From positions 207,843 through 271,842 of the forward strand of contig JAMPXW010000001.1 of the NCBI GenBank assembly GCA_023701005.1: a stretch of 64,000 nucleotides of DNA, given 5' to 3'. The stretch comes from Burkholderiales bacterium (GTDB taxonomy: Bacteria > Patescibacteriota > Minisyncoccia > Phycocordibacterales > UBA9973). Below, piece after piece: positions 1 to 64,000 of the stretch. A model generated the notes under the pieces. It did not search any database. It was not told the origin of the DNA and saw only the letters and a list, made by a program, of their open reading frames with translations. The translations under genes were made by a program, and so were the position numbers. Every line of letters starts with the position of its first letter. Position 1 is the stretch's first letter.

Positions 1-597
1 GAATTAATTTTATCTCAGATAGAAAGGGGTAATAAGTTTGTTATAGTCACAGGTGGTGGAAAGATTTGTAGAAAATATCAAACAGTTGCCAAAGAGATAT
101 CATCGCCCTCTAGTGAAGATTTGGATTGGATAGGCATAGCTTCTCTTCGATTGAATGCACAGCTTTTAAGAGTTATATTTAGAGATCATACACATCCTAA
201 GATAATAAAGAATCCTTTAGAAACTATTATTTTTGATAAACCAGTCGTTGTCGGCTCAGCCAATGAACCAGGACACAGTACAGATTGGGATGCGGTGATG
301 ATAGCAAAGAATGTCGGAGCAAAGAAAGTTATAAATTTATCTAACACAGATTATGTTTATGATTCTGATCCAAGGACCAATGAAAATGCAAAAAGAATAG
401 AGAAAATTTCTTGGAACGAATATAGAAAATTAATTCCAGAAGAATGGAACCCAGGATTAAATACTCCTTTCGATCCTATTGCTTCTGAGGTAGCAGAAAA
501 AGAGGGAATTGAAGTTGTGATAATGAATGGTAAGCCGATTCTGAATTTAGCAAATTATTTAGATGGAAAAGATTTTAAAGGAACGATAATTTATTAA
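1..597 (+). CDS. pyrH: UMP kinase (archaeal-type PyrH), 5'-partial; the reading frame is open from base 1
   Basis: The frame-1 translation from position 1 (ELILSQIERGNKFVIVTGGGKICRKYQ...) continues into the 121..597 ORF. It has the amino-acid kinase fold signature VTGGG. Confidence 0.75.
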   Translation, partial: ELILSQIERGNKFVIVTGGGKICRKYQTVAKEISSPSSEDLDWIGIASLRLNAQLLRVIFRDHTHPKIIKNPLETIIFDKPVVVGSANEPGHSTDWDAVMIAKNVGAKKVINLSNTDYVYDSDPRTNENAKRIEKISWNEYRKLIPEEWNPGLNTPFDPIASEVAEKEGIEVVIMNGKPILNLANYLDGKDFKGTIIY

Positions 598-707
598 ATT
601 TTTTAAAATAAACTTTTTTCGGTACGGATTTTTTGAAGCTCAAAAAATCCTGAAATTCTCGGCTCGACAGCCTCGAAACCCCTTCAAAAGTTTATTTTAA
701 AAAATTT
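596..707. repeat. Intergenic palindromic element: a 22-bp perfect terminal inverted repeat (596-617 / 686-707) around a 68-bp core that contains a 9-bp-stem hairpin (623-647) and a GCCTCGA motif
   Basis: aaattttttaaaataaactttt at 596-617 is the exact reverse complement of 686-707. The internal hairpin is ggattttttgaagctcaaaaaatcc. The core contains ctcggctcgacagcctcgaaacccc. Confidence 0.5.
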
Positions 708-717
708 TACAAAAGTT

Positions 718-1485
718 ATGATAATAATAAAAACAAAAGAAGAAATTGAAATATTGAGAGAAGGAGGGAAGCGTTTGGCTACTGTTCTTCATAAAGTTAA
801 AGATATGGTAAAGCCTGGAATTTCTACTTGGGAATTAGATAAATATGCAGAGAAATTAATTAGAGACATGGGTGACTATCCAGCATTTTTGAATTACAAA
901 CCCGAAGGAGCAGATTTTCCTTATCCTGCATCTTTGTGTGTTTCAGTAAATAATGAAGTTGTACATGGTATTCCCAAAAAAGAAAAGATTTTACAAGAAG
1001 GAGATATTGTATCTATTGATCTAGGCTTGCGACACAATGGATTGTATACAGACATGGCCATGACAGTCGGTGTGGGAGAGATAAGCAATGCATCTAAAAA
1101 GCTTTTAAAAACTACTGAGCAGGCTTTGATGGTGGGCATAGAGGCTGCACAATGTGGCAATAAGACTGGAGATATAGGTCATGCGATAGAAGGTTTTGTA
1201 CGTCCTCATAAATACGGTATTGTAGAGGTTTTGTCAGGTCATGGCGTCGGTAAATATATTCATGAAGATCCTTATATACCAAATTTTGGTAAAGCAAACA
1301 CAGGAGTAAAACTCGTGAAGGACATGGTGATAGCTATCGAACCAATGTTGAATAATGGTACCAAGAATGTAGTTGTTGATAATGATGGATATACTTTCCG
1401 TACAGCTGATGGAAAAAGAAGTGCGCATTTTGAACATACTATTTTAATTACAGATGGCGAACCTGAAATTTTAACTAAAATTTAA
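718..1485 (+). CDS. map: Methionine aminopeptidase, type I
   Basis: 255-aa translation with the MAP pita-bread fold, including the metal-ligand region FVRPHKYGIVEVLSGHGVGKYIHEDP. Confidence 0.9.
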   Translation: MIIIKTKEEIEILREGGKRLATVLHKVKDMVKPGISTWELDKYAEKLIRDMGDYPAFLNYKPEGADFPYPASLCVSVNNEVVHGIPKKEKILQEGDIVSIDLGLRHNGLYTDMAMTVGVGEISNASKKLLKTTEQALMVGIEAAQCGNKTGDIGHAIEGFVRPHKYGIVEVLSGHGVGKYIHEDPYIPNFGKANTGVKLVKDMVIAIEPMLNNGTKNVVVDNDGYTFRTADGKRSAHFEHTILITDGEPEILTKI

Positions 1486-1526
1486 AAAAATATTTAAAAA
1501 GTAATTCTATAAATTTTTTAAATAGC

Positions 1527-4307
1527 TTGTGTTATAATAAATATATGGAAGGGTCATTTTTAAACGAAATGCCAAAATTTAAAACTCCGGAAGAAGAGTT
1601 AATTTATTTGCGTGAGCATGTTGCTAGAAAAGAACAAGAGTTGAAAGACAATGGACATCATGAACAAGCGAATGAAAATGCTGTAAAACATATCATAGAA
1701 CAATACAAACAAAAACCAGCTGAAGAAATATTGCATAAAGATCATTTATTAAAAAAAGATGATAGGGAAGCTATTGTGTTACAGCTAAAACCAGAACTCC
1801 ATGACACGATAATGGAAGAGCTTTTAGGAGTAGTAATAACAAAGGGTATTAGAAATGCACTATCTGTTGTTGAAAAGATGTCAGACCCTCATATAGATGA
1901 TGATTTCCATAGAATATTGGTTCAATATTTAAAAACGGGGCAGGTTTTTGATTTGAAGGAAGGCACTCCGTTGTATAAATCTTTGAATATGACTCTTTTT
2001 GAAATTACTCTTCCTCCTCCTAAAGAAGAAGGAGATAAAGTGAAAGGTTTTAAAGAATTTATAGGCGCAATGGAGCAATTTTATGCTGGCATGAATTCTA
2101 TTTCAGAAGGAAAGAATAATGAAAAAGAAAATTATTTTACTTTAGAAGTTGCTTTAAGTAATGCTTCAGATGAAGTTGTGGTTTTTGCTGCAATACTAAA
2201 CAAACATGTTTCTTTATTTGAAAAACAAGTTCTTTCTTTTTATCATGATGCAAAAGTTCATGAAGTGAAAGATGATTATAATATTTTCAATGAGAAGGGA
2301 GGTTCTGCTGGGGCTTATGCTAGTTTCTCTGAGAGACCACTTTTACCCATAAAGACATATGATCAAATAGATCATGATCCGATGAATATCATTTTGAATG
2401 TTTTTTCTAAGTTGCAGACAGTAGGTGAAGGGGCTGCTATACAGCTAGTAGTAGCACCAGCGGGGGAGAAGTTTATAAATGATTTCCATTTGATTTTAGA
2501 TGATATAAAAAGTGGCACATCTGTCAAACATGCTGCAGATAATTTCTATAAATTTAATAAGGCTTTCTTAAAGGTTTCTAAAGAACTTATTTTTGGTTTC
2601 AAAAAAGAAGATGAAAATAAAAAAGAGAAATATATTCCAGGTAGGCGTGCCGTCGATGAAGGTGCAATAGAAAAGATAACCAATAAGATGAAAAGCTCTA
2701 TAATGAAAGCAAACATAAGAGTCATAACATCTGCAGATACGAAAGACAGGGCAGAAAGCATCTTGCAAGAGATAGAATCTTCCTTCAATCAATTTACAGA
2801 GCCAGCAAGCAATTCTTTCTTTTTTGAAAAATTAAAAGACAATGATTTAAAGAAACTTTTCCACGATTTTTCTTTTCGTATTTTTGCAGATGATAAGATA
2901 CTTCCAATGAATCTAAAAGAGCTATCTTCAGTATTTCATTTTCCTGTGGGCGTCGGCAGTCAACCACAGTTAAAAGAAGCAAAAGCAGGCATCGCCCCAG
3001 CTCCTATGGAGATGAAAAACGAGGGGATAGTGTTAGGAATAAATAGTTATAGAGGTAAAGATACTACAATACAAATGTCTCGAGAAGACAGAATGAGACA
3101 TTTTTATGTCATAGGGCAGACGGGTACAGGTAAAACAAACATAATGTTAAATATGATAACTCAAGATATAAAGAATGGTGATGGTTGTTGTTATATTGAT
3201 CCTCATGGTACAGATATTCAAACTATTTTATCTCGCATTCCTAAAGAACGTATTGATGATGTTATATATTTTGATCCAGCATATACATTGAGACCAATGG
3301 GGCTCAATATGCTCGAATATGATCCAAATTATCCAGAACAGAAAACTTTTGTTGTGAATGAAATGATGGGTATCTTTAATAAACTCTTTGATATGAAAGT
3401 CGGGGGCGGGGCTATGTTTGAACAATATTTTAGAAATAGTGCATTTTTGGTTATGGAAGATCCAGAGTCAGGTTCTACATTACTTGAGATTACTCGTGTT
3501 TTGGCTGATAAAGAATTTAGAGATATGAAATTGGCTAAATGTAAGAATCCTATCATTAAACAATTTTGGATATCAGCAGAGCAAACTTCAGGAGATCAAT
3601 CTTTGGCAAACTTTGTTCCTTATATTTCTTCTAAATTTGATAATTTTATTTCTAACGATATCATGCGTCCAGTTGTTCTACAGCAAAATTCTGTATTTAA
3701 TTTTAGGAAAATAATGGATGAGAAAAAAATTCTTTTAGTAAATCTTTCAAAGGGAAGATTGGGAGATATAAATGCAAATTTGATAGGTTTGGTGCTTGTG
3801 GGGAAGATACAGATGGCGGCTCTTTCTAGAGTAGATATGTTTGGCAAGCCTATGAATGATTTTTATCTTTACATAGATGAGTTTCAAAATGTGACGACTG
3901 ATTCCATCTCATCTATTCTCTCTGAGGCTAGAAAATATAGATTGTCTTTAAACATTGCGCATCAATACATAAGCCAGCTTGAAGAGAATATAAAAAATGC
4001 AGTTTTTGGCAACGTCGGATCTATGGCAGTATTCCGAGTTGGGTCTGAAGATGCTACATTTTTGGAGCCTAAATTTAAACCAACTTTCAGCGCTCAGGAT
4101 ATAACAAAATTGGATAATTATAATGCTTATATGAGTATGCTTGTAAATGGTCAACCTACGAAGCCATTTAACATAAAGACTCTTGCCCCAGAGAGGGGAA
4201 ACGTAGAGATTGTTGAAAATCTAAAACAACTTTCATATCTTAAATATGGACGTGATCGTGATGAAGTAGAAAAAGAAATAATGCTTCGATATTCCACGAT
4301 GCAGTAG
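1527..4307 (+). CDS. Large P-loop ATPase of the VirD4/TraG/TraD (type IV coupling protein, FtsK/HerA) superfamily, with a ~500-aa N-terminal region of unknown function
   Basis: Walker A motif YVIGQTGTGKTN, Walker B motif LYIDEFQNV, and a conserved AHQYISQL motif typical of coupling-protein ATPases. Confidence 0.55.
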   Translation: MCYNKYMEGSFLNEMPKFKTPEEELIYLREHVARKEQELKDNGHHEQANENAVKHIIEQYKQKPAEEILHKDHLLKKDDREAIVLQLKPELHDTIMEELLGVVITKGIRNALSVVEKMSDPHIDDDFHRILVQYLKTGQVFDLKEGTPLYKSLNMTLFEITLPPPKEEGDKVKGFKEFIGAMEQFYAGMNSISEGKNNEKENYFTLEVALSNASDEVVVFAAILNKHVSLFEKQVLSFYHDAKVHEVKDDYNIFNEKGGSAGAYASFSERPLLPIKTYDQIDHDPMNIILNVFSKLQTVGEGAAIQLVVAPAGEKFINDFHLILDDIKSGTSVKHAADNFYKFNKAFLKVSKELIFGFKKEDENKKEKYIPGRRAVDEGAIEKITNKMKSSIMKANIRVITSADTKDRAESILQEIESSFNQFTEPASNSFFFEKLKDNDLKKLFHDFSFRIFADDKILPMNLKELSSVFHFPVGVGSQPQLKEAKAGIAPAPMEMKNEGIVLGINSYRGKDTTIQMSREDRMRHFYVIGQTGTGKTNIMLNMITQDIKNGDGCCYIDPHGTDIQTILSRIPKERIDDVIYFDPAYTLRPMGLNMLEYDPNYPEQKTFVVNEMMGIFNKLFDMKVGGGAMFEQYFRNSAFLVMEDPESGSTLLEITRVLADKEFRDMKLAKCKNPIIKQFWISAEQTSGDQSLANFVPYISSKFDNFISNDIMRPVVLQQNSVFNFRKIMDEKKILLVNLSKGRLGDINANLIGLVLVGKIQMAALSRVDMFGKPMNDFYLYIDEFQNVTTDSISSILSEARKYRLSLNIAHQYISQLEENIKNAVFGNVGSMAVFRVGSEDATFLEPKFKPTFSAQDITKLDNYNAYMSMLVNGQPTKPFNIKTLAPERGNVEIVENLKQLSYLKYGRDRDEVEKEIMLRYSTMQ

Positions 4308-4337
4308 TTTGGAATTTTAGATTAAAGTTGAGTAATT

Positions 4338-4367
4338 TTGAAAAATCTGTTAGGATGGGGTTATTAT
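4338..4367 (+). promoter_or_regulatory. Putative sigma70-type promoter for ndk: -35 TTGAAA at 4338-4343, -10 TATTAT at 4362-4367, 18-bp spacer
   Basis: Hexamers read directly from the sequence, about 22 nt upstream of the ndk start codon. Confidence 0.3.
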
Positions 4368-4389
4368 AATTAGTTAAAATAAAAGTTTT

Positions 4390-4974
4390 ATGAAGCATCC
4401 AAAAGAAGAATTAACATATGTGATGATAAAGCCAGATGGTGTAAGAAAAGGCCTTATCGGAGAGATTATCCGTCGTTTTGAACAACGAGATCTAAAAATT
4501 GTTGCATTGGAAATGTTCCAGCCTACTCACGAACAGATCGATAATCATTATCCAAAAAATCCAGAATGGATAACAAGGCTAGGCGAGAAAACAAAGACAA
4601 CTTATGAGAAATATGGATATGACTTAGTCGCTGATTTTGATACAGATGATACATCAAAAATTGGACCAGAAGTAAGAAAATGGTTGGTTAGCTATATGGT
4701 TAGTTCTCCTTTGGTTAAAATGGTTGTTCAAGGAGTTCATTCAGTAGATGTCGTTCGTAAGATTGCAGGTGATACTATGCCTTATAAAGCAGATATGGGT
4801 ACTATTCGTGGAGATTTTTCTATTGATTCTCCTGCGCTTGCTAATAAAGAAAAAAGAGCTGTTATGAATGTTATTCATTGTTCAGAAACACCAGAAGAAG
4901 CAGCACACGAGATAAAACATTGGTTTGGTGATGTGGAGATCTATTCATACAAACGTTTCGGAGTAGACGAATAA
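4390..4974 (+). CDS. ndk: Nucleoside diphosphate kinase (long form with internal insertion)
   Basis: The N-terminal VMIKPDGVRKGLIGEIIRRFEQRDLKIVALEM and the C-terminal HCSETPEEAAHEIKHWFGD are diagnostic NDK blocks. Confidence 0.8.
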   Translation: MKHPKEELTYVMIKPDGVRKGLIGEIIRRFEQRDLKIVALEMFQPTHEQIDNHYPKNPEWITRLGEKTKTTYEKYGYDLVADFDTDDTSKIGPEVRKWLVSYMVSSPLVKMVVQGVHSVDVVRKIAGDTMPYKADMGTIRGDFSIDSPALANKEKRAVMNVIHCSETPEEAAHEIKHWFGDVEIYSYKRFGVDE

Positions 4975-4988
4975 AAAATATTTAGAAT

Positions 4989-5016
4989 AAAATCCCCGAA
5001 GAGGGGATTTTATTTT
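4989..5016 (+). terminator. Rho-independent terminator after ndk
   Basis: Hairpin atccccgaagaggggat followed by ttttatttt. Confidence 0.6.
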
Positions 5017-5198
5017 GGAAAATAATTCAAAAACAAAAAAAATGTCTCGTCTAGTTGCAGGTCTGTCTATCTTTGCTATACTTTTAGTAGGGTTATTTCC
5101 AATTATTACCTAGAACACTATTTTATGGGAGCCTCGATCGAATAAGACCTTGGTCCTATACGTCTGGTACCCACTTAGCTTTAAGCTATGGTAATATA

Positions 5199-5645
5199 TT
5201 GGAAATAACCCTAAGAAAGAGTCTCCATTTTGTGGGGATTTTTTCTTTTATAGGCTATAATATTTGTATGGATTATAAAAAACTTTTGAAATATTCTGCT
5301 GTACTTATATTTTCTATATTTTTGATGAATTATTTAGCTTTGCGTTTTCATTGGTATTTTTCTATTTGGTATTTTGATATGTTAATGCATTTTTTGGGTG
5401 GTATTTGGCTTGGTTTTATTTCTATATACTTATTTAACTTTGATTCTGGTTCTAAAAAATCGTTTTTTAACATAATAGTAGCAGTATTTGTTGTTGGTGT
5501 AGGCTGGGAAATATTTGAAATAGTAGTTAATGCTTATACGACTGAAAACGCTTTTAATTTTTTAGACACAATTTCTGATTTATTTTTTGATACTGCTGGT
5601 GGTGTCTTTGCTTTGCTTTATTTCTTGAAAAAGAATTCTTGTTAA
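5199..5645 (+). CDS. Small polytopic membrane protein, VanZ-like; the real start may be the internal Met at 5271
   Basis: Hydrophobic throughout. The C-terminal block GWEIFEIVVNAYTTENAFNFLDTISDLFFDTAGG resembles the VanZ family signature. Confidence 0.4.
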   Translation: MEITLRKSLHFVGIFSFIGYNICMDYKKLLKYSAVLIFSIFLMNYLALRFHWYFSIWYFDMLMHFLGGIWLGFISIYLFNFDSGSKKSFFNIIVAVFVVGVGWEIFEIVVNAYTTENAFNFLDTISDLFFDTAGGVFALLYFLKKNSC

Positions 5646-5711
5646 ATAAAAATATGTTGCCTAATATTGCTTTAGTTTTGTAAAACTTTCTTGCCAGTGT
5701 ATAATTGAACC

Positions 5712-7076
5712 ATGGCAGGAGTAGCAAAAATAACATTTTGTGGAGGTACAGGTTCGGTCACAGGAGCGAACTTTCTTTTTGAAGTGGATGGTAAAAAAAT
5801 ATTGATAGATTGTGGACTTACTCAAGGTAGTGAATTAGCAGATGAGGCTAATTGGGCTCCTTTTTTGTATGACCCAAAAGAAATAGATATTCTTTTTATT
5901 ACTCATTCTCACATAGACCACATAGGTAGAATTCCAAAATTAATAAATGAAGGCTTTGTTGGTAAAATATATTCTACTAAACCTACACGATCTTTGACGG
6001 GTCCTATGCTTGAGGATACCGCTGGTATTTTGTCTAAGAATAAACAATTAAATTTGGCAAAAATCTATACAGAAGAAAATATAAATAAAGCTTTTACACA
6101 ATGGATTTCATTTGATTATTATGAAAAAGTAAAAATTACAGAGAACTTAGAATTTTCTTTTAAAAATGCAGGACATATTTTAGGTTCTGCTATGATAGAG
6201 TTTGTATATAATGGAAAGAAAATTCTTTTTACTGGAGATCTTGGTAATTCTCCATCTCCATTGCTCCCTGATACTGACAAAATAACAGATGCTGATTATC
6301 TAATAATGGAGAGTGTCTATGGAGACAGAAATCATGAATCTAGAAATGATAGAAAGCGCATGTTGGAAAAAGTGATAGAAGATAATTATAAAAGAAAGGG
6401 AACATTAATAATCCCTACTTTTTCTTTGGAGCGTTCTCAAGAACTTTTATTTGAGTTGAATGATTTGGTAGAAAACAATCGTATACCTGTGATGCCAATT
6501 TTCTTTGATTCACCGTTGGCTATTCGTTTAACTGAAATTTTTAAACAATTTAGAACTTACTTTAATGAAGTAGCACAAAAAGCATTATCAGAAGACAAGC
6601 ATTTGTTTGATTTTCCGGGACTTCATTCCACTTTAAAGTCAGAAGAATCAAAATTAATTAACGAAGCACCAAACCCAAAGATAGTTATTGCTGGCTCAGG
6701 AATGTCTTCTGGTGGACGCATTGTACACCATGAGAGACATTTTTTGCCTGATCCGAATAACACTATTTTACTCACAGGTTATCAATCATTAGGAACGATG
6801 GGGCGTTTGATTCAAGAAGGAGTAAAGACAGTTCATATCTCCGGAGAAGAGGTGAGTGTGCGTGCTCATGTAGAAACTATTTTGGGATATTCAGGACATA
6901 AAGATGGAGATGGTTTATTAAATTTTGTGAATGACATGCAAGACAATGTGAAAAAAGTTTTTGTTGTTATGGGTGAACCAAAATCAGCGATGTTTTTAGT
7001 TCAAAGGATTAGAGACAATCTTGGAGTCGATGCTTATGCCCCCGCACAAGGGGATAGTGTTTTACTTTATTTCTGA
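5712..7076 (+). CDS. MBL-fold / beta-CASP family metallo-hydrolase (RNase J / CPSF-like RNA-processing nuclease)
   Basis: HxHxDH motif (THSHIDHIG) with downstream beta-CASP-type D and H residues; 454 aa. Confidence 0.65.
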   Translation: MAGVAKITFCGGTGSVTGANFLFEVDGKKILIDCGLTQGSELADEANWAPFLYDPKEIDILFITHSHIDHIGRIPKLINEGFVGKIYSTKPTRSLTGPMLEDTAGILSKNKQLNLAKIYTEENINKAFTQWISFDYYEKVKITENLEFSFKNAGHILGSAMIEFVYNGKKILFTGDLGNSPSPLLPDTDKITDADYLIMESVYGDRNHESRNDRKRMLEKVIEDNYKRKGTLIIPTFSLERSQELLFELNDLVENNRIPVMPIFFDSPLAIRLTEIFKQFRTYFNEVAQKALSEDKHLFDFPGLHSTLKSEESKLINEAPNPKIVIAGSGMSSGGRIVHHERHFLPDPNNTILLTGYQSLGTMGRLIQEGVKTVHISGEEVSVRAHVETILGYSGHKDGDGLLNFVNDMQDNVKKVFVVMGEPKSAMFLVQRIRDNLGVDAYAPAQGDSVLLYF

Positions 7077-7088
7077 TAGAATACAACA

Positions 7089-7688
7089 ATGGAAAATAAT
7101 AATTCATTACATTCAAATAATAAACATGCACATGATCAGATAAAGATCTGTGTTTCTGGTGCAGCTGATACAGGGCATTGTGGTATTGGGACGTTAGACA
7201 AAGCACAAGAATTAGGACGTGAGATAGCGAGGCAAGGGGCAGTGCTCGTGACCGGGGCGACTACTGGTTTTCCTTTCTGGGCAGCCAAAGGTGCTAAAGA
7301 AGCTGGGGGTGTCTCTGTAGGTTTTTCTCCTGCATCTTCAGAAAAAGAGCATGTTGAGACTTATAAATTACCATTAGATTATATGGATTTGATCGTTTAC
7401 ACGGGATTTGGCTATCCTGGTAGAGATCTTTTGCTTACTCGTTCTTCTGACGCTGTGATGTTTGGTTGTGGGAGAATAGGAACTATTCATGAATTCACAG
7501 TAGCTTTCGAAGATAATAAAGTTATTGGTGTGTTGCAAGGTCCTTGGGAGATGAGTGAACAAATAAAAGAAATGATAGAGAAAGGGCATCGACCAAATGA
7601 GAAAATTATTTTTGGCGATAATGAAAAGAAATTGGTTGAAGATGTTATAGCAATGGTTAAAAAATATAAAATAGACGAACATAAATAA
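7089..7688 (+). CDS. TIGR00725/LOG-like Rossmann-fold protein
   Basis: Blocks ICVSGAADTGHCG ... AVLVTGATTG ... GGVSVGFSP ... YTGFGYPGRD ... GRIGTIHEF match the LOG/SLOG (DprA-like) nucleotide-binding fold. Confidence 0.5.
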   Translation: MENNNSLHSNNKHAHDQIKICVSGAADTGHCGIGTLDKAQELGREIARQGAVLVTGATTGFPFWAAKGAKEAGGVSVGFSPASSEKEHVETYKLPLDYMDLIVYTGFGYPGRDLLLTRSSDAVMFGCGRIGTIHEFTVAFEDNKVIGVLQGPWEMSEQIKEMIEKGHRPNEKIIFGDNEKKLVEDVIAMVKKYKIDEHK

Positions 7689-7692
7689 AACT

Positions 7693-7722
7693 AAAAATCC
7701 CCCAATGGGGGATTTTTAGTTT
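7693..7722. terminator. Bidirectional rho-independent terminator between the convergent 7089..7688 gene and rplT
   Basis: Stem atccccc/gggggat with A-run and T-run flanks (aaaaatcccccaatgggggatttttagtttt). Confidence 0.6.
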
Positions 7723-7726
7723 TAGA

Positions 7727-8071
7727 TTATTTTACGTTTTCTAAGATTCTAGCAAATACTTCTGGATTATTTTCTGCTAAGTCAGATAAGATTTTTCTGT
7801 CAAGTAGTATATCTTTCTTTTTTAAAGCATCAATAAATTTTGAATAAGACATTCCGAGTACTCGTGTACCAGCGTTTATCTTTATGTTCCACAAAGTTCT
7901 GTTGTGTGATTTCTTGTCTTTTCTGTGGGCAAAAGAATAATTACCAGCATGAAGCAATGCTTCTTTTGCTTGACGTTCTTTTGTACTTCTTCCGTGTCTA
8001 AAACCTTTTGTTTGTTTGAGAACACTTCTTCTTCTCTTTAATGCATGTACTCCCTTTTTTACTCTTGTCAT
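7727..8071 (-). CDS. rplT: 50S ribosomal protein L20
   Basis: MTRVKKGVHALKRRRSVLKQTKGFRHGRS... is canonical L20. It is the last gene of the infC-rpmI-rplT operon. Confidence 0.9.
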   Translation of the reverse strand: MTRVKKGVHALKRRRSVLKQTKGFRHGRSTKERQAKEALLHAGNYSFAHRKDKKSHNRTLWNIKINAGTRVLGMSYSKFIDALKKKDILLDRKILSDLAENNPEVFARILENVK

Positions 8072-8108
8072 AAATTAATTACGGTTATTTTTCTTATAAA
8101 CTTAAAAT

Positions 8109-8303
8109 TTAGCTAAAAGGCAATAAATGACTTTTAGGTTTATTTTTTATTGTGAAAGTTTGACCAGTTTTTCCAGCTAATTGAGTAGTGCGTGATTGTT
8201 TAGCATTGAAATGGTTGAATCCTGGCTTACGAGAAAGTATCTTACCATTTTTGGTAAGTTTTAATCTCTTTGAATATGATTTGTTTGTTTTCATTCCTTT
8301 CAT
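8109..8303 (-). CDS. rpmI: 50S ribosomal protein L35
   Basis: MKGMKTNKSYSKRLKLTKNGKILSRKPGFNHF... is canonical L35. Confidence 0.85.
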   Translation of the reverse strand: MKGMKTNKSYSKRLKLTKNGKILSRKPGFNHFNAKQSRTTQLAGKTGQTFTIKNKPKSHLLPFS

Positions 8304-8341
8304 AAATTTTGTATTGCACTAAGCTTATATTATTTTATTAA

Positions 8342-8848
8342 TTATTTTGCTTTCTCTATCGTCGTGACTAAACCTTTTGGACCCCTTTTGTATGCATCAG
8401 ATATTTTATATTCTTCTGTAATCAAATGAAGCACTCTGTCCAATCTTTCTTTTAAAAACTTTTCATCCATATACTTTGTACGTCCAGCAAGGAAAAGTTC
8501 CACTTTTATTCTATGTCCTTCCTTGAGCCATTTGGATGCTGTTTTTGCTTTAAGTCCTAAATCATGATCTCCCGTACCTATCTTTATCTGGATTGATTTT
8601 GTTTCTGTAGCCTTAGAACCAGCCTTAGCCTTTTTTAATTTCTTGCTAATCTCGTATTGATACTTTCCAAAATCCATTATCTTTGCGATAGGGGGATTAG
8701 CATTTGGAGACACTTCAATCAGATCTAAACCCTTATTTTGGGCTAGCTCTAAAGCATCTTTTATACTTAAAACACCTAGATTTTGACCTTCACTATCAAT
8801 AACACGAAGTTCTTTAGCTCGTATTTGGTTGTTTATTCTTTCACGCAA
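8342..8848 (-). CDS. infC: Translation initiation factor IF-3
   Basis: ELRVIDSEGQNLGVLSIKDALELAQNKGLDLIEVSPNANPPIAKIMDFGKYQYE is the IF3 N- and C-domain signature. Confidence 0.9.
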   Translation of the reverse strand: MRERINNQIRAKELRVIDSEGQNLGVLSIKDALELAQNKGLDLIEVSPNANPPIAKIMDFGKYQYEISKKLKKAKAGSKATETKSIQIKIGTGDHDLGLKAKTASKWLKEGHRIKVELFLAGRTKYMDEKFLKERLDRVLHLITEEYKISDAYKRGPKGLVTTIEKAK

Positions 8849-8894
8849 TTTATATATTTAAAGCTTAAACTAGTCAAAGTTTAGCCTATTTTTA

Positions 8895-10206
8895 CTATAA
8901 AGTCAACTTAGCTTCGTTAAATAAGCTTTCTATGGTATCTTCATCTTCAGCTTCACCAAAAAGCCTTATAATAGGTTCAGTATTTGAAGGTCTTAGATGG
9001 ATCCATGAATTATTATCAAAATCAAGGCGCAGGCCATCTTGTTCATCTATTTTTGCAGTTGGAAATTTCGATTTTAATTTTATATATATGTCATTTAGAT
9101 TTGTGTCTTTTATAGACCATTTGTCTTTTTTTATAAAATATTTTGGCAATAGAGATATAGCTTCACTTATGGTTTGGTTTCTTTCAGCTAGAAGTTCTAA
9201 AACAAGAGAGAGACCTACAAAGCTATCACGAGCAGTATTTATAGTAGGGTAGATGACTCCACCATTACCTTCTCCTCCAATAATCGCATTGTTTTTTAAA
9301 ATTGCTTCTACGACGTAACCTTCTCCTACTTTAGAAAGAAAACATTTACTACTATATTTTTCTGCTATGTGTTTAGACATTTGAGAGGTTGAAAGATTCG
9401 TGACTATAGATTTTCCAGGATTTTTAGATAGAATATTTTCAACAGACAAAGCTAAAGAATATTCTTCTAAAATAACTTCTCCTTTTTCATTTACGATTAC
9501 CAATCTATCTGCGTCTGGGTCATGCACAAAACCCAAGTCAGCTTTTGAATCTTTTACTAAATTTGCAATATCTTGCAGATTTTCTTTTAATGGTTCTGGT
9601 TTATGAGAAAATTTTCCATTTGGGATATTATTTAGTGGAATTAATTCTACTCCAAGTTTCTCAAAGATGTATGGATACATTACACAAGCAGAAGCATTTA
9701 TCATATCTACTGCTATTTTAAATTTCTTAGCATTTATAGCTGTCACATTTATGTGTTCTAAAATTTTGTCTATATGTTCTTTTGGGAAATTAGGAATGGT
9801 CATAATATTTTTTTATTTTTTCTACTTCTTCTTTAATAGTAAAGAGAGCCTCTTTGTTTACAAATTTTAATCCATTGTATTCTATCGGATTATGTGAAGC
9901 TGTGATTATAATTCCTCCATCATAATTATTATTCCTAACGGAAAAGAGTACAGTCGGGGTAGGTAACACATCTCCATCTATCGCATTTATCCCAATATTT
10001 TGTAATTCTTCCAGTATTATTTTTTTTATTTCAGGGCCACTTTCTCTGCCATCTCTTCCTATTAGAATAGTGGGGGAATCTTTGCCAGATTCTTCTTTTG
10101 TAAAATATCCAAAAGCTCTGGCATATTTTGATACGATGTCTTTTGTTAAAGTTTCGCCCCAGATTCCTCTATATCCAGAGACATTTAATTCAGGTTTTAA
10201 TGGCAT
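8895..10206 (-). pseudogene. Phosphohexomutase (GlmM/ManB family) split into two overlapping frames. Domain I is 9790..10206 and domains II-IV are 8895..9803. The frame change lies within about 9793-9815, at or near an A7 run
   Basis: N-terminal ORF contains the active-site segment GIIITASHNP. C-terminal ORF continues with the sugar-binding and C-terminal domains. The two frames overlap by 14 nt. Confidence 0.55.
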
Positions 10207-10279
10207 CTTTCCATTTTAACATAAAAGAATTTGTATAAGAAAACTTTTTATCATCCATTTTAGATGCTAATATGTATTT

Positions 10280-10726
10280 ATGGCTAATTATGCAGAAAAC
10301 CGAAAAATATACTTTAATTACGAGATTATAGAGAAATACGAGGCAGGTATTGAACTTTTGGGTATTGAAGTAAAGTCTGTGAGGAAAGGTAGGATGTCTT
10401 TAGATGGGGCTTTTGTGATAATAAGAGGGGAAGAAGCATTTTTGATAAATGCCAATATTCCAGCTTATCAGCAAAATAATACTCCCAAAGATTATGATCC
10501 ACTTAGAAATAAGAAACTTTTACTCACTAAAAAAGAATTAAATATTTTGATAGGAAGTGAGAAAAACAAGAGTTTGACAATAGTTCCAATTTCAGTGTAT
10601 AATAAAAATAGAAAAATTAAAGTAGAAATTGCTTTAGTTAAAGGAAAGAAAAATTATGATAAACGTGAGTCTATCAAAAAACGTGAGACAGATCGCGAAG
10701 TGAGAAGAGAGTATAAAGGACGTTGA
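10280..10726 (+). CDS. smpB: SsrA-binding protein
   Basis: IEKYEAGIELLGIEVKSVRKGRMSLDGAFVIIRGEEAFLINANIPAYQQ is canonical SmpB. Confidence 0.9.
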   Translation: MANYAENRKIYFNYEIIEKYEAGIELLGIEVKSVRKGRMSLDGAFVIIRGEEAFLINANIPAYQQNNTPKDYDPLRNKKLLLTKKELNILIGSEKNKSLTIVPISVYNKNRKIKVEIALVKGKKNYDKRESIKKRETDREVRREYKGR

Positions 10727-10794
10727 TAATAAGAATAGCTGGTCCCGAAAAATGGCTTTGCCATTTCGGGACTCGCAAAAGAATGGGCTTGCCG

Positions 10795-10820
10795 CGAGAT
10801 GCGGTGGAGCCGCATTTTTC
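10795..10820 (+). terminator. Short terminator-like hairpin plus T-run after smpB, immediately 5' of the tmRNA
   Basis: atgcggtggagccgcat followed by ttttc. Confidence 0.35.
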
Positions 10821-10822
10821 GC

Positions 10823-11220
10823 GGGGATGTCAGGCATAGACGAAAGGCCTAATGTCTAAGATGCATGTCGAGTACGGACGTAATCTCGTAAAAATTCGTT
10901 CAAATGTTAATTGCAAAATTGACTTCTAAAGCTAAAGAATTAGCTTCTCCATACTTCGGTATGAAGGACTTTTCTTTCGCTCCAGCTTTCGCGTAAGCCA
11001 AGGTTGGTGTCTTACTTATAGACTTCCGATATATAAGATAAGGCATAATATTATCGGGATAGGGAAGAAGGAGCTTCGACTTTTTCTAGAAAAACAAAGA
11101 AGATCGATTAAGAATATTTCATTCGCTTAAGAATTTTTAATCTAAAACAAAAAGCGTTTTACACATGTAGACTTCTTTACAGAAACCTTTTGCACCGGGG
11201 TTCAATTCCCCGCATCTCCA
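10823..11220 (+). ncRNA. ssrA: tmRNA (SsrA), about 398 nt, directly downstream of smpB
   Basis: 5' GGGGATG pairs with 3' CATCTCC plus discriminator A. The 3' T-arm is CGGGGTTCAATTCCCCG. The tRNA-like 5' element TAGACGAAAGG is present. An internal tag frame beginning near 10931 encodes ...AKELASPYFGMKDFSFAPAFA and stops at TAA 10994-10996. Confidence 0.7.
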
Positions 11221-11320
11221 CAAAAATAAAAAATATAATGATTATATTTTTGTAGGACCCCGACGGAGGAGGGGTGTAAGAATTTTAATTTTTAGGTTTT
11301 TTGTGCTATGATACTGAATC

Positions 11321-13252
11321 ATGGATCTTAATTTTTTAAACCAAAAAGAACAAGGAAATAAGAAAAATAAAGGTAGAAAAGGCAAAGAAAATCCAAAATT
11401 TTCAGGTAGTGTTTTGGGCGCTATTTTGATTTTTATGACCATTACAGCTCTTTATCTAATGATAGCTGGTAATTCAAACAAAACCACAGAGATTTCAATT
11501 TCTGAATTAGCTAAAAATGTATCTTCTCTTGAAGTGAAAAATATTTTAGTTGAAGGAGAGAAGCTCACTGTCACATATAAAAATGATGATGTTAAGACTT
11601 CTAAAAAAGAAACAGAATCTTCTCTTACACAAACTTTATTTAATTACGGAGTAACAAAAGAAGCTTTAGCTTTAACAGACATCCAAGTAAAGAATGAAAG
11701 TGGTTTTTGGTATTGGATTCTTAATATAATGCCATTTCTTTTGCCGATAATTTTTATTGTTTTTTTCTTTTGGTATTTATCTAGACAAGTAAAAGGTTCA
11801 AGTATGCAAGCCTTTTCTTTTGGGCAATCAAAAGCACGTATCACTGATCCTAATGATAAAAATAATAAAGTGACCTTCAAAGATGTCGCAGGCTGTAAAG
11901 AAGCAAAAGAAGAATTGAAAGAAATTGTAGATTTCTTAAAGAACCCTAAAAAGTTTTTAGATATTGGTGCGAGAATACCGAAAGGAGTTATCTTAACAGG
12001 CGCACCAGGCACAGGAAAGACTTTGCTTGCGAGGGCTGTAGCTGGAGAAGCAGGCGTGCCATTTTTCCATTTATCTGGTTCAGAATTTGTTGAAATGTTT
12101 GTTGGTGTCGGAGCATCTCGTGTACGCGATTTATTTAAAATGGCTAAAAAAGCCGCACCTGCCATCATCTTTATGGATGAGATAGATGCTATCGGCCGTA
12201 CTCGTGGAGGTGGTTTTGGAGGTGGTAATGATGAAAGAGAACAGACATTAAACCAAATTCTTGTTGAGATGGATGGATTTGAACCGAATGAGAAAGTCAT
12301 CGTTATGGCTGCCACAAACAGACCAGATGTTTTAGATCCAGCTCTTATTCGTCCAGGTAGATTTGATAGAAAAGTTTTACTTGATCTCCCAGATCGTGTC
12401 GATCGAGAAGAAATATTAAATATACATGCTGTACAAAAACCATTGGCAGAGGATGTGAATTTGAAATTAATTGCAGAGAGAACTCCTGGATTTTCAGGTG
12501 CAGATTTATTTTCTCTAATGAATGAAGGTGCAATTTTAGCTGCTCGCGAAAATAGAAAAAAAGTTTTTCAATTTGACTTAATCCGTGCTATTGAGAAAGT
12601 AATGTTAGGCCCCGAAAGAAAGAGTCATTTGCTTTCTAAAAAAGAAAAAGAAATTACTGCTTATCATGAAGCGGGGCATGCATTGGTGGCTTCCGTGCTT
12701 CCATTTGCTGATCCTGTGCACAAAGTTTCTATTATAGCTCGTGGCAATGCAGGGGGGTATACTTTGAAATTACCATTAGAAGAGAGGAAGCTTCAATCAA
12801 AGAGAGAATTCATTGATGATATTGCCATGTCTTTGGGTGGATATGTAGCTGAGAAAATGATTTTTGGGGATATAACTACAGGGCCTTCGAGTGATTTACA
12901 AGTAGCGACAAATCTTGCTCGAGCTATGGTAACACGTTGGGGCATGTCTGATTTGATTGGCCCTGTAGCTTTGGGTGGAGATGGAGGAAAATTAAGTTGG
13001 GGCGAAAGCAGAGAAGATGGATATTCTGAAACAATCTCAACCAAGGTAGATTCTGAAGTTTCGAGGATTATAAATGATGGAATAAAATCAGCAGAGAAAG
13101 TTTTGAATGAACATAGAAAAGCATTAGATGCTATTGCATTTAAACTTATTGAAGTTGAAACCCTAGAACAGGATGAATACAATAAGATAATCATTGCAAA
13201 TGGTATAATGCCAAAAACAAATGAAGAGGCAAAACTAGAGATAAAAAGTTAA
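11321..13252 (+). CDS. ftsH: ATP-dependent zinc metalloprotease FtsH
   Basis: N-terminal transmembrane segments, AAA Walker A motif [23 protein letters not shown], second region of homology, and the HEAGHAL zinc motif. Confidence 0.95.
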
Positions 13253-13263
13253 AAGCTTGTATA

Positions 13264-13323
13264 AAAATACGAACCAGTATATACTTAACTAGTAATTACT
13301 AATCAATGGTTCGTATTTTTTTA
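13264..13323 (+). terminator. Structured hairpin (stem atacgaacca/tggttcgtat, loop carrying two small palindromes) followed by a T7 run, after ftsH
   Basis: Read directly from sequence. The long loop makes this a non-canonical terminator. Confidence 0.4.
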
Positions 13324-13979
13324 TGGCAAGAAAAAAAGATAAACAAAAAGCTATAGTTATGCGTCAGAAAGGAATGAGTTATAGTCAAATTGAAGAGAAA
13401 ATTAAAGTAAGTAAAAGTACTCTAAGTGAGTGGCTTCGCGATATGCCATTATCAGAAAAAAGAATCAGAGAACTACGTGCTGATAGTCCTATTCGTATTG
13501 AAAGGTATAGAAATACAATGAAAGCAAAAAAAGATACTCGGTTAGAAGAGGTTTATAAAAAAGTATCTAAAGATATAAATAAACTTTCAAAAAGGGATTT
13601 ATTTTTAGCAGGATTGTTTTTATATTGGGGAGAAGGTACAAAAGCACAAAATTCTTTAGTTGCAATTACAAATACTAATCCCGCTATGGTTAAGTTTTTC
13701 ATAAAGTGGTTAGAATTGTTTGGGATAAGAAGTAAAGATTTAAAAGTTAAAATACATTTATATTCTGATATGGATACGAAGGCAGGTCTTGATTTTTGGT
13801 CAAAAGAGCTTAAAATACCCTTAAGTCAGTTTTATAAGCCATATATTAAAAAAACTAATTTAAAATCTATAACATATAAAAATGGCTTTGGAAAAGGGAC
13901 TTGTAGTGTTATATTAGGAAGTAGGGATTTATGGGAATATATAATGATGGCGTTAAGGTATATTTCAAAAATTAGTTAA
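13323..13979 (+). CDS. HTH-domain protein of unknown function, with a possible LAGLIDADG-like motif (LFLAGLFLYWGEG); located immediately 5' of a tRNA gene
   Basis: N-terminal resolvase-like HTH (GMSYSQIEEKIKVSKSTLSEWL). The central motif is followed by a beta-strand-like pattern. No confident family assignment. Confidence 0.35.
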   Translation: MARKKDKQKAIVMRQKGMSYSQIEEKIKVSKSTLSEWLRDMPLSEKRIRELRADSPIRIERYRNTMKAKKDTRLEEVYKKVSKDINKLSKRDLFLAGLFLYWGEGTKAQNSLVAITNTNPAMVKFFIKWLELFGIRSKDLKVKIHLYSDMDTKAGLDFWSKELKIPLSQFYKPYIKKTNLKSITYKNGFGKGTCSVILGSRDLWEYIMMALRYISKIS

Positions 13980-13988
13980 TAAAGATAT

Positions 13989-14061
13989 CCGCACTTAGCT
14001 CAGTTGGTAGAGCAATCCGCTTATACCGGATCGGTCCTTGGTTCGAGTCCAAGAGTGCGGA
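13989..14061 (+). tRNA. tRNA-Ile with anticodon UAU (reads AUA), 73 nt, no encoded CCA
   Basis: Acceptor CCGCACT/AGTGCGG, U8, D-stem GCTC/GAGC, anticodon stem ATCCG/CGGAT with loop CTTATAC, T-arm CTTGG-TTCGAGT-CCAAG. Confidence 0.6.
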
Positions 14062-14107
14062 CAATAAATAAAAAGAAGAAAGAGTCACATGGTGCTATAC
14101 TTACTCA

Positions 14108-15481
14108 ATGACTCAAGAAGAAGCACTCACAATAATGAAAACTGGTGCGAATGTTTTTTTGACTGGCGAACCTGGAGCAGGAAAAACTTACACTATAAAT
14201 AAATATGTTGATTATTTACGTCTACATGAAATAAATCATGCTATTACTGCTAGCACGGGAATAGCTGCTACGCATATCGGTGGTATGACGATACATTCGT
14301 GGAGTGGTATTGGTATTAAAGAAAATTTGGATAAATATGATTTAGACAAAATAGCGACTAGTGAATATATATGTCGTCGAGTACGTAAAACCAAAGTTTT
14401 GATAATTGATGAAATCTCTATGCTTCGAGCAGAGACGCTTTCAATGGTAGATCTCGTGTGCCGAGAAATAAAACAGAATAGTGAACCGTTTGGGGGTATT
14501 CAAGTTGTCTTGGTTGGAGATTTTTTTCAACTTCCACCAATTGAAAAAAGGAACGTAGAAGAGCAAAAACAAAATAGTTTATTAGAAGAAAAACGAGAAC
14601 GTTTTGCTTATGAGTCTGATGCCTGGAAACGTTTATCTCCAGTAGTGTGTTATATCAGCGAACAGCATCGTCAGAATGACATAGACTTTTTGGAACTTCT
14701 GTTGGCTATCCGTCATGACGCAGTATTAGATAAACATCGAGGTAAAATTAAATCACGTCACGTTTTAGATAATAAATTTCCAGATAATATCACAAAACTT
14801 TTTTCACATAATTTAAATGTTGACAGAGTAAACGATGAGATGCTTTTGAAAATAGAGGGAGAAAATTTTAAATTTAACATGGACGAAGATGGTTCCTCTC
14901 ATCTTGTAGCTACTCTCAAAAAAGGATGTTTATCTCCGGAAATATTAATTTTGAAAAAGGGTGCAGTTGTGATGTGTACTAAAAATAATCAAAAAGAACA
15001 TTTTGTAAATGGTACCCTTGGTACGGTAGTAGATTTTGATTCTTTCTCAAAACATCCGATCATCAGAACAAAAAATGGTAGAAATATAACAATTTCACCA
15101 ATGGATTGGACGATTGAAGAAAATAATAAAATAAAAGCGAAGATTACTCAAATTCCACTTCGTCTGGCCTGGGCGATGACTGTCCACAAAAGCCAAGGGA
15201 TGAGCATGGATGCTGCTGTGATGGATTTGTCATCTGTTTTTGAATATGGACAAGGTTATGTTGCGCTTTCTCGTGTAAGAAGTCTTGATGGATTGTACCT
15301 TTTAGGATACAATGAACATTCTTTGAAAGTACATCCACAAATATTAAAGCAAGACAGTGTCTTTAAAAAAGAATCAGAAAATGCACAACAGACTTTTTTT
15401 ACTCTCAGTAAAGAAGAAATAAAAAAGATGCATAAAAATTTTGTGCTTGCTCTAGATGGTAAGTGGAAAGAGAGTAAGTAA
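14108..15481 (+). CDS. PIF1/RecD-family (AAA_30) 5'-3' DNA helicase
   Basis: Walker A GEPGAGKT, Walker B LIIDEISM, and the helicase C-terminal region with VHKSQG (motif V-like) and GYVALSRVRS. Confidence 0.7.
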   Translation: MTQEEALTIMKTGANVFLTGEPGAGKTYTINKYVDYLRLHEINHAITASTGIAATHIGGMTIHSWSGIGIKENLDKYDLDKIATSEYICRRVRKTKVLIIDEISMLRAETLSMVDLVCREIKQNSEPFGGIQVVLVGDFFQLPPIEKRNVEEQKQNSLLEEKRERFAYESDAWKRLSPVVCYISEQHRQNDIDFLELLLAIRHDAVLDKHRGKIKSRHVLDNKFPDNITKLFSHNLNVDRVNDEMLLKIEGENFKFNMDEDGSSHLVATLKKGCLSPEILILKKGAVVMCTKNNQKEHFVNGTLGTVVDFDSFSKHPIIRTKNGRNITISPMDWTIEENNKIKAKITQIPLRLAWAMTVHKSQGMSMDAAVMDLSSVFEYGQGYVALSRVRSLDGLYLLGYNEHSLKVHPQILKQDSVFKKESENAQQTFFTLSKEEIKKMHKNFVLALDGKWKESK

Positions 15482-15485
15482 TTTT

Positions 15486-17651
15486 TTACTCAAAATGAAA
15501 TTCTTGAGTTTTTTCTTTTACTTTAGATTTGAGTAGAGGGTATTTGGAAAGTTCTGAATCTTCTTCTATTAAGCGTATGGCTTCAGAGCGAGCAGCTTCT
15601 ACCATTTTTATATTTTTAATAGCTTCCATCCCTAGATCAGAAATACCCCATTGTTTTGTACCACCCAATTCTCCAGCTCCACGTAGAGTCAAATCTAATT
15701 CTGCTAATTCAAAACCATTTTTGGCAGTTTTTAATGCTTTTAATCTTTGAATTGTTTTGTCACTTTTGGCATCCGCAAATACATAACAATAAGCTTGATA
15801 ATTACTTCTGATGACTCTTCCACGCAGTTGATGAAGTTGAGCTAAACCAAATCTTTCTGCTCCCTCTATTATTATCATTGTTGCATTTGGCACATTTACT
15901 CCGACCTCTATAACAGATGTTGCACATAATATATTTATTTTACCTTCTGTAAAATTTTGCATTTCTTTTTCTTTTTTTTCTTTACTCATCTTGCTATGCA
16001 ACACACCTATTTCATATTCCTGAAAGACATCTTTTTTTAAACGTTTAGCTTCAGCTATGGCTGATTTGGCTTGAACAGCCATTTCTTTATTTGGATCTGG
16101 TTCGTCTATTCTTGGACAAATCACATATAATTGTCTACCATTTTTTAATTCCTTTCTTATTTCTTCATAAGTTTCTTCGCGTTTGTCAGGGGTTATTATT
16201 TCTGTGATTATTTGTTTTCTTCCTTTAGGCATTTCTGAGAGCAAAGAGAGATCGAGATCTCCATATATTGTAAGTGCAAGTGTGCGGGGAATAGGAGTAG
16301 CTGTCATCGAAAGTAAATGTGGGGCAATGTTGTCTTTACGAACCAATTTTCGTCTTTGGGCTGTTCCGAATCTATGTTGTTCATCTATCACGACTAGTGC
16401 TAGGTTTTTGAATTTAACAGTTTTTTGTATGAGAGCATGCGTGCCTATTAAAATCGGAATTATGCCTTCAGCGGTCCATTTTAGAAGTTGTGTACGAGAA
16501 ATATCTGTCCATCCTGATGGATTTACTTTAGAAGGGAATTTGCGACAGCCGCTACCTGTGATGAGCCCTATGTTTATTGGTAAATGTTTGAAATATTTTA
16601 TAAAAGATTCGAAATGTTGAGTTGCCAATATTTCTGTTGGAGCCATGTATGCAACTTGTAAATTTCCGAAACCTTTTCCTTGGGGAGTCTGTACCACAGT
16701 GGTGTATGCAGCTGTGGCTGCTACAGCTGTTTTTCCACTACCGACATCACCTTCTAGGAGTCTAGACATTGGAAAGTTCTTACCCATATCATCTAAAATA
16801 GTTTGGATGGATTTCTTTTGAGAATCTGTAGGTTCAAAAGGGAAGCGTTTTACGAATTCATCTTTTTCTTTTATGTTTGTTTTTATTTGAAAAGATTTGT
16901 TTTTTCTATATTCTATTTTGTCGTGTTGGCGTTCTAATTGGATACAAAATACTTCTTCGAAAGCGAATCTTTTTCTTGCAGATTCAGCATCTTTTTTGTT
17001 TTTTGGTGAATGTATCCAAAATAATGCTGATTTAATAGAAGGTAAATGATATTTCTCAAGTATTTCTTTTGGTATATAGTCTTTTATATTATCTAATGTT
17101 TTATCTTTTATGATTTCTAAAATTTTATGATAAAACCACTTAGAAGTTATACCACGAGTTTCAACATAAACAGGAAAACCAAAGACCTCACTTTCTTTTT
17201 TCTTTTCGAAATTAAATAAATTATCATGTATATCAATCGGCATTGAATTTACTTTCTTAAATTCAGGATTAGCTAAATATTTACCTCTTTTGTTTTCCAT
17301 TACTTTTCCTGTGAGTTCTACGAATTGTCCTGAGCGAATCATTTTAGCAATGTATGCTTGATTAAACCAGACAACTTTTATTTTTCCAGTTTCATCTATT
17401 ATTTCTCCTTGTGCTCTTAATATTTTGCTTTTATATCCTCGTTTAATATCAGGACTCCAAAATTTTCCATAGACTGTTGCAAATTCTCCAGCTACTAACT
17501 GGCTAATAGGTTTTATCTCACTAATATGAGAATACCGAACAGGAAAATGAAAAAGTAGATCAGCAACAGAAAAAAGTTTTAACTTATTTAAAGCTTTTTT
17601 CTGATTTATATCTAGACGAAATATATTTTCTAATCTGTCAGATAATTTCAT
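15486..17651 (-). CDS. recG: ATP-dependent DNA helicase RecG
   Basis: N-terminal wedge domain, DVGSGKT Walker A, DEQHRFG DEAH-box motif, and the TRG motif region; 721 aa. Confidence 0.9.
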   Translation of the reverse strand: MKLSDRLENIFRLDINQKKALNKLKLFSVADLLFHFPVRYSHISEIKPISQLVAGEFATVYGKFWSPDIKRGYKSKILRAQGEIIDETGKIKVVWFNQAYIAKMIRSGQFVELTGKVMENKRGKYLANPEFKKVNSMPIDIHDNLFNFEKKKESEVFGFPVYVETRGITSKWFYHKILEIIKDKTLDNIKDYIPKEILEKYHLPSIKSALFWIHSPKNKKDAESARKRFAFEEVFCIQLERQHDKIEYRKNKSFQIKTNIKEKDEFVKRFPFEPTDSQKKSIQTILDDMGKNFPMSRLLEGDVGSGKTAVAATAAYTTVVQTPQGKGFGNLQVAYMAPTEILATQHFESFIKYFKHLPINIGLITGSGCRKFPSKVNPSGWTDISRTQLLKWTAEGIIPILIGTHALIQKTVKFKNLALVVIDEQHRFGTAQRRKLVRKDNIAPHLLSMTATPIPRTLALTIYGDLDLSLLSEMPKGRKQIITEIITPDKREETYEEIRKELKNGRQLYVICPRIDEPDPNKEMAVQAKSAIAEAKRLKKDVFQEYEIGVLHSKMSKEKKEKEMQNFTEGKINILCATSVIEVGVNVPNATMIIIEGAERFGLAQLHQLRGRVIRSNYQAYCYVFADAKSDKTIQRLKALKTAKNGFELAELDLTLRGAGELGGTKQWGISDLGMEAIKNIKMVEAARSEAIRLIEEDSELSKYPLLKSKVKEKTQEFHFE

Positions 17652-17654
17652 GTG

Positions 17655-17741
17655 CGGAGGTGGTGAGATTCGAACTCACGGTTCCGATTAGGGAACGGCG
17701 GTTTAGTAAACCGCTACCTTAAGCCACTCGGTCACACCTCC
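17655..17741 (-). tRNA. Type-II (long variable arm) tRNA with discriminator G73, Ser-like, but the anticodon loop TTACTAA gives an apparent anticodon ACU
   Basis: Minus-strand sequence GGAGGTG-TG-ACC...GGT-A-GCGGT-TTACTAA-ACCGC-(18-nt variable arm)-GTGAG-TTCGAAT-CTCAC-CACCTCC-G. It abuts the recG start codon. Confidence 0.55.
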
Positions 17742-17810
17742 TTTCACAAAAAGAGTATATCAGAAAAATGGAAAAAAGATAAGAATATGCTAAAGTAAAT
17801 AAGTAAAAAA

Positions 17811-17902
17811 GGAGCTGTGTCGGAGCGGTCTAACGTACGACTTTGCTAAAGTCGCAGAGGCTTTAAAACCTCTCGGGAGTTCGAATCTCCCCAGCTCCGC
17901 CA
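17811..17902 (+). tRNA. tRNA-Ser (GCU), type II, CCA encoded
   Basis: Acceptor GGAGCTG/CAGCTCC, anticodon stem CGACT/AGTCG with loop TTGCTAA, long variable arm, T-arm GGGAG-TTCGAAT-CTCCC, discriminator G, then CCA. Confidence 0.75.
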
Positions 17903-17998
17903 GAAAATTCGAAAAGTAGTGACAAAACCCTTTAATTTGTGCTACATTTTCAAACTGAAAATTGTTAGAATGTAATAACCCTAAAGGGATTCAAACTT

Positions 17999-18571
17999 AT
18001 GGATTCAGACATTAAAAATCAGATCTTAAAACTTGTCGAAGAAATTACTCCAACTGATGATTTTGAGCGTGAACAAATCGATGATACGATCCTGTGGATT
18101 AAAAGCGGAGCAAAATTGTTTCGTATCCAAAAGCCAGACATTCCTCCAAAACATCTGGTTTCATATTTCATTATCTTTGATCCGAAGATAAACAAAATAC
18201 TTCTCATTGACCACATAAAGGCACAGCTATGGCTTCCGGCCGGTGGACATGTAGAGCCGAACGAACATCCAAAAACAACGGCTGAAAGAGAAGTTGTTGA
18301 GGAGTTAAATACTCAAGCCGAGTTCCTATATGACGGAATATTTTTCCTTACGCAAGCTGTTACCGTAGGTTTGACGGCAGGACATACGGATGTAAGTCTG
18401 TGGTATGTACTTAAAGGTGATTCAAAAATTACTCTCCAATATGATCCTGGAGAATTTAACGGCTACAAATGGTTTAGTCCCGAGGAAATCCTAGATACAC
18501 CGATTGAAAAACTCGATCCACATCTTCATCGGTTTGTGAAAAAATGGATTAAGTATTCCGACACCTCGTAA
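17999..18571 (+). CDS. NUDIX hydrolase
   Basis: Nudix box GGHVEPNEHPKTTAEREVVEELN. Confidence 0.75.
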   Translation: MDSDIKNQILKLVEEITPTDDFEREQIDDTILWIKSGAKLFRIQKPDIPPKHLVSYFIIFDPKINKILLIDHIKAQLWLPAGGHVEPNEHPKTTAEREVVEELNTQAEFLYDGIFFLTQAVTVGLTAGHTDVSLWYVLKGDSKITLQYDPGEFNGYKWFSPEEILDTPIEKLDPHLHRFVKKWIKYSDTS

Positions 18572-18639
18572 ATCGCTTAGAGAAACTTCGCCGAGACAAT
18601 CTTGGGGATAAGCTACGTTTTGGCTGGAGAGATTTATAA

Positions 18640-18903
18640 GAAAATATCTGTATTTACTTCTCTAGGTATAGCTTTTTTGTTTACAAGCATAGTCAGCTTG
18701 TTGATATCTTTTTCTCTTGGTTATTTTAAATTATATATTGCTAATATAATGCGACATTGGCTGGATTAGTGGAGATATCTTATCCCATCTTTATAGCTAT
18801 TTTTAGTTATTTGTTGTTAAAAGAAAAAATAACCATTACGACATTTGTTGGGGGAATTATAGTTTTTATTGGAATATCTATAGTTTATTATTTCAATCGT
18901 TAA
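18640..18903 (+). pseudogene. Remnant of an EamA/DMT-family transporter (two frame-shifted fragments, no start codon)
   Basis: One frame gives ISVFTSLGIAFLFTSIVSLLISFSLGYFKLYIANIMRHWLD*. Another gives LAGLVEISYPIFIAIFSYLLLKEKITITTFVGGIIVFIGISIVYYFNR*, a typical EamA C-terminal repeat. Confidence 0.4.
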
Positions 18904-18997
18904 ATATTTTTGTTAAGAATCTTTTTATTTTATAGGTATGATATACTTATGTTTAGATTTATAGTACATTTTAACATCATAAAGGAGATTGTAATCA

Positions 18998-19759
18998 ATG
19001 AGTGCTTGGATTAAGTCTTTTCGTTTATTTGGTTGTTTCCTTATGGTTTCCTTAACCATAATGAGCTTTGTTTTTGCTAGGATAAATATATTTTGGGAAG
19101 CAGTTATCGCAGTATTTTTTATTACTAGTGCAACAATGCTCCAAAATGATTGGCGTGATAGGTTCCATGATATCCATAAGGATAAAATGCTTGCCTTTCA
19201 ACAACCAAGAAAATTTTTTGCATTGTTATTAATATTTTGGTTGATAAGTTGGACCTTGATAGGTTTTATTGTTGCCCTTAACCTGAATATTGGTATTGTG
19301 CTAATTATTTTTACAGTTGTAGGGATCGTATATTCAGAAACCCGCATGATTCCGTTTATACCAATTGTTCTTGTTTCGTTTGCTTCAGCAGGTCCAGTGA
19401 TCTTTCCACTTGTTATGGGTGCAAATTCTGGGAAACTTTTTCTATTATTTTTTTCAACGGTATTTATTGTCTTTGCTAGAGAGATAATAAAAGACTTAGA
19501 CGATGAGCAAATTGATAATGGCTACAAATGGACAATTCCGCTTGCGTTTGGAGAACAACGTGCAAGAATACTTACTGCTATAATTATTATTGTGTGGTTT
19601 GTTCTTGTTGTAAAAATTTCATTGATGCTTTTATTAGTAATTCCTTTTGTGGTTATTGTTTTAGTTGCACTCATTTGTGGGGCTAAGCCACTTATGGTTA
19701 AAAGATATCTTAACATGGTAATGGTTCTTGTTATTTTTTTGCTCATTATTTTCGAGTAA
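18998..19759 (+). CDS. UbiA-family prenyltransferase (membrane)
   Basis: NDWRDRFHD matches the UbiA NDxxDxxxD motif, with a second Asp-rich motif KDLDDEQID and about 8 transmembrane segments. Confidence 0.65.
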   Translation: MSAWIKSFRLFGCFLMVSLTIMSFVFARINIFWEAVIAVFFITSATMLQNDWRDRFHDIHKDKMLAFQQPRKFFALLLIFWLISWTLIGFIVALNLNIGIVLIIFTVVGIVYSETRMIPFIPIVLVSFASAGPVIFPLVMGANSGKLFLLFFSTVFIVFAREIIKDLDDEQIDNGYKWTIPLAFGEQRARILTAIIIIVWFVLVVKISLMLLLVIPFVVIVLVALICGAKPLMVKRYLNMVMVLVIFLLIIFE

Positions 19760-19790
19760 AGAGGTCTTGTTATAAGCAGGACCTCTTTTT
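19759..19790 (+). terminator. Rho-independent terminator after the UbiA-family gene
   Basis: agaggtcttg...caggacctct stem followed by ttttt. Confidence 0.55.
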
Positions 19791-19824
19791 GAAAAAAGTT
19801 TATAATCTATGATACAATTTATTA

Positions 19825-20265
19825 GTGGAATTAAAAGAAATAAAATCTTCGGATATAAAATTATTAAATAAAGCTACTGATTTGATTTCTAAATATTCGT
19901 GGGGGCATGATTACCCCGTAAGACCCATTGATGAGATTTTGAGAGCAGATTATCGAATTGGAGCGATGATTGCTGATGAACTTGTGGGTTTTGGGACAGT
20001 TGGTTTTGGTTTTGGTCCTGATAAATTAGACAATGATCAATTATGGATTGCTCACGCAGTAGTTCTTCCTAAATTTCGCCAGCAGGGTATTTTTAGAGAA
20101 ATTTTTAATGCACAGTTATCTTATGCCAAGAATAAAAATAAGCGTATAATGACTTGCACAGACAATCAAATAATAATTAATTTTTTATTAAAAAATGGCT
20201 GGAAAGAATTACGACAAACCATAGATGAATCAGGCAAAGCTTCTAAGGTTTTTGAATATAAATAA
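19825..20265 (+). CDS. GNAT-family N-acetyltransferase
   Basis: Acetyl-CoA binding motif A region RQQGIFREIFNAQLSYAK. Confidence 0.7.
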   Translation: MELKEIKSSDIKLLNKATDLISKYSWGHDYPVRPIDEILRADYRIGAMIADELVGFGTVGFGFGPDKLDNDQLWIAHAVVLPKFRQQGIFREIFNAQLSYAKNKNKRIMTCTDNQIIINFLLKNGWKELRQTIDESGKASKVFEYK

Positions 20266-20294
20266 AATAATATTATGAATAAAATTAAAATTAT

Positions 20295-20687
20295 ATGCCA
20301 TTAGGAATTCGACACATTGAAATATTGGTTTCAAATTTACAAAAATCTATTGATTTTTATTCTGGAATTTTTATTTTGATTGGTTGGGAACAGGTTGATG
20401 TGAATAGTTTTAAATATGAAGATACAAAAATTTACTTTAAAGAGACAATTTTATCAAAAAGAAATATAGAAGATAAACAAAGAAAAATTTTAGGTCCTAG
20501 GCATTTATGTTTTAATGCAAACAATAGAAAGATGGTAGATAGTGTAGGTGAGTATCTTAATAGTGGATCTTTTAAAATAATTCGTGGTCCTTTGGAAGTT
20601 TTTGACGAGTATCATCCAACTGGAGGATACTATGCTGTTGATTTTTATGATCCGGATGGATTTATATTAGAAGTTTCATGTAATTGA
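20295..20687 (+). CDS. VOC / glyoxalase-family protein
   Basis: The IRHIEILVSNLQKSIDFYS ... GYYAVDFYDPDGFILEV beta-alpha-beta-beta-beta pattern. Confidence 0.65.
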   Translation: MPLGIRHIEILVSNLQKSIDFYSGIFILIGWEQVDVNSFKYEDTKIYFKETILSKRNIEDKQRKILGPRHLCFNANNRKMVDSVGEYLNSGSFKIIRGPLEVFDEYHPTGGYYAVDFYDPDGFILEVSCN

Positions 20688-20762
20688 GATATAGATGATT
20701 TAATTGACAATTTATGTATATAGGAATATGGTTTAAATGAATCCACAGGGAAGGAGTACTTT

Positions 20763-20960
20763 ATGAGGAAAATCACATTTTTCCATACTGGAGACGAAAA
20801 GAGTCGGGAAATAGAAAAATTCTTGCAAGAGAAAAGAATTTCTTTTACGACTATCTTTACTGATAACATTGTTCCGGTTCTTTTTTTGTTCTCTATTGTA
20901 GGTTGCTTAATAGAGTTAAAAGGGGATCAAATTTATCAGTTTTTTGAATTTTTGAATTAA
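20763..20960 (+). CDS. Small hypothetical protein; strong SD (GGAAGGAG) upstream
   Basis: 65-aa ORF with a good ribosome-binding site; no recognisable family. Confidence 0.35.
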   Translation: MRKITFFHTGDEKSREIEKFLQEKRISFTTIFTDNIVPVLFLFSIVGCLIELKGDQIYQFFEFLN

Positions 20961-20963
20961 AAA

Positions 20964-20996
20964 GGGGTGGACAAATAAAGTCCACCCAATTTTTAT
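20964..20996. terminator. Rho-independent terminator
   Basis: gggtggacaaataaagtccaccc followed by aatttttat. Confidence 0.55.
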
Positions 20997-21196
20997 AAGA
21001 TCAGTTTCTTTCCTTTTTTCCTTTCCCTTATTTTTTTGGAGATTAAAAAAAAGGCAAAAATCATTGCTAACCCCGCATTGAAACAAGCAATGATTGACAC
21101 CATAATTAAATTATCTTCTATAATGGCTAACTTTTTAAGGACCATTATAAATAGAATCCCCACCGTGTCCACGATTAAAAATTGTTTAATCATCAT
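20993..21196 (-). CDS. Small hydrophobic membrane protein (hypothetical)
   Basis: 67-aa ORF with two predicted transmembrane segments and a basic C-terminus. Confidence 0.25.
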   Translation of the reverse strand: MMIKQFLIVDTVGILFIMVLKKLAIIEDNLIMVSIIACFNAGLAMIFAFFLISKKIRERKKGKKLIL

Positions 21197-21306
21197 CCTT
21201 TCCTCGCTTATTGTTGTACATTTCTTTATAGTTATATTGAACTTTTGTAATTTTTTGTCAGTTGCGTAGACTTGATTTATAAATATTAAGAATTAGTTAT
21301 TATAGT

Positions 21307-22278
21307 TTATTCTAAAATTAGTTTTTTGAATTCTTCTACCATGGGGACTTGTTCTGGGTCAGAGCCATATCCTATCGCAGTATAGTATGCAGTAAAATCA
21401 GCCAATAAAAGTGCTGAAAAACATTTCTCCCAAATTTCTTTCTCATCTTCTAACTCTATTGTTTCAACGCTGAGATTTCTATCTTTATATAATTTTTCTA
21501 ATACCTCCATCCTTTTTATTATTTTAGGATTATCATTTTTGTCTTTTAGAATAATAAAGTAAAATTTACTACTTAATTCTTTCGTTAGATTGTTCATATC
21601 AAAGCCTGTCATTTCGTTGTGATTTAACTCGGGCAACACATTACAAAAAGCAGGTATTTTGCCTGTTTCATTTAATTTTATTTTCCAAATATATGCGAGA
21701 GATGTATTTTTGTTGGATGTATAAATAACAGGTACAAAGTTTTTAATCTTCTCAGCCAATGCCTTACCTTTTTCTTCAAAAGATTTAGGATTTAAATTAT
21801 TTTCTAAAGTAGTTAATTGTTTTAAATCATTCTCAACTTTCATTATTTTTAAGAAAGCTTTTGTGAAGAGCCCTAAGGCCATGCGTGGTTGGATGCCAGT
21901 ATTTGGTAATTCTATGTATGGAGTGTTGTTTTCTTTTGCTAAAGATAATAATTTTCCACCAGCTGTGATGATGGATATATTCAAATTTTTATCTTTTGCT
22001 TCATTGTATGCAGTGATCACTTCTTCTGTATTTCCTGAATAAGAACTTAAAATAATTGTTTTGTTTTTTAATTCTTCTGAATTAAGTTTTGGCAAACAAT
22101 AATCACGTTCTATCAGAATATCGATTTCTGGTTTACATGTTTTTATTAAAAGGGGAGCGAGAACAGACCCTCCCATACCTATCACTATAAAACTAGATTT
22201 TTCTTCTAATTTATCAGCATTTACAATTTCTGGCTTATATGAGAATTGCTTATTAAAATTTATTATTGATTCATACAT
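21307..22278 (-). CDS. Bifunctional phosphoglucose/phosphomannose isomerase (SIS domain, archaeal-type PGI/PMI)
   Basis: SIS domain features IVIGMGGSVLAP and IILSSYSGNTEEVI; size and layout match the PGI/PMI family. Confidence 0.65.
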   Translation of the reverse strand: MYESIINFNKQFSYKPEIVNADKLEEKSSFIVIGMGGSVLAPLLIKTCKPEIDILIERDYCLPKLNSEELKNKTIILSSYSGNTEEVITAYNEAKDKNLNISIITAGGKLLSLAKENNTPYIELPNTGIQPRMALGLFTKAFLKIMKVENDLKQLTTLENNLNPKSFEEKGKALAEKIKNFVPVIYTSNKNTSLAYIWKIKLNETGKIPAFCNVLPELNHNEMTGFDMNNLTKELSSKFYFIILKDKNDNPKIIKRMEVLEKLYKDRNLSVETIELEDEKEIWEKCFSALLLADFTAYYTAIGYGSDPEQVPMVEEFKKLILE

Positions 22279-22287
22279 TTTTTTATT

Positions 22288-22896
22288 TTAACATTTTTTT
22301 AATTTATTATATATATATGAAAATACGGTTGGCAGGAAAGATAAGATAATTATCGCTAAAATTATTGGCAATAAGTATTTATCAATATTTGGTATCTGTT
22401 GTCCTAAGAAATATCCTAATAGAGTCAATCCAGCTCCCCATATTAAACCGCCGATCACATTATAAGTGACGAAAGTCGCATAATGCATTTTACCTACACC
22501 AGCCAAGATTGGAATGAAAGTACGGACGACAGGTAAGAAGCGTGCCATAACGACAGCTTTTTTGCCATGTTTGTTGTAGAAATTTTCTGCATCCACAATA
22601 TATTTCTTTTTAAAGAAAAAAGAATCATCTTTGGTAAATATTTTAGGTCCTATTTTCATTCCAAACAAATAGCCTATTTGATCACCCAAGATAGCGGCGA
22701 TAGATATACCTAGTACCAATAAAATAATATTAAAATATCCCTGTGATGCTAAAAGTCCTGCTGTGAATAATAAAGAATCTCCCGGTAAGAAAAATCCAAA
22801 AAATAATCCTGATTCAGCAAAGATTATTAGGGATACTCCAACATATCCGATAGTAGTTATCAGTGCTGGTAAATCTATGTTTAATAAAAAATCCAT
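22288..22896 (-). CDS. DedA / SNARE-associated family membrane protein
   Basis: FLPGDSLLFTAGLLASQGYFN and ...ARFLPVVRTFIPILAGVGKM are DedA signatures. Confidence 0.75.
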   Translation of the reverse strand: MDFLLNIDLPALITTIGYVGVSLIIFAESGLFFGFFLPGDSLLFTAGLLASQGYFNIILLVLGISIAAILGDQIGYLFGMKIGPKIFTKDDSFFFKKKYIVDAENFYNKHGKKAVVMARFLPVVRTFIPILAGVGKMHYATFVTYNVIGGLIWGAGLTLLGYFLGQQIPNIDKYLLPIILAIIILSFLPTVFSYIYNKLKKC

Positions 22897-22899
22897 GAT

Positions 22900-23712
22900 C
22901 TATTTTAAAGCGTCTTCGATTTTTTGTTTGACTGTTGTTAGTGATTCAGCTCCTTCTATAGTACTTACAACTTTACCATTTTTTAAGATATATCCTTTCG
23001 GAGTTCCAGATACACCAGATTTATTTGCTTCGTCTCTTGATAAAGACACTGTCTCATTATATTTATTACTATCTAGACATTGGTCAAATGCTGCAGTTTC
23101 TAAACCTAAAGTTTTGGCAAAAGATTTTAAATTAGTATCTGAAAAGTTTCCTTTGTTTTCTCCTTTTTGATTGGAATATAAGTAATCATGAAATTCCCAG
23201 AATTTATTTTGATCTCCTGCACACAAAGCTGCCTCAGAAGCTTGATTTGATTCTTCTCCTAAGAAAGGAAAATCTCTATAGACAAATAATACTTTTCCAT
23301 TCTTTACATAATTATTTATTATTTCAGGCATGAAGGGTGTCCATGTTGGATCTTTTTGTTTCAAATAGTTTATTACTTCTTCGTTTGTGCCATTGACTGC
23401 TCCACAGAAAGGACATTGATAATCTTCATACAGAATGAGTGCAACTTTGGCTTTAGAATCACCCAGAGTTTTATCTTCTTTTGTAATAGGTTGTAAAGAT
23501 GCTATTGGAATAGCTTTATTATCAGAGTTGTTATTTTTAGGGGATAGAGAAGAAAAATATATTGCTCCTGCTATTAATACTCCAGCTATGACTATAGCCA
23601 TCGGCATGGATAATTTTGATGTTTCTTTTTTTATTTCTGGTTCCATAATTTTTGAAAAATAATTTTTAATATCTTTATTATATATTATTCTAATAAATAC
23701 AGACATTGACAA
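22900..23712 (-). CDS. DsbA-like thiol:disulfide oxidoreductase with N-terminal membrane anchor
   Basis: CxxC active site (YQCPFCGA) within a thioredoxin fold. Confidence 0.7.
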   Translation of the reverse strand: MSMSVFIRIIYNKDIKNYFSKIMEPEIKKETSKLSMPMAIVIAGVLIAGAIYFSSLSPKNNNSDNKAIPIASLQPITKEDKTLGDSKAKVALILYEDYQCPFCGAVNGTNEEVINYLKQKDPTWTPFMPEIINNYVKNGKVLFVYRDFPFLGEESNQASEAALCAGDQNKFWEFHDYLYSNQKGENKGNFSDTNLKSFAKTLGLETAAFDQCLDSNKYNETVSLSRDEANKSGVSGTPKGYILKNGKVVSTIEGAESLTTVKQKIEDALK

Positions 23713-23779
23713 AACCTATCTTTTGGTCTAAAATAAATACAGAAAATACATTCATAAAATAAATATAAGTGAGGAAAAA

Positions 23780-24118
23780 ATGCAAAAGTTATTAACTGAT
23801 TTAAAAGAAATCTTAATAAAGAATGGTTCTGAGGTATTAGAAGGTTCTTTTTCTTCAAGTCTTTCTTTTGATGAAATTTTAGAAACTCCATCAAAAAGAT
23901 ATAAAAAAACTGAAGTTAGATTAAGATTTTCTTCTGGAGTAGAATCACTTGGTTCAATCATCGGGAATTTGGATGAATTTATTTCAGAGCCAGAAATCGA
24001 TTTGGAATTAGAAGGGCGTGTTTGGTCTTTTTCGATTGATGATTTACTATTTCATCTAAAATTTCTTAAATCACAAAAATACAAAGAAACTTGTGGTAGT
24101 TTAATTGTAAGGATTTGA
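23780..24118 (+). CDS. Hypothetical protein
   Basis: 112-aa ORF followed by a terminator; no family recognised. Confidence 0.35.
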   Translation: MQKLLTDLKEILIKNGSEVLEGSFSSSLSFDEILETPSKRYKKTEVRLRFSSGVESLGSIIGNLDEFISEPEIDLELEGRVWSFSIDDLLFHLKFLKSQKYKETCGSLIVRI

Positions 24119-24123
24119 ATAGG

Positions 24124-24156
24124 GAAGGCTGGTAAATTTACCAGCCTTTTTATTTT
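24124..24156. terminator. Bidirectional terminator between the 23780 gene and proA
   Basis: aggctggtaaatttaccagcct followed by ttttatttt. Confidence 0.6.
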
Positions 24157-25406
24157 CTTATATTGTATTTACCAGTGACGATCCATTTATATGTAGTCAT
24201 TTCATTTGGACCCATTGGTCCACGAGCATGAATTTTGTTTGTAGATATTCCTATTTCAGAACCAAGCCCAAAAACAGCTCCATCAGAGAATCTAGTAGAG
24301 GCATTTACATATACCACAGCAGCATCTATCTCATTTAAGAATCTTTTAGCATTTTTATTATTTTCTGTGAGTATTGCTTCGGAATGTTTCGAAGAATGTA
24401 TATTTATAAATTTTATTGCTTCATCAATATTTGAAACAGTTTTTATAGACATTTTTAAACTTAAAAATTCACACCCGAAGTCAGAATTTTTTGCAATTTT
24501 TAAAAGCTCTTTAGGATAGATATCTTTAAGAATTTTATAGCTTTCTTTGTCTGCAAATATTTCTACTTTTTTATTTATTAATAGTTTTGCAACCTTAGGT
24601 AAAAATTCTTTTGTTATTTTTTCATTCACAATGAGAGTATCTAATGCATTGCATACACTAGGACGTTGTGTTTTCGCATTGAAAATAATTTCAGCGGAAG
24701 AGTCTAGTAAAGCTTTTTCATCTACATATGTATGACAAACTCCTGCACCCGTCTCTATTACAGGAACTTTTGCATTTTCTCTAATAAATTTTATGAGCCT
24801 ACTACTTCCACGGGGGATTATGACATCAATGAAGCCAATAGCTTCAATCATATCTAGTGCAGAATCTTTAATGTTTGGATCAATGAACTGTACTATTTCA
24901 GGATTTGCTTTAGAAATTTGTAGAGCATTTTTGATTAATTTATGAAGAATTATATAGCTTTCTCTTGCTTCTTTTCCTCCTTTTAATACAGCCACATTGC
25001 CTGATTTAATACATATAGAAGCGACATCAGTCGTCACATTTGGTCTTGATTCATAAATGATACCTATTACTCCTATAGGTACTCTTTGTTTGCATATTTT
25101 TAATCCAGATCTTTCTCTACATTCGAAAATTTCTCCTAAGGGATCTTTCATCTTTATTAAATTTTTTATTTCCTCTATCATTCCGTTGATTCTATTTTCA
25201 TTCAACAAAAGACGATCATACATAGGATCATTTTTAGAGAGTTTTTGTAAATCTTTTAAATTAGCTTTTGTTATTTCTTTTTTATTTTTTTCTAATTCTG
25301 TTATTAAATTTTTTAGAATTAAGTTTCTTTGTGAATGAGAAAGGAGAGGGGCTGAGGCGGAGGCTTTTTTTGCATTATTTAATTGTTTAGAAATATTTGT
25401 TTGCAT
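24150..25406 (-). CDS. proA: Gamma-glutamyl phosphate reductase (glutamate-5-semialdehyde dehydrogenase)
   Basis: 418-aa ALDH-fold protein with the catalytic Cys region AVFGLGSE...C... Operon context with proB and proC. Confidence 0.85.
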   Translation of the reverse strand: MQTNISKQLNNAKKASASAPLLSHSQRNLILKNLITELEKNKKEITKANLKDLQKLSKNDPMYDRLLLNENRINGMIEEIKNLIKMKDPLGEIFECRERSGLKICKQRVPIGVIGIIYESRPNVTTDVASICIKSGNVAVLKGGKEARESYIILHKLIKNALQISKANPEIVQFIDPNIKDSALDMIEAIGFIDVIIPRGSSRLIKFIRENAKVPVIETGAGVCHTYVDEKALLDSSAEIIFNAKTQRPSVCNALDTLIVNEKITKEFLPKVAKLLINKKVEIFADKESYKILKDIYPKELLKIAKNSDFGCEFLSLKMSIKTVSNIDEAIKFINIHSSKHSEAILTENNKNAKRFLNEIDAAVVYVNASTRFSDGAVFGLGSEIGISTNKIHARGPMGPNEMTTYKWIVTGKYNIRK

Positions 25407-25407
25407 A

Positions 25408-26154
25408 TTATTTACCTAATTCTTTTGCTTTTTTATAAGCAGCAGATACAGCAGTAGAAATTATCTTTTCTAAATTTTTGTTTTTAAAAGTTTTCAATGC
25501 AGCTTCTGTCGTTCCACCCTTTGATGCTATTTTGTTTATTAAAATTGAATAATCTTCATTCTTGCCCAATAACGCTCCTGCCATAAAAGTCTTTTTTATT
25601 AATTGTGTACTTTCTTTTTTTGTAAAACCTAAGCTGATTGATGTTTTTATCAAACTTTCTGCCAAAAAGAAAAAGTAAGCAGGACCACTTCCTGATAGGG
25701 CGGTGACTTTGTCTAAAGCATCTTCATTTTTTACTTCAAAATTTTCAGTTATTTTATTTATGAAGTCTTGTGCTTTTTTCTTCTCAATATTAGATAAGCC
25801 TTCTTTTTTCCAGGCAGCTATGCCTTCTCCGACAGACAAGCCTAGATTTGGCATCATTCTGATTATTTTTTTATGGCTGGAAAGCTTTTTTATTTTATCT
25901 ATTGTAAATCCTGCCATGATAGAAACTATGATAGAGTTTTTGTTTATTTTATATTTTTTCAATTCTTCTATCGCTTTTTTAGCATCTTGTGGTTTTACAG
26001 CAAGGATTATGAAATCAGATTTTTCTATGTTTGTTAGATTTTTATTATCTATGTCTACAGTAGATATTTTTATATTTTTATCATTCTTCAATAGAGCATT
26101 TGCTATTGCTTTACCCATTGTTCCAAAACCGATGATTGTTATATTTGTTTGCAT
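25408..26154 (-). CDS. proC: Pyrroline-5-carboxylate reductase
   Basis: N-terminal Rossmann motif IGFGTMGKAI and the P5CR dimerisation domain. Confidence 0.85.
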   Translation of the reverse strand: MQTNITIIGFGTMGKAIANALLKNDKNIKISTVDIDNKNLTNIEKSDFIILAVKPQDAKKAIEELKKYKINKNSIIVSIMAGFTIDKIKKLSSHKKIIRMMPNLGLSVGEGIAAWKKEGLSNIEKKKAQDFINKITENFEVKNEDALDKVTALSGSGPAYFFFLAESLIKTSISLGFTKKESTQLIKKTFMAGALLGKNEDYSILINKIASKGGTTEAALKTFKNKNLEKIISTAVSAAYKKAKELGK

Positions 26155-26165
26155 GTTTTTAAAAA

Positions 26166-26912
26166 TTAATTTTCAAATTTTGTTCCAGGAAAATTTTTGT
26201 TTAATGCTTTTATTATTATATCTTTTTCTTTTCCATTCCCGATCAATGTCTCTACTCCATTTTGGGTAGCATATTTAGCGGCTTGTATTTTTGATATCAT
26301 TCCGCCTGACCCTAAATCTGATTTTTGAGGAGAACAAAGATTTTCAATTTTTTTATTAATATTTTTTACTTCTTTGATAAGTTTAGCATTTTTGTCATTA
26401 TCTGGATTGCAAGTATAAAGTCCATCTTGGTTGGTCAATATTATGAGTTTATCTGCCTTTAGTCCCACTGCAACTTTGGCGCTGAGGGCATCGTTGTCTC
26501 CGATTGTTAAATCTTCTGTTTTCATCACATCGTTTTCATTTATGATGGGCAATATCTTGTGAGCCATCATAGCTTTTATGTTTGAGACGAAGTTTTGGAA
26601 ACGTTCTTTGTTTGTAAAATCATCACTTAAAATAAGTATTTGTCCGATTGATAATTTGTATTTTTGAGCTTCACGATAATAATCGTGTATCAAGATGGGT
26701 TGACCTATAGCAGCAGCTATCTTTTTTTGGTGTGGGTTTTTAGAAGGGGATTTAGGTAAACCTGCTCCGACAGCACCAGAAGATACTAGCACTACTTCGT
26801 GTTTTTTGTTCATAAGAAATGCGATCTCTTTTATAAGTTTAGATATTTTCTTTTGATCAAGCCCATTCTTTCCAGCAATGACCTGAGTCCCAACTTTTAT
26901 AACTATTCTCAT
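26166..26912 (-). CDS. proB: Glutamate 5-kinase (kinase domain only, no PUA domain)
   Basis: IVIKVGTQVIAGKNGLD ... VLVSSGAVGAG amino-acid kinase motifs. Confidence 0.85.
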   Translation of the reverse strand: MRIVIKVGTQVIAGKNGLDQKKISKLIKEIAFLMNKKHEVVLVSSGAVGAGLPKSPSKNPHQKKIAAAIGQPILIHDYYREAQKYKLSIGQILILSDDFTNKERFQNFVSNIKAMMAHKILPIINENDVMKTEDLTIGDNDALSAKVAVGLKADKLIILTNQDGLYTCNPDNDKNAKLIKEVKNINKKIENLCSPQKSDLGSGGMISKIQAAKYATQNGVETLIGNGKEKDIIIKALNKNFPGTKFEN

Positions 26913-27033
26913 ATTTTTATCTTATATGAATTGGGGGCATATTACTAGGTTTGACAAAAGTACTTAATAATGATACAATGTGTATTGGTTTAGCTAATTG
27001 AAAATAAAATAAATAAAACCTTAAGGAGGTAAT

Positions 27034-27540
27034 ATGTTAGTGGATTTAATAATTGGTTTATGTGGTGGATTAATTGCTCTTGTAAAAGGTTATGAGTGGA
27101 ATTCTATTATAGTATTCTTTGCTGCTTTTGTTCTTGATATTGATATAGTGATAAATGAATTTTATCGTATCTTTATTAAGAAGGAAAAAAAATTTGGTAT
27201 TGAGAATTTTCTCGATGAATATTCTTATACACACAAATTTATTTTTCATCTTCCTCTTGTTGCTCTTCCTATTGTTTTTGTTTCTGGATTGTTTTACAAA
27301 GATGCCATGTTCGGTTTTCTTGTATTTTTGATGGTATTTTATCATTTATTTCATGACACTGTAGACAAAAATTTTGATGGAGTAAGTTGGCTTTGGCCAC
27401 TTAGTAAATCCGTATTTAAATTGCGAGCTAATGTTGTAGAAATAAAAAGCAGAGATCATTTATTTGAAGAAGCAATGGAAATGGAAGTAAAAAATCCAAG
27501 AAACACTAAGAGTATTTTAAAGGATAATTCAATAACTTAA
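27034..27540 (+). CDS. Membrane protein, possibly a DUF457/YdjM-like membrane-bound metal-dependent hydrolase
   Basis: Hydrophobic, with an HLFHDT motif; low-confidence family guess. Confidence 0.35.
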   Translation: MLVDLIIGLCGGLIALVKGYEWNSIIVFFAAFVLDIDIVINEFYRIFIKKEKKFGIENFLDEYSYTHKFIFHLPLVALPIVFVSGLFYKDAMFGFLVFLMVFYHLFHDTVDKNFDGVSWLWPLSKSVFKLRANVVEIKSRDHLFEEAMEMEVKNPRNTKSILKDNSIT

Positions 27541-27554
27541 TTTATAAAAGTGAG

Positions 27555-27749
27555 GTGTTTACGAAACCTGAAATTAGATTTATCTTAGTGGTTATGTTTG
27601 TGTTTGGGATTTTAGCCATTTGGGCTGCTCGTAAAATTCCCAAAGAAATGAAAGCAAATAAAACACAAATGCTCATGATAAGAATTTTTATATTCTTATT
27701 TTATTTATGTTCGATGGGCATGTTTGTTAGTTTTATTTTTGATGGATGA
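27555..27749 (+). CDS. Small membrane protein (hypothetical)
   Basis: 64 aa with two transmembrane helices. Confidence 0.3.
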   Translation: MFTKPEIRFILVVMFVFGILAIWAARKIPKEMKANKTQMLMIRIFIFLFYLCSMGMFVSFIFDG

Positions 27750-27753
27750 TTTT

Positions 27754-27782
27754 AACCGGACGCCTGGCGTCCGGTTTTTTAA
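27754..27782. terminator. Bidirectional rho-independent terminator
   Basis: ccggacgcctggcgtccgg followed by tttttt. Confidence 0.65.
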
Positions 27783-28432
27783 TGGGCGAGGGTGAAGGCG
27801 ATTATTTTTCTTGCCCCGAAAGATTTTAGAGTTTTTTTAGCCTCAGACAGTGTAGCTCCTGTCGTGAGTACATCATCTATCAAGATGATGTTTTTATTTT
27901 TTATCATTTCTCTGTTTGTCACTGAAAAAGAATCAGTTAGGTTTTTTAATCTATTATGACGATCTTTTATATTTGCTTGGTGTTCTGTTTCTTTCGTTTT
28001 TATTAAAATATTTTTCCATAATTTAAAATTATTTTTTTCTTTATCTATTTTAATTAATTCTAAACAAATTAACTCTGCTTGGTTGTATCCGCGTTCCCTT
28101 TGTCTTTTCTTTGAGAGGGGAATAGGAATAAGAATTGGCTCTGTAAAATTAGACATCATTCTCAATTCTGACAATTCTTCTATTATTTTCCCATATAGAA
28201 CCTCCGCATATATTTTAGCTAGGTTCCTTTTACTTTTGTATTTTAAAAGCCAAATAGATTTTTTGATAGCTGTATGACGATAATCAAACAATGGAAATAT
28301 CCAAGTAGCACTTTCTCTTTCGGCAGAAGGAGAGCTCAAAAGACAATCCACACATAGGTTTGATCCTCTCTTTTTACATGAAATGCAATTCACAGGGAAA
28401 ATCACATCCAATATGGTGTCTAATATTGTCAT
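27779..28432 (-). CDS. comF: ComF-family protein (competence; phosphoribosyltransferase fold with N-terminal zinc finger)
   Basis: Double-CxxC N-terminus (CISCKKRGSNLCVDC) and the PRTase motif IILIDDVLTTGATL. Confidence 0.7.
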   Translation of the reverse strand: MTILDTILDVIFPVNCISCKKRGSNLCVDCLLSSPSAERESATWIFPLFDYRHTAIKKSIWLLKYKSKRNLAKIYAEVLYGKIIEELSELRMMSNFTEPILIPIPLSKKRQRERGYNQAELICLELIKIDKEKNNFKLWKNILIKTKETEHQANIKDRHNRLKNLTDSFSVTNREMIKNKNIILIDDVLTTGATLSEAKKTLKSFGARKIIAFTLAH

Positions 28433-28465
28433 CTATGTTATAATTATAAGCATAATTTAACCAAA

Positions 28466-29593
28466 ATGAACAATCCATTAAAAGATTTTTTTTCAAAATT
28501 GAATATTACAAAAGTTGGAGATGGAGATAGTGCTGTAGGTATTGATATCGGTTCTTCTGCCATAAAGGTAGTTGAAATAAAAAAGAGAAGTGGTAAGGCT
28601 GTTTTGGAAACTTATGGATCTATATCTCTTGGTTCTTATGCAGAGATGGAGCCTGGCCATGTTACAAATTTACCTATAGATAAGATAGTGGAAGCATTAA
28701 AGGAAGTTTTAAAACAATCAGGAGTTTCTACTTATTCTTCTGCTTTTTCTATCCCAGTGCAATCAAGCTTAATATTTACTATTACTCTTCCTCCAAATAT
28801 AAAAGAAAATGAAATCCCAGCTATCATATCTACAGAAGCTCGTAAGTATATCCCATTACCCATCACAGAGGTTTCTTTGGATTATTTCCCTTTACCTCAA
28901 AAAGAAGCTTCTTTTGAAGAGATGAATGATCCAGAATTGGGAGTAAATCAAAATGAAAAAAAAGAAGTTTTGGTTGTAGCTATTCAAAATGATGCAGTTT
29001 CAAAATGTCGTTCTGTTTCTTCTATGTGTAATTTAGAGGCTGGATTTTTTGAAATTGAAATTTTTTCATCAGTGAGATCAAATTTTGAACATGAATTATC
29101 TTTAGTTCTTTTAATGGATTTTGGAGCATCTACTACAAAATTGTCTTTAGTTGAGTTTGGTATGGTCAAAGCTCATCACACGATAAATCGCGGAGGTGCA
29201 GACATTTCTAATTCTATAGCTCAATCCTTGAATATTTCTTTTTCTAAAGCAGAAGAAATGAAAAAAGATTTTGGTCTTTTTGGCAATCCAGAGGAAAAAC
29301 AATTAGCAGATATTATAAAAACCCATACAGATTATATCTTTTCTGAGACTAACAATGTATTGTTGGGCTATGAAAAGAAATATAATAAGACTATTAGTAA
29401 GGTTATATTTACAGGAGGAGGCTCTCTTTTGAAAGGTTTGACAGAAGTAGCGTCAAATAATTTTAGAGCAGAGATAAAAACAGGACATCCTTTTTCTAAA
29501 GTTGGCGCTCCAGCATTTTTGGAGAAAGTTCTTGAGACTACAGGCCCAGAGTTTGCTGTTGCTTTAGGTTTAGCCTTGCGAAAATTGCAATAA
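28466..29593 (+). CDS. pilM: Type IV pilus assembly protein PilM (actin-like ATPase)
   Basis: GIDIGSSAIKVVE phosphate-1 motif; actin/FtsA fold; first gene of a pilMNO-type cluster. Confidence 0.8.
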   Translation: MNNPLKDFFSKLNITKVGDGDSAVGIDIGSSAIKVVEIKKRSGKAVLETYGSISLGSYAEMEPGHVTNLPIDKIVEALKEVLKQSGVSTYSSAFSIPVQSSLIFTITLPPNIKENEIPAIISTEARKYIPLPITEVSLDYFPLPQKEASFEEMNDPELGVNQNEKKEVLVVAIQNDAVSKCRSVSSMCNLEAGFFEIEIFSSVRSNFEHELSLVLLMDFGASTTKLSLVEFGMVKAHHTINRGGADISNSIAQSLNISFSKAEEMKKDFGLFGNPEEKQLADIIKTHTDYIFSETNNVLLGYEKKYNKTISKVIFTGGGSLLKGLTEVASNNFRAEIKTGHPFSKVGAPAFLEKVLETTGPEFAVALGLALRKLQ

Positions 29594-29615
29594 ATGAGAT
29601 AATAGAATATATAAA

Positions 29616-30224
29616 ATGGATCAAAATTTTCAAACATCTTTTATACCAAAGAAACCGATGATCGAAGAGCGGGCTATTCCATCACAACCTGTGAGTCTTT
29701 TCACAATAATATCTATTTTTATATTTTTTACTGTAGTCATAGGTACTGGAGCTTTGTATTTTTATAATGGAATACTTTCTAAGGATATAATAAAAATGGA
29801 AAGTGATTTAAACTTAGCGAAAGATCGTTTTGAACCGTCAAAAATAATTCAATTACAAGTTTTAGACAAGAGGTTGAGTGCTGCTAGTGAAATTTTATCT
29901 AAACACATTGCTATTTCTCCTATTTTTAAAGCACTTCAAGATATCACTATGAAAACCGTTAGATATACAAAATTTGAATATCAAATAGAAGAGGGGAAGG
30001 GTGAGAAGATTTTAGTTAAAATGAGTGGCACAGCTGTGGGTTATAAGTCTGTCGCTTTACAATCTGATCTTTTTGCTAAGAATAAATATTTTATTGATCC
30101 AGTCTTTTCTAATTTAATGCTCGATGATAAAGGTAATGTAGTTTTTGATTTAGAATTCTCAGTTGATAGAGCTTTCATTGATTATAAAAAAGTGATTGAG
30201 GTTAATGCAGAAGTATTAAATTAA
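29616..30224 (+). CDS. pilN: PilN-like pilus assembly protein (single N-terminal transmembrane helix)
   Basis: Position after pilM, one TM segment, coiled-coil periplasmic region. Confidence 0.5.
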   Translation: MDQNFQTSFIPKKPMIEERAIPSQPVSLFTIISIFIFFTVVIGTGALYFYNGILSKDIIKMESDLNLAKDRFEPSKIIQLQVLDKRLSAASEILSKHIAISPIFKALQDITMKTVRYTKFEYQIEEGKGEKILVKMSGTAVGYKSVALQSDLFAKNKYFIDPVFSNLMLDDKGNVVFDLEFSVDRAFIDYKKVIEVNAEVLN

Positions 30225-30229
30225 AATTT

Positions 30230-30817
30230 ATGTCAAGATTTATTTTACCAACAATTTTAATAGGAATAGCAATATCAGGTTTTTTTATTCTGACTAAACC
30301 AACTTATGAAAATATAACTTCTGCAAGAGAACAGATAGCTTCTTATGATGAAGCATTGGCTAATTCTAAAGCACTTGAAGCAGAACGCGACAAACTTACC
30401 CAAAAATCTAATTCTTTTAAGGAAGAAGAGCTAGCAAGATTACATAAACTTTTACCAGATAATGTAGATAATATACGTTTAATATTAGAGATAGAAAAAA
30501 TTGCAGCTCCATACGGGATGGTCTTGAAAGATGTAAAATATGATACTACTAAAAAAGATTCTACCGAAACAAATCAGATTTACAATCAGGAAAATCCTAC
30601 CTTAAACAAAGATTATGGTATTTGGGATTTAGAATTTTCAACTCAAGCCACTTATAATAATTTTGTTTCTTTTATAAAAGACTTAGAAAATAATTTGAGA
30701 ATAGTAGATATTTCTTCAGTACAATTTGCTGCAAGTGGTAATACTGGCCTTAACCCTGCATTGCCAGAGGCTTTTAAATATACTTTTAGAATTAAAACTT
30801 ATTGGTTAAAAAATTAA
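30230..30817 (+). CDS. pilO: PilO-like pilus assembly protein
   Basis: Position, N-terminal TM segment plus coiled coil (ANSKALEAERDKLTQKSN...). Confidence 0.45.
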   Translation: MSRFILPTILIGIAISGFFILTKPTYENITSAREQIASYDEALANSKALEAERDKLTQKSNSFKEEELARLHKLLPDNVDNIRLILEIEKIAAPYGMVLKDVKYDTTKKDSTETNQIYNQENPTLNKDYGIWDLEFSTQATYNNFVSFIKDLENNLRIVDISSVQFAASGNTGLNPALPEAFKYTFRIKTYWLKN

Positions 30818-30818
30818 A

Positions 30819-31280
30819 ATGACACCCAAAATAAAAAACATAATATTATTTACTTTAATAGCAGCAGCACTGATTTTGGTGTATGTCTTTTTTATTAAAA
30901 AAGATGCGACAGAAGAAGAGAGCCTAGTTTCTTCTACGGAAAGTGACATAGTTTCGACCGATACATTAAATCAAAATTCAGAAATTGCACAGAATTTACT
31001 TTCAGTGTTGTTGGGTGTAAAAAATATTAAGTTAGAAGATAGTATTTTTTCAGAAAAGTCATTTTTAAATTTGCGTGATTCTAGCATCATTCTCAACTCG
31101 ACAGGGGACGAAGGGAGAATTAATCCTTTTGCTCCTATTGGATATGAAAATCTTGTTTCTCCTCTTCCTGGTATCGGCAGTACGACTCCTGCAATTTCAG
31201 GTACGGCACCTTCTCTAGAAACAAATGAAGAAAAAACGAATAAGACAAATGTCCCAGCAAATACGAAAACAGCTAATTAA
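30819..31280 (+). CDS. Hypothetical membrane-anchored protein with Ser/Thr-rich C-terminus (PilP-position gene)
   Basis: Translationally coupled to the pilO-like gene; no motif support. Confidence 0.3.
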   Translation: MTPKIKNIILFTLIAAALILVYVFFIKKDATEEESLVSSTESDIVSTDTLNQNSEIAQNLLSVLLGVKNIKLEDSIFSEKSFLNLRDSSIILNSTGDEGRINPFAPIGYENLVSPLPGIGSTTPAISGTAPSLETNEEKTNKTNVPANTKTAN

Positions 31281-31283
31281 ATT

Positions 31284-33035
31284 ATGAGTTTTTTAGAAGA
31301 ATTAGTTAAAAATCAGTTAATAGACAAAACTCAAATAGATGAGATAAAAAATATCGCCAAGGAAAAACATAATGGCAATATAGATGAAGCATTAATTGAG
31401 TTTGGAGTACCAGAAGATAAATCTCTTTTAGTTAAAGGGAGTTATTTGCAGATGCCTGTTAAAAAAGTAGATACTAAAGAATTTTCTTTCGATGTTTTAA
31501 AATATATTCCTGAAGATGCAGCGAAACATTATCATTTTGTTCCGTTGGAATTAAAAGAAGGTGTTTTGGAGATTGGTATAACAGATGGAGAAGATTCACA
31601 AGCCCTTGATGCTTTACAATTTATTTCTGCCAAGATAGGAATTCCATTTAAGATTTTTTTGATTTCAGATTCAGATTATAAAACTATTATTGATACATAC
31701 AGAGGTATTTCTGTACAGGTAGAAGAAGCGCTAAATCAATTAAATGAGGATGAGACAGCGAATACTAAGAGTGCAAATGAATCGAATAATCTCAATAAAG
31801 AGATAAAGAACATAAAGTCAAATGAAGAAGTGAAAATAGTAGAGGATGCTCCTGTTATAAAAATAGTTGCTGTCATATTGCGTAATGCTATAGAAAGTAA
31901 TGCCTCAGATATCCATATAGAAAATATTGGAGAGAAAGTGAAGGTACGTTTTCGAGTGGATGGAAGTCTTCATACTACAATAGTATTACCACCGAATGTC
32001 TATAATGGCATCGTGGCTCGTGTGAAGATATTGGCCAAGCTTCGCTTGGATGAAAAGAGGAAACCACAAGATGGATCTTTTAGTACTAATTTAGATGGAC
32101 ACAAGATTGATTTTCGTGTTTCTACTATGCCTGCTTATTATGGTGAAAAAGTAGTTATTCGTATTTTGGATGCGGAAAAAGGGGTAAAACCATTAGATCA
32201 ACTTGGTTTATCAAAAAGAAATCTTGAAATGATAAGAGAAGCTATAAAAAAACCTTACGGTCTTATTTTGATTACTGGACCTACTGGTTCTGGTAAATCT
32301 ACAACATTATATTCGATGATGAATGAACTTGATAAAGAAACTAGTAATATCGTTTCTTTGGAAGACCCAGTTGAATATCATATGCCTGATATAAACCAAT
32401 CTCAGATGATGCCAGAAATAGGATATACTTTTGCTTCGGGTTTGCGTTCCATACTTCGTCAAGACCCAGATGTCATCATGGTAGGAGAAATTCGTGATAA
32501 AGAAACGGCACAGCTTGCTATTCAAGCAGCTTTGACTGGGCACCTTGTTTTATCTACCTTGCATACCAATAGTGCTATTGGGGCAGTGCCTCGCTTGGTA
32601 GATATGGGAGTGGATCCTTATCTTATAGCACCTACACTTATTTTATCAGTAGCTCAACGTCTAGCGAGGATGGCTTATCCAACTTCTAGGAAACTAGTAC
32701 CGATGGATCCTAGTATAAAACTTCAAATTGAAGATGAATTAAAAGATTTACCGGAAGAATTTAGAAAAGAGATAGTAATAAAAGATCAAATGTATGATAT
32801 TGTCCCTTCTCCTGAATGTCCTTCAGGCACAAAAGGGCGTATTGCTATTTTTGAAATGTTTAAAGTTGGTAAAGAAATGCAGAATATTATTTTGAAAAGT
32901 CCAGTTGATTCTGAAATATACAAAGTAGCTAGAAAAGATGGAATGCTTCTCATGAGAGAAGACGCAATGCTTAAAGCCTTAGATGGCATTATTCCATATA
33001 AAGAAGTTTTCAATTTTGTGAATGATAATGATTAA
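31284..33035 (+). CDS. pilB: Type IV pilus assembly ATPase PilB (GspE family)
   Basis: N1 domain, Walker A LITGPTGSGKSTT, Asp box, Walker B VIMVGEIRD, His box, and the tetracysteine-type segment. Confidence 0.9.
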   Translation: MSFLEELVKNQLIDKTQIDEIKNIAKEKHNGNIDEALIEFGVPEDKSLLVKGSYLQMPVKKVDTKEFSFDVLKYIPEDAAKHYHFVPLELKEGVLEIGITDGEDSQALDALQFISAKIGIPFKIFLISDSDYKTIIDTYRGISVQVEEALNQLNEDETANTKSANESNNLNKEIKNIKSNEEVKIVEDAPVIKIVAVILRNAIESNASDIHIENIGEKVKVRFRVDGSLHTTIVLPPNVYNGIVARVKILAKLRLDEKRKPQDGSFSTNLDGHKIDFRVSTMPAYYGEKVVIRILDAEKGVKPLDQLGLSKRNLEMIREAIKKPYGLILITGPTGSGKSTTLYSMMNELDKETSNIVSLEDPVEYHMPDINQSQMMPEIGYTFASGLRSILRQDPDVIMVGEIRDKETAQLAIQAALTGHLVLSTLHTNSAIGAVPRLVDMGVDPYLIAPTLILSVAQRLARMAYPTSRKLVPMDPSIKLQIEDELKDLPEEFRKEIVIKDQMYDIVPSPECPSGTKGRIAIFEMFKVGKEMQNIILKSPVDSEIYKVARKDGMLLMREDAMLKALDGIIPYKEVFNFVNDND

Positions 33036-33096
33036 AAAAGTTGTCCACAAAAAACTATTATTAATAAATAAATTGTAATATAATAAATTTAGATAT

Positions 33097-33492
33097 ATGG
33101 AAGGAGATAAAAGAAAAATTTTGATAGTTGATGATGATACATTCCTTTTGGATATGTATGCATTTAAGTTTAGCCAACATAATTTTGAAGTTTATACAGC
33201 TCCAAATGGTTTGCAGGCTATAGAAAAATTAAAAGACGGGCTTAAGCCAGACATTATTTTGATGGATATTATTATGCCAGATATGGATGGTTTTGAGATG
33301 TTGGAAAACATAAATAAAGATAATTTGTCTCCAAATTCCACAAAAATAATTTTATCTAATAAGAGTGAACAAGCAGATATCGATAGAGGCAATGGCCTAG
33401 GTGCTTCTGGCTATATAGTAAAAGCAAATTCTACTCCACAAGAAGTCATCGAACAAGTAGTACAAATCTTATCAAAGAAAGTTGCAAATTAA
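33097..33492 (+). CDS. Single-domain response regulator (CheY-like receiver; PilH-like position)
   Basis: ILIVDDD...D...PDIILMDIIMP...K receiver signature. Confidence 0.7.
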   Translation: MEGDKRKILIVDDDTFLLDMYAFKFSQHNFEVYTAPNGLQAIEKLKDGLKPDIILMDIIMPDMDGFEMLENINKDNLSPNSTKIILSNKSEQADIDRGNGLGASGYIVKANSTPQEVIEQVVQILSKKVAN

Positions 33493-33522
33493 CAATAAAT
33501 ATAAGTTAACACTACATAAATT

Positions 33523-34581
33523 ATGGACTATAAAAAAAAGTTTGAAGATCTTATTTTGACAGTAATCCACCAAGGTGGGTCAGATCTTCATTTGGGTGTA
33601 GGTAAAGTTCCAGCCATACGTGTAGCTGGAGAACTTATTTTCCTTGTAAAAAATCCTGTTTTAACAAAAGAAGATGTATTGGGTATTTTGGGAGAAATTT
33701 TAGATAAAACAAAATTAAATAAATTCATTGAAGAACAGGAAATTGATTTTTCTTATGACTATCGAGGAGAAGCTCGTCTTCGAGGTAATGCATTTTTTCA
33801 AAAAGGTTTGATAAGTGTTGCCTTAAGACTTGTCCCTCAAGTCAAATCAATTTCGGAATTGCATCTACCTCCGATCATTTCAGAATTAGCTCGCAAAAAG
33901 CAAGGTTTCTTTTTGGTTGTGGGTCCTGTAGGGCAAGGTAAATCTACTACTCTTTCAGCCATGGTGAATCTGATAAATAATGAACAAACAAAACATATCG
34001 TGACGATTGAAGATCCTATTGAATATGTTTTCACTCCAAATAAATCTATTATAGATCAACGTGAAGTGGGTATTGATACGAAAGATTTTTATACTGCACT
34101 GAAATCAGTTTTTAGAGAGGATGTGAATGTTATCATGATAGGAGAGATGCGTAATCCTGAAACTATTTCTGCTGCTGTGACAGCTGCTGAGACGGGACAT
34201 CTAGTACTTTCTACTTTGCACACAAATAATGCTTCACAAACCATAGACAGAATTATAGATTCTTTCCCAGGAGCACAACAAGATCAAATTCGTTTACAGC
34301 TGGCCTCTAGTTTGTTGGGAATATTTTCTCAAAGATTGATTCCTAGAATATCTGGGGGGCTTATTCCTGCTTATGAATTATTATTGAACAACAATGCTGT
34401 TTCAAATTTGATAAGAGAAAAACGTACGAAAGAAATTGATGTAGTTATAGAGACGGGAATGGAATCTGGAATGATTGATTTGAATCATTCATTGATAGAG
34501 CTGGTGAGAGCGGGAGAGATTACAATAGAAAATGCATATCAATTTTCTCTTAATCCAAAAGGGCTTGAGCGCATATTATAA
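33523..34581 (+). CDS. pilT: Twitching-motility retraction ATPase PilT
   Basis: Walker A VVGPVGQGKSTT, Walker B VIMIGEMRN, and the PilT-specific AIRNLIRE-like motif AVSNLIREKR. Confidence 0.85.
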   Translation: MDYKKKFEDLILTVIHQGGSDLHLGVGKVPAIRVAGELIFLVKNPVLTKEDVLGILGEILDKTKLNKFIEEQEIDFSYDYRGEARLRGNAFFQKGLISVALRLVPQVKSISELHLPPIISELARKKQGFFLVVGPVGQGKSTTLSAMVNLINNEQTKHIVTIEDPIEYVFTPNKSIIDQREVGIDTKDFYTALKSVFREDVNVIMIGEMRNPETISAAVTAAETGHLVLSTLHTNNASQTIDRIIDSFPGAQQDQIRLQLASSLLGIFSQRLIPRISGGLIPAYELLLNNNAVSNLIREKRTKEIDVVIETGMESGMIDLNHSLIELVRAGEITIENAYQFSLNPKGLERIL

Positions 34582-34624
34582 TACTTTATGACTTTATAAA
34601 CTTTTAACTTTATGACTTATTGCA

Positions 34625-35827
34625 ATGTTATTTAAATATAAAGCAGTAGATGAAAAAGGAATAAATAAAGAAGGAGAAATCGATGCAGCAAATCGTGATG
34701 TTGCTATCAGTGGTCTTCAGAGAAGGGGATTGATTGTCATTTCTATTAAGGATGAAGGAGAGAAAAAAAGTTTTTTATCTTTTGGAGGTAAAATTCCAAT
34801 GAAAGATGTTGTGATTCTTTCTCGTCAGATTTCAACTTTATTTGAAGCTCAAGTATCTGCACTAAAGGCATTTACAATGCTTGCATCTAACGCAGAAAAT
34901 AAATTATTAGCAAAGAAACTTACAATAATAAGTGATGATTTGCAGGCAGGTATATCTATTTCTGGTGCTTTGGCTAAACATCCAGAAGTTTTTTCTAATT
35001 TTTATGTGAACATGGTAAAGGTTGGAGAAGAAACTGGTAAATTAAATGAAACTTTTGATCACTTGGCAAATTATTTAAATCGTCAATATGCTCTTACAGC
35101 TAAAACAAAGAATGCTCTTATTTATCCAGCGTTTGTTATTTTTACATTTTTTGTAGTTATGGGATTGATGTTTGTAGTCGTTATACCTAAACTTTCTGCT
35201 ATTATTCTTGATTCCGGACAAGAACCTCCAATATATACAAAGATTGTTATAGCTCTTTCAAATTTCTTTGTTGATTATGGTTTTCTTGTAATTATATTTT
35301 TAATATTATCAGGGATCTGGGCATGGAGACTTTCAGCAACAGAAAAAGGAAAAGAATATATAGACAAAATGAGGCTTTCTATACCAGCAGTAGGTAATCT
35401 ATACAAGAAACTTTATCTTTCAAGAATAGCAGACAATATGGATACGATGCTTAGCTCTGGTATCCCTATCGTTAGAGCCATAGACATAACCTCAGATGTT
35501 GTCGGTAGTAGGGTGTATCAAGAAGTTTTAAAAAAGGTTGCTGACGGAGTAAAATCAGGGTTATCTTTTTCTGCTGCTTTTGAAAGACACAAAGAACAAG
35601 TTCCTGGTATTATGGTGCAGATGGTGAAAGTCGGGGAAGAGACGGGTTCTTTGGGTAAGATTTTAAAGACTTTGGCAGATTTTTATAAAAGAGAAGTGGA
35701 TGATGCTGTGGACACATTGGTTGGACTTATTGAGCCAGTAATGATAGTCGTTTTGGGCTTGGGGGTTGGTGTTCTTTTGGTTTCTGTATTAATGCCGATT
35801 TACAATTTGGCAGGAGGGATACAATAG
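34625..35827 (+). CDS. pilC: Type IV pilus platform protein PilC (GspF family)
   Basis: Two GspF repeats, each with a conserved Gx5Gx4L block. Confidence 0.85.
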   Translation: MLFKYKAVDEKGINKEGEIDAANRDVAISGLQRRGLIVISIKDEGEKKSFLSFGGKIPMKDVVILSRQISTLFEAQVSALKAFTMLASNAENKLLAKKLTIISDDLQAGISISGALAKHPEVFSNFYVNMVKVGEETGKLNETFDHLANYLNRQYALTAKTKNALIYPAFVIFTFFVVMGLMFVVVIPKLSAIILDSGQEPPIYTKIVIALSNFFVDYGFLVIIFLILSGIWAWRLSATEKGKEYIDKMRLSIPAVGNLYKKLYLSRIADNMDTMLSSGIPIVRAIDITSDVVGSRVYQEVLKKVADGVKSGLSFSAAFERHKEQVPGIMVQMVKVGEETGSLGKILKTLADFYKREVDDAVDTLVGLIEPVMIVVLGLGVGVLLVSVLMPIYNLAGGIQ

Positions 35828-35992
35828 ATAGGATGTGGATAACTTTTTTGCATATATATAATGATAAAAGTTATAATATAGGTATTAAAATAAAGTCGAA
35901 AATCTTCATTTAGAAGAATGAAGAAAAAATTATTAGTTTCCGCCAAGCGCGGACGAGCTTTAGCTCGAAATATTATTAGTAAGAAAAAAATT

Positions 35993-36448
35993 ATGAAGAA
36001 TTTTAAAAAAGGTTTTACATTGATTGAATTGTTGGTTGTTGTTGCAATCATCGGTATTTTGGCATCAGTTGTTTTGGCATCATTAAATAGTGCTAGAACA
36101 AAAGGAGCAGATGCTGCTATCAAAGCAAACTTAGCAAACATTCGTGCACAAGCTGAAATTTTATATGATACAGATTCAAATTATGCTAATGTATGTACAA
36201 ATACTACAGTAGCAGCTGCAATTAATTCAGCAAAGACTTCTGCTGGTATTACTGCTGCAACAGTTACAACTTTAGCTACAGCAGGAACAGCTACTACAGC
36301 TGTTTGTCACGTAGCAGCAGACAATGCTTCTTGGGCAGCTGAAGTTCCATTGAAGTCTTCAAGCGCAAATAGTTGGTGTGTAGATAGTACAGGTGCTTCT
36401 ATGCAACTCACAGGATATCTTGGCGCTAGTGACGTAACTTGTAATTAA
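35993..36448 (+). CDS. Type IV major pilin paralog 1 (prepilin with a 7-aa leader, MKNFKKG|FTLIELL)
   Basis: Class III signal (G-FTLIELLVVVAIIG) with Glu at +5. The ORF-track start at 35918 is probably too far upstream. Confidence 0.7.
   Translation: MKNFKKGFTLIELLVVVAIIGILASVVLASLNSARTKGADAAIKANLANIRAQAEILYDTDSNYANVCTNTTVAAAINSAKTSAGITAATVTTLATAGTATTAVCHVAADNASWAAEVPLKSSSANSWCVDSTGASMQLTGYLGASDVTCN
36023..36124. repeat. 102-bp block 100% identical to 36636..36737 (pilin paralogs 1 and 2), inside a region of roughly 170 bp with more limited flanking similarity
   Basis: Direct comparison of the two pilin 5' regions. Confidence 0.85.
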
Positions 36449-36563
36449 TATATATTTATATACAAAAAAACTACCCTGCTTGGGGTAGTTTTTTTGTTTT
36501 TATATGTGATATAATAAATATAGAAATGGGGCCGATTTATTAATATATTATTAAGTTAATTTT

Positions 36564-37109
36564 ATGAAGAATTTATCAAAAAGTTTCAAGCAAGGTTCCG
36601 CCTCGGCTTGCCGAAGACGAGACGGGTTTACGTTAATTGAATTGTTGGTTGTTGTTGCAATCATCGGTATTTTGGCATCAGTTGTTTTGGCATCATTAAA
36701 TAGTGCTAGAACAAAAGGAGCAGATGCTGCTATCAAATCTAATTTAGCAAATATGCGTGCGCAAAGTGAAATTTTGTATGACAAGAATGGGAGGTATGAT
36801 ATAGATACGACGGCGACAACAGTTGCGGCTGCTGCATGTACAAATACAGCCAATAGTCTTTTTGCTGATCCAACTATATGGGGTCAAGTTAACAGTGCTT
36901 TGTCTTCTTCTGGTGGTTTGGATTCATGTATGGTTGGGCCATCAGCGGATTCATGGGCAGTCGTAGTGCAAATGAAACAAAATCCAAATACGGAAGCATG
37001 GTGTGTAGATAGCTCTGGTGCTTCAAAAAAAGAAACTCTTGATGGTTCTCCCATTCAAACTGAATTAAATGCTCTTGTTACTGATGGAATAATAGCTAAG
37101 TGTGATTAA
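36564..37109 (+). CDS. Type IV pilin paralog 2 with an extended 21-aa leader carrying a 10-codon GC-rich insert (SASACRRRDG)
   Basis: MKNLSKSFKQG-SASACRRRDG-FTLIELLVVVAIIG. Identical to paralog 3 except for the 30-nt insertion ttccgcctcggcttgccgaagacgagacgg. Confidence 0.7.
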   Translation: MKNLSKSFKQGSASACRRRDGFTLIELLVVVAIIGILASVVLASLNSARTKGADAAIKSNLANMRAQSEILYDKNGRYDIDTTATTVAAAACTNTANSLFADPTIWGQVNSALSSSGGLDSCMVGPSADSWAVVVQMKQNPNTEAWCVDSSGASKKETLDGSPIQTELNALVTDGIIAKCD

Positions 37110-37127
37110 TATTAAAAATTATTTATT

Positions 37128-37652
37128 ATGAAGAATTTATCAAAAAGTTTCAAGCGAGGTTTTACGTTAATCGAATTGTTGGTTGTTGTTGCTATCATCG
37201 CCATTTTGGTTGCGGTGATTATGGCGTCGACTACGGAATCTAGAAATAGGGGGGCAGATGCAGGTATAAAAACGAATCTTAATACCATAAAAGGAGCAGC
37301 AGAATTGTTTTATGTTAATCCTTTAACGGTCGCACCTACAAAGCCTGCTTTTTCTTTTGGTAGTGATATTAGTGGGAATTGTCCTTCTTATAGCGCTAGT
37401 TCGAACGTTATGTTTCAAAGAGATAAAAACATAGCTGATGCTATTGCAGAAGCCACCAAGAGATCTAGTGTAAATTATGCTTTTTGTGATGCGAATGCTA
37501 CAAACTGGGCTGTTGGTGTCGTTTTGAAGACTGATGCTAAATCTGCTTGGTGTGTTGATAGTTCTAACGCTTCTAAGAAGGTTACTCGTGTTGCTAATGG
37601 CGCAATGGTCATAAGTGATGTCATCGACACAGCCACTCATTTGTGTAAATAG
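37128..37652 (+). CDS. Type IV pilin paralog 3 (11-aa leader, MKNLSKSFKRG|FTLIELL)
   Basis: Class III signal peptide; divergent C-terminal domain with a Cys pair. Confidence 0.7.
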   Translation: MKNLSKSFKRGFTLIELLVVVAIIAILVAVIMASTTESRNRGADAGIKTNLNTIKGAAELFYVNPLTVAPTKPAFSFGSDISGNCPSYSASSNVMFQRDKNIADAIAEATKRSSVNYAFCDANATNWAVGVVLKTDAKSAWCVDSSNASKKVTRVANGAMVISDVIDTATHLCK

Positions 37653-37668
37653 TTATTAATATAAAATT

Positions 37669-38448
37669 ATGACTTTTTCTCTTGCAATAATTTTTTTTGG
37701 ATTGGGTTTAATAATAGGAAGTTTTTTGAATGTTGTTATATTTAGATTTAATACACAACGTTCATTTGGGGGCAGGAGTGGATGTATGGTTTGTCAAAAG
37801 AAACTTTCTTGGTATGAGCTTTTCCCAGTTTTTAGTTTTATTTTCTTGAGAGGGAGATGCAAGGGTTGTAAAACAAAAATTTCCATTCAATATCCTATAG
37901 TAGAATTATTATCTGGATTTATATTCTTATCAATATTTTTGAAGTTTCAAGATGTTTTCTATTTTGACACTTTGAATTTTACTATATCTTATGCATATTA
38001 TGTGGCTATTTTTTCTATGTTTCTCGTTATTGCAGTTTATGATTATAAACATAAAATAATACCAGATATTTTCTCAATTTTTTTGGGAGTAATAACTTTC
38101 ATAGGTTTATTTCTATTTGAAGATTTTGCTTTTTCTCCGCATATTCCATCCTTGTTGCAATTTTTATCTGGGATATTCTTAGCATTACCTTTTGCTTTTA
38201 TTTGGCTTATTTCTAAAGGAACTTGGATGGGCTTGGGTGATGCGAAGCTTTCTCTCAGCTTGGGGTGGCTTTTGGGGTACGGAATGTTACTCTCAGCGGG
38301 GGTTTTGGCTTTTTGGTCTGGAGCTATTGTGGGAATATTTCTTTTACTTTTTTCAAAAAAATATGGAATAAAAAGTGAAATACCTTTTGCCCCATTTTTA
38401 GTTTTAGGAGTTTTTCTTTCGTTCATTTTCGAATTAAGATTTTTTTAG
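37669..38448 (+). CDS. pilD: Prepilin peptidase (A24 family) PilD
   Basis: N-terminal tetra-Cys (CMVCQKK...CKGCK), catalytic Asp pair in a polytopic membrane protein, and a GDAKL motif. Confidence 0.85.
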   Translation: MTFSLAIIFFGLGLIIGSFLNVVIFRFNTQRSFGGRSGCMVCQKKLSWYELFPVFSFIFLRGRCKGCKTKISIQYPIVELLSGFIFLSIFLKFQDVFYFDTLNFTISYAYYVAIFSMFLVIAVYDYKHKIIPDIFSIFLGVITFIGLFLFEDFAFSPHIPSLLQFLSGIFLALPFAFIWLISKGTWMGLGDAKLSLSLGWLLGYGMLLSAGVLAFWSGAIVGIFLLLFSKKYGIKSEIPFAPFLVLGVFLSFIFELRFF

Positions 38449-38472
38449 ACCAGAGTCATCGTTAAAATTAAA

Positions 38473-39138
38473 ATGCTTTCTTTTTTTAAAAAAATAAATT
38501 TTTATAAGCTAAAAATTAAGAGTTATAGCTTAAACAAAGGCATGACTTATGTTGAACTTATTGTAGTTTTGAGTATTTTTTCTGTTATGACATCAATTGT
38601 TCTTTTTGATTATAATAAGTTCGAAGAAAAAATAGACATAAAAATTTTGGCGAATGACATAGCTCTTAAGATAATAGAAGCCCAGAAATCTTCTGTTTCT
38701 GGTAAATTGCCTCCAGTAGCACAACAAGCAAGTATAAGTGATGAGTGGAAGCCATCTTATGGTTTGTATGTCGATTCTTCTTTAACCAATAATAAAAAAC
38801 TTGTTTATTTTAGTGATTTGTTGCCCCAAAATAGTGCTTATGATCCTTCTGTGTGTTCTGGAGCGGGAGAGTGTTTAGATAGTGTGACTATAACGAAAGG
38901 TAATTATATTTCGCGTATCGATAGTTATATAGGGTCTACCCTTAATCAACAAATAACAAGACCTTTGTCCATCACATTTAAAAGGCCAGGATCAAATGCG
39001 GTTTTTGCTATTACTAATCCAGATAGTTCAATTTCTATATTAAATGGTTTTGATTATGTTCAGATCACAATAACTTCTGTATCGGGTGTAAATTCTTATA
39101 TTAAAATATATAATTCTGGAAGAGTTCAAATAAATTAA
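38473..39138 (+). CDS. Minor pilin / pseudopilin (prepilin-type N-terminus KG|MTYVELIVVLSIF)
   Basis: Class III signal with Glu at +5. Confidence 0.5.
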   Translation: MLSFFKKINFYKLKIKSYSLNKGMTYVELIVVLSIFSVMTSIVLFDYNKFEEKIDIKILANDIALKIIEAQKSSVSGKLPPVAQQASISDEWKPSYGLYVDSSLTNNKKLVYFSDLLPQNSAYDPSVCSGAGECLDSVTITKGNYISRIDSYIGSTLNQQITRPLSITFKRPGSNAVFAITNPDSSISILNGFDYVQITITSVSGVNSYIKIYNSGRVQIN

Positions 39139-39146
39139 TTATAAAA

Positions 39147-39677
39147 ATGCAAAATAAAGTAAAAAATAAAAACAATAGTGGTTATACGATAATAGAAACA
39201 ATGATAGCGATATCACTTTTTCTCATTGTTGTCATGATAGGTATGGGTTCATTATTAAACACGACCCTTATCCATGGAAAATCACAGGACATGCGCTCAA
39301 TAGTAGACAATTTAAGTTTTATTATGGAAGATATTTCTAGAAATGTTAGGACAGGATATGATTTTGCTGGGGGAGGAAATATAATTTCTTTTACTTCTTC
39401 AAATGGAGCAGCATGGAGTTACAAAATCGAAGGATCTAATTTAAGTAAATCAATTGATGGTGGTACAAATTGGACACAGTTGAATTCTGGTGAAATAACT
39501 TTTAAGAATGGTTCAGGTTTTTCTTTGACAGGAGTTCTTCCTCCTCCAGGAGACACATTGCAACCACTAATAACAGTTAGATTGGTTGGAGAAATTATTT
39601 CAAAGGATAATATTTCTACTCCTTTTTCTTTACAAACATCGATATCTCAAAGATTGGCAGACATAGTAACACCTTAA
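39147..39677 (+). CDS. Minor pilin / pseudopilin (SG|YTIIETMIAISLFL)
   Basis: Class III signal with Glu at +5. Confidence 0.55.
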   Translation: MQNKVKNKNNSGYTIIETMIAISLFLIVVMIGMGSLLNTTLIHGKSQDMRSIVDNLSFIMEDISRNVRTGYDFAGGGNIISFTSSNGAAWSYKIEGSNLSKSIDGGTNWTQLNSGEITFKNGSGFSLTGVLPPPGDTLQPLITVRLVGEIISKDNISTPFSLQTSISQRLADIVTP

Positions 39678-39684
39678 AATATTT

Positions 39685-40223
39685 ATGATAAATAATTTTA
39701 AAAAAATAAATAAAGGTGGAGGATTTACTTTGGTGGAAACATTGGTAGCTATTTCGGTTTTTTCTTTTGCAGTTTTAGGATTGATGTCTGTCTTATCGAA
39801 TGGAATTACTGATATTGGTTATGCAAAAAAGAAAACTGTTGCTGTTTATTTAGCACAAGAGGGTGTGGAATATATAAGAAATATGAGAGATAATTATATC
39901 TTTTTTGGAGGGAATCCAGGCTGGAATAATTTTAAAGCGCAACTAGCTTCATGTAATGCTGGGAGTGAGTGTGGTTTTAGTACGACTAATCCGATTGTTG
40001 TTAATTCTTGTACATCTAATCCAAGTGTTTGTAAAATATATTTAAACAATGGTGATTATAATACTAATTCCAGTGGAAATGATTCTGGATTTTCTCGTAA
40101 AATATGGATGGAAGTAATAGAATCTAGTCGAGAAGTTAAGATTTTCTCACAGGTTTCTTGGACGCAAGGTTCTGGAACTTATAAGATAATTTTGTCAGAA
40201 AATTTATTTAATTGGACTGAATA

Positions 40224-40224
<1 letters not shown>
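39685..40224 (+). CDS. Minor pilin / pseudopilin (GG|FTLVETLVAISVF)
   Basis: Class III signal with Glu at +5; Cys-rich C-terminal half. Confidence 0.55.
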
Positions 40225-42769
<2,545 letters not shown>

Positions 42770-42775
42770 AATTCC

Positions 42776-43309
42776 ATGGAAAAATTAGGAAATAAATTTA
42801 GAACTTTTGTTATTTTTGCTGGATGTCTGTTATTCAGACTATTACCTTTGAGAGCACCGAATGTTGAGCCCATAATGGCTTCTATAATGCCCCTAGGACG
42901 TAAAAATGGCCCTTTGCAAGGCTTTTTGTTTGGATTCTTGAGTATTGTGGTGTATGACTCTCTGACTAATTTTGGGTATTGGACTTTTACCACAGGCATC
43001 GCTTATGGCTTGATAGGCGTGGCTTCTTTTTTCTATTTTAACAAATTTAAAACATCCTTATTCAATTTCGCTTTCTTTGCTTTTTTTGCCACTATATTTT
43101 TTGATTTAGTTACTGGAGTTTTACTAGCTCCATTTTTTGGACAAAATATTTACAATGCTTTTGTGATGCAAATTCCTTTTACCTTGCTTCATTTGGCAGG
43201 CAATATAGGCTTTGCTCTTACTTTGAGTCCTTTAATAAACAAATGGCTTTTGTTTGAAGATCCTTTGTTGGTAAAAAATAGTTCTTCTTTGGTAGAAGTA
43301 AAAATTTAA
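42776..43309 (+). CDS. Polytopic membrane protein, possibly an ECF-transporter S-component-like protein
   Basis: About 5-6 transmembrane segments; family guess is weak. Confidence 0.35.
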   Translation: MEKLGNKFRTFVIFAGCLLFRLLPLRAPNVEPIMASIMPLGRKNGPLQGFLFGFLSIVVYDSLTNFGYWTFTTGIAYGLIGVASFFYFNKFKTSLFNFAFFAFFATIFFDLVTGVLLAPFFGQNIYNAFVMQIPFTLLHLAGNIGFALTLSPLINKWLLFEDPLLVKNSSSLVEVKI

Positions 43310-43324
43310 TAGTATTTTAAATTT

Positions 43325-43412
43325 GGAGGCGTCGCATAGCGGTCTAGTGCGCAGACCTGGAAAGTCTGTGTGGGGAAACCCACCGAGAGTTCGAATCTCT
43401 CCGCCTCCGCCA
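43325..43412 (+). tRNA. tRNA-Ser (GGA), type II, CCA encoded
   Basis: Acceptor GGAGGCG/CGCCTCC, anticodon stem CAGAC/GTCTG with loop CTGGAAA, long variable arm, T-arm GAGAG-TTCGAAT-CTCTC, discriminator G plus CCA. Confidence 0.8.
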
Positions 43413-43416
43413 AATT

Positions 43417-44220
43417 GTGAAAAAGATAATCAAGAAAATAATCCTGTTAAACAAAAAAGAAGGGGAGACTCCTTTAGAAGCTTTAGAGAATTTTCGTGAT
43501 AAAAATCCTCAATATTTAAGTGTGCCTATGACTTATGCTGGAAGGTTAGATCCTATGGCCAGTGGGGTTCTTTTGATATTAGCTGGAGAAGAAACAAAAA
43601 ATAAGGAGAAATATTTGAACAAAGATAAAGAATATGAATTTGAAGTTTTGTTTGGTTTTAGTACTGATACTTTTGATATTTTAGGAAAAATTTCCGCTAG
43701 GCAAGACCTAGCGGAGAGCAAAGAAGTAAATGTAAAAGAATTAGAGAAAGAGATAAAAAAGAATATAAAAAATTTTGTTGGTGAAAGTATACAAAAATAT
43801 CCGATGTATTCTTCTAAAACAGTAAAAGGTAAACCATTATTTATGTATGCTAGAAATGGAGAAGATGTGGAGATCCCAGAGAGAAAGATTTTTATATATA
43901 AACTAAAATTAGAAAAAATAAGAATGATCGATAATAAAAAATTATTTAAAAATATAGAAAAAAGAATAAAAAAAGTTAAAGGGCCCGCCTCGACTCGCGG
44001 AGAGTCGACGCGAGGCGGGGATTTTAGGCAAAAAGAAATTTTAAAGATATGGGAAAATAATTTGAAGTTTAAAGATTTTAGATTTAAAAAGTTTTATATA
44101 GCTAAATTGAAAGTTAAATGTAGTAGTGGTACATATGTTAGGAATATTGCATATTCTTTGGGTAAAAAGTTAAATATTCCATCTTTGGCTTTTTCAATAA
44201 AAAGAACGAAAATATGTTAA
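43417..44220 (+). CDS. truB: tRNA pseudouridine synthase (TruB-like) carrying an in-frame 12-aa GC-rich insert (PASTRGESTRGG)
   Basis: Catalytic motif AGRLDPMASGVLLILAG (the pseudouridine-synthase catalytic Asp). Confidence 0.7.
   Translation: MKKIIKKIILLNKKEGETPLEALENFRDKNPQYLSVPMTYAGRLDPMASGVLLILAGEETKNKEKYLNKDKEYEFEVLFGFSTDTFDILGKISARQDLAESKEVNVKELEKEIKKNIKNFVGESIQKYPMYSSKTVKGKPLFMYARNGEDVEIPERKIFIYKLKLEKIRMIDNKKLFKNIEKRIKKVKGPASTRGESTRGGDFRQKEILKIWENNLKFKDFRFKKFYIAKLKVKCSSGTYVRNIAYSLGKKLNIPSLAFSIKRTKIC
43981..44020. repeat. 40-nt GC-rich imperfect palindrome (gggcccgcctcgactcgcggagagtcgacgcgaggcgggg) lying in-frame inside truB
   Basis: cccgcctcg pairs with cgaggcggg; inner cgactc pairs with gagtcg. 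About 80% GC in an AT-rich gene. Confidence 0.7.
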
Positions 44221-44264
44221 AATTAGGGTGAGTCGTTTTATCAATCTTAATAGATTAAAAAAAT

Positions 44265-44660
44265 ATGAAAGGATATAATTCAAACATAGAAAAAGAGACA
44301 TTAGAAAATACAAATTTTAGAAAAGTTTTGTATACAGGGAAACATAGCCAATTAGTTTTGATGAGTTTAAAACCAAATGAAGAGATCGGCATGGAAATTC
44401 ATACAGACAATGATCAATTTTTTCGTTTTGAAAAAGGAGAAGGTAAATGCATCATTGATGGTAATGAATATATATTAGGGGATGGTTCTGTGATTGTCGT
44501 TCCTTCTGGTGCAGAGCATAACATTATAAATACTTCTAGCACAGAAGATTTGAAACTTTATACGATATATTCTCCAGCACATCACAAAGATGGTTTAGTA
44601 AAAGCTACAAAAGAAGAAGCAGAAAATGGCCCAGAATTTGATGGTGTGACAACTGAATAA
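44265..44660 (+). CDS. Cupin-domain protein
   Basis: Cupin motifs G(x)5HxH-like (GMEIHTDNDQFF) and GxxxxVPxGxxH (VIVVPSGAEHNI). Confidence 0.65.
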   Translation: MKGYNSNIEKETLENTNFRKVLYTGKHSQLVLMSLKPNEEIGMEIHTDNDQFFRFEKGEGKCIIDGNEYILGDGSVIVVPSGAEHNIINTSSTEDLKLYTIYSPAHHKDGLVKATKEEAENGPEFDGVTTE

Positions 44661-44853
44661 AAGGAAATCCCTACTAAGAATCAATTTTTATAAAGCAATC
44701 TATCTGGCAAAGCTTTGCCAGCGAGCTGCTCGTTACTCAAGAAAATAATAAATGGATTACCATTTTTATTTTCTAAGTTCCTGCGCAAGGCTTTCTAAAA
44801 ATTATTCTTAATAGAGATTTATTATTTAATTTTTTCTAGAGTATAATATAAGC

Positions 44854-47802
44854 ATGTCGGCTGAAGCTTTCGAACAAGAATATAAGAAGCTTAATAAGGC
44901 TCAAAAAGAGGCTGTCGATAATATTGATGGCCCTGTGATGGTTGTAGCAGGCCCTGGAACAGGCAAAACTCAAATTTTAGCATTAAGAATAGGTAATATT
45001 TTGAAAAATACTGACGTAGGAGCAGATAGTATTTTGTGTTTAACTTTTACGAATTCGGCAGTGCATGCCATGAGAGATAGGTTGTATAAATATATAGGCA
45101 ATACAGCTTCGAAAGTTCAAGTCTTAACATTTCATAAATTTTCAGCAGAAATAATTGAGGAATTTTATTCAGTAATTGGCTTTGATACATTGCCAAGAAT
45201 TTTGGAAGACACAGAAGGTATATCGATCTGTGATCAGATTTTAAGAGAGAATGATTGGAAATATCTTCGTCCAAGAAATGATGTCGGTAGATATTTTAAA
45301 GAATTAAAATCTTTAATATCTTTATTAAAGAGAGAAAGAATGACACCAGAAGAATTCTTAAAAGAAATTGAGAATGAAATTTTAGATATCAAAAAAAGCC
45401 CAGGCAGTATTTCTACAAGAGGTGAGAGTAAGGGGAAGATGAAAAAAGAATTTTTAACTAAGATTGAAAGTCTGGAACGAACGAAAGAGACTGTTTTATT
45501 TTATGAATTATATGAAAAGAAAAAAAGAGAAGATTATCTTTTAGATTATGATGATAGTATCAAATACGCTTTAGAAATAATAGAAAATAGCGAGGAGGCC
45601 AGAGCTAGTATTTGCGAAAAATACTTGTATGTTTTGATTGATGAACATCAAGATTCTAGTGGTGTTCAAAATGATTTATTGAAAGCTATTTGGCAAAAAG
45701 AAGAAAAACCAAATATTTTTGCAGTGGGGGATGATCGCCAGCTGATATATGCTTTTGGTGGTGCAAAGATGTCACATTTTGAAGAATTTAAGACGATGTT
45801 TGGTAAAACAAAAATCATCTTTTTGACAGACAATTACAGGTCAACGCAAAACATTTTAAATACAGCGGATTCATTGCTCTCAAGTTCTTTTTCAGAAGAG
45901 AAACTTTTAGCCACAATAAAAGATAGTCATAATCTTAGATTAGTCGAAGCTGATTATCCACGAGATGAAATATTGGCTTGTGGTATAGAGATAAAAGATA
46001 AATTAAAAAATAATAAAATAGATTTAAATAGCTGTGCGGTACTTGTCCCCAAGAATAGACAAGTAATATCAGCTATAAAGATTTTAAAAGATTTAGGAAT
46101 AAAGGTTTCATCAATGCAAAACTTATCTTTATTTGATACTGATGAATTCGAAACCATATTAAGGATTTTAAAAATTTGCATAAATAGTCATGATGCATCT
46201 TCTTTATCTCTTAGTATTCTTGATCCAGTTGCCAAGATTCCTGTATTGTCCGCTCATGAATATTTGCATAGCAAACATGGCAAAGATATTAATTTGAAAG
46301 ATATTTTATTTGAACAGAATGATCTTTTTGGTAAATATGGTGAGATAAAAGCTTGGGCAGACAAATTAAAAGATCTAGTTTCTGCTTCTGTTAATTTAGA
46401 TATTTATAGTTTGGTACAAACAATAGGAGATGAAGTTTTAATAAAAACGGCAACAAATCATGATGAGCTTATTCGTAGAATAGAAGTGATAAGAAGTATG
46501 CTTCATTTAGCTTTATCATTTTCAGAAAAAAATAAAAAAGGGAATAAAGATTCATTGGTTGAATATATATCGTTTATAGAAAGATTGCGTATTTATGGTG
46601 AGGATGTACCACTTTCTTTGTTTGAGGGTGATGAAGGAGTAAAGGTCATGACACTTCATGCTTCTAAAGGTCTAGAGTTTGATTTTGTTTGGATCGCTCA
46701 CATGGACGAGAATGGATTAATGAAAGGCAAGCGTAGAAATTTTAAATTGCCAGAGTCTGTAGCTATGAAGATAGAAGAAAAAGACGAACTAGGGGCAAAG
46801 AGAGAGCTTTATGTAGCGATAACTAGAGCAAAAAGATTTTGTAATATATCATATTCAAGATTTTCTTATACTGGACAAAATCAAGAATTAGCTAAAATCA
46901 TATCTGATTTATTAATCTCAACCGAGAATGTTTTTGAAAAATCTTTAGCCAAAGATACCGAGAATAAACTCTTAGAGCATGACCCAAAAGTTTATGTAGC
47001 TTCTAGCCAAGTTAAAGATGAAATGAATGTTTTAGAAAAATTGATAAAGATAGTTTCAAAACAGTATGTAGATATTAATGTTTCTGTTTCAATGCTCAAT
47101 AACTTTTTTGAATGCCCACGTAAATGGTATTTTAGAAATTTATTAAAGTTACCGGAGCCTAAGAGTGAAAGTTTGGAATTTGGTAATGCTGTGCATGGAG
47201 CTATAGATAAAATATTGAAATTAAAAGATATTCCTACAAAAAAGGAAATAGAAAAGATTGTTGATGGAGATAAAGAAGTGATGAGAATAGTCACCAAGTG
47301 GGTAGAAGATAGATTGCCTAATATAAGTAAAAAAAGAGAAAACGAAAAAAGTATTTCTGTCCACTATAAAGAATTTTCATATTTAAATATTTACGGCAAG
47401 ATAGATTTGATAGAAGAATTAGAAAATAATATTTTGCGTGTTGTTGATTTTAAGACCGGCAATCCTCGCAAAAAGAATGACATAGAAAAGATGGATGAAG
47501 AGGGAAGGATGAGTGATTATATGAGGCAACTTTCCATGTATTCTTTTCTCTTGCAAGAGAGTAGAAAACAAATAAATGTTAAAGAATCTTGTTTGGAATT
47601 TTTGGAAGCTAAAGATAAAAAAGAAAGCATTTATACAACTTGTATAGATCAAGAAAAAGTAAAACTTTTAATTAAGGATATTAAAGATTATGACGATTTG
47701 GTAAAGACTGGAGGATGGATAGATAGACCATGTAATTTTAATTCTTATGGCAAAGCAAACGTTGAATGTCAGTACTGCAAGATGGCAGAGATTTACAAAT
47801 AA
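44854..47802 (+). CDS. UvrD/PcrA-family helicase fused to a C-terminal PD-(D/E)XK (Cas4/AddB-like) nuclease domain with a Cys cluster
   Basis: Walker A GPGTGKTQIL, helicase motifs (LIDEHQD, YRST, VMTLHASKGLEFD, ELYVAITRAK). The C-terminus has CPRKWYF...DFKTG...YSFLL and C-x-C-x2-C, consistent with an Fe-S RecB-type nuclease. Confidence 0.7.
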   Translation: MSAEAFEQEYKKLNKAQKEAVDNIDGPVMVVAGPGTGKTQILALRIGNILKNTDVGADSILCLTFTNSAVHAMRDRLYKYIGNTASKVQVLTFHKFSAEIIEEFYSVIGFDTLPRILEDTEGISICDQILRENDWKYLRPRNDVGRYFKELKSLISLLKRERMTPEEFLKEIENEILDIKKSPGSISTRGESKGKMKKEFLTKIESLERTKETVLFYELYEKKKREDYLLDYDDSIKYALEIIENSEEARASICEKYLYVLIDEHQDSSGVQNDLLKAIWQKEEKPNIFAVGDDRQLIYAFGGAKMSHFEEFKTMFGKTKIIFLTDNYRSTQNILNTADSLLSSSFSEEKLLATIKDSHNLRLVEADYPRDEILACGIEIKDKLKNNKIDLNSCAVLVPKNRQVISAIKILKDLGIKVSSMQNLSLFDTDEFETILRILKICINSHDASSLSLSILDPVAKIPVLSAHEYLHSKHGKDINLKDILFEQNDLFGKYGEIKAWADKLKDLVSASVNLDIYSLVQTIGDEVLIKTATNHDELIRRIEVIRSMLHLALSFSEKNKKGNKDSLVEYISFIERLRIYGEDVPLSLFEGDEGVKVMTLHASKGLEFDFVWIAHMDENGLMKGKRRNFKLPESVAMKIEEKDELGAKRELYVAITRAKRFCNISYSRFSYTGQNQELAKIISDLLISTENVFEKSLAKDTENKLLEHDPKVYVASSQVKDEMNVLEKLIKIVSKQYVDINVSVSMLNNFFECPRKWYFRNLLKLPEPKSESLEFGNAVHGAIDKILKLKDIPTKKEIEKIVDGDKEVMRIVTKWVEDRLPNISKKRENEKSISVHYKEFSYLNIYGKIDLIEELENNILRVVDFKTGNPRKKNDIEKMDEEGRMSDYMRQLSMYSFLLQESRKQINVKESCLEFLEAKDKKESIYTTCIDQEKVKLLIKDIKDYDDLVKTGGWIDRPCNFNSYGKANVECQYCKMAEIYK

Positions 47803-47917
47803 TTAGAATTTTGGGCCGTTATCTAACCAGCCGAAATAGAAACCTAATATTAGTAGAATTATGATTAATATGGCTAAAATCCAATGTTTTTTTAGCATAT
47901 TAATAGTATAGCAAATA

Positions 47918-48664
47918 TTGGGAAAAAGTTCTTTTTGTGATATATTTTCATTAATGGATAAAGAGACAAAAAAAGGAAAAGAACACCCGCTTTCTTTGGT
48001 TGTAAATGAAGCAGTAAAGATTTTTACTGATTTGGGTTTTGAGGTGGCTACTGGTCCAGAGCTAGAAGATGAATGGCATAATTTTGACGCTCTAAATTTC
48101 CCGAAAGATCATCCTGCTCGTGACATGCAAGATACTTTTTTTATTAAAAACAAGCCAGGATATGTATTACGTACTCATACATCAAATACACAAATTCATT
48201 TTATGGAAAAATTTGTTAAAGATGGTAAAAATCCACCATTCGCGATAATCGTTCCTGGAAAAGTTTTCAGAAATGAAGCAACGGATTCAGGGCATGAAAT
48301 GCAATTTTATCAACTTGAAGGCTTAATGATAGGTGCTAACATAAGCGTAGCTCACATGAAAGGAATTTTACTTGAATTCTTTAAAAGGTTTTTAGGAAAA
48401 GATGTAGAAATCAGATTACGTCCTAGTTTCTTTCCTTTTGTTGAGCCGGGATTTGAAGTAGATGTAAAACATGGAGACAAATGGATGGAGCTCTTGGGCG
48501 CTGGTATGGTTCATCCAAAAGTTTTAGAAAATTGTGGCATTGATTCTAAAAATTATCAAGGTTTTGCTTTTGGTTTTGGTCTTGATCGTATGGCAATGAT
48601 AAAATTTGGAATTCCAGATATTCGTCTTTTTTATCAAGGAGATTTAAGATTCAATCAATTTTAA
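47918..48664 (+). CDS. pheS: Phenylalanine-tRNA ligase alpha subunit (catalytic core only, 248 aa)
   Basis: Class II aaRS motifs: FPKDHPARDMQDTFF (motif 1), FRNE (motif 2), GFAFGFGLDRMAM (motif 3). Confidence 0.85.
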   Translation: MGKSSFCDIFSLMDKETKKGKEHPLSLVVNEAVKIFTDLGFEVATGPELEDEWHNFDALNFPKDHPARDMQDTFFIKNKPGYVLRTHTSNTQIHFMEKFVKDGKNPPFAIIVPGKVFRNEATDSGHEMQFYQLEGLMIGANISVAHMKGILLEFFKRFLGKDVEIRLRPSFFPFVEPGFEVDVKHGDKWMELLGAGMVHPKVLENCGIDSKNYQGFAFGFGLDRMAMIKFGIPDIRLFYQGDLRFNQF

Positions 48665-48668
48665 TTTT

Positions 48669-50504
48669 ATGAAAATTTCTTATAATTGGCTTAAGTGGTA
48701 TATTCCAGATGTTCCTAAACCAGAAGAATTAGTAAATCTTTTTACTTTTCATGTTTGTGAAGTTGAAAGTTTTGACAAAACGGCGGATGGTGATTTTATT
48801 TTTGATATAAAAATTTTACCAGATAGAGCACATGATTTACTCAGTCATTTTGGAGTGGCTCGGGAGATCTCTTCTTTACTTGATATTCAATTTATTGATC
48901 CAATTTTGAAGTATAAAAATCCACCATCAAAAGAGACTCAATTAATTATAGATGTTCAGTCTGAAAAATGTCGTCGCTATGTAGGTAGAATCGTTCGAAA
49001 TATAAAAATAGGTCCTAGTCCAGATTGGGTAGTAAAACATTTAGAATCAATAGGACAAAGAAGTATTAATAACATGGTAGATGCAGCTAATTTGGTAATG
49101 TATAATTGTGGACAACCCACGCATGTTTTTGATTTAAATAAGATGAATCAAGGTCTAATAGTAAGACAAGCAGAAGATGGTGAAGATATTACAACGTTAG
49201 ACAATAAAGAATTAAAACTAAAAACTTCAGATCTAGTAATTGCAGATTATTCTAAAGCTCTTGCTATTGCTGGTATAAAAGGAGGGAAGATAGCAGAGGT
49301 TGATAGTGAAACCACAGATGTTGTTTTAGAGGTTGCTAATTTTGATCCTACTTCTGTACGTAAAACTGCCCAAGCTTTAAATATTTTTACGGACGCAAAA
49401 AAACGTTTTGAGAATGATTTATCTCCAGAGTTATGTGATCGTGCTATGTTAGAATTTTCTGCTTTGATTTTAGAAATGTGTCCGGAGGCATCCTTTGAAG
49501 ATATTGTAGATATTTATCCAAAAAAACAAGAAATTAGAGAAGTATCTTTTAGTCTGAGAAAAATATCAAAAATTTTAGGTGTAGAAGTTTCTTTAGAAGA
49601 GATAAAAGATATTTTGCGAAGATATAATTTTGAATATATAGAAGATGGTGAGTTTATAAAAATAAAAATACCATTCATGCGATTTGATCTGAACATAGAA
49701 GAAGACATAGCAGAAGAAATAGGCAGAATAATGGGGTATGATAAAGTAAAGCCAAAAATTCCTGAAATAAAATTTACACCCAAGAGTAATACAATATATG
49801 AGAAGATTGTTTTTGTTAGGAATAAATTTTTGAATGATGGATATTCAGAAGTTATGACTTATGTATTTAGAGATAAAGGAGAAGTGGAAGTCCTTGCTTC
49901 TGCTTCAGATAAAAAGTTTTTAAGAACTAATCTCACTGACGGGCTTAAAGAGAGTTTAAAATTAAACCAACTTAATTCTCCCTTGCTTGAAATGAGTGAA
50001 ATAAAAATTTTTGAAATCGGAACTGTCTTTAAGAAAACTGGTGAAGAAATGCATGTTGCTTATGCAGATAAAAAAGAAATAAAAGAAATGAAATTAGAAG
50101 AATTTTGTTTTAATTCTCCTCTTGAGGAGTACCCAAAGGGGGAGGTGAAGTATTTCCACCCCGGCACAAGTGCCACCCCTCAAGAGGGGAATAAATTTAA
50201 ACCTTGGTCAATATATCCTTTCATCTCTCGTGATGTAGCTGTTTGGGTACCTGAGAGAGAAGATCCTTTAATATTAAAAAAATTGCTTATAGATAATGCC
50301 ACAGATCTTTTGATAAAAGAACCTTATTTGTTTGATTCATTTACAAAACCTGCCTCGACGCAAGGCGAGGATGGAAAAACTTCTTATGCTTTTAGGCTTG
50401 TTTTTCAGTCGTATGAAAGAACTTTAAAAGATGAAGAAATAAATGAAATTATGACTAATATAACCAATAAAATCAAGGAGAAAAATGATTGGCAGGTTAG
50501 GTAA
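48669..50504 (+). CDS. pheT: Phenylalanine-tRNA ligase beta subunit (short form), with two GC-rich palindromic patches lying in-frame within it
   Basis: B3/B4 domain (NNMVDAANLVMYNCGQPTHVFD), B5 domain and a C-terminal FDX-ACB-like domain; 611 aa. Confidence 0.85.
   Translation: MKISYNWLKWYIPDVPKPEELVNLFTFHVCEVESFDKTADGDFIFDIKILPDRAHDLLSHFGVAREISSLLDIQFIDPILKYKNPPSKETQLIIDVQSEKCRRYVGRIVRNIKIGPSPDWVVKHLESIGQRSINNMVDAANLVMYNCGQPTHVFDLNKMNQGLIVRQAEDGEDITTLDNKELKLKTSDLVIADYSKALAIAGIKGGKIAEVDSETTDVVLEVANFDPTSVRKTAQALNIFTDAKKRFENDLSPELCDRAMLEFSALILEMCPEASFEDIVDIYPKKQEIREVSFSLRKISKILGVEVSLEEIKDILRRYNFEYIEDGEFIKIKIPFMRFDLNIEEDIAEEIGRIMGYDKVKPKIPEIKFTPKSNTIYEKIVFVRNKFLNDGYSEVMTYVFRDKGEVEVLASASDKKFLRTNLTDGLKESLKLNQLNSPLLEMSEIKIFEIGTVFKKTGEEMHVAYADKKEIKEMKLEEFCFNSPLEEYPKGEVKYFHPGTSATPQEGNKFKPWSIYPFISRDVAVWVPEREDPLILKKLLIDNATDLLIKEPYLFDSFTKPASTQGEDGKTSYAFRLVFQSYERTLKDEEINEIMTNITNKIKEKNDWQVR
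50116..50189. repeat. GC-rich cluster of four short hairpins/palindromes inside pheT (ctcctcttgaggag ... ggtgaagtatttccacc ... ggcacaagtgcc ... cccctcaagagggg). The outer pair forms a 10-bp inverted repeat
   Basis: Read directly from sequence. Encodes ...EEYPKGEVKYFHPGTSATPQEGNK.... Confidence 0.55.
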
Positions 50505-50519
50505 TTTCTGATATAATTA

Positions 50520-52601
50520 TTGTATATGGCAAAAGAAAAAGAACAAGAAAAAGGTGCCGGGAAAGGGCATCATTATGATGCTAGTGATATTTCTGTTTTG
50601 GAAGGTCTTGATCCAGTACGTCGTCGTCCTGGAATGTATATTGGTACTACAGGCATAGATGGTTTGCATCATTTGATTTGGGAAATTTTTGATAACTCTC
50701 GTGATGAAGCGATGGGAGGTTTTTGTAATAATATAGAGATTGTTCTTTTGCCTCAAAATCGTATTCGTGTAGCTGACAATGGTAGAGGTATCCCCGTTGA
50801 TATTCATAAAAAAACAAAAGTGTCTGCATTGGAAACAGTTATGACAACTCTTCATGCAGGAGGTAAATTCGGAGGAGAAGGATATAAAGTTTCTGGAGGT
50901 TTGCATGGAGTAGGTGCTTCTGTAGTTAATGCACTTTCTATTTATTGTAAAGCAGAAGTTCATAAAGATGGTGGTAAATATCTTCAAGAATATTCTCAAG
51001 GTAAAAAGAAATCTGCTGTAAAGAAAGTTTCTTCTTCAAAGTTAAATGGAACTATTATAACTTTTCAACCAGATGAAGAAATATTTAAAGATATTAAATT
51101 TGACTTGAACACTGTAGTGAGTCATATTCGTCAGCAAGCTTATTTAGTGAAAGGGCTAAAGATTTTGATAATAGATGCTAGGGGATACGAAGGCAAGATA
51201 GATGATTCAGATATTTTTTATTTTAAAGAATTAGGATTAGAACTTCCTTCTACTTCTTTTTATTTTGAAGGAGGATTAACTTCTCTTGTTAAATATTACA
51301 ATAAATTCCAGAAGCCTTTACATAGCAGTATTTTTTACATTGAAAAAGAAGTTGATGGTGTTGGAGTTGAAATAGCTCTCCAATATGTTGATGATATCGT
51401 GGATAGAATAATTCCTTTTGCAAACAACATATACACTCCAGAAGGAGGCACACATGTCACAGGATTCAAGACGACTCTCACTCGTACTTTGAATACATAC
51501 TGTAAGAAGAATGAAATGATGAAAGAGTCTGAAGGAGGTTTTACTGGAGACGATGTTTTGGAAGGTTTGACTTGTGTTATTTCTGTTAAACTTCGTGAGA
51601 TACAATTTGAGGGACAAACTAAAGCAAAACTAGGTTCTGTAGAAGCACAAGGTGCTGTGGGAACTGTGTTTGGGGAAGCTTTTGCTGCGTTTTTAGAAGA
51701 AAATCCAGATGAAGCAAAAGCTATAATTAACAAGTCTATTTTAGCGTTAAAAGCTCGTAAGGCAGCTAAGGCAGCCAAGGATTCAGTTCTTCGCAAGGGT
51801 GCTCTTGAAGGCATGACTCTTCCAGGTAAATTAGCTGATTGTCAAAGTAAGAGTGCAGAAGAATCAGAATTGTTTTTGGTGGAGGGAGACTCTGCGGGTG
51901 GTTCCGCTAAACAAGGGAGAGACAGACGTACACAAGCCATACTTCCACTTCGTGGAAAGATTCTGAATGTTGAACGTGCTCGTATCGATAAAATGCTTGC
52001 TTCTAAAGAAGTGAGAGCTCTCGTCATAGCTATGGGTACTTCTATCGGAGATACTTTCGATTTAGAAAAGATGCGATATCATAAAATAATTATTGCGACA
52101 GATGCCGATGTCGATGGAGCTCACATACGTACTCTTCTTTTGACTCTTTTCTATAGATATTTTAGACAAGTAGTAGATGCTGGATATATTTATATTGCTC
52201 AACCACCACTTTATAAAATAAAAAGAGGTAAAGAAATAAATTATGCATATTCAGATGAAGAAAAAATAAAAATAATCGGCAAAGATACAGATGTAAGCGA
52301 GATAGAAGCAGTCGAAGATTCTGCTAATGTTGAAAATGAAGAAGAAGCAGAAGATTCTGAAGCAGAAACAAAAAAGAAAATGAATAAAGTGCATATTCAG
52401 CGTTACAAAGGTCTCGGAGAAATGAATCCAGAAGAACTTTGGGAAACGACGATGGATCCAGCTAAAAGAGTTTTAAAGAAAGTAAATATAGAAGATGCAG
52501 AAGAGGCAAATAAAGTTTTTGAAATTCTCATGGGCTCTGAGGTTCCTCCTAGAAAATCTTTCATTCAATCAAATGCAAAATTAGCAGAAATTGATATCTA
52601 A
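50520..52601 (+). CDS. gyrB: DNA gyrase subunit B
   Basis: GHKL ATPase motifs (EIFDNSRDEA, GLHGVGASVVNA), Toprim EGDSAGGSAKQGRDR, and the C-terminal PLRGKILNVE region. Confidence 0.9.
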   Translation: MYMAKEKEQEKGAGKGHHYDASDISVLEGLDPVRRRPGMYIGTTGIDGLHHLIWEIFDNSRDEAMGGFCNNIEIVLLPQNRIRVADNGRGIPVDIHKKTKVSALETVMTTLHAGGKFGGEGYKVSGGLHGVGASVVNALSIYCKAEVHKDGGKYLQEYSQGKKKSAVKKVSSSKLNGTIITFQPDEEIFKDIKFDLNTVVSHIRQQAYLVKGLKILIIDARGYEGKIDDSDIFYFKELGLELPSTSFYFEGGLTSLVKYYNKFQKPLHSSIFYIEKEVDGVGVEIALQYVDDIVDRIIPFANNIYTPEGGTHVTGFKTTLTRTLNTYCKKNEMMKESEGGFTGDDVLEGLTCVISVKLREIQFEGQTKAKLGSVEAQGAVGTVFGEAFAAFLEENPDEAKAIINKSILALKARKAAKAAKDSVLRKGALEGMTLPGKLADCQSKSAEESELFLVEGDSAGGSAKQGRDRRTQAILPLRGKILNVERARIDKMLASKEVRALVIAMGTSIGDTFDLEKMRYHKIIIATDADVDGAHIRTLLLTLFYRYFRQVVDAGYIYIAQPPLYKIKRGKEINYAYSDEEKIKIIGKDTDVSEIEAVEDSANVENEEEAEDSEAETKKKMNKVHIQRYKGLGEMNPEELWETTMDPAKRVLKKVNIEDAEEANKVFEILMGSEVPPRKSFIQSNAKLAEIDI

Positions 52602-53043
52602 TAAATTTATGAGTGAAGGATTGCAAAAATTAGATAAATCACAAATTGAAAAAGGGTTTGAAGCCTTGACTAATAAATTTACTGATATATTTAATAGACC
52701 ACTACCCGATGACCCTGAAAAAAGAAAAATTGTTATTTCGCTTGATAAAGCTTTTGAAGACTTTTTACAATATAAAATTAGTGAACACATAGGAGAAGTT
52801 TTAGATATACCCGATGAGGTTATTTTCAATATCATTGGAAATGCTTTTTCTATTAAACCTTGTGAATCTTTTAAAGAAGTTTTTTCGGTTCTTAGATTAG
52901 GGGCATATGGTGAAATAGGAGATAGCTATAAAGATGGTGATATTGAAAGAATTGGAAAAGATAAATGGAAAATAAGAGATATAAATGTTTTTAAAAAATT
53001 AGAAAAAGCATTAAAAAACAGCTACATAGAAGCAACACGTTAA
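52591..53043 (+). CDS. Hypothetical protein (overlaps the gyrB stop codon; probable start is MSEGLQKL at 52609)
   Basis: 150-aa ORF with no recognised family. Confidence 0.35.
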   Translation: MISNKFMSEGLQKLDKSQIEKGFEALTNKFTDIFNRPLPDDPEKRKIVISLDKAFEDFLQYKISEHIGEVLDIPDEVIFNIIGNAFSIKPCESFKEVFSVLRLGAYGEIGDSYKDGDIERIGKDKWKIRDINVFKKLEKALKNSYIEATR

Positions 53044-53082
53044 TTTTTTTAATTACAGAAGCCTTGATTTATGAGTTAACAT

Positions 53083-53385
53083 ATGTTAACCTATATATAT
53101 ATGTCTAAAAATAAAGATATTTTAGTGAAAAAGACAAAAAACTATTATTCTACACCAGAAGTAGCCAAGCTTCTTGGGGTCTCTCGTGTAGCCATTTTTA
53201 AGAAAATTAGAAATGGACAAATACATGCTGAAAAAATTGGCAGAAACTATATTATTCCAAGAGAAGAATATGAAACTATTGTGGGTCTTTTTGTGCCAGA
53301 ATATAGAAAAAGAGATATAGAAAATACAGTTGATCGTGTAGTCAAAAAATATGGTTCAGTATTGCGTAAACTTGGGAAAGAATAA
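53083..53385 (+). CDS. Excisionase/MerR-type HTH DNA-binding protein; candidate antitoxin for the downstream Doc/Fic gene
   Basis: PEVAKLLGVSRVAIFKKIRNGQIHAEKIGRNYIIPREE is a winged-HTH of the excisionase family. Confidence 0.5.
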   Translation: MLTYIYMSKNKDILVKKTKNYYSTPEVAKLLGVSRVAIFKKIRNGQIHAEKIGRNYIIPREEYETIVGLFVPEYRKRDIENTVDRVVKKYGSVLRKLGKE

Positions 53386-53390
53386 ATTTT

Positions 53391-53834
53391 ATGGCGCGGA
53401 AAATAATCAAACGCATAAAATTAGCAGATGTAGAATATATTGCTTTTCAATTAGCAAAAAAATTTTTAGAATGGGATGAACCAATTCCAGATTTTGATAC
53501 TCGTTTTCCAGATAAATTAGAAAGTTGTATTGAAACACCATTTCAAACGTTTGATAAAAAAAGTTTATATAAAGGTCTTGTAGAAAAATCGGCAATACTT
53601 TTTTATTTAATGAATAAAAATCATCCATTCCAAAATGGAAATAAAAGAATCGCAGTCACCACTTTGATGTTTTTTCTGATAGAAAATAGTAAATGGCTTT
53701 CAGTTTCTAATCACGATTTTTATGAATTTGCTCGTGAGGTCGCAGGAAGTAGAGCAGAAGATAAGGATGATATTATGATAATCATACGTTCATTTATTAA
53801 AGAAAACCTTGAAGAATTTGACTCAGCAAAATAA
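53391..53834 (+). CDS. Fic/Doc-family protein (Doc-like toxin)
   Basis: HPFQNGNKRIAVTTLMFFL matches the Fic/Doc core motif HxFx(D/N)(G/A)NKR; 147 aa, Doc-sized. Confidence 0.65.
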   Translation: MARKIIKRIKLADVEYIAFQLAKKFLEWDEPIPDFDTRFPDKLESCIETPFQTFDKKSLYKGLVEKSAILFYLMNKNHPFQNGNKRIAVTTLMFFLIENSKWLSVSNHDFYEFAREVAGSRAEDKDDIMIIIRSFIKENLEEFDSAK

Positions 53835-53839
53835 TATTT

Positions 53840-54298
53840 ATGGAAATAAGCGAAATTACAAAACAATATTGGACGAAAGAAGATTGGGAAAATCTAGAAA
53901 AAGTAGAATCAGCAGGTGATTTATATATTATTGCTCAAGATGTTATTTCTCGTATGCCAAAGCCCTTTGTGCAAGTTTGTGGTCCTATTGCTACAGGGGG
54001 ATTAGGTTCTTTGGATGCAAATTTGAATCTTTTTAATGAAACTATAAAAGAGTTACAAAATGAAGGATTGAGTGTTTTTGATCAAATGCCATTTGAAGAT
54101 TCAATGCAAAGATTAAAGAAGAAAATCACTTCTAAAAGTGAAGTGGTGACAACTATTTTGACAGATTTTTATTATCCAATTTTTGAGTCTGGATTAATTT
54201 CCGCGTTTTATTTTATTCCTGGATGGGAGACATCTTTTGGAGCAAAATGCGAACATGAAAAAGCAAAAGAGCTTGGCATAAAAATAGTTTATTTGTAG
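53840..54298 (+). CDS. Hypothetical protein, possibly a nucleoside 2-deoxyribosyltransferase-like/DUF4406-type fold
   Basis: VQVCGPIATGG...LSVFDQMP pattern. Weak assignment. Confidence 0.3.
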   Translation: MEISEITKQYWTKEDWENLEKVESAGDLYIIAQDVISRMPKPFVQVCGPIATGGLGSLDANLNLFNETIKELQNEGLSVFDQMPFEDSMQRLKKKITSKSEVVTTILTDFYYPIFESGLISAFYFIPGWETSFGAKCEHEKAKELGIKIVYL

Positions 54299-54299
54299 A

Positions 54300-56051
54300 T
54301 TATTTCTTTTCTTTTATCTCTTCTGTGAGTTTTGAGAGAAGTTCTTCTTTTGTCATTTGACCAAGTGGCCCAGCATCACGAGATTCTATAGTGACTTTAT
54401 TTGCTTCTATTTCCTTGTCACCAATTACTATCCAATAAGGTATTTTGTTATTTTTTGCATCGCGTACTTTTCCTCCGAGATTTGATTCTTCGTCATCTAG
54501 CTCTACGCGGATGTTATTTTCTTTTAATAAATTATAAACTTCTTTTGCATATTCGTTATGATTGGTCCTTACAGGGATTATTTTAACTTGAACTGGAGAA
54601 AGCCAAAGAGGGAATACACCAGCATAATGTTCTATCATCACACCCATAAATCTTTCGAATGATCCAAATATTGCAACATGGAGAACTACTACTCGATGTT
54701 TTTTTCCATCTTCTCCGGTGTAATTCATATCAAAATTTTCTGGTTGATTAAAATCAAGTTGTATTGTGGTAAGTTGCCATTGTCTACCTATAGAATCTTT
54801 TACTTTTATATCTATTTTAGGACCATAAAAAGCTGCTTCTCCTTCTTCGACACTATATTGAAGGTTCATTTTTTTTGCAGATTGGATCAATATGTTTTCA
54901 GCTTTTTCCCATACTTCATCGCTTCCAAAATATTTTTTCTTATTTTTTGGATCTCTGATAGAAATTTCAATTTTGTAATCTTTAAAATTAAATATTTTGT
55001 AAACTTTTTGCATTAACTCAAAAATCATTTCTATTTCAGATTCAATTTGGTCGGTTCTTATAAAATGATGTGTATCATCTTGGGTTAAATTTTTTACACG
55101 TAAAAGACCAGAAAGCTCACCACTCTTTTCATTACGATATACTGTTGTATTCTCTGCGATACGTAGAGGTAAATCACGGTAACTGTGTGGTTCAGCATTA
55201 TATATTTCAAAATGATGAGGACAATTCATTGCTTTCATGACGAATTCTTCGCCGTTTTCATCTGTCATCGTTGGCATCATTGCATCATATTTACCCATAT
55301 GTCCACTTCTTATATAAAGTTCCTTTTTTGCTATGTGTGGTATCGTGACAAAAGAATACCCTAAATTTTCTTTCTCTTTTCTTATAAAGTTTTCTAGTTG
55401 AGTTCTTATGATATTGCCTTTAGGTAAATACATTGGTAATCCTTTGCCTACTAGCTCAGAGATTGTGAATAATCCCATTTCTTTTCCAATTTTTTTGTGG
55501 TCTCTTTTTAATGCTTCTTCTCTTTGTAATAAATATGTATCGAGTTCTTCTTTTGTTTCAAATGCTAAGCCATATATACGTGTGAGCATTTTATTTTTTT
55601 CATCTCCACGCCAATATGCCCCAGCGACACGATCGAGTTTGAAAGAAAGGGGATCAATGTTTAAAGCAGGATTTTCTAAATGCCCTCCTCGACATAAATC
55701 AGTAAAACCTCCACAAGTATATGTAGTTATTTTTTCTCCACGATCTGCTATTTCATTAATGAGTTCTATCTTATATTCATTTTTGAATAAATTCAAAGCA
55801 TCTTCTTTATTTAGTTCTTTTTGTTCCCATTCCGTCCATTTTGGAAGTTCTTTTCGCATTGTGTCTTCAATCTTTTTAAGATCGCTATCAGATATTTTTT
55901 CATCTCCGAAATCTATATCATAATAGAATCCATTTTCAACAGAAGGCCCTAATGTTAGTTTGATTTTATCAAACTTATATATTTTACCTACTGCGGCTGC
56001 TAATAAGTGAGCCAATGTATGTCTTAAATTATGCAATTTATCGTTTTCCAT
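54300..56051 (-). CDS. thrS: Threonine-tRNA ligase (lacks the N-terminal TGS/editing domains)
   Basis: Class II motifs (YRDLPLRIAENTTVYRNEKSGELSGLLRVKNLTQDDTHHF), zinc-ligand residues and the anticodon-binding domain. Confidence 0.9.
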   Translation of the reverse strand: MENDKLHNLRHTLAHLLAAAVGKIYKFDKIKLTLGPSVENGFYYDIDFGDEKISDSDLKKIEDTMRKELPKWTEWEQKELNKEDALNLFKNEYKIELINEIADRGEKITTYTCGGFTDLCRGGHLENPALNIDPLSFKLDRVAGAYWRGDEKNKMLTRIYGLAFETKEELDTYLLQREEALKRDHKKIGKEMGLFTISELVGKGLPMYLPKGNIIRTQLENFIRKEKENLGYSFVTIPHIAKKELYIRSGHMGKYDAMMPTMTDENGEEFVMKAMNCPHHFEIYNAEPHSYRDLPLRIAENTTVYRNEKSGELSGLLRVKNLTQDDTHHFIRTDQIESEIEMIFELMQKVYKIFNFKDYKIEISIRDPKNKKKYFGSDEVWEKAENILIQSAKKMNLQYSVEEGEAAFYGPKIDIKVKDSIGRQWQLTTIQLDFNQPENFDMNYTGEDGKKHRVVVLHVAIFGSFERFMGVMIEHYAGVFPLWLSPVQVKIIPVRTNHNEYAKEVYNLLKENNIRVELDDEESNLGGKVRDAKNNKIPYWIVIGDKEIEANKVTIESRDAGPLGQMTKEELLSKLTEEIKEKK

Positions 56052-56059
56052 ATTTTTAT

Positions 56060-56275
56060 ATATTATTAATAAAATTAAAATCGCCCCGACAAAAATGAAA
56101 AAGTCTCATTTTTGTCGGGGCGAGTCTAGTTCGCGGTTCCACCCAACTTTGTTCTTTTTGTTTATAGATTAGCCTTTACGGTCCTATTTTTATAGGATTA
56201 TGGTTGGTAGCCATAACAATCTCTATTCCCCTAAGAATATCATTTTTTTGATAAAAGTACAATAATTTTGCATTT
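56060..56275 (-). promoter_or_regulatory. T-box riboswitch leader for thrS (minus strand)
   Basis: The minus strand carries the T-box consensus GGGTGGAACCGCG (plus-strand 56132-56144). It is followed by a 16-bp terminator hairpin (plus 56082-56122) and a U-run, then thrS. An upstream stem I region carries a candidate ACC (Thr) specifier in ggctACCaacc. Confidence 0.55.
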
Positions 56276-56305
56276 CTTATGGAATATGCTACTATAGGTT
56301 ACATT

Positions 56306-56530
56306 ATGGTAGTACGAATGAGACATACAAAATCACATACGAAAAACCGACGTTCTCACCACGCATTGGAGAGTACGAGTTTTGCTAAATGTGAAAATTG
56401 TAAGAGTTTAAAGCGACGTCATACGGTTTGTTCCTCTTGTGGATTTTATCGTGGGATGAAAGTTTTAGATTTAGTAAAAAAGATAGAAAAGAAGCAAAAG
56501 AAAGAAAAGGCGGCTCAAGCAAAGAGCTAG
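56306..56530 (+). CDS. rpmF: 50S ribosomal protein L32
   Basis: RHTKSHTKNRRSHHAL ... CENCKSLKRRHTVCSSCGFYRG is the L32 zinc-ribbon. The ORF-track start at 56279 is probably too early. Confidence 0.8.
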   Translation: MVVRMRHTKSHTKNRRSHHALESTSFAKCENCKSLKRRHTVCSSCGFYRGMKVLDLVKKIEKKQKKEKAAQAKS

Positions 56531-56613
56531 TTTATAAAGTAGAAAGTAGAAAGTGAAAAGTAATTCATTTTTTCTAACTTTATAGACTTTAAGAACTTTA
56601 TAACTTTACACTT

Positions 56614-57585
56614 ATGGCTAACAGGCACCTTTCAAGATCAATAGTACTTCAGACACTTTTCGAGTGGGATTTTATGTCTGCCACAGAAAAATCTAGCGCC
56701 TGGGACGATAAAAAAATAAAAGAAGCTTTAAATAGAAATCTTAAGGAGTTTGCTCCTGGACTTGAGGATGATGTTTTTGTCATTTCTTTAGTTGATTCGA
56801 TTTTAAAAAAATGTGATGTTATTGACGAGATAATAACAAAAGCAGCTCCAGATTGGCCTTTAGATAAAATATCAGTTGTTGATAGAAATATATTGAGAAT
56901 TGGCTTATCAGAGCTTTTGTTTGGAGATAGAAATGAAGTTCCTCCTAAGGTTGCTATCAATGAAGCCATCGAATTGGCAAAAACTTTTGGTGGTGAAAAT
57001 TCTGGTAAATTTGTAAATGGAGTTCTCGGTGCTGTATATAAAGAAATAGGAGAGCCAGGTAAAGAACAAGTAAGTAAAAAAAAGAAAGAAGAAGAGCCTC
57101 TAGATATTACAAAACTTCCAGTAGAAAAATTAGGTGGTGCTTTGATTTATGCAAAGAAACCAGCCTCGACTAGTACGAGTCTAGGCGGGGGGAATAATAT
57201 TTTATTTGCATTAGTTCATGATGTGTTTGGATATTGGACTTTATCAAAAGGAAAGATAGGAGATACAGAAGAAACAAAAGGAGAAACTACAGAAGAAGGA
57301 ACAATAAGAAAAATAAAAGAAGAAATTGGTTTGGATATAACAATAAAAGAAAAGATAGGAGAAAATGAATATGTTGCTACTCATCCAGAAAAAGGGAAGA
57401 CTTTGAAAAAGGTGACATATTTCTTGGCAGAAAGTGAATATAGAGAAATTCAATTGGGAGAATCTGGTGGTTTGGATAATGCAAAATGGTTTCAACTTTC
57501 TGAGATTCCAGAACTTCGTATTTACAATGATATTATTCCACTTGTCACAAAGGCCATAGAAATATTGAGCAAAAAAGAAATTTAG
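56614..57585 (+). CDS. nusB: NusB antitermination factor fused to a C-terminal NUDIX hydrolase domain, with an in-frame GC-rich insert ([11 protein letters not shown]) in the NUDIX domain
   Basis: N-terminus [20 protein letters not shown]...[26 protein letters not shown] is NusB. C-terminus [28 protein letters not shown] is a Nudix box. Confidence 0.7.
57160..57192. repeat. GC-rich GCCTCGAC-family element in-frame inside the nusB-NUDIX gene (ccagcctcgactagtacgagtctaggcgggggg)
   Basis: Shares the 5' core cc-n-gcctcgac with the truB and pheT copies. Confidence 0.6.
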
Positions 57586-57611
57586 ATTATAAAGTTTAAT
57601 ACATAAAGAAA

Positions 57612-58307
57612 ATGATACAGTTTTCAGATTTTGAAAAAAATACAAAAATAGTTTTTAAAGATAAGAATTTATTAAAACAAGCTTTCATTCATCGATCATA
57701 CATCAATGAGAATGCAGGTTCTTTTTTGTCACACAATGAACGTTTAGAATTTTTAGGGGATGCTGTATTGGAATTAGTCGTGACAGATTTTTTATATAAA
57801 AAATATCCAAATTACACAGAAGGAGAATTGACAGCTATTAGATCTGCTTTAGTAAATGCAATAATAATTTCAGAAGTTGCTTTGAAGGTAGGAATGAATG
57901 ATTATTTGCTTTTATCTAAAGGTGAATCGAAAGATAATGGTAAAGCAAGACAATATATTTTGGCAAATACATATGAAGCTTTTGTCGGAGCTGTTTATCT
58001 AGATCAAGGATATGATGTTGTGAATAAATTTATAACCACTAGTCTATTGCCACATACAGACGAGATAGTCTCCAAAAAGCTTTGGCGAGATGCAAAGAGT
58101 CTAGTTCAAGAAAAAGCTCAGGAATTTGTACAAGTTACTCCTTTATATAAAGTTTTGCATGAATCAGGCCCTGACCATGACAAACATTTTACTGTCGGTA
58201 TCTTTTTTGGACAGAGCTTGATAGCTGAAGGAAAAGGTAAATCTAAACAAGAAGCAGAACAGAAAGCAGCAGAAATGGCATTAAAAATAAAAAATTGGAT
58301 GGAATAA
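57612..58307 (+). CDS. rnc: Ribonuclease III
   Basis: RNase III signature ERLEFLGDAVLELVVTDFLY plus a C-terminal dsRBD. Confidence 0.9.
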   Translation: MIQFSDFEKNTKIVFKDKNLLKQAFIHRSYINENAGSFLSHNERLEFLGDAVLELVVTDFLYKKYPNYTEGELTAIRSALVNAIIISEVALKVGMNDYLLLSKGESKDNGKARQYILANTYEAFVGAVYLDQGYDVVNKFITTSLLPHTDEIVSKKLWRDAKSLVQEKAQEFVQVTPLYKVLHESGPDHDKHFTVGIFFGQSLIAEGKGKSKQEAEQKAAEMALKIKNWME

Positions 58308-58310
58308 AAT

Positions 58311-60548
58311 ATGAGATTAAAGAACCTCGAAATAAATGGTTTTAAATCTTTCGCGAAAAAAACTGTTTTAGAGTTTCAACATCCTGTCGTATCTATTGTG
58401 GGTCCAAATGGATCAGGTAAATCAAATGTAGTAGAAGCATTGCGTTTTGTTCTAGGAGAACAGTCCATGAAATCAATGCGTGGCTCACAAGGAGCGGATT
58501 TGATATTTAAAGGTTCAAAGAATTTACCAAAGAGTTCTAGGGCCAGCGTGACTATATATTTTGATAATTCTGATAATGTTTTCAAATTATCGAATGAAAC
58601 TGGAGAGAATTTAAATTTAAATTACGATGTGATATCTATTTCTCGTGAAGTTTTTTCTGATGGTTTAAATAAATATATTTTAAATGGGTCAGAGGTTAGA
58701 TTGAAAGATATAAATAATTTATTGTCATCTGTTAATATTGGTTCTTCTGGACATCACATAATCTCACAAGGAGAGGCAGATAGGATTTTGAATGCATCGC
58801 CAAAAGATAGGAGAGAGATGGTAGAAGATGCTCTCGGTTTGAAAATATATCAATATAAAATAAAAGAAGCAGGACGCAAGCTAGAGAGAACAGCAAATAA
58901 TATGAAAGAAGTTTCTCTTTTGCGTCGCGAGAATGCTCCACATTTAAATTTCTTAAGGAAACAAGTTGATAAATTTGAAAAAGCGAAAGAAATGCAAGTT
59001 AGCTTGTTGTCTTTGTATAATGAGTATTTGAAAAAAGAAAGTATCTATTTAGAAAATGAAAAACAAAATCTTTCGAATGAAAAGAACAAAATAGTTGCTG
59101 AATTAGAAAGCATAAAAGATAAGATAGAAAGTGTAGAAGAAGAAAACATAATAGAAAGTGAAAAAGAAAAACAATTGAAAGATTTAGAAAGAAAGGTAAA
59201 CGAGATTCGTCACGTAAAGGGTGAAATAGAACGAAAATTGGGAAGAATAGAGGGAATGATAGAAATGGAAGAAAGGAGAGAGAAGAAGGCTCCAGCAATT
59301 GTTGTAAAAAATCCCGAAGAAATAAAAGCAATTTTTGATGAGATTGCTGAAGAAATAGAAGTGGCTATTGTTGAAGAAAATGTTTCTGAGATTAAGTTCA
59401 TTCTTTTGAGAATAAAAGATGTTTTGCAAAAATTTAATCAGACAGAAGAAAAGACAGAGAATCATTCCATCAATTCAGAAATTTTGGAGTTGAAAAATGA
59501 TCAACAAAGGATCTTGTCTGAAATGCAAAATATTACCAACGAAGAGAATAAGATTTTTGAGAGCATTCAGGTTTTGAGAGGTCAAATAAGAGAAGAGAAA
59601 GAAATTTTACATACAAAAGAGAAAGAGAGGTTTAATTTTAGAGTTAGAAACCAAGAATTAACTTCTCATTTAGAAATAATTTCAGTAAAAGAATACAACT
59701 TATCCAAACAACAAGAATCATTTGAAAACGAATTGAGGGAGGGGTCTATACTTATTGGAAATGATATTTTGAATTATAAAAATTTCGAGGCTTCTTTGGA
59801 AGTGGATCGTGGGCTTCAAGAAGAATTAAAAAGAAAAATTGAACGTATAAAAATAAAATTAGAAGATGTTGGTTTAGGAGGAGGGGCTGATGTTTTGAAA
59901 GAATATGAAGAAGTGTCTCAAAGAGATAGTTTTTTGGCTAAAGAGATGGAAGATTTAGCTAAGAGCATAGAATCACTACGTTTGTTGATAGCAGACTTGA
60001 AAGAGAAAATAGATATAGAATTTAAAGAAGGTATCAAAAAAATAAATATAGAATTTAGTAAATTCTTTTCTCTGATGTTTGGAGGAGGGGAGGGATATTT
60101 ATCAGTAGTTACAGAAAATAAAAAGAAAAAAAATAACGAAGAATCCTTCGAAACCACTCGGGATGATTCTGGTGAATCAGATATAATATTTGAACAGGGT
60201 ATAGAAATAAATGTGACTCTTCCTCATAAAAAGGTGAAAGAATTGAATGCTCTTTCAGGAGGAGAAAGATCTCTTACTTCTATTGCTCTTTTGTTTGCGA
60301 TGTCTCAAGTAAATCCACCACCATTCTTAGTTTTAGATGAGACAGATGCGGCTTTAGATGAAGCAAACTCACGAAAATATGGAGATATGTTAGAAAAACT
60401 TTCTCATCATTCTCAGCTTGTCGTTGTCACACACAACAGAGAGACGATGTCTCGAGCAGGTATTTTGTATGGGGTTACAGTCGGAGCTGACGGTGCCTCA
60501 AAACTTCTTTCAGTAAAACTAGATGAAGCAAAAGCGATTGCAAAATAA
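58311..60548 (+). CDS. smc: SMC-family chromosome segregation ATPase (short form, 745 aa)
   Basis: N-terminal Walker A GPNGSGKSN, long coiled coil, C-terminal signature LSGGERSLTSIALLFAM, and Walker B/D-loop FLVLDETDAALD. Confidence 0.8.
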   Translation: MRLKNLEINGFKSFAKKTVLEFQHPVVSIVGPNGSGKSNVVEALRFVLGEQSMKSMRGSQGADLIFKGSKNLPKSSRASVTIYFDNSDNVFKLSNETGENLNLNYDVISISREVFSDGLNKYILNGSEVRLKDINNLLSSVNIGSSGHHIISQGEADRILNASPKDRREMVEDALGLKIYQYKIKEAGRKLERTANNMKEVSLLRRENAPHLNFLRKQVDKFEKAKEMQVSLLSLYNEYLKKESIYLENEKQNLSNEKNKIVAELESIKDKIESVEEENIIESEKEKQLKDLERKVNEIRHVKGEIERKLGRIEGMIEMEERREKKAPAIVVKNPEEIKAIFDEIAEEIEVAIVEENVSEIKFILLRIKDVLQKFNQTEEKTENHSINSEILELKNDQQRILSEMQNITNEENKIFESIQVLRGQIREEKEILHTKEKERFNFRVRNQELTSHLEIISVKEYNLSKQQESFENELREGSILIGNDILNYKNFEASLEVDRGLQEELKRKIERIKIKLEDVGLGGGADVLKEYEEVSQRDSFLAKEMEDLAKSIESLRLLIADLKEKIDIEFKEGIKKINIEFSKFFSLMFGGGEGYLSVVTENKKKKNNEESFETTRDDSGESDIIFEQGIEINVTLPHKKVKELNALSGGERSLTSIALLFAMSQVNPPPFLVLDETDAALDEANSRKYGDMLEKLSHHSQLVVVTHNRETMSRAGILYGVTVGADGASKLLSVKLDEAKAIAK

Positions 60549-60582
60549 TAAATTTGACTTTCTTTGTCAAGAGATGTAATCT

Positions 60583-60612
60583 AAAAACTAGTTAAATAAA
60601 CTAGTTTTTTTA
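60583..60612 (+). terminator. Rho-independent terminator after smc
   Basis: aaaactagttaaataaactagtttt followed by tttt. Confidence 0.6.
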
Positions 60613-60627
60613 CAAATTAAAAATCAA

Positions 60628-61038
60628 ATGAGGTGCCTCATGGAAATTAATTCAGCGAGAATTCTCGTAGTAGATGATGTTGCAGCTTGCACTGCAATCA
60701 TCATGAAAATTTTAAAAGAAAATTCTTTTAAAAATGTTATATCCGCTTCTAATGGTGTAGATGCTATTAGCTTATGTGCTAATTCTGAGTTTGATTTAGT
60801 ACTAATTGGTCCAGGACGTTCGGTATTAAATAGTTTTGAAACCATCGGCACGATAAGAGACATACCAATACCTCTTTTTAAAAAAATCCCTATCATTGCG
60901 ATGATAAAAGATGAAAAAGATTCAAAAGAAGAAGTTTTATTTGCAGGAGCAACAGACGTTATTTTAAAGCCTATAAAAAAAGAAGATCTTGTAGGCATAT
61001 TAAAAAAATATTTAGAAAAGGAACCTAAGGAAGATTAA
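60628..61038 (+). CDS. Orphan single-domain response regulator (CheY-like receiver)
   Basis: ILVVDDVAACTAIIMKILKE...DLVLIG...K receiver pattern. Confidence 0.65.
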   Translation: MRCLMEINSARILVVDDVAACTAIIMKILKENSFKNVISASNGVDAISLCANSEFDLVLIGPGRSVLNSFETIGTIRDIPIPLFKKIPIIAMIKDEKDSKEEVLFAGATDVILKPIKKEDLVGILKKYLEKEPKED

Positions 61039-61039
61039 C

Positions 61040-61095
61040 TTGGCTCGGTGTGTTTTATGACGCACCGAGCCTTTTTTATTTAAATTTTAATTTTT
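61040..61095. repeat. Left copy of a 56-bp direct repeat; it contains a terminator hairpin (ggctcggtgtgttttatgacgcaccgagcc plus T-run). The right copy is 62065..62120, with 42 nt identical and then 2 mismatches
   Basis: Direct comparison of the two copies in the sequence. Confidence 0.85.
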
Positions 61096-61112
61096 ATAAG
61101 ATATATAATTAT

Positions 61113-61142
61113 CCCCATATACGCCATAGCGTATATGGGGAT
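61113..61142. repeat. Perfect 12-bp-stem palindrome ccccatatacgc-cata-gcgtatatgggg, upstream of the cas2-like gene. A degenerate second copy is at 61557..61586
   Basis: Read from sequence. The second copy is cctcatatcagccatggcgtatacgggg. Confidence 0.7.
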
Positions 61143-61161
61143 TGAGTGATATTATTTATAT

Positions 61162-61548
61162 ATGAGTTTTAAAAGAAAATTATATTATAGAGGAATGGAA
61201 GTGAATTCTTTTGGTATCCCAATTTTTTCACAAGGCAGAAAGAGTCGTTCAAAGATGAAAAACAGAAAGAGAACTTTTTATAATATTGCTTTTTATTCTC
61301 CTTTTAATAAAGATTCTTCAAAAAATTTAATCGTAATGTACGATATTCCTTCTGATAAGAAAAAAGAAAGAGATTGGTTTCGCAGACAATTGATAAAATT
61401 TAATTATATTATGATTCAAAAAAGCGTTTGGGTGGGCCCCTCTCCATTGCCAAAAGATTTTTTAGATTATTTAAAAGAGATAAAGATAGGGGATAACTTT
61501 AAAACATTTAAATTAGCTAAATCTTATACTAATTTTAAAAAAGTTTAA
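61162..61548 (+). CDS. cas2: Cas2-family protein (type-II-like) with an approximately 50-aa N-terminal extension; solo, no cas1/cas9/array in the window
   Basis: NLIVMYDIPSDKKKERDWFRRQLIKFNYIMIQKSVWVG aligns with the S. pyogenes Cas2 core [38 protein letters not shown] (alignment done from memory). Confidence 0.5.
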   Translation: MSFKRKLYYRGMEVNSFGIPIFSQGRKSRSKMKNRKRTFYNIAFYSPFNKDSSKNLIVMYDIPSDKKKERDWFRRQLIKFNYIMIQKSVWVGPSPLPKDFLDYLKEIKIGDNFKTFKLAKSYTNFKKV

Positions 61549-61683
61549 TAATTTAAACTTCCTCATATCAGCCATGGCGTATACGGGGAAGAAGAGATAT
61601 AAACATACAAAACTTGACATGTAAAGAGAGAGAGTATTCTGAGTTAAATTTGTACAAATAAATTTAACTAATTTGAGGTTAGT

Positions 61684-62013
61684 ATGGCCTTATCTGCAAA
61701 TGAACGTGAAGAAGAGTTCGAAAAAGTTCTTCTTATGGGTATTGGATTGCCTTGTCCAAAAAATATGCCTATTAAAGAACTTTCAAAAAAATCCCTTGAG
61801 ATGATAGATAAATTACTATTATCAATGCAAGAGATATTTGATGTTTCTCCTGATAAAGGTGAACAAGTTCGGTTGGCATTTATTATTAGGCAACTTCAAG
61901 AGTTCAAAAAAGAAATAGAAAAAAATGAGTTTTTTGTTTACCTTAGATTTTCTTATTTGGCTGCTTTAAGCCAAGGAATTATGGTATATAAAAGAGAATT
62001 TAAGTTAATCTAA
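61684..62013 (+). CDS. Hypothetical 109-aa protein inside the cassette
   Basis: ORF only; acidic N-terminus; no family recognised. Confidence 0.3.
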   Translation: MALSANEREEEFEKVLLMGIGLPCPKNMPIKELSKKSLEMIDKLLLSMQEIFDVSPDKGEQVRLAFIIRQLQEFKKEIEKNEFFVYLRFSYLAALSQGIMVYKREFKLI

Positions 62014-62064
62014 AGGATTTCATTAAACTTTTTAAAATTGCAGAAGAAATTTTGGATGTTTGAT

Positions 62065-62120
62065 TTGGCTCGGTGTGTTTTATGACGCACCGAGCCTTTT
62101 TTATTTGAATTTTAGTTTTT
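62065..62120. repeat. Right copy of the 56-bp direct repeat and terminator hairpin. Its distal end encodes the last five codons of the convergent 62101..63990 gene
   Basis: Identical to 61040-61081, then near-identical. Confidence 0.85.
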
Positions 62121-63990
62121 CTTCTTTGCCGTTTATTATTTTTTCTATTTTAAATAATTTGTTTAATTTAGAAATATTTTTCTTTACTGTCATACCACCA
62201 TCTTTGTCTAATTTAATCTCAACTATCATACCCTCCATTGTGTTTTTAGAAAAACCTTGGTCAAAGATAAAATTACCGAGTGAATACATAATATAGCCGT
62301 CTTTGTAAATTTCTGTATCTTCTACAACATGAGGATGATGTCCGACAACTATTTTTGCTCCAGAATCGATAGCTTTATGAGCTAGATATTCTTGTCTTTT
62401 GTTGTGTATTGTCTTGTATTCATCTCCAAAATGAAATGATACTATTAAATGATCTACTAATTTAGATGCATTATTTATTATTTCTTCAAAACGAGGGTTG
62501 TTTGCTAATAGTATTCCGGCACTTTCTTCTGTTGCTTTCATCCAGTTTGGCCCTACATCTGAGAACCCTAGATATCCTATTTTGATACCATATTTTTCTA
62601 TGATTACAGGCCTTTCTGCTTCTGTATTATTTATACCTCCTCCAGTATAAAATATTTCATTTTCTTCTAAACGAGATAGTGTGTCAGCGAAAGCTTCTCT
62701 TTTCCAATCTCCCATATGATTGTTTGCAACAGACATTATATCAAAACCTGCTCCTTTTATAGCTGGTATTACTGAAGGATCCATCCTAAATGAATATAAA
62801 TTACGCATGTCTTTTCCTTTATCTGAGGCGGGTCCTTCTAAATTGGCAAAAGATATATCTGATTTTTTTAATAATGTTAATTTTTCAAACAAAAAAGAAA
62901 AGTCCCCGTTAAAGTTTTTATTCACAGAGCTTTCTACCCCTCGATCGAGCATCATATCTCCGACAAAAGTTAGATTTACATAATCTTGATCATAAATTAT
63001 AGGAAGATCTGTTCTTTCTTTTACCCAAGCTACACTCGCATCAGATGCTCCTCCATAATAAATATTTTTATTTAAATATTTTAAAATATTTTCTACATCT
63101 TTTAATCTATCTTTACTTCTTAAAAGAGAGATAGAGATGTGGCGTGTGCCCGTCTTTGAAAGGGGAAGAGAGAAAGTAGATATGACCGTTTGTAAGGCAG
63201 GATATGTAAAACCGCTTTTACCTCCAGTATAATTTTCCTTACGTAAAAATTGACTTATATTAAACCATGTATGTTTTTTTTCTGAATAATTGCGTTTTGT
63301 TGTTATTTCAAATATGTCTGGATTTTTTAATTTTATATAGCCAGCTAATTTGAACATATCTAAAGCTGTTGATTGATTGTTTGCTGAGAGACCACTAGGG
63401 TCTTCAAAAGATGTCTTTTCTAAATTTAATTTTAAAGAGTTTTGATTCATTCTTTTTATAAAAATATTTCTATCGAAATATTGAGCGATGGCTTCAGCTG
63501 CGTCATTACTAGATTCTAAGAGTAGGGGGTATATCAAAGTAGAAATTTTTATTTTTTCATTTATTTTTAAATTTCCATTATTTCCACTGGTTGTTAATAT
63601 TTTTTGGGAAATCTTCACAGTATCATCTGTATTCATTAATTCTTTAGCTGTTAACGCAGTCATGAGCTTGGAGACAGAAGCTAATGGGAATCTCATATCT
63701 TCATTTTTTTTCAAAATTATTTCTCCTGTATCTAGGTCTCCTACGACATAGGCTTCTGCACTTACTGTAGGTTTTAAATATTGATCTTTCGCAAAATAGG
63801 CCAATTGAGGAATATTCTCTTCTGTGTAAATAGGGTAGCCTTCGATGGCTAATGCTTTATTTTCGGCATTTGTTGTTATTGTTTTAAAATTTATATTTTT
63901 AATTAAAAAAGAAGCCAAAAAGATACCAATAATTATGGAGGATATTATTAAAGTTGTTATTTTTATTTTTTTACTTAATTCAAATTTCAT
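62101..63990 (-). CDS. Fusion of a D-alanyl-D-alanine carboxypeptidase (peptidase S11, PBP5-like) with a C-terminal CapA/PgsA-like metallophosphoesterase domain; N-terminal membrane anchor
   Basis: SxxK motif ASVSKLMTA in the N-terminal half. The C-terminal half (FVGDMMLDRGV ... GNHMGDW ... GHHPHV) matches the CapA (PGA_cap) calcineurin-like family. Confidence 0.65.
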   Translation of the reverse strand: MKFELSKKIKITTLIISSIIIGIFLASFLIKNINFKTITTNAENKALAIEGYPIYTEENIPQLAYFAKDQYLKPTVSAEAYVVGDLDTGEIILKKNEDMRFPLASVSKLMTALTAKELMNTDDTVKISQKILTTSGNNGNLKINEKIKISTLIYPLLLESSNDAAEAIAQYFDRNIFIKRMNQNSLKLNLEKTSFEDPSGLSANNQSTALDMFKLAGYIKLKNPDIFEITTKRNYSEKKHTWFNISQFLRKENYTGGKSGFTYPALQTVISTFSLPLSKTGTRHISISLLRSKDRLKDVENILKYLNKNIYYGGASDASVAWVKERTDLPIIYDQDYVNLTFVGDMMLDRGVESSVNKNFNGDFSFLFEKLTLLKKSDISFANLEGPASDKGKDMRNLYSFRMDPSVIPAIKGAGFDIMSVANNHMGDWKREAFADTLSRLEENEIFYTGGGINNTEAERPVIIEKYGIKIGYLGFSDVGPNWMKATEESAGILLANNPRFEEIINNASKLVDHLIVSFHFGDEYKTIHNKRQEYLAHKAIDSGAKIVVGHHPHVVEDTEIYKDGYIMYSLGNFIFDQGFSKNTMEGMIVEIKLDKDGGMTVKKNISKLNKLFKIEKIINGKEEKLKFK

Positions 63991-64000
63991 ACTAATACGT

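Follow-up and report, generated by a model that had tools for sequence, protein, structure and literature searches.

A 30-nt GC-rich palindrome in a type IV prepilin leader of Candidatus Nomurabacteria recurs in frame in unrelated genes

Introduction

REPs and REPINs are mobilised by RAYTs, which are Y1 transposases of the IS200/IS605 type, and palindromic elements derived from IS200/IS605 insert 3' of a fixed tetra- or pentanucleotide without duplicating their target. REPs are imperfect palindromes of 20-40 nt, present in many copies, extragenic by definition and with a conserved tetranucleotide at the foot of the hairpin. MITEs such as Correia/NEMIS, ERIC, BOX and RUP are non-autonomous, dispersed elements with terminal inverted repeats that occasionally fuse in frame with genes; they usually exceed 50-100 bp, carry target-site duplications and derive from recognisable IS.

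Rickettsia palindromic elements (RPEs; Ogata et al. 2000, 2002), as summarised in PMC10969869, are selfish palindromes of ~100-150 bp that lie in frame in unrelated, often essential genes of a small AT-rich genome, where they are translated at permissive places as extra peptide segments, with several families coexisting and a conserved peptide encoded in one frame. Until now, the spread of selfish palindromes into reading frames, with the frame kept, has been treated as a Rickettsia peculiarity. Among mitochondrial hairpin elements, which are also described from fungi and sponges (PMC2800124), the yeast GC clusters (e.g. GC42; PMC4478555) are mobile GC-rich hairpin repeats of 30-50 bp spread across an AT-rich genome; their mobilising enzyme is not known, they vary in presence among close strains, they nest and merge, and they are mostly intergenic and duplicate AG (or TAG). 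As for the leaders of prepilins, processed ones that end in Gly span 6-26 residues (PMC4471445), and the long class III leaders of type IVb pilins and Flp are hydrophilic, positively charged and cleaved at the cytoplasmic face.

The insertion described here, 30 nt of GC-rich DNA in a pilin leader, lies in a 64-kb stretch of a Candidatus Nomurabacteria genome (hereafter the window), and has counterparts elsewhere in Patescibacteria. Of these known systems, RPEs and yeast GC clusters come nearest. Within what the cited summary covers, these elements resemble RPEs as palindromes in frame in unrelated, often essential genes of small AT-rich genomes, probably selfish and predicted to be translated at permissive places, with several families side by side. 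They differ in length (24-80 nt, and 30 nt for the pilin copy), in host, in the lack of any sequence similarity, and in that the 30-mer, strongly GC-rich on a 32% GC background, uses at least four of six frames instead of encoding one conserved peptide. With GC clusters they share the short GC-rich hairpin, the AT-rich genome, strain variability and the nesting and merging of elements, but the host is bacterial instead of organellar, and the 30-mer type is mainly intragenic with a duplication of at most 1 nt, not AG or TAG. Size and palindrome fit REPs, as do the absence of target duplication, which single-strand hairpin-guided transposition gives, and a T-rich flank at most sites; however, the elements are chiefly intragenic, and the 30-mer has a single exact copy in the 64 kb. 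Terminal inverted repeats, dispersal and in-frame placement recall MITEs, whereas the elements are shorter than usual for MITEs and a fixed-length target-site duplication was not found. The lengthened leader shares the character and size range of class III leaders, but in those families length is a family trait, whereas here the empty paralog next door shows that a short leader of type IVa-like form was recently lengthened by insertion. Our literature search found no description of in-frame GC-rich palindromes in Patescibacteria/CPR; it covered subscription journals thinly, and such silence is not proof.

Results and discussion

The insertion lies in the second of three pilin genes

The pilin locus comprises the following features.

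31284 to 33035 and 33523 to 34581: pilB- and pilT-like ORFs upstream, named from sequence only
34625 to 35827, plus strand: ORF for a pilC-like platform protein, directly upstream of the pilins, named by orthology
35993 to 36448, plus strand: pilin paralog 1, an ORF (MKNFKKG/FTLIEL..., 7-residue leader, no insert; Pfam N_methyl 1.3e-9)
36462 to 36497, plus strand: terminator-like hairpin after pilin 1, a 16-pair stem followed by a T run
36564 to 37109, plus strand: pilin paralog 2, 181 aa (21-residue leader, MKNLSKSFKQGSASACRRRDG/FTLIEL; ORF and Pfam N_methyl)
36597 to 36626 (equally 36598 to 36627), plus strand: 30-nt insertion TCCGCCTCGGCTTGCCGAAGACGAGACGGG, a 30-column gap against pilins 1 and 3
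37128 to 37652, plus strand: pilin paralog 3, an ORF (MKNLSKSFKRG/FTLIEL...; Pfam N_methyl 1e-8)
37669 to 38448, plus strand: prepilin peptidase gene of the PilD type (Pfam A24_N_bact 1e-29, Peptidase_A24 1.2e-7)

Related loci were fetched with the pilC-like gene as anchor, whose orthologs are 69-86% identical in 80 Candidatus Nomurabacteria/Paceibacteria genomes. Pilin 2 has the features of a type IV prepilin: a MKNLSKSFKQGSASACRRRDG/FTLIELLVVVAIIGILASVVLASL junction, a Pfam N_methyl match above cutoff (PF07963, 1.4e-9, residues 17-42), and peptidase and assembly genes adjoining the pilins (among the assembly neighbours, Pfam was applied to the peptidase). An exact-protein look-up of pilin 2 gave no record, but a homology search found an identical protein on a 276,871-bp NCBI contig (P0001). 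Since a terminator-like hairpin follows pilin 1, pilin 2 probably has its own promoter, for which a putative TGnTATAAT-like box was read by eye at 36507-36515.

Identity between pilins 2 and 3 fades ~40 nt past the insert, and nucleotides 10-111 of the mature part of pilin 2 are identical to pilin 1. Pilin 2 is thus a mosaic with a pilin 3-like leader and a pilin 1-like mature start, which indicates that conversion between these pilin genes happens.

The insert adds ten codons and ends in the glycine of the cleavage site

In an alignment of the three pilin 5' ends, pilin 2 reads ATGAAGAATTTATCAAAAAGTTTCAAGCAAGGT, 30 nt and TTTACGTTAATTGAA, and pilin 3 reads ATGAAGAATTTATCAAAAAGTTTCAAGCGAGGT and TTTACGTTAATCGAA with a gap of exactly 30 columns, so that the clean 10-codon insertion proposed in the sequence-only reading was borne out. 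The empty site in pilin 3 is GGT/TTT at 37158-37163. The ORF translations also agreed with those first given (MKNLSKSFKQG-SASACRRRDG/FTLIEL against MKNLSKSFKRG/FTLIEL), but the idea that the paralogs are identical apart from the insert needs amending, as the leaders differ by one base (CAA/CGA, Q/R). Owing to a flanking T, the boundary is ambiguous by 1 nt (TCCGCC...ACGGG or CCGCC...ACGGGT). The insert has a GC content of 70%, compared to 32% for the window, and encodes SASACRRRDG, with its final codon (GGG, 36624-36626) supplying Gly-1 of the cleavage site. The leader is stretched from 11 to 21 residues, and the cleavage motif is kept, as had been claimed: G/F is followed by FTLIEL with Glu5, and Pfam N_methyl still matches.

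From the insert to the Gly codon there is no ATG, GTG or TTG in frame, which means that expression of pilin 2 entails translation of the insert; an alternative start codon 3' of the insert was therefore dropped. At 21 residues, the leader falls within the known range of processed leaders, and its cleavage is predicted by this analogy.

It is very unlikely that the insertion disables the gene, that is, that the leader, doubled in length and with an RRRD stretch, escapes the peptidase and pilin 2 is decaying or silent. The loss of one of three paralogs could be tolerated, but the ORF is intact over 181 codons with Gly-1, Phe+1 and Glu5 in place, pilins 1 and 2 have 100% identity in the hydrophobic segment, and leaders of up to 26 residues are known to be processed (PMC4471445). 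In addition, frame and terminal Gly are kept in every relative with a leader insert, a signature of continued selection.

The insert is a broken palindrome

36598 to 36625, no strand assigned: imperfect palindrome in the insert, with arms at 36598-36609 and 36614-36625 and the loop GCCG at 36610-36613

The two 12-nt arms are complementary at 10 of 12 positions, with mismatches C.A at 36601/36622 and G.A at 36606/36617, and the terminal inverted repeats CCGCCTCG ... CGAGACGG at 7/8. An inverted-repeat finder with 6-nt exact seeds reported nothing at the insert, and a strict hairpin census (at most one mismatch) missed it, because the stem is broken every 3-4 bp. As RNA, the plus strand folds at -12.1 kcal/mol (z -0.12) and the minus strand at -15.1 (z -1.88). 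Taken alone, the hairpin is not statistically remarkable; its recurrence elsewhere is what lifts it above chance. The consensus of the 30-nt element is (T)CCGCCTCGGCTTGCCGAAGGCGAGACGGG(T), which is free of stop codons in all six frames.

A role as terminator or attenuator was dropped, there being no T run past the TTT of the Phe codon. Rfam found a tmRNA and three tRNAs only in the whole window at the gathering threshold, and a permissive scan of 35800-37700 gave sub-threshold matches centred on the pilin 1 terminator and none at the insert. Nor did any feature support an origin of the 30-mer as a CRISPR repeat, a tRNA or rRNA fragment or a DNA-uptake sequence, for which the insert families are also too diverse.

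The same element occupies the same codon boundary in other pilin leaders

Three other Nomurabacteria species carry the element, 29-30/30 identical, at the corresponding position of the leader. These pilin-leader copies (two in L056, two in L084, and those in L090/L100 and L091) are 96-100% identical and share site, frame and orientation in all cases. Since L056 (GenBank MFTF01) and L084, L090/L100 and L091 (JGI contigs) are at least four other independent assemblies with the same insert at the same codon boundary, an assembly or sequencing artefact through a chimeric join or mis-assembled repeat, which the sequence-only reading had named as its refutation, is excluded for practical purposes; what speaks for it is that the source is a metagenome-assembled contig, and nothing further.

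The pilus operons of L056, L084 and L091 have just 71-77% DNA identity to the window. Conservation of the element at 96-100% against ~25% divergence of its flanks needs either very recent spread or sequence constraint. Instead of repeated transposition, a single insertion that gene conversion or transformation then spread could account for all the pilin copies.

Most orthologous pilins carry no leader insert, and orthologs of pilin 2 (up to 74% identity) have short leaders without one. Leaders of 15 residues or more occur in ~60 of 266 pilin-like genes of relatives, and in many of them there are hairpin inserts, which belong to several families and without exception keep the frame and end in Gly. 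This claim rests on leader lengths and visible families, because a count of leader hairpins by GC and MFE thresholds was also passed by 550 of 1321 control windows inside genes, and no enrichment is claimed. Some leader inserts are flanked by target repeats (GGNTTTAC ... GGGTTTAC, AAAGGTTT ... AAAGGTTT) and look partly built from the target's own sequence, which hints, for some families, at growth by template switching and not at transposition.

We also considered whether the hairpin is functional in the pilin leader, either as an mRNA stem-loop 34 nt past the start that tunes translation or stability, or as a DNA cruciform that borders the conserved N-terminal block and promotes or delimits recombination between paralogs, in functional analogy to pilin variation in Neisseria, which depends on DNA structure. 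Pilin leaders hold half of the distinct copies, at the same site and in the same frame and orientation; the element is far better conserved between species than the adjacent leader codons; the junction of the pilin 3/pilin 1 recombinant falls a few bases past the insert; and the 5' UTR of pilin 1 also gathers GC hairpins, whose pairing is kept in L005, L009 and the window. However, the stem on the mRNA strand has the C.A mismatch and a z of -0.12 against shuffles, with the antisense strand folding better, and most orthologous pilins do without the insert. Together with the copies outside pilins described below, these points make a functional hairpin unlikely.

Copies in unrelated genes argue against a purely local origin

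The 29-30-mer lies in frame within genes for TsaD (L089), GluRS (L094), an HlyD-family protein (L096) and a FemAB-family protein (L082), all outside any pilin logic. The non-pilin copies as a whole (L082, L089, L092, L093, L094/95 and L096/101) are 96-100% identical. Those in the four genes occur in three other reading frames plus the opposite orientation, and the 30-mer is read in at least four frames (SASACRRRDG, PVSPSASRGG, TRLAFGKPRR and SRLRQAEA). The contigs with the TsaD, GluRS, HlyD-like and FemAB-like genes are AT-rich and have no DNA similarity to the window; of the four, the TsaD-bearing one was assigned to a host group (a Patescibacteria MAG). Matches in the high-GC contigs L081, L083, L085-88 and L097-99 were discarded as chance or LysR-type coding sequence.

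The TsaD copy is an exact 10-residue insert that orthologs of 83-92% identity lack. Native codons adjoin it on both sides, no sequence in the vicinity could have served as its source, and AAAGTTA, which looks like a flanking repeat, belongs to the native gene. Filled sites exceed empty ones by exactly 30 nt, both for pilins 2/3 and for TsaD, and share 1 nt (T/A) at most. At seven of the eight distinct sites, T is the last base of the left flank (TTTT, TTAT, CTTT, GGTT, ...), with no fixed motif.

The window holds one exact copy of the 30-mer, and the whole metagenome collection roughly a dozen distinct copies, half of them in pilin leaders. This family (family 4) was the only one traceable outside pilins, by the metagenome scan; when the remaining insert families of leaders and LigA were compared with the loci by BLAST, no dispersed copies showed, ~20 kb per genome being too little for this. 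Viral contigs scanned with a 21-mer gave no match, and hence no sign of a phage vector.

These copies bear on the possibility that the element arose and spread only locally, with template switching or hairpin-primed synthesis making inverted copies of adjacent sequence, and gene conversion and natural transformation then distributing them among the nearly identical N-terminal segments of pilins. The target repeats that bound some leader inserts, the conversion seen in the mosaic pilin 2 and two LigA inserts that duplicate a palindromic unit next door (L006/L007, below) are in line with such an origin. Local synthesis cannot, however, yield the same 30-mer repeatedly, and an identical 29-30-mer in four unrelated genes on contigs dissimilar to the window, as well as a TsaD copy lacking a nearby source, leave this explanation with a slim chance.

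GC-rich hairpin inserts are widespread in neighbouring genes

The insert had also been described as one of a recurring GC-rich element type (GCCTCG), and this fits what was found in the window, where GCCTCG occurs 12 times compared to 4.95 expected (0/100 shuffles reach 12) and further GC-rich palindromes lie in or between other genes.

658 to 683: GC-rich palindromic element, intergenic
41024 to 41057 (boundaries approximate), plus strand: GC-rich hairpin insert in ligA (-15 kcal/mol, z -2.61; 48-ortholog alignment)
41995 to 42025, plus strand: another ligA hairpin insert, of the "AAAGGTCGGACCTT" palindromic-unit family, located in the loop of the zinc finger
43984 to 44019, plus strand: exact 36-nt palindrome CCCGCCTCGACTCGCGGAGAGTCGACGCGAGGCGGG in truB (Pfam TruB_N), encoding PASTRGESTRGG
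50347 to 50375 (approximate), plus strand: candidate member in pheT (..FTKPASTQGEDGKTS..; CCTGCCTCGACGCAAGGCGAGG), a GC-rich palindrome (Pfam)
57160 to 57192 (approximate), plus strand: candidate member between the two domains of a NusB-NUDIX fusion, in the linker (CCAGCCTCGACTAGTACGAGTCTAGGCGGGGGG), a GC-rich palindrome (Pfam)

The truB palindrome has perfect 9-bp terminal inverted repeats (CCCGCCTCG/CGAGGCGGG, 9/9), folds at -23.9 (z -2.42) and sits between GGG and GAT TTT, with a boundary ambiguity of up to 3 nt (GGG). Its site is empty in more than 10 orthologs, and in L006/L007 this codon boundary is occupied by another 36-nt palindrome.

In LigA, the insert at 41024-41057 is missing from most orthologs, and the zinc-finger domain spans 39 residues against a 27-position Pfam profile. 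Across 48 orthologs, LigA has 61 lineage-specific inserts of at least 5 residues, mostly GC-rich hairpins, which concentrate at four hot columns. Those of at least 6 residues (n=58) have a GC of 0.53 compared to 0.38 for the gene and a median folding z of -2.55, with z < -2 in 62%. Hairpin stability was better on the sense strand for 21 inserts and on the antisense strand for 24 (p=0.12). This lack of strand bias argues for DNA palindromes over selected mRNA structures, and it speaks against a functional mRNA hairpin in the pilin leader as well.

Turnover of the hairpin inserts is recent: L006 and L007 have 95% identity over 17 kb, but a leader insert of 33 nt and two hairpin inserts in LigA set them apart, the latter being second copies of a palindromic unit present next door. 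A clustering of GC-rich patches over 81 loci was dominated by orthologous conserved coding segments (e.g. Walker motifs) and was uninformative on dispersed families.

A tolerated mobile mini-palindrome is the likely explanation

We consider it likely that the pilin insert is one copy of a selfish, dispersed, mobile mini-palindrome that is a tolerated passenger in a leader that is cleaved off. Such a palindrome, non-coding by origin, would circulate in AT-rich genomes (Nomurabacteria for the pilin copies, and one other Patescibacteria MAG), and would have landed, or been copied by recombination among pilin genes, exactly between the codons of Gly-1 and Phe+1. The gene would stay intact, given that 30 nt are whole codons, that the target duplication is at most 1 nt and that none of the six frames has a stop. 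The terminal GGG would recreate the obligatory Gly-1, with the former Gly shifted to residue -11, and we infer that the ribosome reads through the element and that SASACRRRDG (net +2) joins the cytoplasmic leader. The entire 21-residue leader would then be removed by the prepilin peptidase, whose gene lies 560 nt downstream, so that the mature pilin stays unchanged. The insert would be tolerated, and presumably neutral, because the leader is cleaved off and the element's own GGG restores Gly-1. It would do in pilins what hairpin inserts do in LigA, TruB and TsaD of this group, where they fill surface loops. As to how the element moves, our guess, by analogy, is a hairpin-dependent, single-strand route like that of REP/IS200 elements.

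Some observations count against a mobile element. No transposase or mobilising function was identified in the 64 kb of genome, and the share of pilins, half of the rare copies, is unexplained by random insertion and tolerance alone.

More tentatively, and with more doubt than confidence, these inserts may represent an undescribed class of ultra-short (~24-80 nt, often 30 or 36) GC-rich palindromic mobile elements that colonise essential genes of Patescibacteria. Its members would be whole-codon, duplication-free and open in six frames, and would pass between distantly related lineages; they would preferentially land, or be retained, at the Gly-1/Phe+1 junction of prepilins, where the element supplies the glycine, and the elements might promote pilin exchange. 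If so, a dedicated mobilisation mechanism of a new kind would exist, and the smallest bacterial proteomes would have a steady source of peptide loops. That the 30-mer is nearly identical in divergent hosts points to a mobilisation system that is active and can be transferred. A miniature version at high density, with LigA and TsaD each holding several inserts and about one pilin leader in five lengthened, suggests that such colonisation is a recurrent outcome in small AT-rich genomes.

Such a class would explain part of the protein length variation and "lineage-specific insertions" in Patescibacteria, and would caution annotators and structure predictors that GC-rich loops of 8-27 residues may be parasitic DNA and not functional motifs. 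The pilin copy would illustrate the cleaved leader as a safe harbour, and the leader inserts would offer a tractable natural experiment on which sequences a prepilin peptidase accepts ahead of Gly-1.

The patch upstream of pilin 1 belongs to a different sequence family

35929 to 35979, plus strand: insertion in the 5' UTR upstream of pilin 1, a ATTATTAG direct repeat around two GC hairpins

The GC-rich patch noted just upstream of pilin 1 is real, and is related to the pilin 2 insert in kind but not by sequence. The ATTATTAG copies lie at 35929-35936 and 35972-35979, and the patch between them (35937-35971), with the hairpins TCCGC-CAAGC-GCGGA and CGAGC-TTTA-GCTCG (5-bp stems), folds at -13.9 kcal/mol (z -2.45). 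The site is empty in L004, L056, L075 and L002, and a homologous double hairpin with altered stems lies 5' of pilin 1 in L005 and L009.

A 30-nt insertion at the cleavage site of a prepilin leader

In the window, whose GC content is 32%, a pilC-like gene and a prepilin peptidase gene (Pfam A24_N_bact, 1e-29, and Peptidase_A24) enclose three pilin genes in tandem, each with a match to the Pfam N_methyl motif.

34625..35827, pilC-like gene
35993..36448, +, pilin 1
36564..37109, +, pilin 2
36597-36626, +, 30-nt insert in pilin 2
37128..37652, +, pilin 3 (empty site)
37669..38448, prepilin peptidase gene

Alignment of the 5' ends revealed that, compared with pilins 1 and 3, pilin 2 has exactly 30 additional bases separating the Gly and Phe codons of the cleavage site (36597-36626 and 36598-36627 are both valid boundaries), while 1 of the 33 bases 5' of the gap differs between pilins 2 and 3. 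The sequence-only reading had described a 10-codon insertion that lengthens the leader from 11 to 21 residues and keeps the G|F site. Its description is correct and its interpretation supported, since the alignment gap spans exactly 30 columns, the leader becomes MKNLSKSFKQG-SASACRRRDG|FTLIEL, the final insert codon, GGG, provides the new Gly-1 directly before FTLIEL, and no alternative in-frame start was read in pilin 2 3' of the insert.

The insert is an imperfect palindrome of two 12-nt arms (10 complementary positions) with a GCCG loop, and no stop codon is read in any of its six frames. Its sense strand folds at -12.1 kcal/mol, no better than shuffles, and its antisense strand, on which the C.A mismatch of the sense strand turns into G.U, at -15.1. 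Considered by itself the pilin 2 hairpin is unremarkable, and there is no Rfam match at the insert.

Pilin 2 has a mosaic structure. The leader and the first 9 bases of the mature region resemble pilin 3, whereas from base 10 to base 111 the gene is identical to pilin 1, giving 102 consecutive identical bases in the mature N-terminus (36014-36124 vs 36627-36737). This combination points to gene conversion among the tandem paralogs and, judged from these sequences, recombination among them clearly occurred.

The insertion recurs in related genomes

A PilC query retrieved 80 loci from Candidatus Nomurabacteria/Paceibacteria genomes at 69-86% identity. NCBI assigns a protein identical to pilin 2 (P0001) to a "Burkholderiales bacterium" MAG (276,871-bp contig); because every neighbor by PilC, LigA and TruB belongs to Candidatus Nomurabacteria/Paceibacteria, this label is probably a binning or labelling error. 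In L056 (L-numbers denote relatives' loci or metagenome contigs), the insert occupies the identical codon boundary in two pilins (..KKGSASACRRRDG|FTLIEL and ..KKGFTSACRRRDG|FTLIEL), and scanning the metagenome collection with a 21-mer taken from the element located it in two L084 pilins and one L091 pilin as well. The element is 96-100% identical in these three loci, though the surrounding operon is just 71-77% identical to the window. An assembly artefact had been raised as a concern; recurrence at the same codon boundary in L056, L084 and L091 shows that the insert is real and heritable. Pilin 2 orthologs (<=74% identity) mostly have short, insert-free leaders such as MKNFKKG|, and a few carry other insert families.

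The 30-mer is also found in genes other than pilins

The element is not pilin-specific: AT-rich contigs without DNA similarity to the window contain the same 29-30-mer within long ORFs, placed in other frames and the opposite orientation. Matches in high-GC contigs were discarded as chance, and no copy was found in the viral contigs scanned.

Table. Genes other than pilins with the 30-mer in frame (assigned by Pfam)
TsaD: ..EKL-PVSPSASRGG-KVKLPRP.. (host, a Patescibacteria MAG)
GluRS: ..FAKKE-TRLAFGKPRR-KGKFILRLEDTD
HlyD family: ..GDP-SRLRQAEA-GARL..
FemAB family: in frame

TsaD orthologs at 83-92% identity lack exactly the ten element-encoded residues; in the DNA, the TTA and AAA codons on either side of the element are native, and the AAAGTTA repeat that flanks it is the gene's own. 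Thus, two independent filled/empty comparisons (pilin 2 vs pilin 3, TsaD vs orthologs) both yield a 30-nt unit, with no target duplication in either and at most 1 base common at the junction. The left flank is T-rich at 7 of 8 element sites.

The 30-mer is rare, yet half of its ~12 distinct copies are in pilin leaders, and it is conserved across species far beyond its flanks. These two features could reflect a hairpin retained for a specific function at the leader, such as tuning of translation or stability or paralog recombination, but we consider this improbable for a sequence also found in the genes tabulated here. The simplest answer is that conversion or transformation spread the element among the highly conserved pilin N-termini, aided by the mosaicism of pilin 2.

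Besides the 30-mer, the TsaD gene (L089) has another 30-nt GC-rich insert of different sequence (PLRRSEGEAS, 2252-2317) that is absent in 19/19 aligned orthologs, and such inserts account for TsaD lengths of 334 to 406 residues in this clade. In L093 (13520-13620), a further GC-rich palindromic repeat encloses the 30-mer (..GTCTCGACTCGGCCGCTCGCCTCGCCTTCGCGAGAG-element-CGAAGCGGGTCGAGCCGAGGCGGAC..); elements therefore insert into each other.

Different palindromes occupy LigA, TruB and other pilin leaders

41024..41057 (approximate boundaries), +, LigA hairpin insert
41995..42025, +, LigA hairpin insert
43984..44019, +, TruB palindrome

In addition to two hairpin inserts in LigA, the window has an exact 36-nt palindrome in TruB, bounded by perfect terminal inverted repeats of 9 bp (CCCGCCTCG/CGAGGCGGG) that are also the ends of the pilin element. 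The TruB palindrome follows a Gly codon and precedes GAT TTT; the site is empty in >10 orthologs, and a different 36-nt palindrome occupies the same boundary in L006 and L007.

Across 48 full-length LigA orthologs, lineage-specific inserts of 5 or more residues number 61 and cluster at four hot columns, each with some insert in 20-40% of the genomes. Those of at least 6 residues (n=58) have a mean GC of 0.53 vs 0.38 for the gene and a median folding z-score of -2.55 (62% below -2), with sense and antisense folding equal (21 vs 24, Wilcoxon p=0.12). The inserts are palindromes at the DNA level rather than mRNA structures under selection.

Among 266 pilin-like genes of relatives, ~60 leaders reach at least 15 residues; many of these hold hairpin inserts of at least 7 families, in major and minor pilins alike, and without exception the inserts are in frame and Gly-terminated. 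One family includes both a LigA insert of L012 and a pilin-leader insert of L014. Turnover has been recent: at 95% identity over 17 kb, L006 and L007 are set apart by 33 nt inserted into a minor-pilin leader and a pair of LigA hairpin inserts (differences at L006 15412, L007 15836 and L007 13384), and all coding indels between them are multiples of three. Their LigA inserts are second copies of a palindromic unit, AAAGGTCGGACCTT (peptide RSDL); since the copies are simultaneously direct and inverted repeats, in-place amplification is suggested. Some other insert families seem to have arisen partly on the spot, with repeats derived from the target and palindromic units duplicated in place, so more than one process may feed the insert pool.

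The ligA genes of L022 (in-frame stop at about 18900) and L070 (16377-18379, split across several frames) are either pseudogenes or MAG assembly errors. Just 3' of ligA, L007 has a duplicated tRNA 3' fragment (17182-17221 and 17330-17385) and larger indels relative to L006 (223 nt at 17703, 560 nt at 18755), which may be an integration remnant at a tRNA gene.

Probably a mobile mini-palindrome that survives where it is harmless

The best-supported reading is that the 30-mer is a mini-palindrome, selfish and mobile, that persists at sites where it does no damage. Prepilin leaders are discarded after Gly-1, on the cytoplasmic side. The insert would be translated as part of the pilin 2 leader, and the 21-residue leader would be cleaved after the insert-derived Gly-1, leaving the mature pilin untouched because the insert is whole-codon, stop-free and GGG-ended at the Gly|Phe boundary. 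Known prepilin leaders have 6-26 residues and are Gly-terminated (PMC4471445). In reverse orientation, the last codon would become CGG (Arg) and the cleavage site would be destroyed; the single orientation in pilins fits this loss, but common descent would explain it as well. A candidate route of movement is hairpin-guided single-strand transposition of the REP/IS200 kind, with which the lack of target duplication and the T-rich left flank are compatible.

Rickettsia palindromic elements, which colonize unrelated genes in frame (reviewed in PMC10969869), are nearest to the 30-mer in behavior, although they are five times longer and use one reading frame. Nearest in form are the GC clusters of yeast mitochondria, 30-50 bp GC-rich hairpins in an AT-rich genome, but these are intergenic and duplicate AG (PMC4478555). 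The 30-mer departs from the REP/RAYT definition in not being extragenic and from the MITE definition in lacking target duplication. We found no description of in-frame mini-palindromes in Patescibacteria in the literature, which was incompletely covered. The pilin 2 insertion, harmless-looking and by itself a modest curiosity, leads to a dense population of in-frame mini-palindromes, apparently undescribed, in the smallest bacterial genomes.

GC hairpins in non-coding DNA

The GC-rich patch reported 5' of pilin 1 was confirmed as two small GC hairpins (35937-35971) in the 5' UTR, bracketed by a ATTATTAG repeat. The pair is also present in L005 and L009, with stems changed yet pairing kept, and missing in L004, L056, L075 and L002; the pilin 1 5' UTR is another hairpin-collecting site. 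In most relatives, a conserved AAGTCGAAA box (about 35896-35904 in the window) lies between the promoter-like TATAAT and the start codon of pilin 1, at the equivalent place in L001-L009, L022, L056 and L075, and the variable hairpins are inserted directly after it. This box may be a transcription start or regulatory site.

Two GC-rich patches (10781-10826 and 11250-11281) flank or overlap a tmRNA gene (10823-11223, +, Rfam RF00023, 126.6 bits) and do not belong to the palindrome population. Lastly, an intergenic 67-nt repeat (61029-61095 and 62054-62120, 91% identical, 1025 nt apart) carries one 30-nt GC hairpin, GGCTCGGTGTGTTTTATGACGCACCGAGCC, unchanged in both copies and with T6 after it. 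This is either a terminator that was duplicated or a further dispersed hairpin element.

Follow-up and report, generated by a model that had tools for sequence, protein, structure and literature searches.

The window analysed here is a stretch of 64 kb with 32.3% GC overall, taken from the 32% GC genome of a member of the Paceibacteria (CPR). It carries bacterial housekeeping genes whose best homologs are in Paceibacteria, together with a tmRNA and a type IV pilus cluster (PilM/O/B/T/C, pilin and prepilin peptidase) that contains the pilin gene discussed below. Scanning the window with Rfam at the gathering score returned the one tmRNA, three tRNAs and nothing else. GC-rich patches are scarce, with only nine 24-nt stretches of at least 70% GC, among them a patch within truB, a gene that starts with GTG. 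Two GC islands, at 10784-10815 and 11251-11278, immediately flank the tmRNA gene (10823-11223). An independent Logan assembly is identical (100%) across 14.4 kb, which rules out an assembly artefact. The host genes and the palindromic features within them are listed in Table 1.

Table 1. Host genes, in-frame inserts and the ligA hairpin, with their positions in the 64-kb window
Feature	Position	Strand	Length	Sequence, product or support
Type IV pilin gene, N-terminal methylation motif	36564..37109	+		Pfam N_methyl
Prepilin leader-peptide insert	36597..36626	+	30 nt, in frame	TCCGCCTCGGCTTGCCGAAGACGAGACGGG; GSASACRRRD
ligA hairpin, zinc-finger loop	41985..42035	+	51 nt, in frame	19-bp stem with one mismatch; -14.1 kcal/mol
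truB, tRNA pseudouridine-55 synthase gene	43417..44220	+		Pfam TruB_N, E = 7e-35; homologs
truB insert, type A-long	43981..44019	+	39 nt, in frame	encodes GPASTRGESTRG(G)
pheT, phenylalanyl-tRNA synthetase beta chain gene	48669..50504	+		Pfam B3_4, B5, FDX-ACB
pheT insert, FDX-ACB domain	50349..50369	+	21 nt, in frame	CCTGCCTCGACGCAAGGCGAG; PASTQGE
NusB-NUDIX fusion gene	56614..57585	+		Pfam NusB and NUDIX; homologs
Nudix insert, Nudix half of NusB-Nudix	57160..57189	+	30 nt, in frame	CCAGCCTCGACTAGTACGAGTCTAGGCGGG

Three of these inserts had been singled out in an earlier note, made from the letters alone, as GC-rich palindromes lying in frame within conserved genes, and the sequences that it quoted are found exactly at 43981-44020, 57160-57192 and 50349-50374, in the frames of truB, NusB-NUDIX and pheT. 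Their self-complementarity is borne out by DNA folding against shuffles: the truB element, with a palindrome core CCCGCCTCG...CGAGGCGGG (43984-44019), forms a 9-bp GC stem of -14.1 kcal/mol (z = -3.0), the pheT element folds with -6.6 kcal/mol (z = -3.0) and the Nudix element with -6.9 kcal/mol (z = -2.4). Comparison with orthologs that lack the extra residues shows that these are insertions, as the note had proposed. The truB insert adds 13 residues and is missing in 101 of 120 homologs and in 77 of 80 species representatives; the pheT insert adds 7 and is missing in 21 of 21 orthologs, which read FTK^DGKTSY (the caret marks the insertion point); the Nudix insert adds 10 and is missing in about 100 of 120 homologs, which read YAKK^G(N/K)D.

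The truB site is the most informative. L087 is the closest relative, with ∼92% identity in truB DNA as counted from the alignment; there the insert is missing as a clean indel, and no foreign recombination tract is visible around it in this comparison. The site is filled in 19 of the 120 homologs, and these are scattered over a neighbour-joining tree such that at least 13 state changes are required, on a tree of a single gene without support values. Two carriers have nearest relatives, at a distance of ∼0.1, with an empty site. The arms of the insert recur unchanged in truB of L044, L086 and L128. Copies in the close relatives L083 and L081 have decayed to AT-rich remnants. Since truB inserts are more alike across genomes than to other copies within their own genome, descent or recombination at the site fits better than repeated fresh transposition.

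At pheT the insertion point lies exactly between AAA and GATGG. Empty-site DNA is available from L002, L004 and L090, and L087 carries an orthologous but diverged copy. The pheT copy matches an insert in a helicase gene of L084 in 19 of 21 bases, and the helicase copy is itself an insertion. A type B-like insert is present in the Nudix homolog P0180, and the type B peptide PA(H/R)NAK is common to truB and Nudix; type A occurs in truB and at a second pheT site of L090.

Two further copies in the same genome were absent from the note's list. The fourth copy of the window lies in the prepilin leader peptide, where it directly precedes the G^FTLIELL cleavage motif. It is missing in the paralog at 37128 (MKNLSKSFKRG^FTLIELL) and in the orthologs of L011, L042 and L027, and recurs with 28 of 30 nt identical in a pilin-like gene of L084 that is otherwise dissimilar. 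Its hairpin, CCGCCTCG...CGAGACGG, is weak (-8.4 kcal/mol, z = -1.4). The fifth copy lies in frame in the RNase R gene, ∼2.6 kb beyond the end of the window (L209, 2376-2405); it is an insertion relative to orthologs and agrees with the Nudix copy in 28 of 30 bases. With five copies in ∼67 kb, all inside open reading frames and in frame, the copy number is modest. In relatives, copies lie in frame in helicase, pheS-like and dnaG-like genes, and the same element types recur in other genes and other genomes.

The elements share a plan, a CCNGCC...GGCNGG hairpin with terminal inverted repeats and a length of 18-42 nt (6-14 residues). In 865 kb of low-GC relatives this palindromic arrangement was counted 25 times, against 3, 3 and 14 times for non-palindromic control arrangements. 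The core GCCTCGAC occurs three times in the window, always on the + strand, against 0.28 expected, and three occurrences were reached in 0 of 100 shuffles; 1.2 Mb from relatives showed no enrichment of it. GCCTCG occurs 12 times in the window, against 4.95 expected and at most 10 in shuffles. At 8 of 9 insertion sites the triplet on the 5' side is AAA (5.8% background), the base triplet that follows the insertion point is mostly GAT, and the exact junctions between filled and empty sites are AAA^GATGG (twice), TTA^GATGC and GGN^GAT, with no target-site duplication in filled versus empty DNA where the junction is unambiguous.

For finding copies, a regular expression for the terminal repeats with control arrangements was more useful than a covariance model. 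The model built from truB hairpins (R1) was significant for the truB copy only, gave E = 5.9 for pheT and missed Nudix because the interiors of the family are too varied. A metagenome scan with AGGCGGGGATTTYAGRCA found truB in only 9 of 120 matches; this sequence encodes GGDFRQ, a motif that is conserved in another protein as well (context HTEGGDFRQATYRAVRQG), which we take to be EF-G/TetM-like.

Not every GC-rich patch belongs to the family. The note had related 636-690 and 5120-5135 to it, and both do contain GCCTCG, but the fold of the former is no more stable than that of shuffles (z = -0.6) and the latter forms no hairpin; neither was accepted as a member. A third candidate, 7227-7267, was rejected as it has no hairpin, and the two GC islands beside the tmRNA gene are not counted as members either. 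The hairpin in ligA is a related phenomenon but represents another family, with longer palindromes, and does not count as a GCCTCGAC-core member. The 27 positions of the Pfam ZBD profile are stretched over 39 residues in the ligA of the window, and the ligA loop has 37 residues here, 24-33 in nine relatives and 51-60 in L042, L030, L084 and L024, whose long loops contain hairpins of -22 to -36 kcal/mol.

Copies that are nearly identical turn up in genes with no relation to each other, both within a genome and between genomes; whether a given gene site is occupied varies patchily among lineages; and older copies drift towards AT. Judged on these sequence comparisons, the elements are probably selfish-looking miniature GC-rich palindromes that have spread within and between AT-rich Paceibacteria genomes. 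According to two AlphaFold models, the copies occupy disordered protein loops or turns; one further copy lies in a cleaved leader peptide. In the TruB model the insert forms a loop (residues 190-201, pLDDT < 50) and in the NusB-Nudix model it falls within the loop that joins strands 170-181 and 196-202, where residues 186-193 have pLDDT < 50. Both are low-confidence loops, in favor of the surface loops expected by the note. We infer that the elements are selfish; their stems exceed synonymous sites in conservation, which also leaves room for a functional reading.

New sites would be reached by hairpin-dependent insertion without duplication, for which an enzyme of the HUH/IS200-RAYT-like kind acting on single strands is one candidate agent, and repair with template switching another. 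A Pfam scan of ∼56 ORFs in the 64-kb window revealed no transposase, integrase or HUH enzyme, nor was a RAYT (Y1 HUH transposase) gene found among these ORFs. Transfer of an element to the same site in another lineage could proceed through homologous recombination in the conserved coding flanks, and the type IV pilus cluster, a putative competence pilus, makes DNA uptake plausible. As regards a phage vector, four element patterns had no match in viral contigs. In genomes as gene dense as these, the only survivors would be in-frame copies within tolerant loops, and such copies would therefore be translated as short Pro/Ala/Ser/Arg/Gly-rich loops. Translational bypass, as in the byp elements of Magnusiomyces, was considered and rejected, given that every insert is a multiple of three and stop-free.

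The strongest rival to a mobile palindrome is that the hairpins are functional nucleic-acid structures under selection, inherited vertically, lost repeatedly and immobile, for example mRNA structures with rare codons at which ribosomes pause between one folding unit and the next, or protein binding sites. Third codon positions are 92 to 100% identical within the truB insert, compared to 41 to 53% outside, the consensus hairpin contains six pairs with compensatory changes (in RNA, the T-G positions would pair as U-G), and rare codons are clustered in the elements. Most of the copies that can be oriented run in one sense with respect to their own gene, and this holds for two neighbours in L084 that point in opposite directions. 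A functional hairpin should nevertheless not be missing in the nearest relatives of carriers and in >80% of homologs, or decay to the AT-rich remnants seen in L083 and L081. Unrelated genes, moreover, share one and the same element, and a copy lies even in a leader peptide that is removed by cleavage. No Rfam family matches the elements in the window scan at gathering score, and the yeast element GC42, which is regarded as mobile, has conserved stems as well (PMC4478555). We therefore regard an immobile functional structure as unlikely. One specific version, mimicry of the T-arm for autoregulation by TruB, was rejected given that no TTCRA loop is present and the same element family is found in other genes.

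It is less likely still that each palindrome was generated locally, through template switching or fold-back synthesis while DNA was being replicated or repaired. The absence of target-site duplication would agree with such an origin, and so would the longer family, which in relatives, at ligA and the pheT linker, combines a conserved core with long inverted arms that vary by site, as local copying would give. The short elements, however, contain no copy of their own flanking sequence, and the matches described above between non-homologous genes or different genomes (19/21, 28/30 and 28/30) cannot arise independently.

The note had offered a DNA uptake sequence as an alternative, given the competence pilus; enrichment of the motif would then reflect preferential uptake. 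A full type IV pilus cluster is encoded in the window, the arms are strongly conserved between lineages and filled alleles could plausibly spread by transformation. Uptake sequences of Neisseria and Haemophilus, motifs of 9-12 nt, occur about once per kb, and no motif attains such a density here: GCCTCGAC and GGCGGGG occur only three times each in 64 kb, every GC-rich 8- to 10-mer has at most seven copies, and the relatives' 1.2 Mb adds no enrichment of the core. The elements are, moreover, discrete insertions with variable interiors, which leaves this alternative highly improbable.

Equally hard to credit is the view that the extra residues are adaptive loop insertions at the protein level with incidental palindromy, for although they lie in loops, are hydrophilic and are predominantly read in the frame CCN-GCC-TCG (P-A-S), they use some of the genome's rarest codons (TCG 3%, GCC 10%), with 18 of 26 Pro, Ala, Ser, Thr, Arg and Gly codons (69%) ending in G or C compared to 17.8% in the window genes (p = 1e-8), their synonymous positions are invariant, further copies are read in other frames (LPRLGKAG, SRLDSARLA, TCPPAGR), one lies in a leader peptide, and no unrelated lineage was seen to carry the same residues in AT-rich, non-palindromic codons, the observation that the note had named as evidence against insertion.

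We favor, therefore, mobile palindromes as the explanation. A bolder version, which we put forward only tentatively, is that they belong to an undescribed class of bacterial mobile DNA, noncoding hairpins of 21-42 nt that re-invade the same essential-gene sites phylum-wide. If so, they would be the smallest known mobile elements, with an AAA^GAT target and no target duplication, and would behave in a homing-like manner without an endonuclease gene, forcing the proteome to bear them as loops. Their drive would then be an unrecognised single-strand DNA enzyme, or transformation together with biased gene conversion. We found no description of comparable elements in CPR bacteria in the literature.

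Mobile palindromes of this kind would mean that selfish DNA can persist in CPR genomes, which are tiny, gene dense and thought to be streamlined, by hiding in protein loops, and would be a bacterial counterpart of the long-unexplained mitochondrial GC clusters and the Rickettsia palindromic elements (RPEs). The inserts account for lineage-specific loops in CPR protein alignments and could serve as fine-scale strain markers. With exact AAA^GAT junctions, and with the same sites occupied again and again, existing metagenomes can be used to test directly how insertion works.

Among known systems, the uptake sequences of Neisseria (DUS) and Pasteurellaceae (USS) are also short conserved motifs found in genes of transformable bacteria, and a spread by biased uptake is conceivable here, but the density is >10-fold lower and our elements are discrete palindromic insertions with variable interiors. 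MITEs usually measure 50-500 bp. The elements share terminal inverted repeats with them but are smaller, lack a target duplication and have no parent IS that we could find. REP/BIME sequences mobilized by RAYT transposases, which are IS200/IS605-like HUH enzymes, are likewise GC-rich imperfect hairpins of 20-40 bp without target-site duplication. Elements of the IS200/IS605 family insert beside a short specific sequence, a further point of likeness. REPs lie outside genes and are marked by a conserved GTAG or CGTC tetranucleotide (PMC3733652), whereas the elements described here are intragenic and end in CCNGCC/GGCNGG, and thus differ from REPs in both respects.

RPEs, to which the note had likened the family, are palindromic sequences found in frame in unrelated housekeeping genes of a reduced AT-rich host, where they encode peptides compatible with the fold (PMC10969869). 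All the checks that the note proposed came out in favor of this behavior, and in-frame palindromes are present here in truB, pheT, NusB-Nudix, pilin and RNase R. The likeness ends there, and the elements are not RPEs, which have about 100-150 bp and a conserved peptide of 30-50 residues (PMC10969869), as opposed to 18-42 bp. Our elements are also read in more than one frame and are hosted by a different phylum. We know of no description of RPEs that, almost unchanged in sequence, occupy one site repeatedly in lineages far apart.

The mitochondrial GC cluster appears to be the closest behavioural analogue, nearer than RPEs, and our elements belong to neither family. GC clusters are organellar and mostly intergenic, while the copies described here are mostly coding and lie in a CPR bacterial genome; they have AG or TAG/ACT flanking repeats that are read as target duplications, in contrast to AAA^GAT without duplication; and sequence similarity to our elements is nil. 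In yeast mitochondria, the stems of GC42 are conserved, its sites are patchily occupied, and its transfer between species is attributed to recombination within flanks that are conserved (PMC4478555), and GC clusters lie in frame within var1 (PMC8811140). Like our elements, the GC clusters (GC42 and var1 clusters of S. cerevisiae, double-hairpin elements of Allomyces) are dispersed GC-rich hairpins of 20-50 nt in an AT-rich genome, with common termini, differing interiors and stems conserved above synonymous sites, and their commonest length, 42 nt, is that of the truB copies. Their presence and absence vary between close relatives, as observed here, and the likeness extends to in-frame copies within a protein gene and to same-site transfer between species.

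Re-reading the three starting copies showed that both the positions and the letters given in the earlier note were exact and that, as it had claimed, the elements sit in the frames of truB, pheT, and the NusB-NUDIX fusion. The window has a GC content of 32.3% and contains only nine 24-nt stretches with at least 70% GC. GCCTCGAC is found three times in the window, always on the + strand, compared to 0.28 expected, a count matched by none of 100 shuffles. Single-strand DNA folding gives the truB patch a 9-bp GC stem (-14.1 kcal/mol, z = -3.0) and the pheT and Nudix patches weaker yet non-random hairpins (z = -3.0 and -2.4, respectively), bearing out the self-complementarity described earlier. 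Within the elements, 18 of 26 Pro, Ala, Ser, Thr, Arg, and Gly codons end in G or C compared to 17.8% in the window genes (p = 1e-8); TCG, which makes up 3% of Ser codons, is used four times, and GCC, at 10% of Ala codons, three times. The loci at 636-690 and 5120-5135, previously proposed as related, do contain GCCTCG but fold no better than chance and were not counted as members. Over the whole window, the 8-9-mers GTCGGAGC (6 copies) and CACCGAGCC (4 copies) exceed the base-composition expectation.

Positions, host genes, and junctions of the in-frame palindromes (bare coordinates refer to the window; ^ marks the insertion point)
Feature	Position	Host gene	Junction or remark
truB copy		truB, 43417-44220	ambiguous: GGN^GAT or AAA^GGN
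pheT copy		pheT, 48669-50504	AAA^GATGG
pheT site 2 (L090)		pheT	AAA^AAT
Nudix copy		NusB-NUDIX fusion, 56614-57585	
Fourth copy	36597-36626	type IV prepilin leader peptide	GSASACRRRD, directly ahead of G/FTLIELL
Fifth copy	L209 (same genome, ~2.6 kb past window end) 2376-2405	RNase R	CCAGCCTCGACTAGCGCGAGTCTAGGCGGG; AAA^GATGG
Helicase copy (L084)		helicase	TTA^GATGC
Zinc-finger-loop hairpin	41985-42035	ligA, 40709-42769	51 nt, in frame, 19-bp stem, -14.1 kcal/mol
Longer-family loci in relatives	L084 ~7384-7483; L024 ~2520-2650; L042 ~8340-8460; L013 ~10030-10130; L015 ~20050-20170		

All three starting copies proved to be genuine insertions when aligned with orthologs. The window TruB carries 13 extra residues between KKVK and GDFRQ, at a site where 77 of 80 species-representative genomes and 101 of the 120 closest homologs have no insert. 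In L087, the closest relative with DNA (78% identity across 9.5 kb of synteny and ~92% in truB, counted from the alignment), AAAGTAAAA/GGTGAT stands in place of the window element, and the indel is clean, with no mismatch cluster nearby. In pheT, 21 orthologs read FTK/DGKTSY where the window has seven more residues; L087 holds a diverged orthologous copy (CCTGCCTTGATGGCAGGCGGG), and this insert is therefore older than the split between the window and L087. For NusB-Nudix, YAKK/G(N/K)D is uninterrupted in ~100 of 120 homologs. The loop position expected by the earlier note was recovered for both inserts modelled, which fall in loops of low confidence in the AlphaFold models: helices 173-186 and 205-216 enclose TruB residues 190-201 (pLDDT below 50, against a model mean of 86), and Nudix residues 183-192 lie in the turn joining strands 170-181 and 196-202. 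An indel difference in the opposite direction is seen at the pheS N-terminus of L087 (4481-4498), where a separate GC-rich insert of 18 nt (GGTTTACCCGCCGTGGAG) follows an A-run and the window (47975) is empty.

A fourth and a fifth copy were found in the same genome. The prepilin-leader copy is absent from the adjacent paralog (MKNLSKSFKRG/FTLIELL) and from orthologs. The RNase R copy is identical to the window Nudix copy at 28 of 30 positions, AAGAAA forms the 5' flank of both, and the RNase R ortholog in L081 is empty (AAGAAA/GATGG). Elements start with CCNGCC, end with GGCNGG, and measure 18-42 nt, always a multiple of three. Comparison of filled and empty sites shows that the target is not duplicated at unambiguous junctions, and AAA directly precedes the element at 8 of 9 sites, compared to a background of 5.8% (p = 1e-9, on a post-hoc count). 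More than 200 AAAGAT sites are present in the window, and occupancy is therefore far below saturation.

The elements are also dispersed over unrelated genes and genomes. The 21-nt pheT element matches, at 19 of 21 positions, an insert in the PD-(D/E)XK hairpin of an L084 UvrD-like helicase; all of the orthologs aligned over that site, more than 30 with the window included, lack this insert. Likewise, the prepilin-leader element is 28/30 identical to one in an L084 pilin-like gene which, apart from the element, shares only 48% identity over 70 residues with the window pilin. Locus L090 has a truB-type element (PTSTRGDSSTRGG) at a second pheT site plus one in truB, and peptides of the second subtype (PA[H/R]NAK...) are found in truB and Nudix homologs alike. 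Across 865 kb of low-GC relatives, palindromic CCNGCC(6-36)GGCNGG occurs 25 times, compared to 3, 3, and 14 for direct or everted control arrangements; the majority of the palindromic occurrences fall within ORFs, and several reading frames are used. At the prepilin peptidase C-terminus of L084 (3548-3595), a 24-nt element (CCCGCCTAGACTCGGCGAGGCTGG) similar to the 5' arm of type A, the subtype of the window truB copy, is duplicated in tandem and read as SRLDSARLARLDSARLA.

The pattern of inserts at the truB site bears the marks of repeated invasion. An insert at exactly the window's site is present in 19 of 120 TruB homologs, as type A (GPASTR...), type B (GPARNAK...), or one of a few other variants. 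Carriers are scattered over a neighbour-joining tree of TruB built with the insert columns left out, and at least 13 state changes are required, with type A in at least four places and type B in at least seven; the nearest relatives of the window and of the homolog P0005 (distance ~0.1) are empty. Among carriers with TruB proteins only 58-75% identical, third-codon identity is 92-100% inside the insert versus 41-53% outside. Two type B carriers with TruB proteins 62% identical share one metagenome sample. At the Nudix site, by contrast, the close relatives L081 and L083 hold different, partly AT-decayed inserts. All versions of the truB-site insert form hairpins (-10 to -14 kcal/mol), and six pairs of the consensus are changed on both sides between subtypes. 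Such conserved stems and compensatory changes, along with a sense-strand bias, would fit a functional hairpin serving as mRNA structure or protein-binding site; this is, however, hard to reconcile with nearest relatives that do without the element, with the occurrence of copies in unrelated genes, including a leader peptide that is cleaved off, and with the existence of decayed copies.

The ligA hairpin is separate from the short family and belongs to a second, longer family of in-frame palindromes. In relatives, the same ligA loop and the pheT linker carry hairpins of 60-100 nt (-22 to -36 kcal/mol), at both places built around one conserved core (GGTCCTCGGTTCTCC...GGCCAGACC). Since this core is shared and the long inverted arms differ from site to site, the longer family appears to have grown by fold-back copying. 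At least two families of in-frame palindromes are thus present in Paceibacteria. The pheT linker is itself a variable region with GC-rich inserts in several lineages; at 50127-50182, ~26 nt are window-specific compared to L087, with a small palindrome (GGCACAAGTGCC) within TCCACCCCGGCACAAGTGCCACCCC. Template switching may have contributed to the growth of the longer family, but palindromes born in place in this way cannot explain the 19/21 to 28/30 matches between unrelated sites. The DNA uptake sequence offered as an alternative in the earlier note fails on density, with no 8-10-mer above 7 copies in 64 kb and GCCTCGAC not enriched in 1.2 Mb of relatives. Protein-level selection for the inserted residues is contradicted by the codon usage, by the invariance of synonymous sites, and by the use of more than one reading frame.

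The short elements are most likely selfish palindromic mini-elements, given the combination of clean in-frame loop insertions with near-identical copies in unrelated genes, and given that site occupancy is patchy, the insert is far better conserved than the host gene, and some lineages have decayed copies. The analysis directly demonstrates their insertion status, dispersal, target preference, lack of duplication, loop location, and conservation at the nucleotide level. Beyond this, spread to new sites would depend on the hairpin and leave the target unduplicated, perhaps through a single-strand mechanism of the HUH/IS200-RAYT kind, and the same site would be re-acquired in other lineages via recombination through the conserved flanks. 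A complete type IV pilus cluster is encoded in the window, making DNA uptake by the host plausible. No transposase-like gene was found among the ~56 ORFs of the window, a result with no bearing on the remaining genome.

TruB and NusB-Nudix have their best homologs in Candidatus Paceibacterota/Nomurabacteria metagenome-assembled genomes (CPR/Patescibacteria). A NusB-Nudix protein identical to the window's (P0121) is on an NCBI record labelled 'Burkholderiales bacterium', probably through mis-binning or mislabelling because all homologs are from Paceibacteria. Window positions 46674-61069 are matched at 100% identity by an independent Logan assembly, and the elements are therefore not assembly artefacts.

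Several other features of the window were observed. Compared to L087, the window has 1,239 additional nt (52601-53840) separating gyrB from a DUF4406 gene; this insertion encodes an HTH_17 (excisionase-like) protein, a Fic/DOC protein, and an uncharacterised ORF, and probably represents a small module of mobile or toxin-antitoxin-like type. Phosphoglucomutase (8895-10206, - strand) is read as two overlapping ORFs, domain I at 9790-10206 and domains II-IV at 8895-9803, representing a frameshift, a pseudogene, or a split gene. The tmRNA gene (10823-11223) adjoins smpB (10280-10726) and is directly flanked by GC-rich islands, one per side (10784-10815 and 11251-11278). A small protein at 61162-61548 has PaaX_M/Cas2-like domain matches, with no CRISPR array or other cas gene noticed nearby, and similar PaaX_M proteins occupy the same neighbourhood in relatives. 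A 926-aa protein (1527-4307) gives weak TraG/TrwB (type IV coupling protein) and HerA-like matches, with no further conjugation genes in view.

Among described systems, mitochondrial GC clusters behave most similarly. In yeast, GC42 elements are GC-rich hairpins of 42 nt that turn over rapidly and have stems conserved below the synonymous rate; their units have common termini and pass between species through recombination in conserved flanks (PMC4478555), and in-frame GC clusters in yeast var1 spread via gene conversion (PMC8811140). The likeness to Rickettsia palindromic elements (RPEs) proposed in the earlier note stands for the in-frame habit, common to both, but not for size, the elements described here being much smaller (18-42 nt) than the ~150 bp of RPEs (PMC10969869). 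A full-text literature search turned up no report of elements of this kind from CPR, Patescibacteria, or Parcubacteria, and Rfam holds no matching family. We rate these results as GC-cluster/RPE behaviour in a bacterial phylum where it was previously undescribed, with no target duplication and with re-occupation of conserved sites in essential genes.

Follow-up and report, generated by a model that had tools for sequence, protein, structure and literature searches.

Rickettsia palindromic elements (RPEs) are small repeats of a reduced genome, with many in-frame insertions in unrelated housekeeping genes; the host proteins gain a conserved peptide where their fold allows it, and intergenic copies exist as well (PMC10969869). 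REPINs are inverted doublets of REP sequences mobilized by RAYTs, which form long hairpins, also occur as singles, and persist as populations without a classical target-site duplication (PMC3116915). Bacterial MITEs, such as Correia/NEMIS, ERIC, and QMITE1, are small multicopy elements with terminal inverted repeats that sometimes overlap open reading frames (ORFs) and make fusions (PMC10969869; PMC5896051). In the AT-rich mitochondrial genome of yeast, mobile palindromic GC clusters include optional in-frame insertions in var1; their ends are short repeats at AT-rich target sites, and they are hot spots of recombination and gene conversion and shuffle into new clusters (PMC8811140).

Here, we analyzed a GC-rich palindromic segment of pheT in a 64-kb stretch of DNA, referred to as the window. 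The description that suits it best is that of a selfish palindromic element resembling both RPEs and REPINs, and the family to which it belongs has not been described before. Similarly to RPEs, this family is multicopy per genome and resides in frame and free of stop codons in unrelated genes. It differs from RPEs in its host, which belongs to another phylum, in its length (about 80-95 nt versus about 100-150 bp), and in its architecture, a doublet with a four-way junction, hypervariable co-varying side hairpins, and apparent homogenization within genomes. Membership in the Rickettsia RPE family is not claimed, because the host is a member of Patescibacteria and no RPE sequence comparison was made. 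Two inverted units of ~40 nt with a short spacer, as well as the occurrence of single units, resemble REPINs. However, REPINs are extragenic by definition, whereas the present copies are mostly intragenic and translated (69/122 in long ORFs), lack the 5' GTAG motif, and include only right-type units as singles. Short length and terminal inverted arms of 15-17 nt are shared with MITEs, but neither the variable target-site duplications nor, in ~1 Mb of loci, the usually traceable parent insertion sequence of MITEs was found here. Yeast GC clusters are organellar, about 30-50 nt long, and mostly intergenic; in contrast, our elements come from bacteria, are larger, share a defined core of several hairpins, and reside in dozens of essential genes. 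Families of GC-rich hairpins or double hairpins reportedly also invade the compact, AT-rich mitochondrial genomes of sponges, fungi, and placozoans, occasionally including coding regions. These are again organellar rather than bacterial, and we know of no evidence that they reside systematically in frame within essential protein genes.

The palindromic segment of pheT

The window derives from an AT-rich genome of the Paceibacteria/Nomurabacteria type (Patescibacteria); Burkholderiales, the NCBI organism label of the PheT protein, is clearly wrong. pheT is preceded by pheS and followed by gyrB, and PheT homologs contain the Pfam domains B3_4, B5, tRNA_synthFbeta, and FDX-ACB. Rfam 15 gathering matches across the window were a tmRNA and three tRNAs, and nothing else. 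The features of the locus are as follows.

48669..50504, + strand: host gene pheT, phenylalanine--tRNA ligase beta subunit, 611 aa (from the ORF list)
50113..50192, + strand: whole palindromic element, ATT...AAT, 80 nt (from the nhmmer profile, GC island, fold, and alignment)
50113..50129, + strand: left terminal arm ATTCTCCTCTTGAGGAG, self-palindromic at 50116-50129, forming the closing stem with the right arm
50132..50140, + strand: side hairpin H1 CCCAAAGGG, variable module
50141..50162, + strand: central hairpin H2 GGAGGTGAAGTATTTCCACCCC, stem sequence conserved, loop variable
50163..50174, + strand: side hairpin H3 GGCACAAGTGCC, variable module with compensatory changes
50175..50192, + strand: right terminal arm ACCCCTCAAGAGGGGAAT, self-palindromic at 50176-50189, part of a right-half unit found alone elsewhere

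An initial annotation had described a cluster of four GC-rich hairpins with 10-bp terminal inverted repeats, translated in frame within PheT, and interpreted it as a MITE-like structured insertion tolerated in an essential gene. All four motifs were recovered where it had placed them, each occurring once in the window: ctcctcttgaggag (50116-50129), ggtgaagtatttccacc (50144-50160), ggcacaagtgcc (50163-50174), and cccctcaagagggg (50176-50189). A fifth small hairpin, cccaaaggg (50132-50140), had been overlooked. The inverted repeat is real and longer than proposed, with ATTCTCCTCTTGAGG (50113-50127) and CCTCAAGAGGGGAAT (50178-50192) matching at 14 of 15 positions and 21 nt matching at 86%. The terminal arms, 15-17 nt long, close a four-way junction of three hairpins. 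The described GC richness also holds, with a GC content of 0.62 compared to 0.32 in the window and 0.2-0.4 in the rest of pheT. An nhmmer profile of 117 copies matched 50113-50192 (E = 2.4e-21), the single copy in the 64-kb window. The net inserted unit comprises 78 nt (50115-50192) and is read in frame as codons 483-508, encoding the 26 residues SPLEEYPKGEVKYFHPGTSATPQEGN.

RNA folding, proposed earlier as a check, gave -40.4 kcal/mol (z = -4.19), and DNA folding gave -19.7 kcal/mol (z = -3.96); in both cases, 0 of 200 shuffles folded as well. Since the antisense strand folds slightly better than the sense strand, a structure specific to sense-strand RNA was rejected; G-U pairs are more common on the antisense strand. 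The 10-mer of the inverted repeat alone was not overrepresented in the window, and the significance of the element rests instead on its fold, its composition, and more than 100 homologous copies elsewhere. The Shine-Dalgarno-like motifs GGAGGTG and GAGGAG can be seen directly in the element sequence.

In the AlphaFold model of PheT, the sole protein modeled, residues 489-510 have a pLDDT below 50 and are flanked by strand 471-475 and helix 476-479 on one side and strand 519-528 on the other. The insert is thus predicted to lie in a disordered linker from the catalytic-like core to the C-terminal FDX-ACB domain, and in this protein, the insertion site is compatible with the fold. The segment is missing from the three closest PheT homologs (71-75% identity) and is carried in a patchy manner by more distant PheTs of Paceibacteria. 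Conservation in the PheT of unrelated taxa, which would have spoken against an insertion, was not observed, as the segment is restricted to one lineage of Patescibacteria, and in another genome the element occupies a second site in PheT.

At the linker, the element takes the place of an ancestral AT-rich linker of ~16 residues and is therefore not a pure addition. No clean empty site was obtained there among element-free relatives, because these carry a different AT-rich linker. Pairs of filled and empty sites were cleaner at the second PheT site, in UvrD, and in UvrB. At the second PheT site, comparison of the element-bearing protein (L109) with that of the window and all others yields a 30-aa gap. 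A UvrD loop allele (L045) minus 84 nt is colinear with an empty allele (L138). In UvrB, comparison of two element-bearing loci (L032 and L106) with L077 (93% amino acid identity) shows an 87-nt in-frame deletion that left a GGGGAT remnant; elements can disappear by in-frame deletion. Taken together, a structured insertion tolerated in an essential gene is supported. The MITE label remains appropriate with respect to short length and terminal inverted repeats, but has to be qualified on three points: no separable target-site duplication and, in ~1 Mb of loci, no autonomous partner were found, and the pheT copy is not a pure addition.

Distribution within and between genomes

A search across genomes for the terminal pair, as suggested in the initial annotation, was performed by scanning species-representative genomes with an exact 24-nt pattern. 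It retrieved 115 stretches in ~46 MAGs, with as many as 10 exact-pattern copies in a genome, located on separate contigs or at separate positions, including 10 in the 813-kb contig JBAZVG010000001.1. Family members are about 78-95 nt long. They reside in genes from no fewer than 24 unrelated host clusters, among them PheT (two sites), UvrB, KsgA, TGT, TsaD, PurD, RNase R, IF-2, PolA, UvrD, LeuRS, PGM, and an integrase, as well as in intergenic DNA. No copy was detected in the viral and phage collections searched, and there is thus no evidence for a viral vector. Rfam 15 covariance models, including those of introns and ribozymes, did not match the element even at E values up to 10. We dropped tRNA-like, ribozyme, and intron identities because of this lack of matches and because the closing stem exceeds that of a tRNA and the reading frame is maintained. 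Peptide searches were uninformative and provide no evidence of absence because the query was too short: an exhaustive HMMER search with a 33-residue peptide from the window gave no match at E values up to 0.001, and a tandem-peptide query gave only 3 short matches among 10 candidates.

Identical or 98.8-98.9% identical copies were found at different genes within one genome:

JBAZOQ01: tgt and an intergenic site
JACQGC01: pheT and tgt
JAPLXP01: tgt and pgm
CAZHDU01: ksgA and uvrB

More similarity is found among the copies of one genome than among copies that occupy the same site across genomes. The H3 sequence was shared by 9.5% of same-genome pairs, 2.8% of same-site pairs across genomes, and 3.9% of unrelated pairs. 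Identity within genomes, combined with divergence at the same site, points to concerted evolution or recent copying.

Attempts to identify a mobilizing partner were unsuccessful. Among 119 copies, no convincing target-site duplication was found at any boundary offset, the best being 2 nt (30 observed versus 20.7 expected). A fixed AT duplication hidden within the conserved ATT...AAT termini cannot be excluded. Neither a transposase nor an autonomous or long element bounded by the arms was detected in ~1 Mb of loci, and no Y1 transposase was present among the ORFs scanned, which covered only 8-kb pieces around the copies. ORFs between clustered copies were housekeeping genes; the sole exception was a DUF559 nuclease locus (L071/L082), in which the N terminus of the gene is built from a half element. 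We do not claim an association with this nuclease, since both cases represent a single orthologous locus in two genomes. Mobility of the element is inferred from comparison only.

The pheT segment is a copy of a dispersed, GC-rich, noncoding-type palindromic family of Paceibacteria/Nomurabacteria. In our opinion, it is probably a selfish element represented in genes by its in-frame survivors. Such an element would copy itself within genomes into AT-rich sites right after an AT dinucleotide, each insertion netting the core plus 4 nt, and gene conversion would then homogenize the copies. Only frame-keeping copies in permissive surface loops of essential proteins would survive. The conserved hairpins would probably serve as a recognition structure, in the form of folded single-stranded or cruciform DNA, for an unidentified trans-acting enzyme or recombination process.

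Hairpin conservation, reading frame, and alternative explanations

The core sequence is nearly invariant among copies, although part of this invariance is forced by the exact 24-nt search pattern, and the termini are 95-99% conserved (119 copies). The two side hairpins are variable, with compensatory changes. H1 exists in 35 distinct variants, the long forms of which are perfect hairpins such as CTCCGACnnnnGTCGGAG. In H2, RNAalifold pairs GGAGGTGGA with TCCACCCC, and the pairs are retained in 113-117 of 117 copies. H3 is represented by 62 distinct variants with at least 26 different stem sequences. MAFFT/RNAalifold alignment failed to capture H3 covariation because of its length variation; therefore, folding of each variant and tables of pairs by length class were used, in which double changes were tabulated per position. 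Folding with at least 3 pairs was observed for 85% of the H3 variants, compared to 57% of chimeras and 38% of shuffles. H3 also shows a conserved T-C mismatch.

As a whole, the element constitutes a pseudo-doublet of two inverted ~40-nt units, each bearing a variable side hairpin of its own. The two halves match once the right one is reverse-complemented; the outer ends pair as a closing stem of 14-17 bp, and the inner ends make up the conserved central hairpin. A symmetric doublet was found at L029:3227-3343 (z = -8.2). Loci around copies contained 11 solo right halves and no solo left halves.

Near invariance of the core could also stem from a role in the host rather than from constraints of transposition. 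One such possibility is a functional cis-acting mRNA structure kept because it is useful, as a translational pause at domain boundaries or as a ribonuclease or RNA-binding site. Extreme core conservation and co-varying side hairpins would be in line with this, as would the orientation of genic copies (63 sense versus 6 antisense), the many copies at interdomain positions (the PheT linker, between exonuclease and polymerase in PolA, and before the anticodon domain in LeuRS), and the Shine-Dalgarno-like motifs. However, the antisense strand folds equally well or better, with more G-U pairs. Intergenic copies occur in both orientations (18 to 9 relative to co-directional neighbor genes), and antisense genic copies are present in tsaD and rnr. 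Moreover, the closest relatives lack the element, it can be deleted, and it matches no Rfam family. In other lineages, the same loops of PheT and UvrD hold other, unrelated GC-rich multi-hairpin elements in frame, which is easier to reconcile with tolerance than with a specific function. We therefore consider a useful RNA structure unlikely.

In principle, the element could also remain untranslated, by programmed translational bypassing of the type known for the byp elements of Magnusiomyces mitochondria or by removal from the RNA. In a general way, it resembles the hairpin clusters, likewise GC-rich, that lie within coding regions of AT-rich genomes (PMC8811140), and its closing stem joins both flanks. 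An element that is bypassed or excised is free to break the frame and to contain stop codons, so frame and stop constraint count against this possibility. Among internal sense copies, defined as sense-oriented copies at least 40 codons inside an ORF, 46 of 51 fall into a single frame-compatible length class, in contrast to 24 of 53 intergenic copies (Fisher p = 8.5e-7), and all are stop-free. The genic copies are thus strongly constrained where byp elements are not, and no intron or ribozyme family matched. The strong predominance of one orientation and one frame-compatible class, and the absence of stops, imply that genic copies are read through, adding about 26-31 residues to the host protein, and leave bypassing or removal very improbable.

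Translation raises the question of whether a vertically inherited PheT linker peptide is under protein-level selection, with the hairpins as a by-product. The insert is stop-free and in frame, and several lineages have SPLEEYP...TPQEGN at the corresponding position of PheT. However, this DNA is shared by the genes of at least 24 unrelated proteins and is also found between genes, and the conserved block GGGGGAGGTGGA is translated as GGGG or GEVD, depending on H1 loop length. Identity at third codon positions is 0.46-0.51 in the flanking pheT sequence and 0.79-1.00 within the element, which is conserved at all three codon positions while synonymous sites of the host are saturated. AlphaFold predicts no structure for the peptide, and its distribution in PheT is patchy, with the closest homologs lacking the insert. 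As the conserved bases are translated in either of two frames, depending on the copy, conservation acts on nucleotides and hairpin structure and not on the peptide. Intergenic copies and the two reading frames largely refute a peptide module, to which we give hardly any credence. Lastly, an assembly or binning artefact, such as a chimeric read or a contaminating fragment, can practically be dismissed: although the window stems from a MAG with a wrong NCBI organism label, an identical pheT sequence is present in an independent Logan assembly, and homologous copies occur in NCBI, JGI, and ENA assemblies from different groups.

Implications for Patescibacteria genomes

Genomes of the candidate phyla radiation (Patescibacteria) are regarded as extremely streamlined. 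To our knowledge, palindromic selfish DNA in frame in essential genes has so far been treated as near-exclusive to Rickettsia. The family described here, proposed to be selfish, represents an analogous but architecturally distinct, REPIN-like system in core genes of tiny Patescibacteria genomes, with several sister families in common hot-spot loops.

It is tempting to speculate, albeit with considerable doubt, that this family belongs to a large unrecognized class of multi-hairpin GC-rich palindromic replicators of Paceibacteria, which repeatedly invade permissive loops of essential proteins, replace one another there, and may propagate by a mechanism undescribed for bacterial repeats. A candidate mechanism would be structure-directed copying of the 40-nt unit, driven by an endonuclease or recombination, i.e., homing by gene conversion. 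The right-only solo halves, the T-C mismatch in H3, and the DUF559 gene starting in a half element are hints in this direction. If such a class exists, surfaces of housekeeping proteins would be continuously remodeled in these ultrasmall genomes.

For annotation and phylogenomics, GC-rich inserts of this kind mean that alignments of marker proteins are inflated and scrambled, and for protein evolution, that the elements steadily supply new surface loops. For the biology of mobile DNA, the conserved core, co-varying hairpins, half units, and concerted evolution of this family provide a tractable comparative data set, which could reveal the copying agent of elements without an evident transposase.

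The palindromic element in pheT

The palindromic element lies within pheT, in a window that has a GC content of 32% and whose nearest relatives are Paceibacteria/Nomurabacteria-type Patescibacteria.

Features of the pheT region of the window
47918-48664, pheS
48669-50504, pheT, encoding the PheT protein P0001
50113-50192, palindromic element within pheT
50132-50140, variable side hairpin H1
50141-50162, conserved central hairpin H2
50163-50174, variable side hairpin H3
50349-50369, second clean GC-rich hairpin insertion in pheT (21 nt, CCTGCCTCGACGCAAGGCGAG), encoding PASTQGE
gyrB, also part of this region

All motifs reported in the initial annotation were found where it had placed them, and the GC richness that it described is evident as a sharp island of 0.62 at 50113-50192 versus 0.2-0.4 in the remaining pheT. 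The proposed inverted repeat is present as well, but was taken too short, since ATTCTCCTCTTGAGG and CCTCAAGAGGGGAAT match at 14/15 positions. A 94-nt stretch folded into a long closing stem enclosing three hairpins, both as RNA (-40.4 kcal/mol, z = -4.2) and as DNA (-19.7 kcal/mol, z = -4.0), with no shuffle folding equally well. The antisense strand folded slightly better than the sense strand, indicating that the structure belongs to the DNA palindrome and not to the mRNA strand alone. A host-beneficial RNA structure is less well supported than a selfish DNA element.

The element is indeed read in frame, coding for PheT residues 483-508. Homologs of PheT are plentiful; the segment is absent from the three closest (71-75% identity), where an AT-rich linker (type FSLE.RSYNLEA) takes its place, and NSPLEEYP..G....TPQEGNKF occurs patchily at the equivalent place among homologs that are more distant. 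In a confident AlphaFold2 model of PheT (60-sequence alignment, mean pLDDT 82), residues 489-510 form one of two disordered stretches; this is the peptide that the element encodes, and it lies between the core and FDX-ACB domains. The element thus makes a flexible linker longer, and its tolerance in essential pheT is attributable to this extension. The earlier proposal of a MITE-like insertion tolerated in an essential gene is supported.

NCBI attributes P0001 to a 'Burkholderiales bacterium' MAG. Since composition, gene order, and every close homolog point to a Paceibacteria/Nomurabacteria genome, this is apparently a mistake of binning or taxonomy.

A dispersed family with a conserved core and variable side hairpins

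Scanning 185,579 species-representative genomes with the pattern CTCCTCTTGAGG-N35-65-CCTCAAGAGGGG yielded 115 matching stretches. Apart from one chance-like match (L053), their source MAGs bear the labels Nomurabacteria, Paceibacterota, or Patescibacteria, in some cases only 'bacterium' or 'uncultured bacterium', and in a few Saccharibacteria. About 46 genomes carry the element, with a maximum of 10 copies, on one 813-kb contig. An artefact is less well supported as an explanation. A profile search added diverged and half copies in the retrieved loci and detected one copy only in the 64-kb window. No copy was found in IMG/VR and GenBank phages, and no matching family in Rfam; the literature searched did not mention elements of this kind in Patescibacteria, although an earlier description elsewhere is not excluded.

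The consensus of 117 aligned copies is ATTCTCCTCTTGAGGAGTACCC-[H1]-GGGGGAGGTGGA-[loop]-TCCACCCCG-[H3]-CCACCCCTCAAGAGGGGAAT, in which the closing stem and central hairpin are near-invariant; the search pattern itself fixes 24 bases, but left the remaining conserved blocks free to vary. H1 occurs in 35 variants and H3 in 62, the latter using no fewer than 26 distinct stem sequences. At least three pairs formed in 85% of H3 variants, versus 57% of chimeras that joined half of one variant to half of another and 38% of shuffles, and double, compensatory changes, tallied within length classes, were found at many stem positions. A T-C mismatch at the second H3 stem position is conserved: in the GT...CC classes it is present in every variant (paired in 0/16, 0/5, and 0/5). 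It could be a recognition mark (window 50163-50174; A1, the alignment of copies).

Read as its reverse complement, the left half is a diverged version of the right half. Right-half units (TCCACCCCG-hairpin-CACCCCTCAAGAGGGGAAT) were found alone 11 times (in loci L007, L029, L037, L058, L065, L071, L082, and L094 from other genomes), left halves never. Two right-type units with a spacer of about 35 nt form a symmetric doublet at L029:3227-3343 (z = -8.2).

The element DNA is nearly identical in four pheT genes, whose genomes have 32-43% GC, with a third-codon identity of 0.79-1.00 within the element versus 0.46-0.51 over the remaining gene. Either the bases themselves are selected, or the element is far younger than the surrounding genes.

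Residence in genes, loss, and turnover

Long ORFs harbor 69 of 122 copies, of which 63 are sense and 6 antisense; for intergenic copies between co-directional genes the split is 18 to 9. The host ORFs form at least 24 unrelated clusters, and some copies are located immediately upstream of murB, prfA/B, and dnaK.

Proteins hosting element copies
PheT, UvrB, KsgA/RsmA, TGT, TsaD, PurD, RNase R
IF-2, DNA polymerase I, UvrD, LeuRS, phosphoglucomutase
tyrosine integrase, methyltransferase, others

The SPLEE...TPQEGN length class comprises 46 of the 51 sense copies located 40 or more codons inside an ORF, versus 24 of 53 intergenic copies (Fisher p = 8.5e-7); selection against frame disruption explains which genic copies survive. 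A peptide selected at the protein level is less well supported: the conserved GGGGGAGGTGGA reads GGGG with a 4-nt H1 loop and GEVD with a 3-nt loop, the frame being restored downstream, so that peptide selection cannot explain its conservation. Translational bypass of the element is likewise less well supported.

The LeuRS gene at L095:1576-5070(+) contains Ser_hydrolase and DUF559 domains within its coding sequence, besides an element copy near residue 975. At L071:2715-3182(-) and L082:178-648(-), a half element encodes the N-terminal residues of a DUF559 (PD-(D/E)XK, Vsr-like nuclease) ORF, with more copies on both sides; the two ORFs are orthologs at a single locus shared by both genomes, and hence do not establish a general association.

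Sites with and without the element can be compared in several genes. L109, from another genome, carries a copy at a second PheT site, near residue 165, where about 30 residues are cleanly missing from the window PheT and all other homologs. Removing exactly 84 nt, the core plus 4, from the UvrD-like helicase gene of L045 makes it colinear with L138, an empty allele. The uvrB genes of L032 and L106 contain the element, and L077 (minus strand, ~1011-3095), encoding a 93% identical protein, has an in-frame 87-nt deletion between GGG triplets that leaves a terminal GGGGAT footprint, a recent loss. Insertion follows an xAT codon (Asn or Asp), host-derived in empty alleles. Such a target would fit either TT...AA ends or duplication of the 2-bp AT, and target-site duplications of variable sequence were not detectable around the copies.

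Four genomes carry identical or 98.8-98.9% identical copies at different genes: tgt and an intergenic site (JBAZOQ01), pheT and tgt (JACQGC01), tgt and pgm (JAPLXP01), and ksgA and uvrB (CAZHDU01). The variable H3 is shared by 9.5% of same-genome pairs, versus 2.8% of same-site copies from different genomes, no oftener than random pairs (3.9%). Recent copying, gene conversion of resident copies, or both leave such a signature.

Other GC-rich inserts and the nature of the element

In other PheT alleles (L124:4001-5860, L125:4001-5893, L126:624-2465), different GC-rich palindromic in-frame inserts are found in the same linker and roughly 25 residues upstream of it, with TTCTTCTGAAGAG...CTCTTCTGAAGAA in L126 and a 16-bp hairpin CTCAGCCCAGACCTT...AAGGTCTGGGCTGTGAG in L124 and L125. 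The FDX-ACB domain has the insertion at 50349-50369 in a beta-hairpin loop, and the closest homologs do not share it; in L003, from another lineage, a different GC-rich hairpin was seen in the matching loop. The UvrD-like loop hosting the element (FVATKILEILD-[X]-LSEIAVLYRAN) is a hypervariable hot spot in 80 metagenomic relatives (L127-L206): a few alleles are empty (L138, L144), one further allele carries the element family with other side hairpins, and many have other multi-hairpin GC-rich inserts, of up to about 50 extra residues among the alleles shown, in recurring peptide families such as G[VL]SQADGPRGSA..DSDP. All three other inserts folded gave a closing stem with side hairpins (z = -6.6, -3.7, and -4.7).

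Elsewhere in the window, an identical 30-nt terminator-like hairpin (GGCTCGGTGTGTTTTATGACGCACCGAGCC) occurs at 61042-61071 and 62067-62096, 1,025 nt apart, with a T run after the first copy. A long imperfect GC-rich hairpin (GGGCCCGCCTCGACTCGCGGAGAGTCGACGCGAGGCGGGG) lies in AT-rich intergenic DNA at 43975-44021, downstream of a tRNA gene (43325-43409), and its GCCTCG/CGAGGC stem is similar to the mini-insertion at 50349-50369.

A selfish, non-autonomous palindromic DNA element is the best-supported interpretation. The comparisons show that the family is multi-copy and dispersed, that conservation applies to nucleotides and structure, that copies are filtered by frame, can be lost, and evolve in concert, and that the element sits in a linker; the copying mechanism and selfish nature are inferred. 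In genomic behaviour, with in-frame residence in many housekeeping genes, the element resembles Rickettsia palindromic elements (PMC10969869), and in architecture, with inverted doublet and singlets, REPINs (PMC3116915). In compositional setting and recombination behaviour, it is like the mobile GC clusters found in yeast mitochondria, which include in-frame var1 insertions (PMC8811140). The element is of clear interest for researchers of mobile DNA and of candidate-phyla-radiation genomes.
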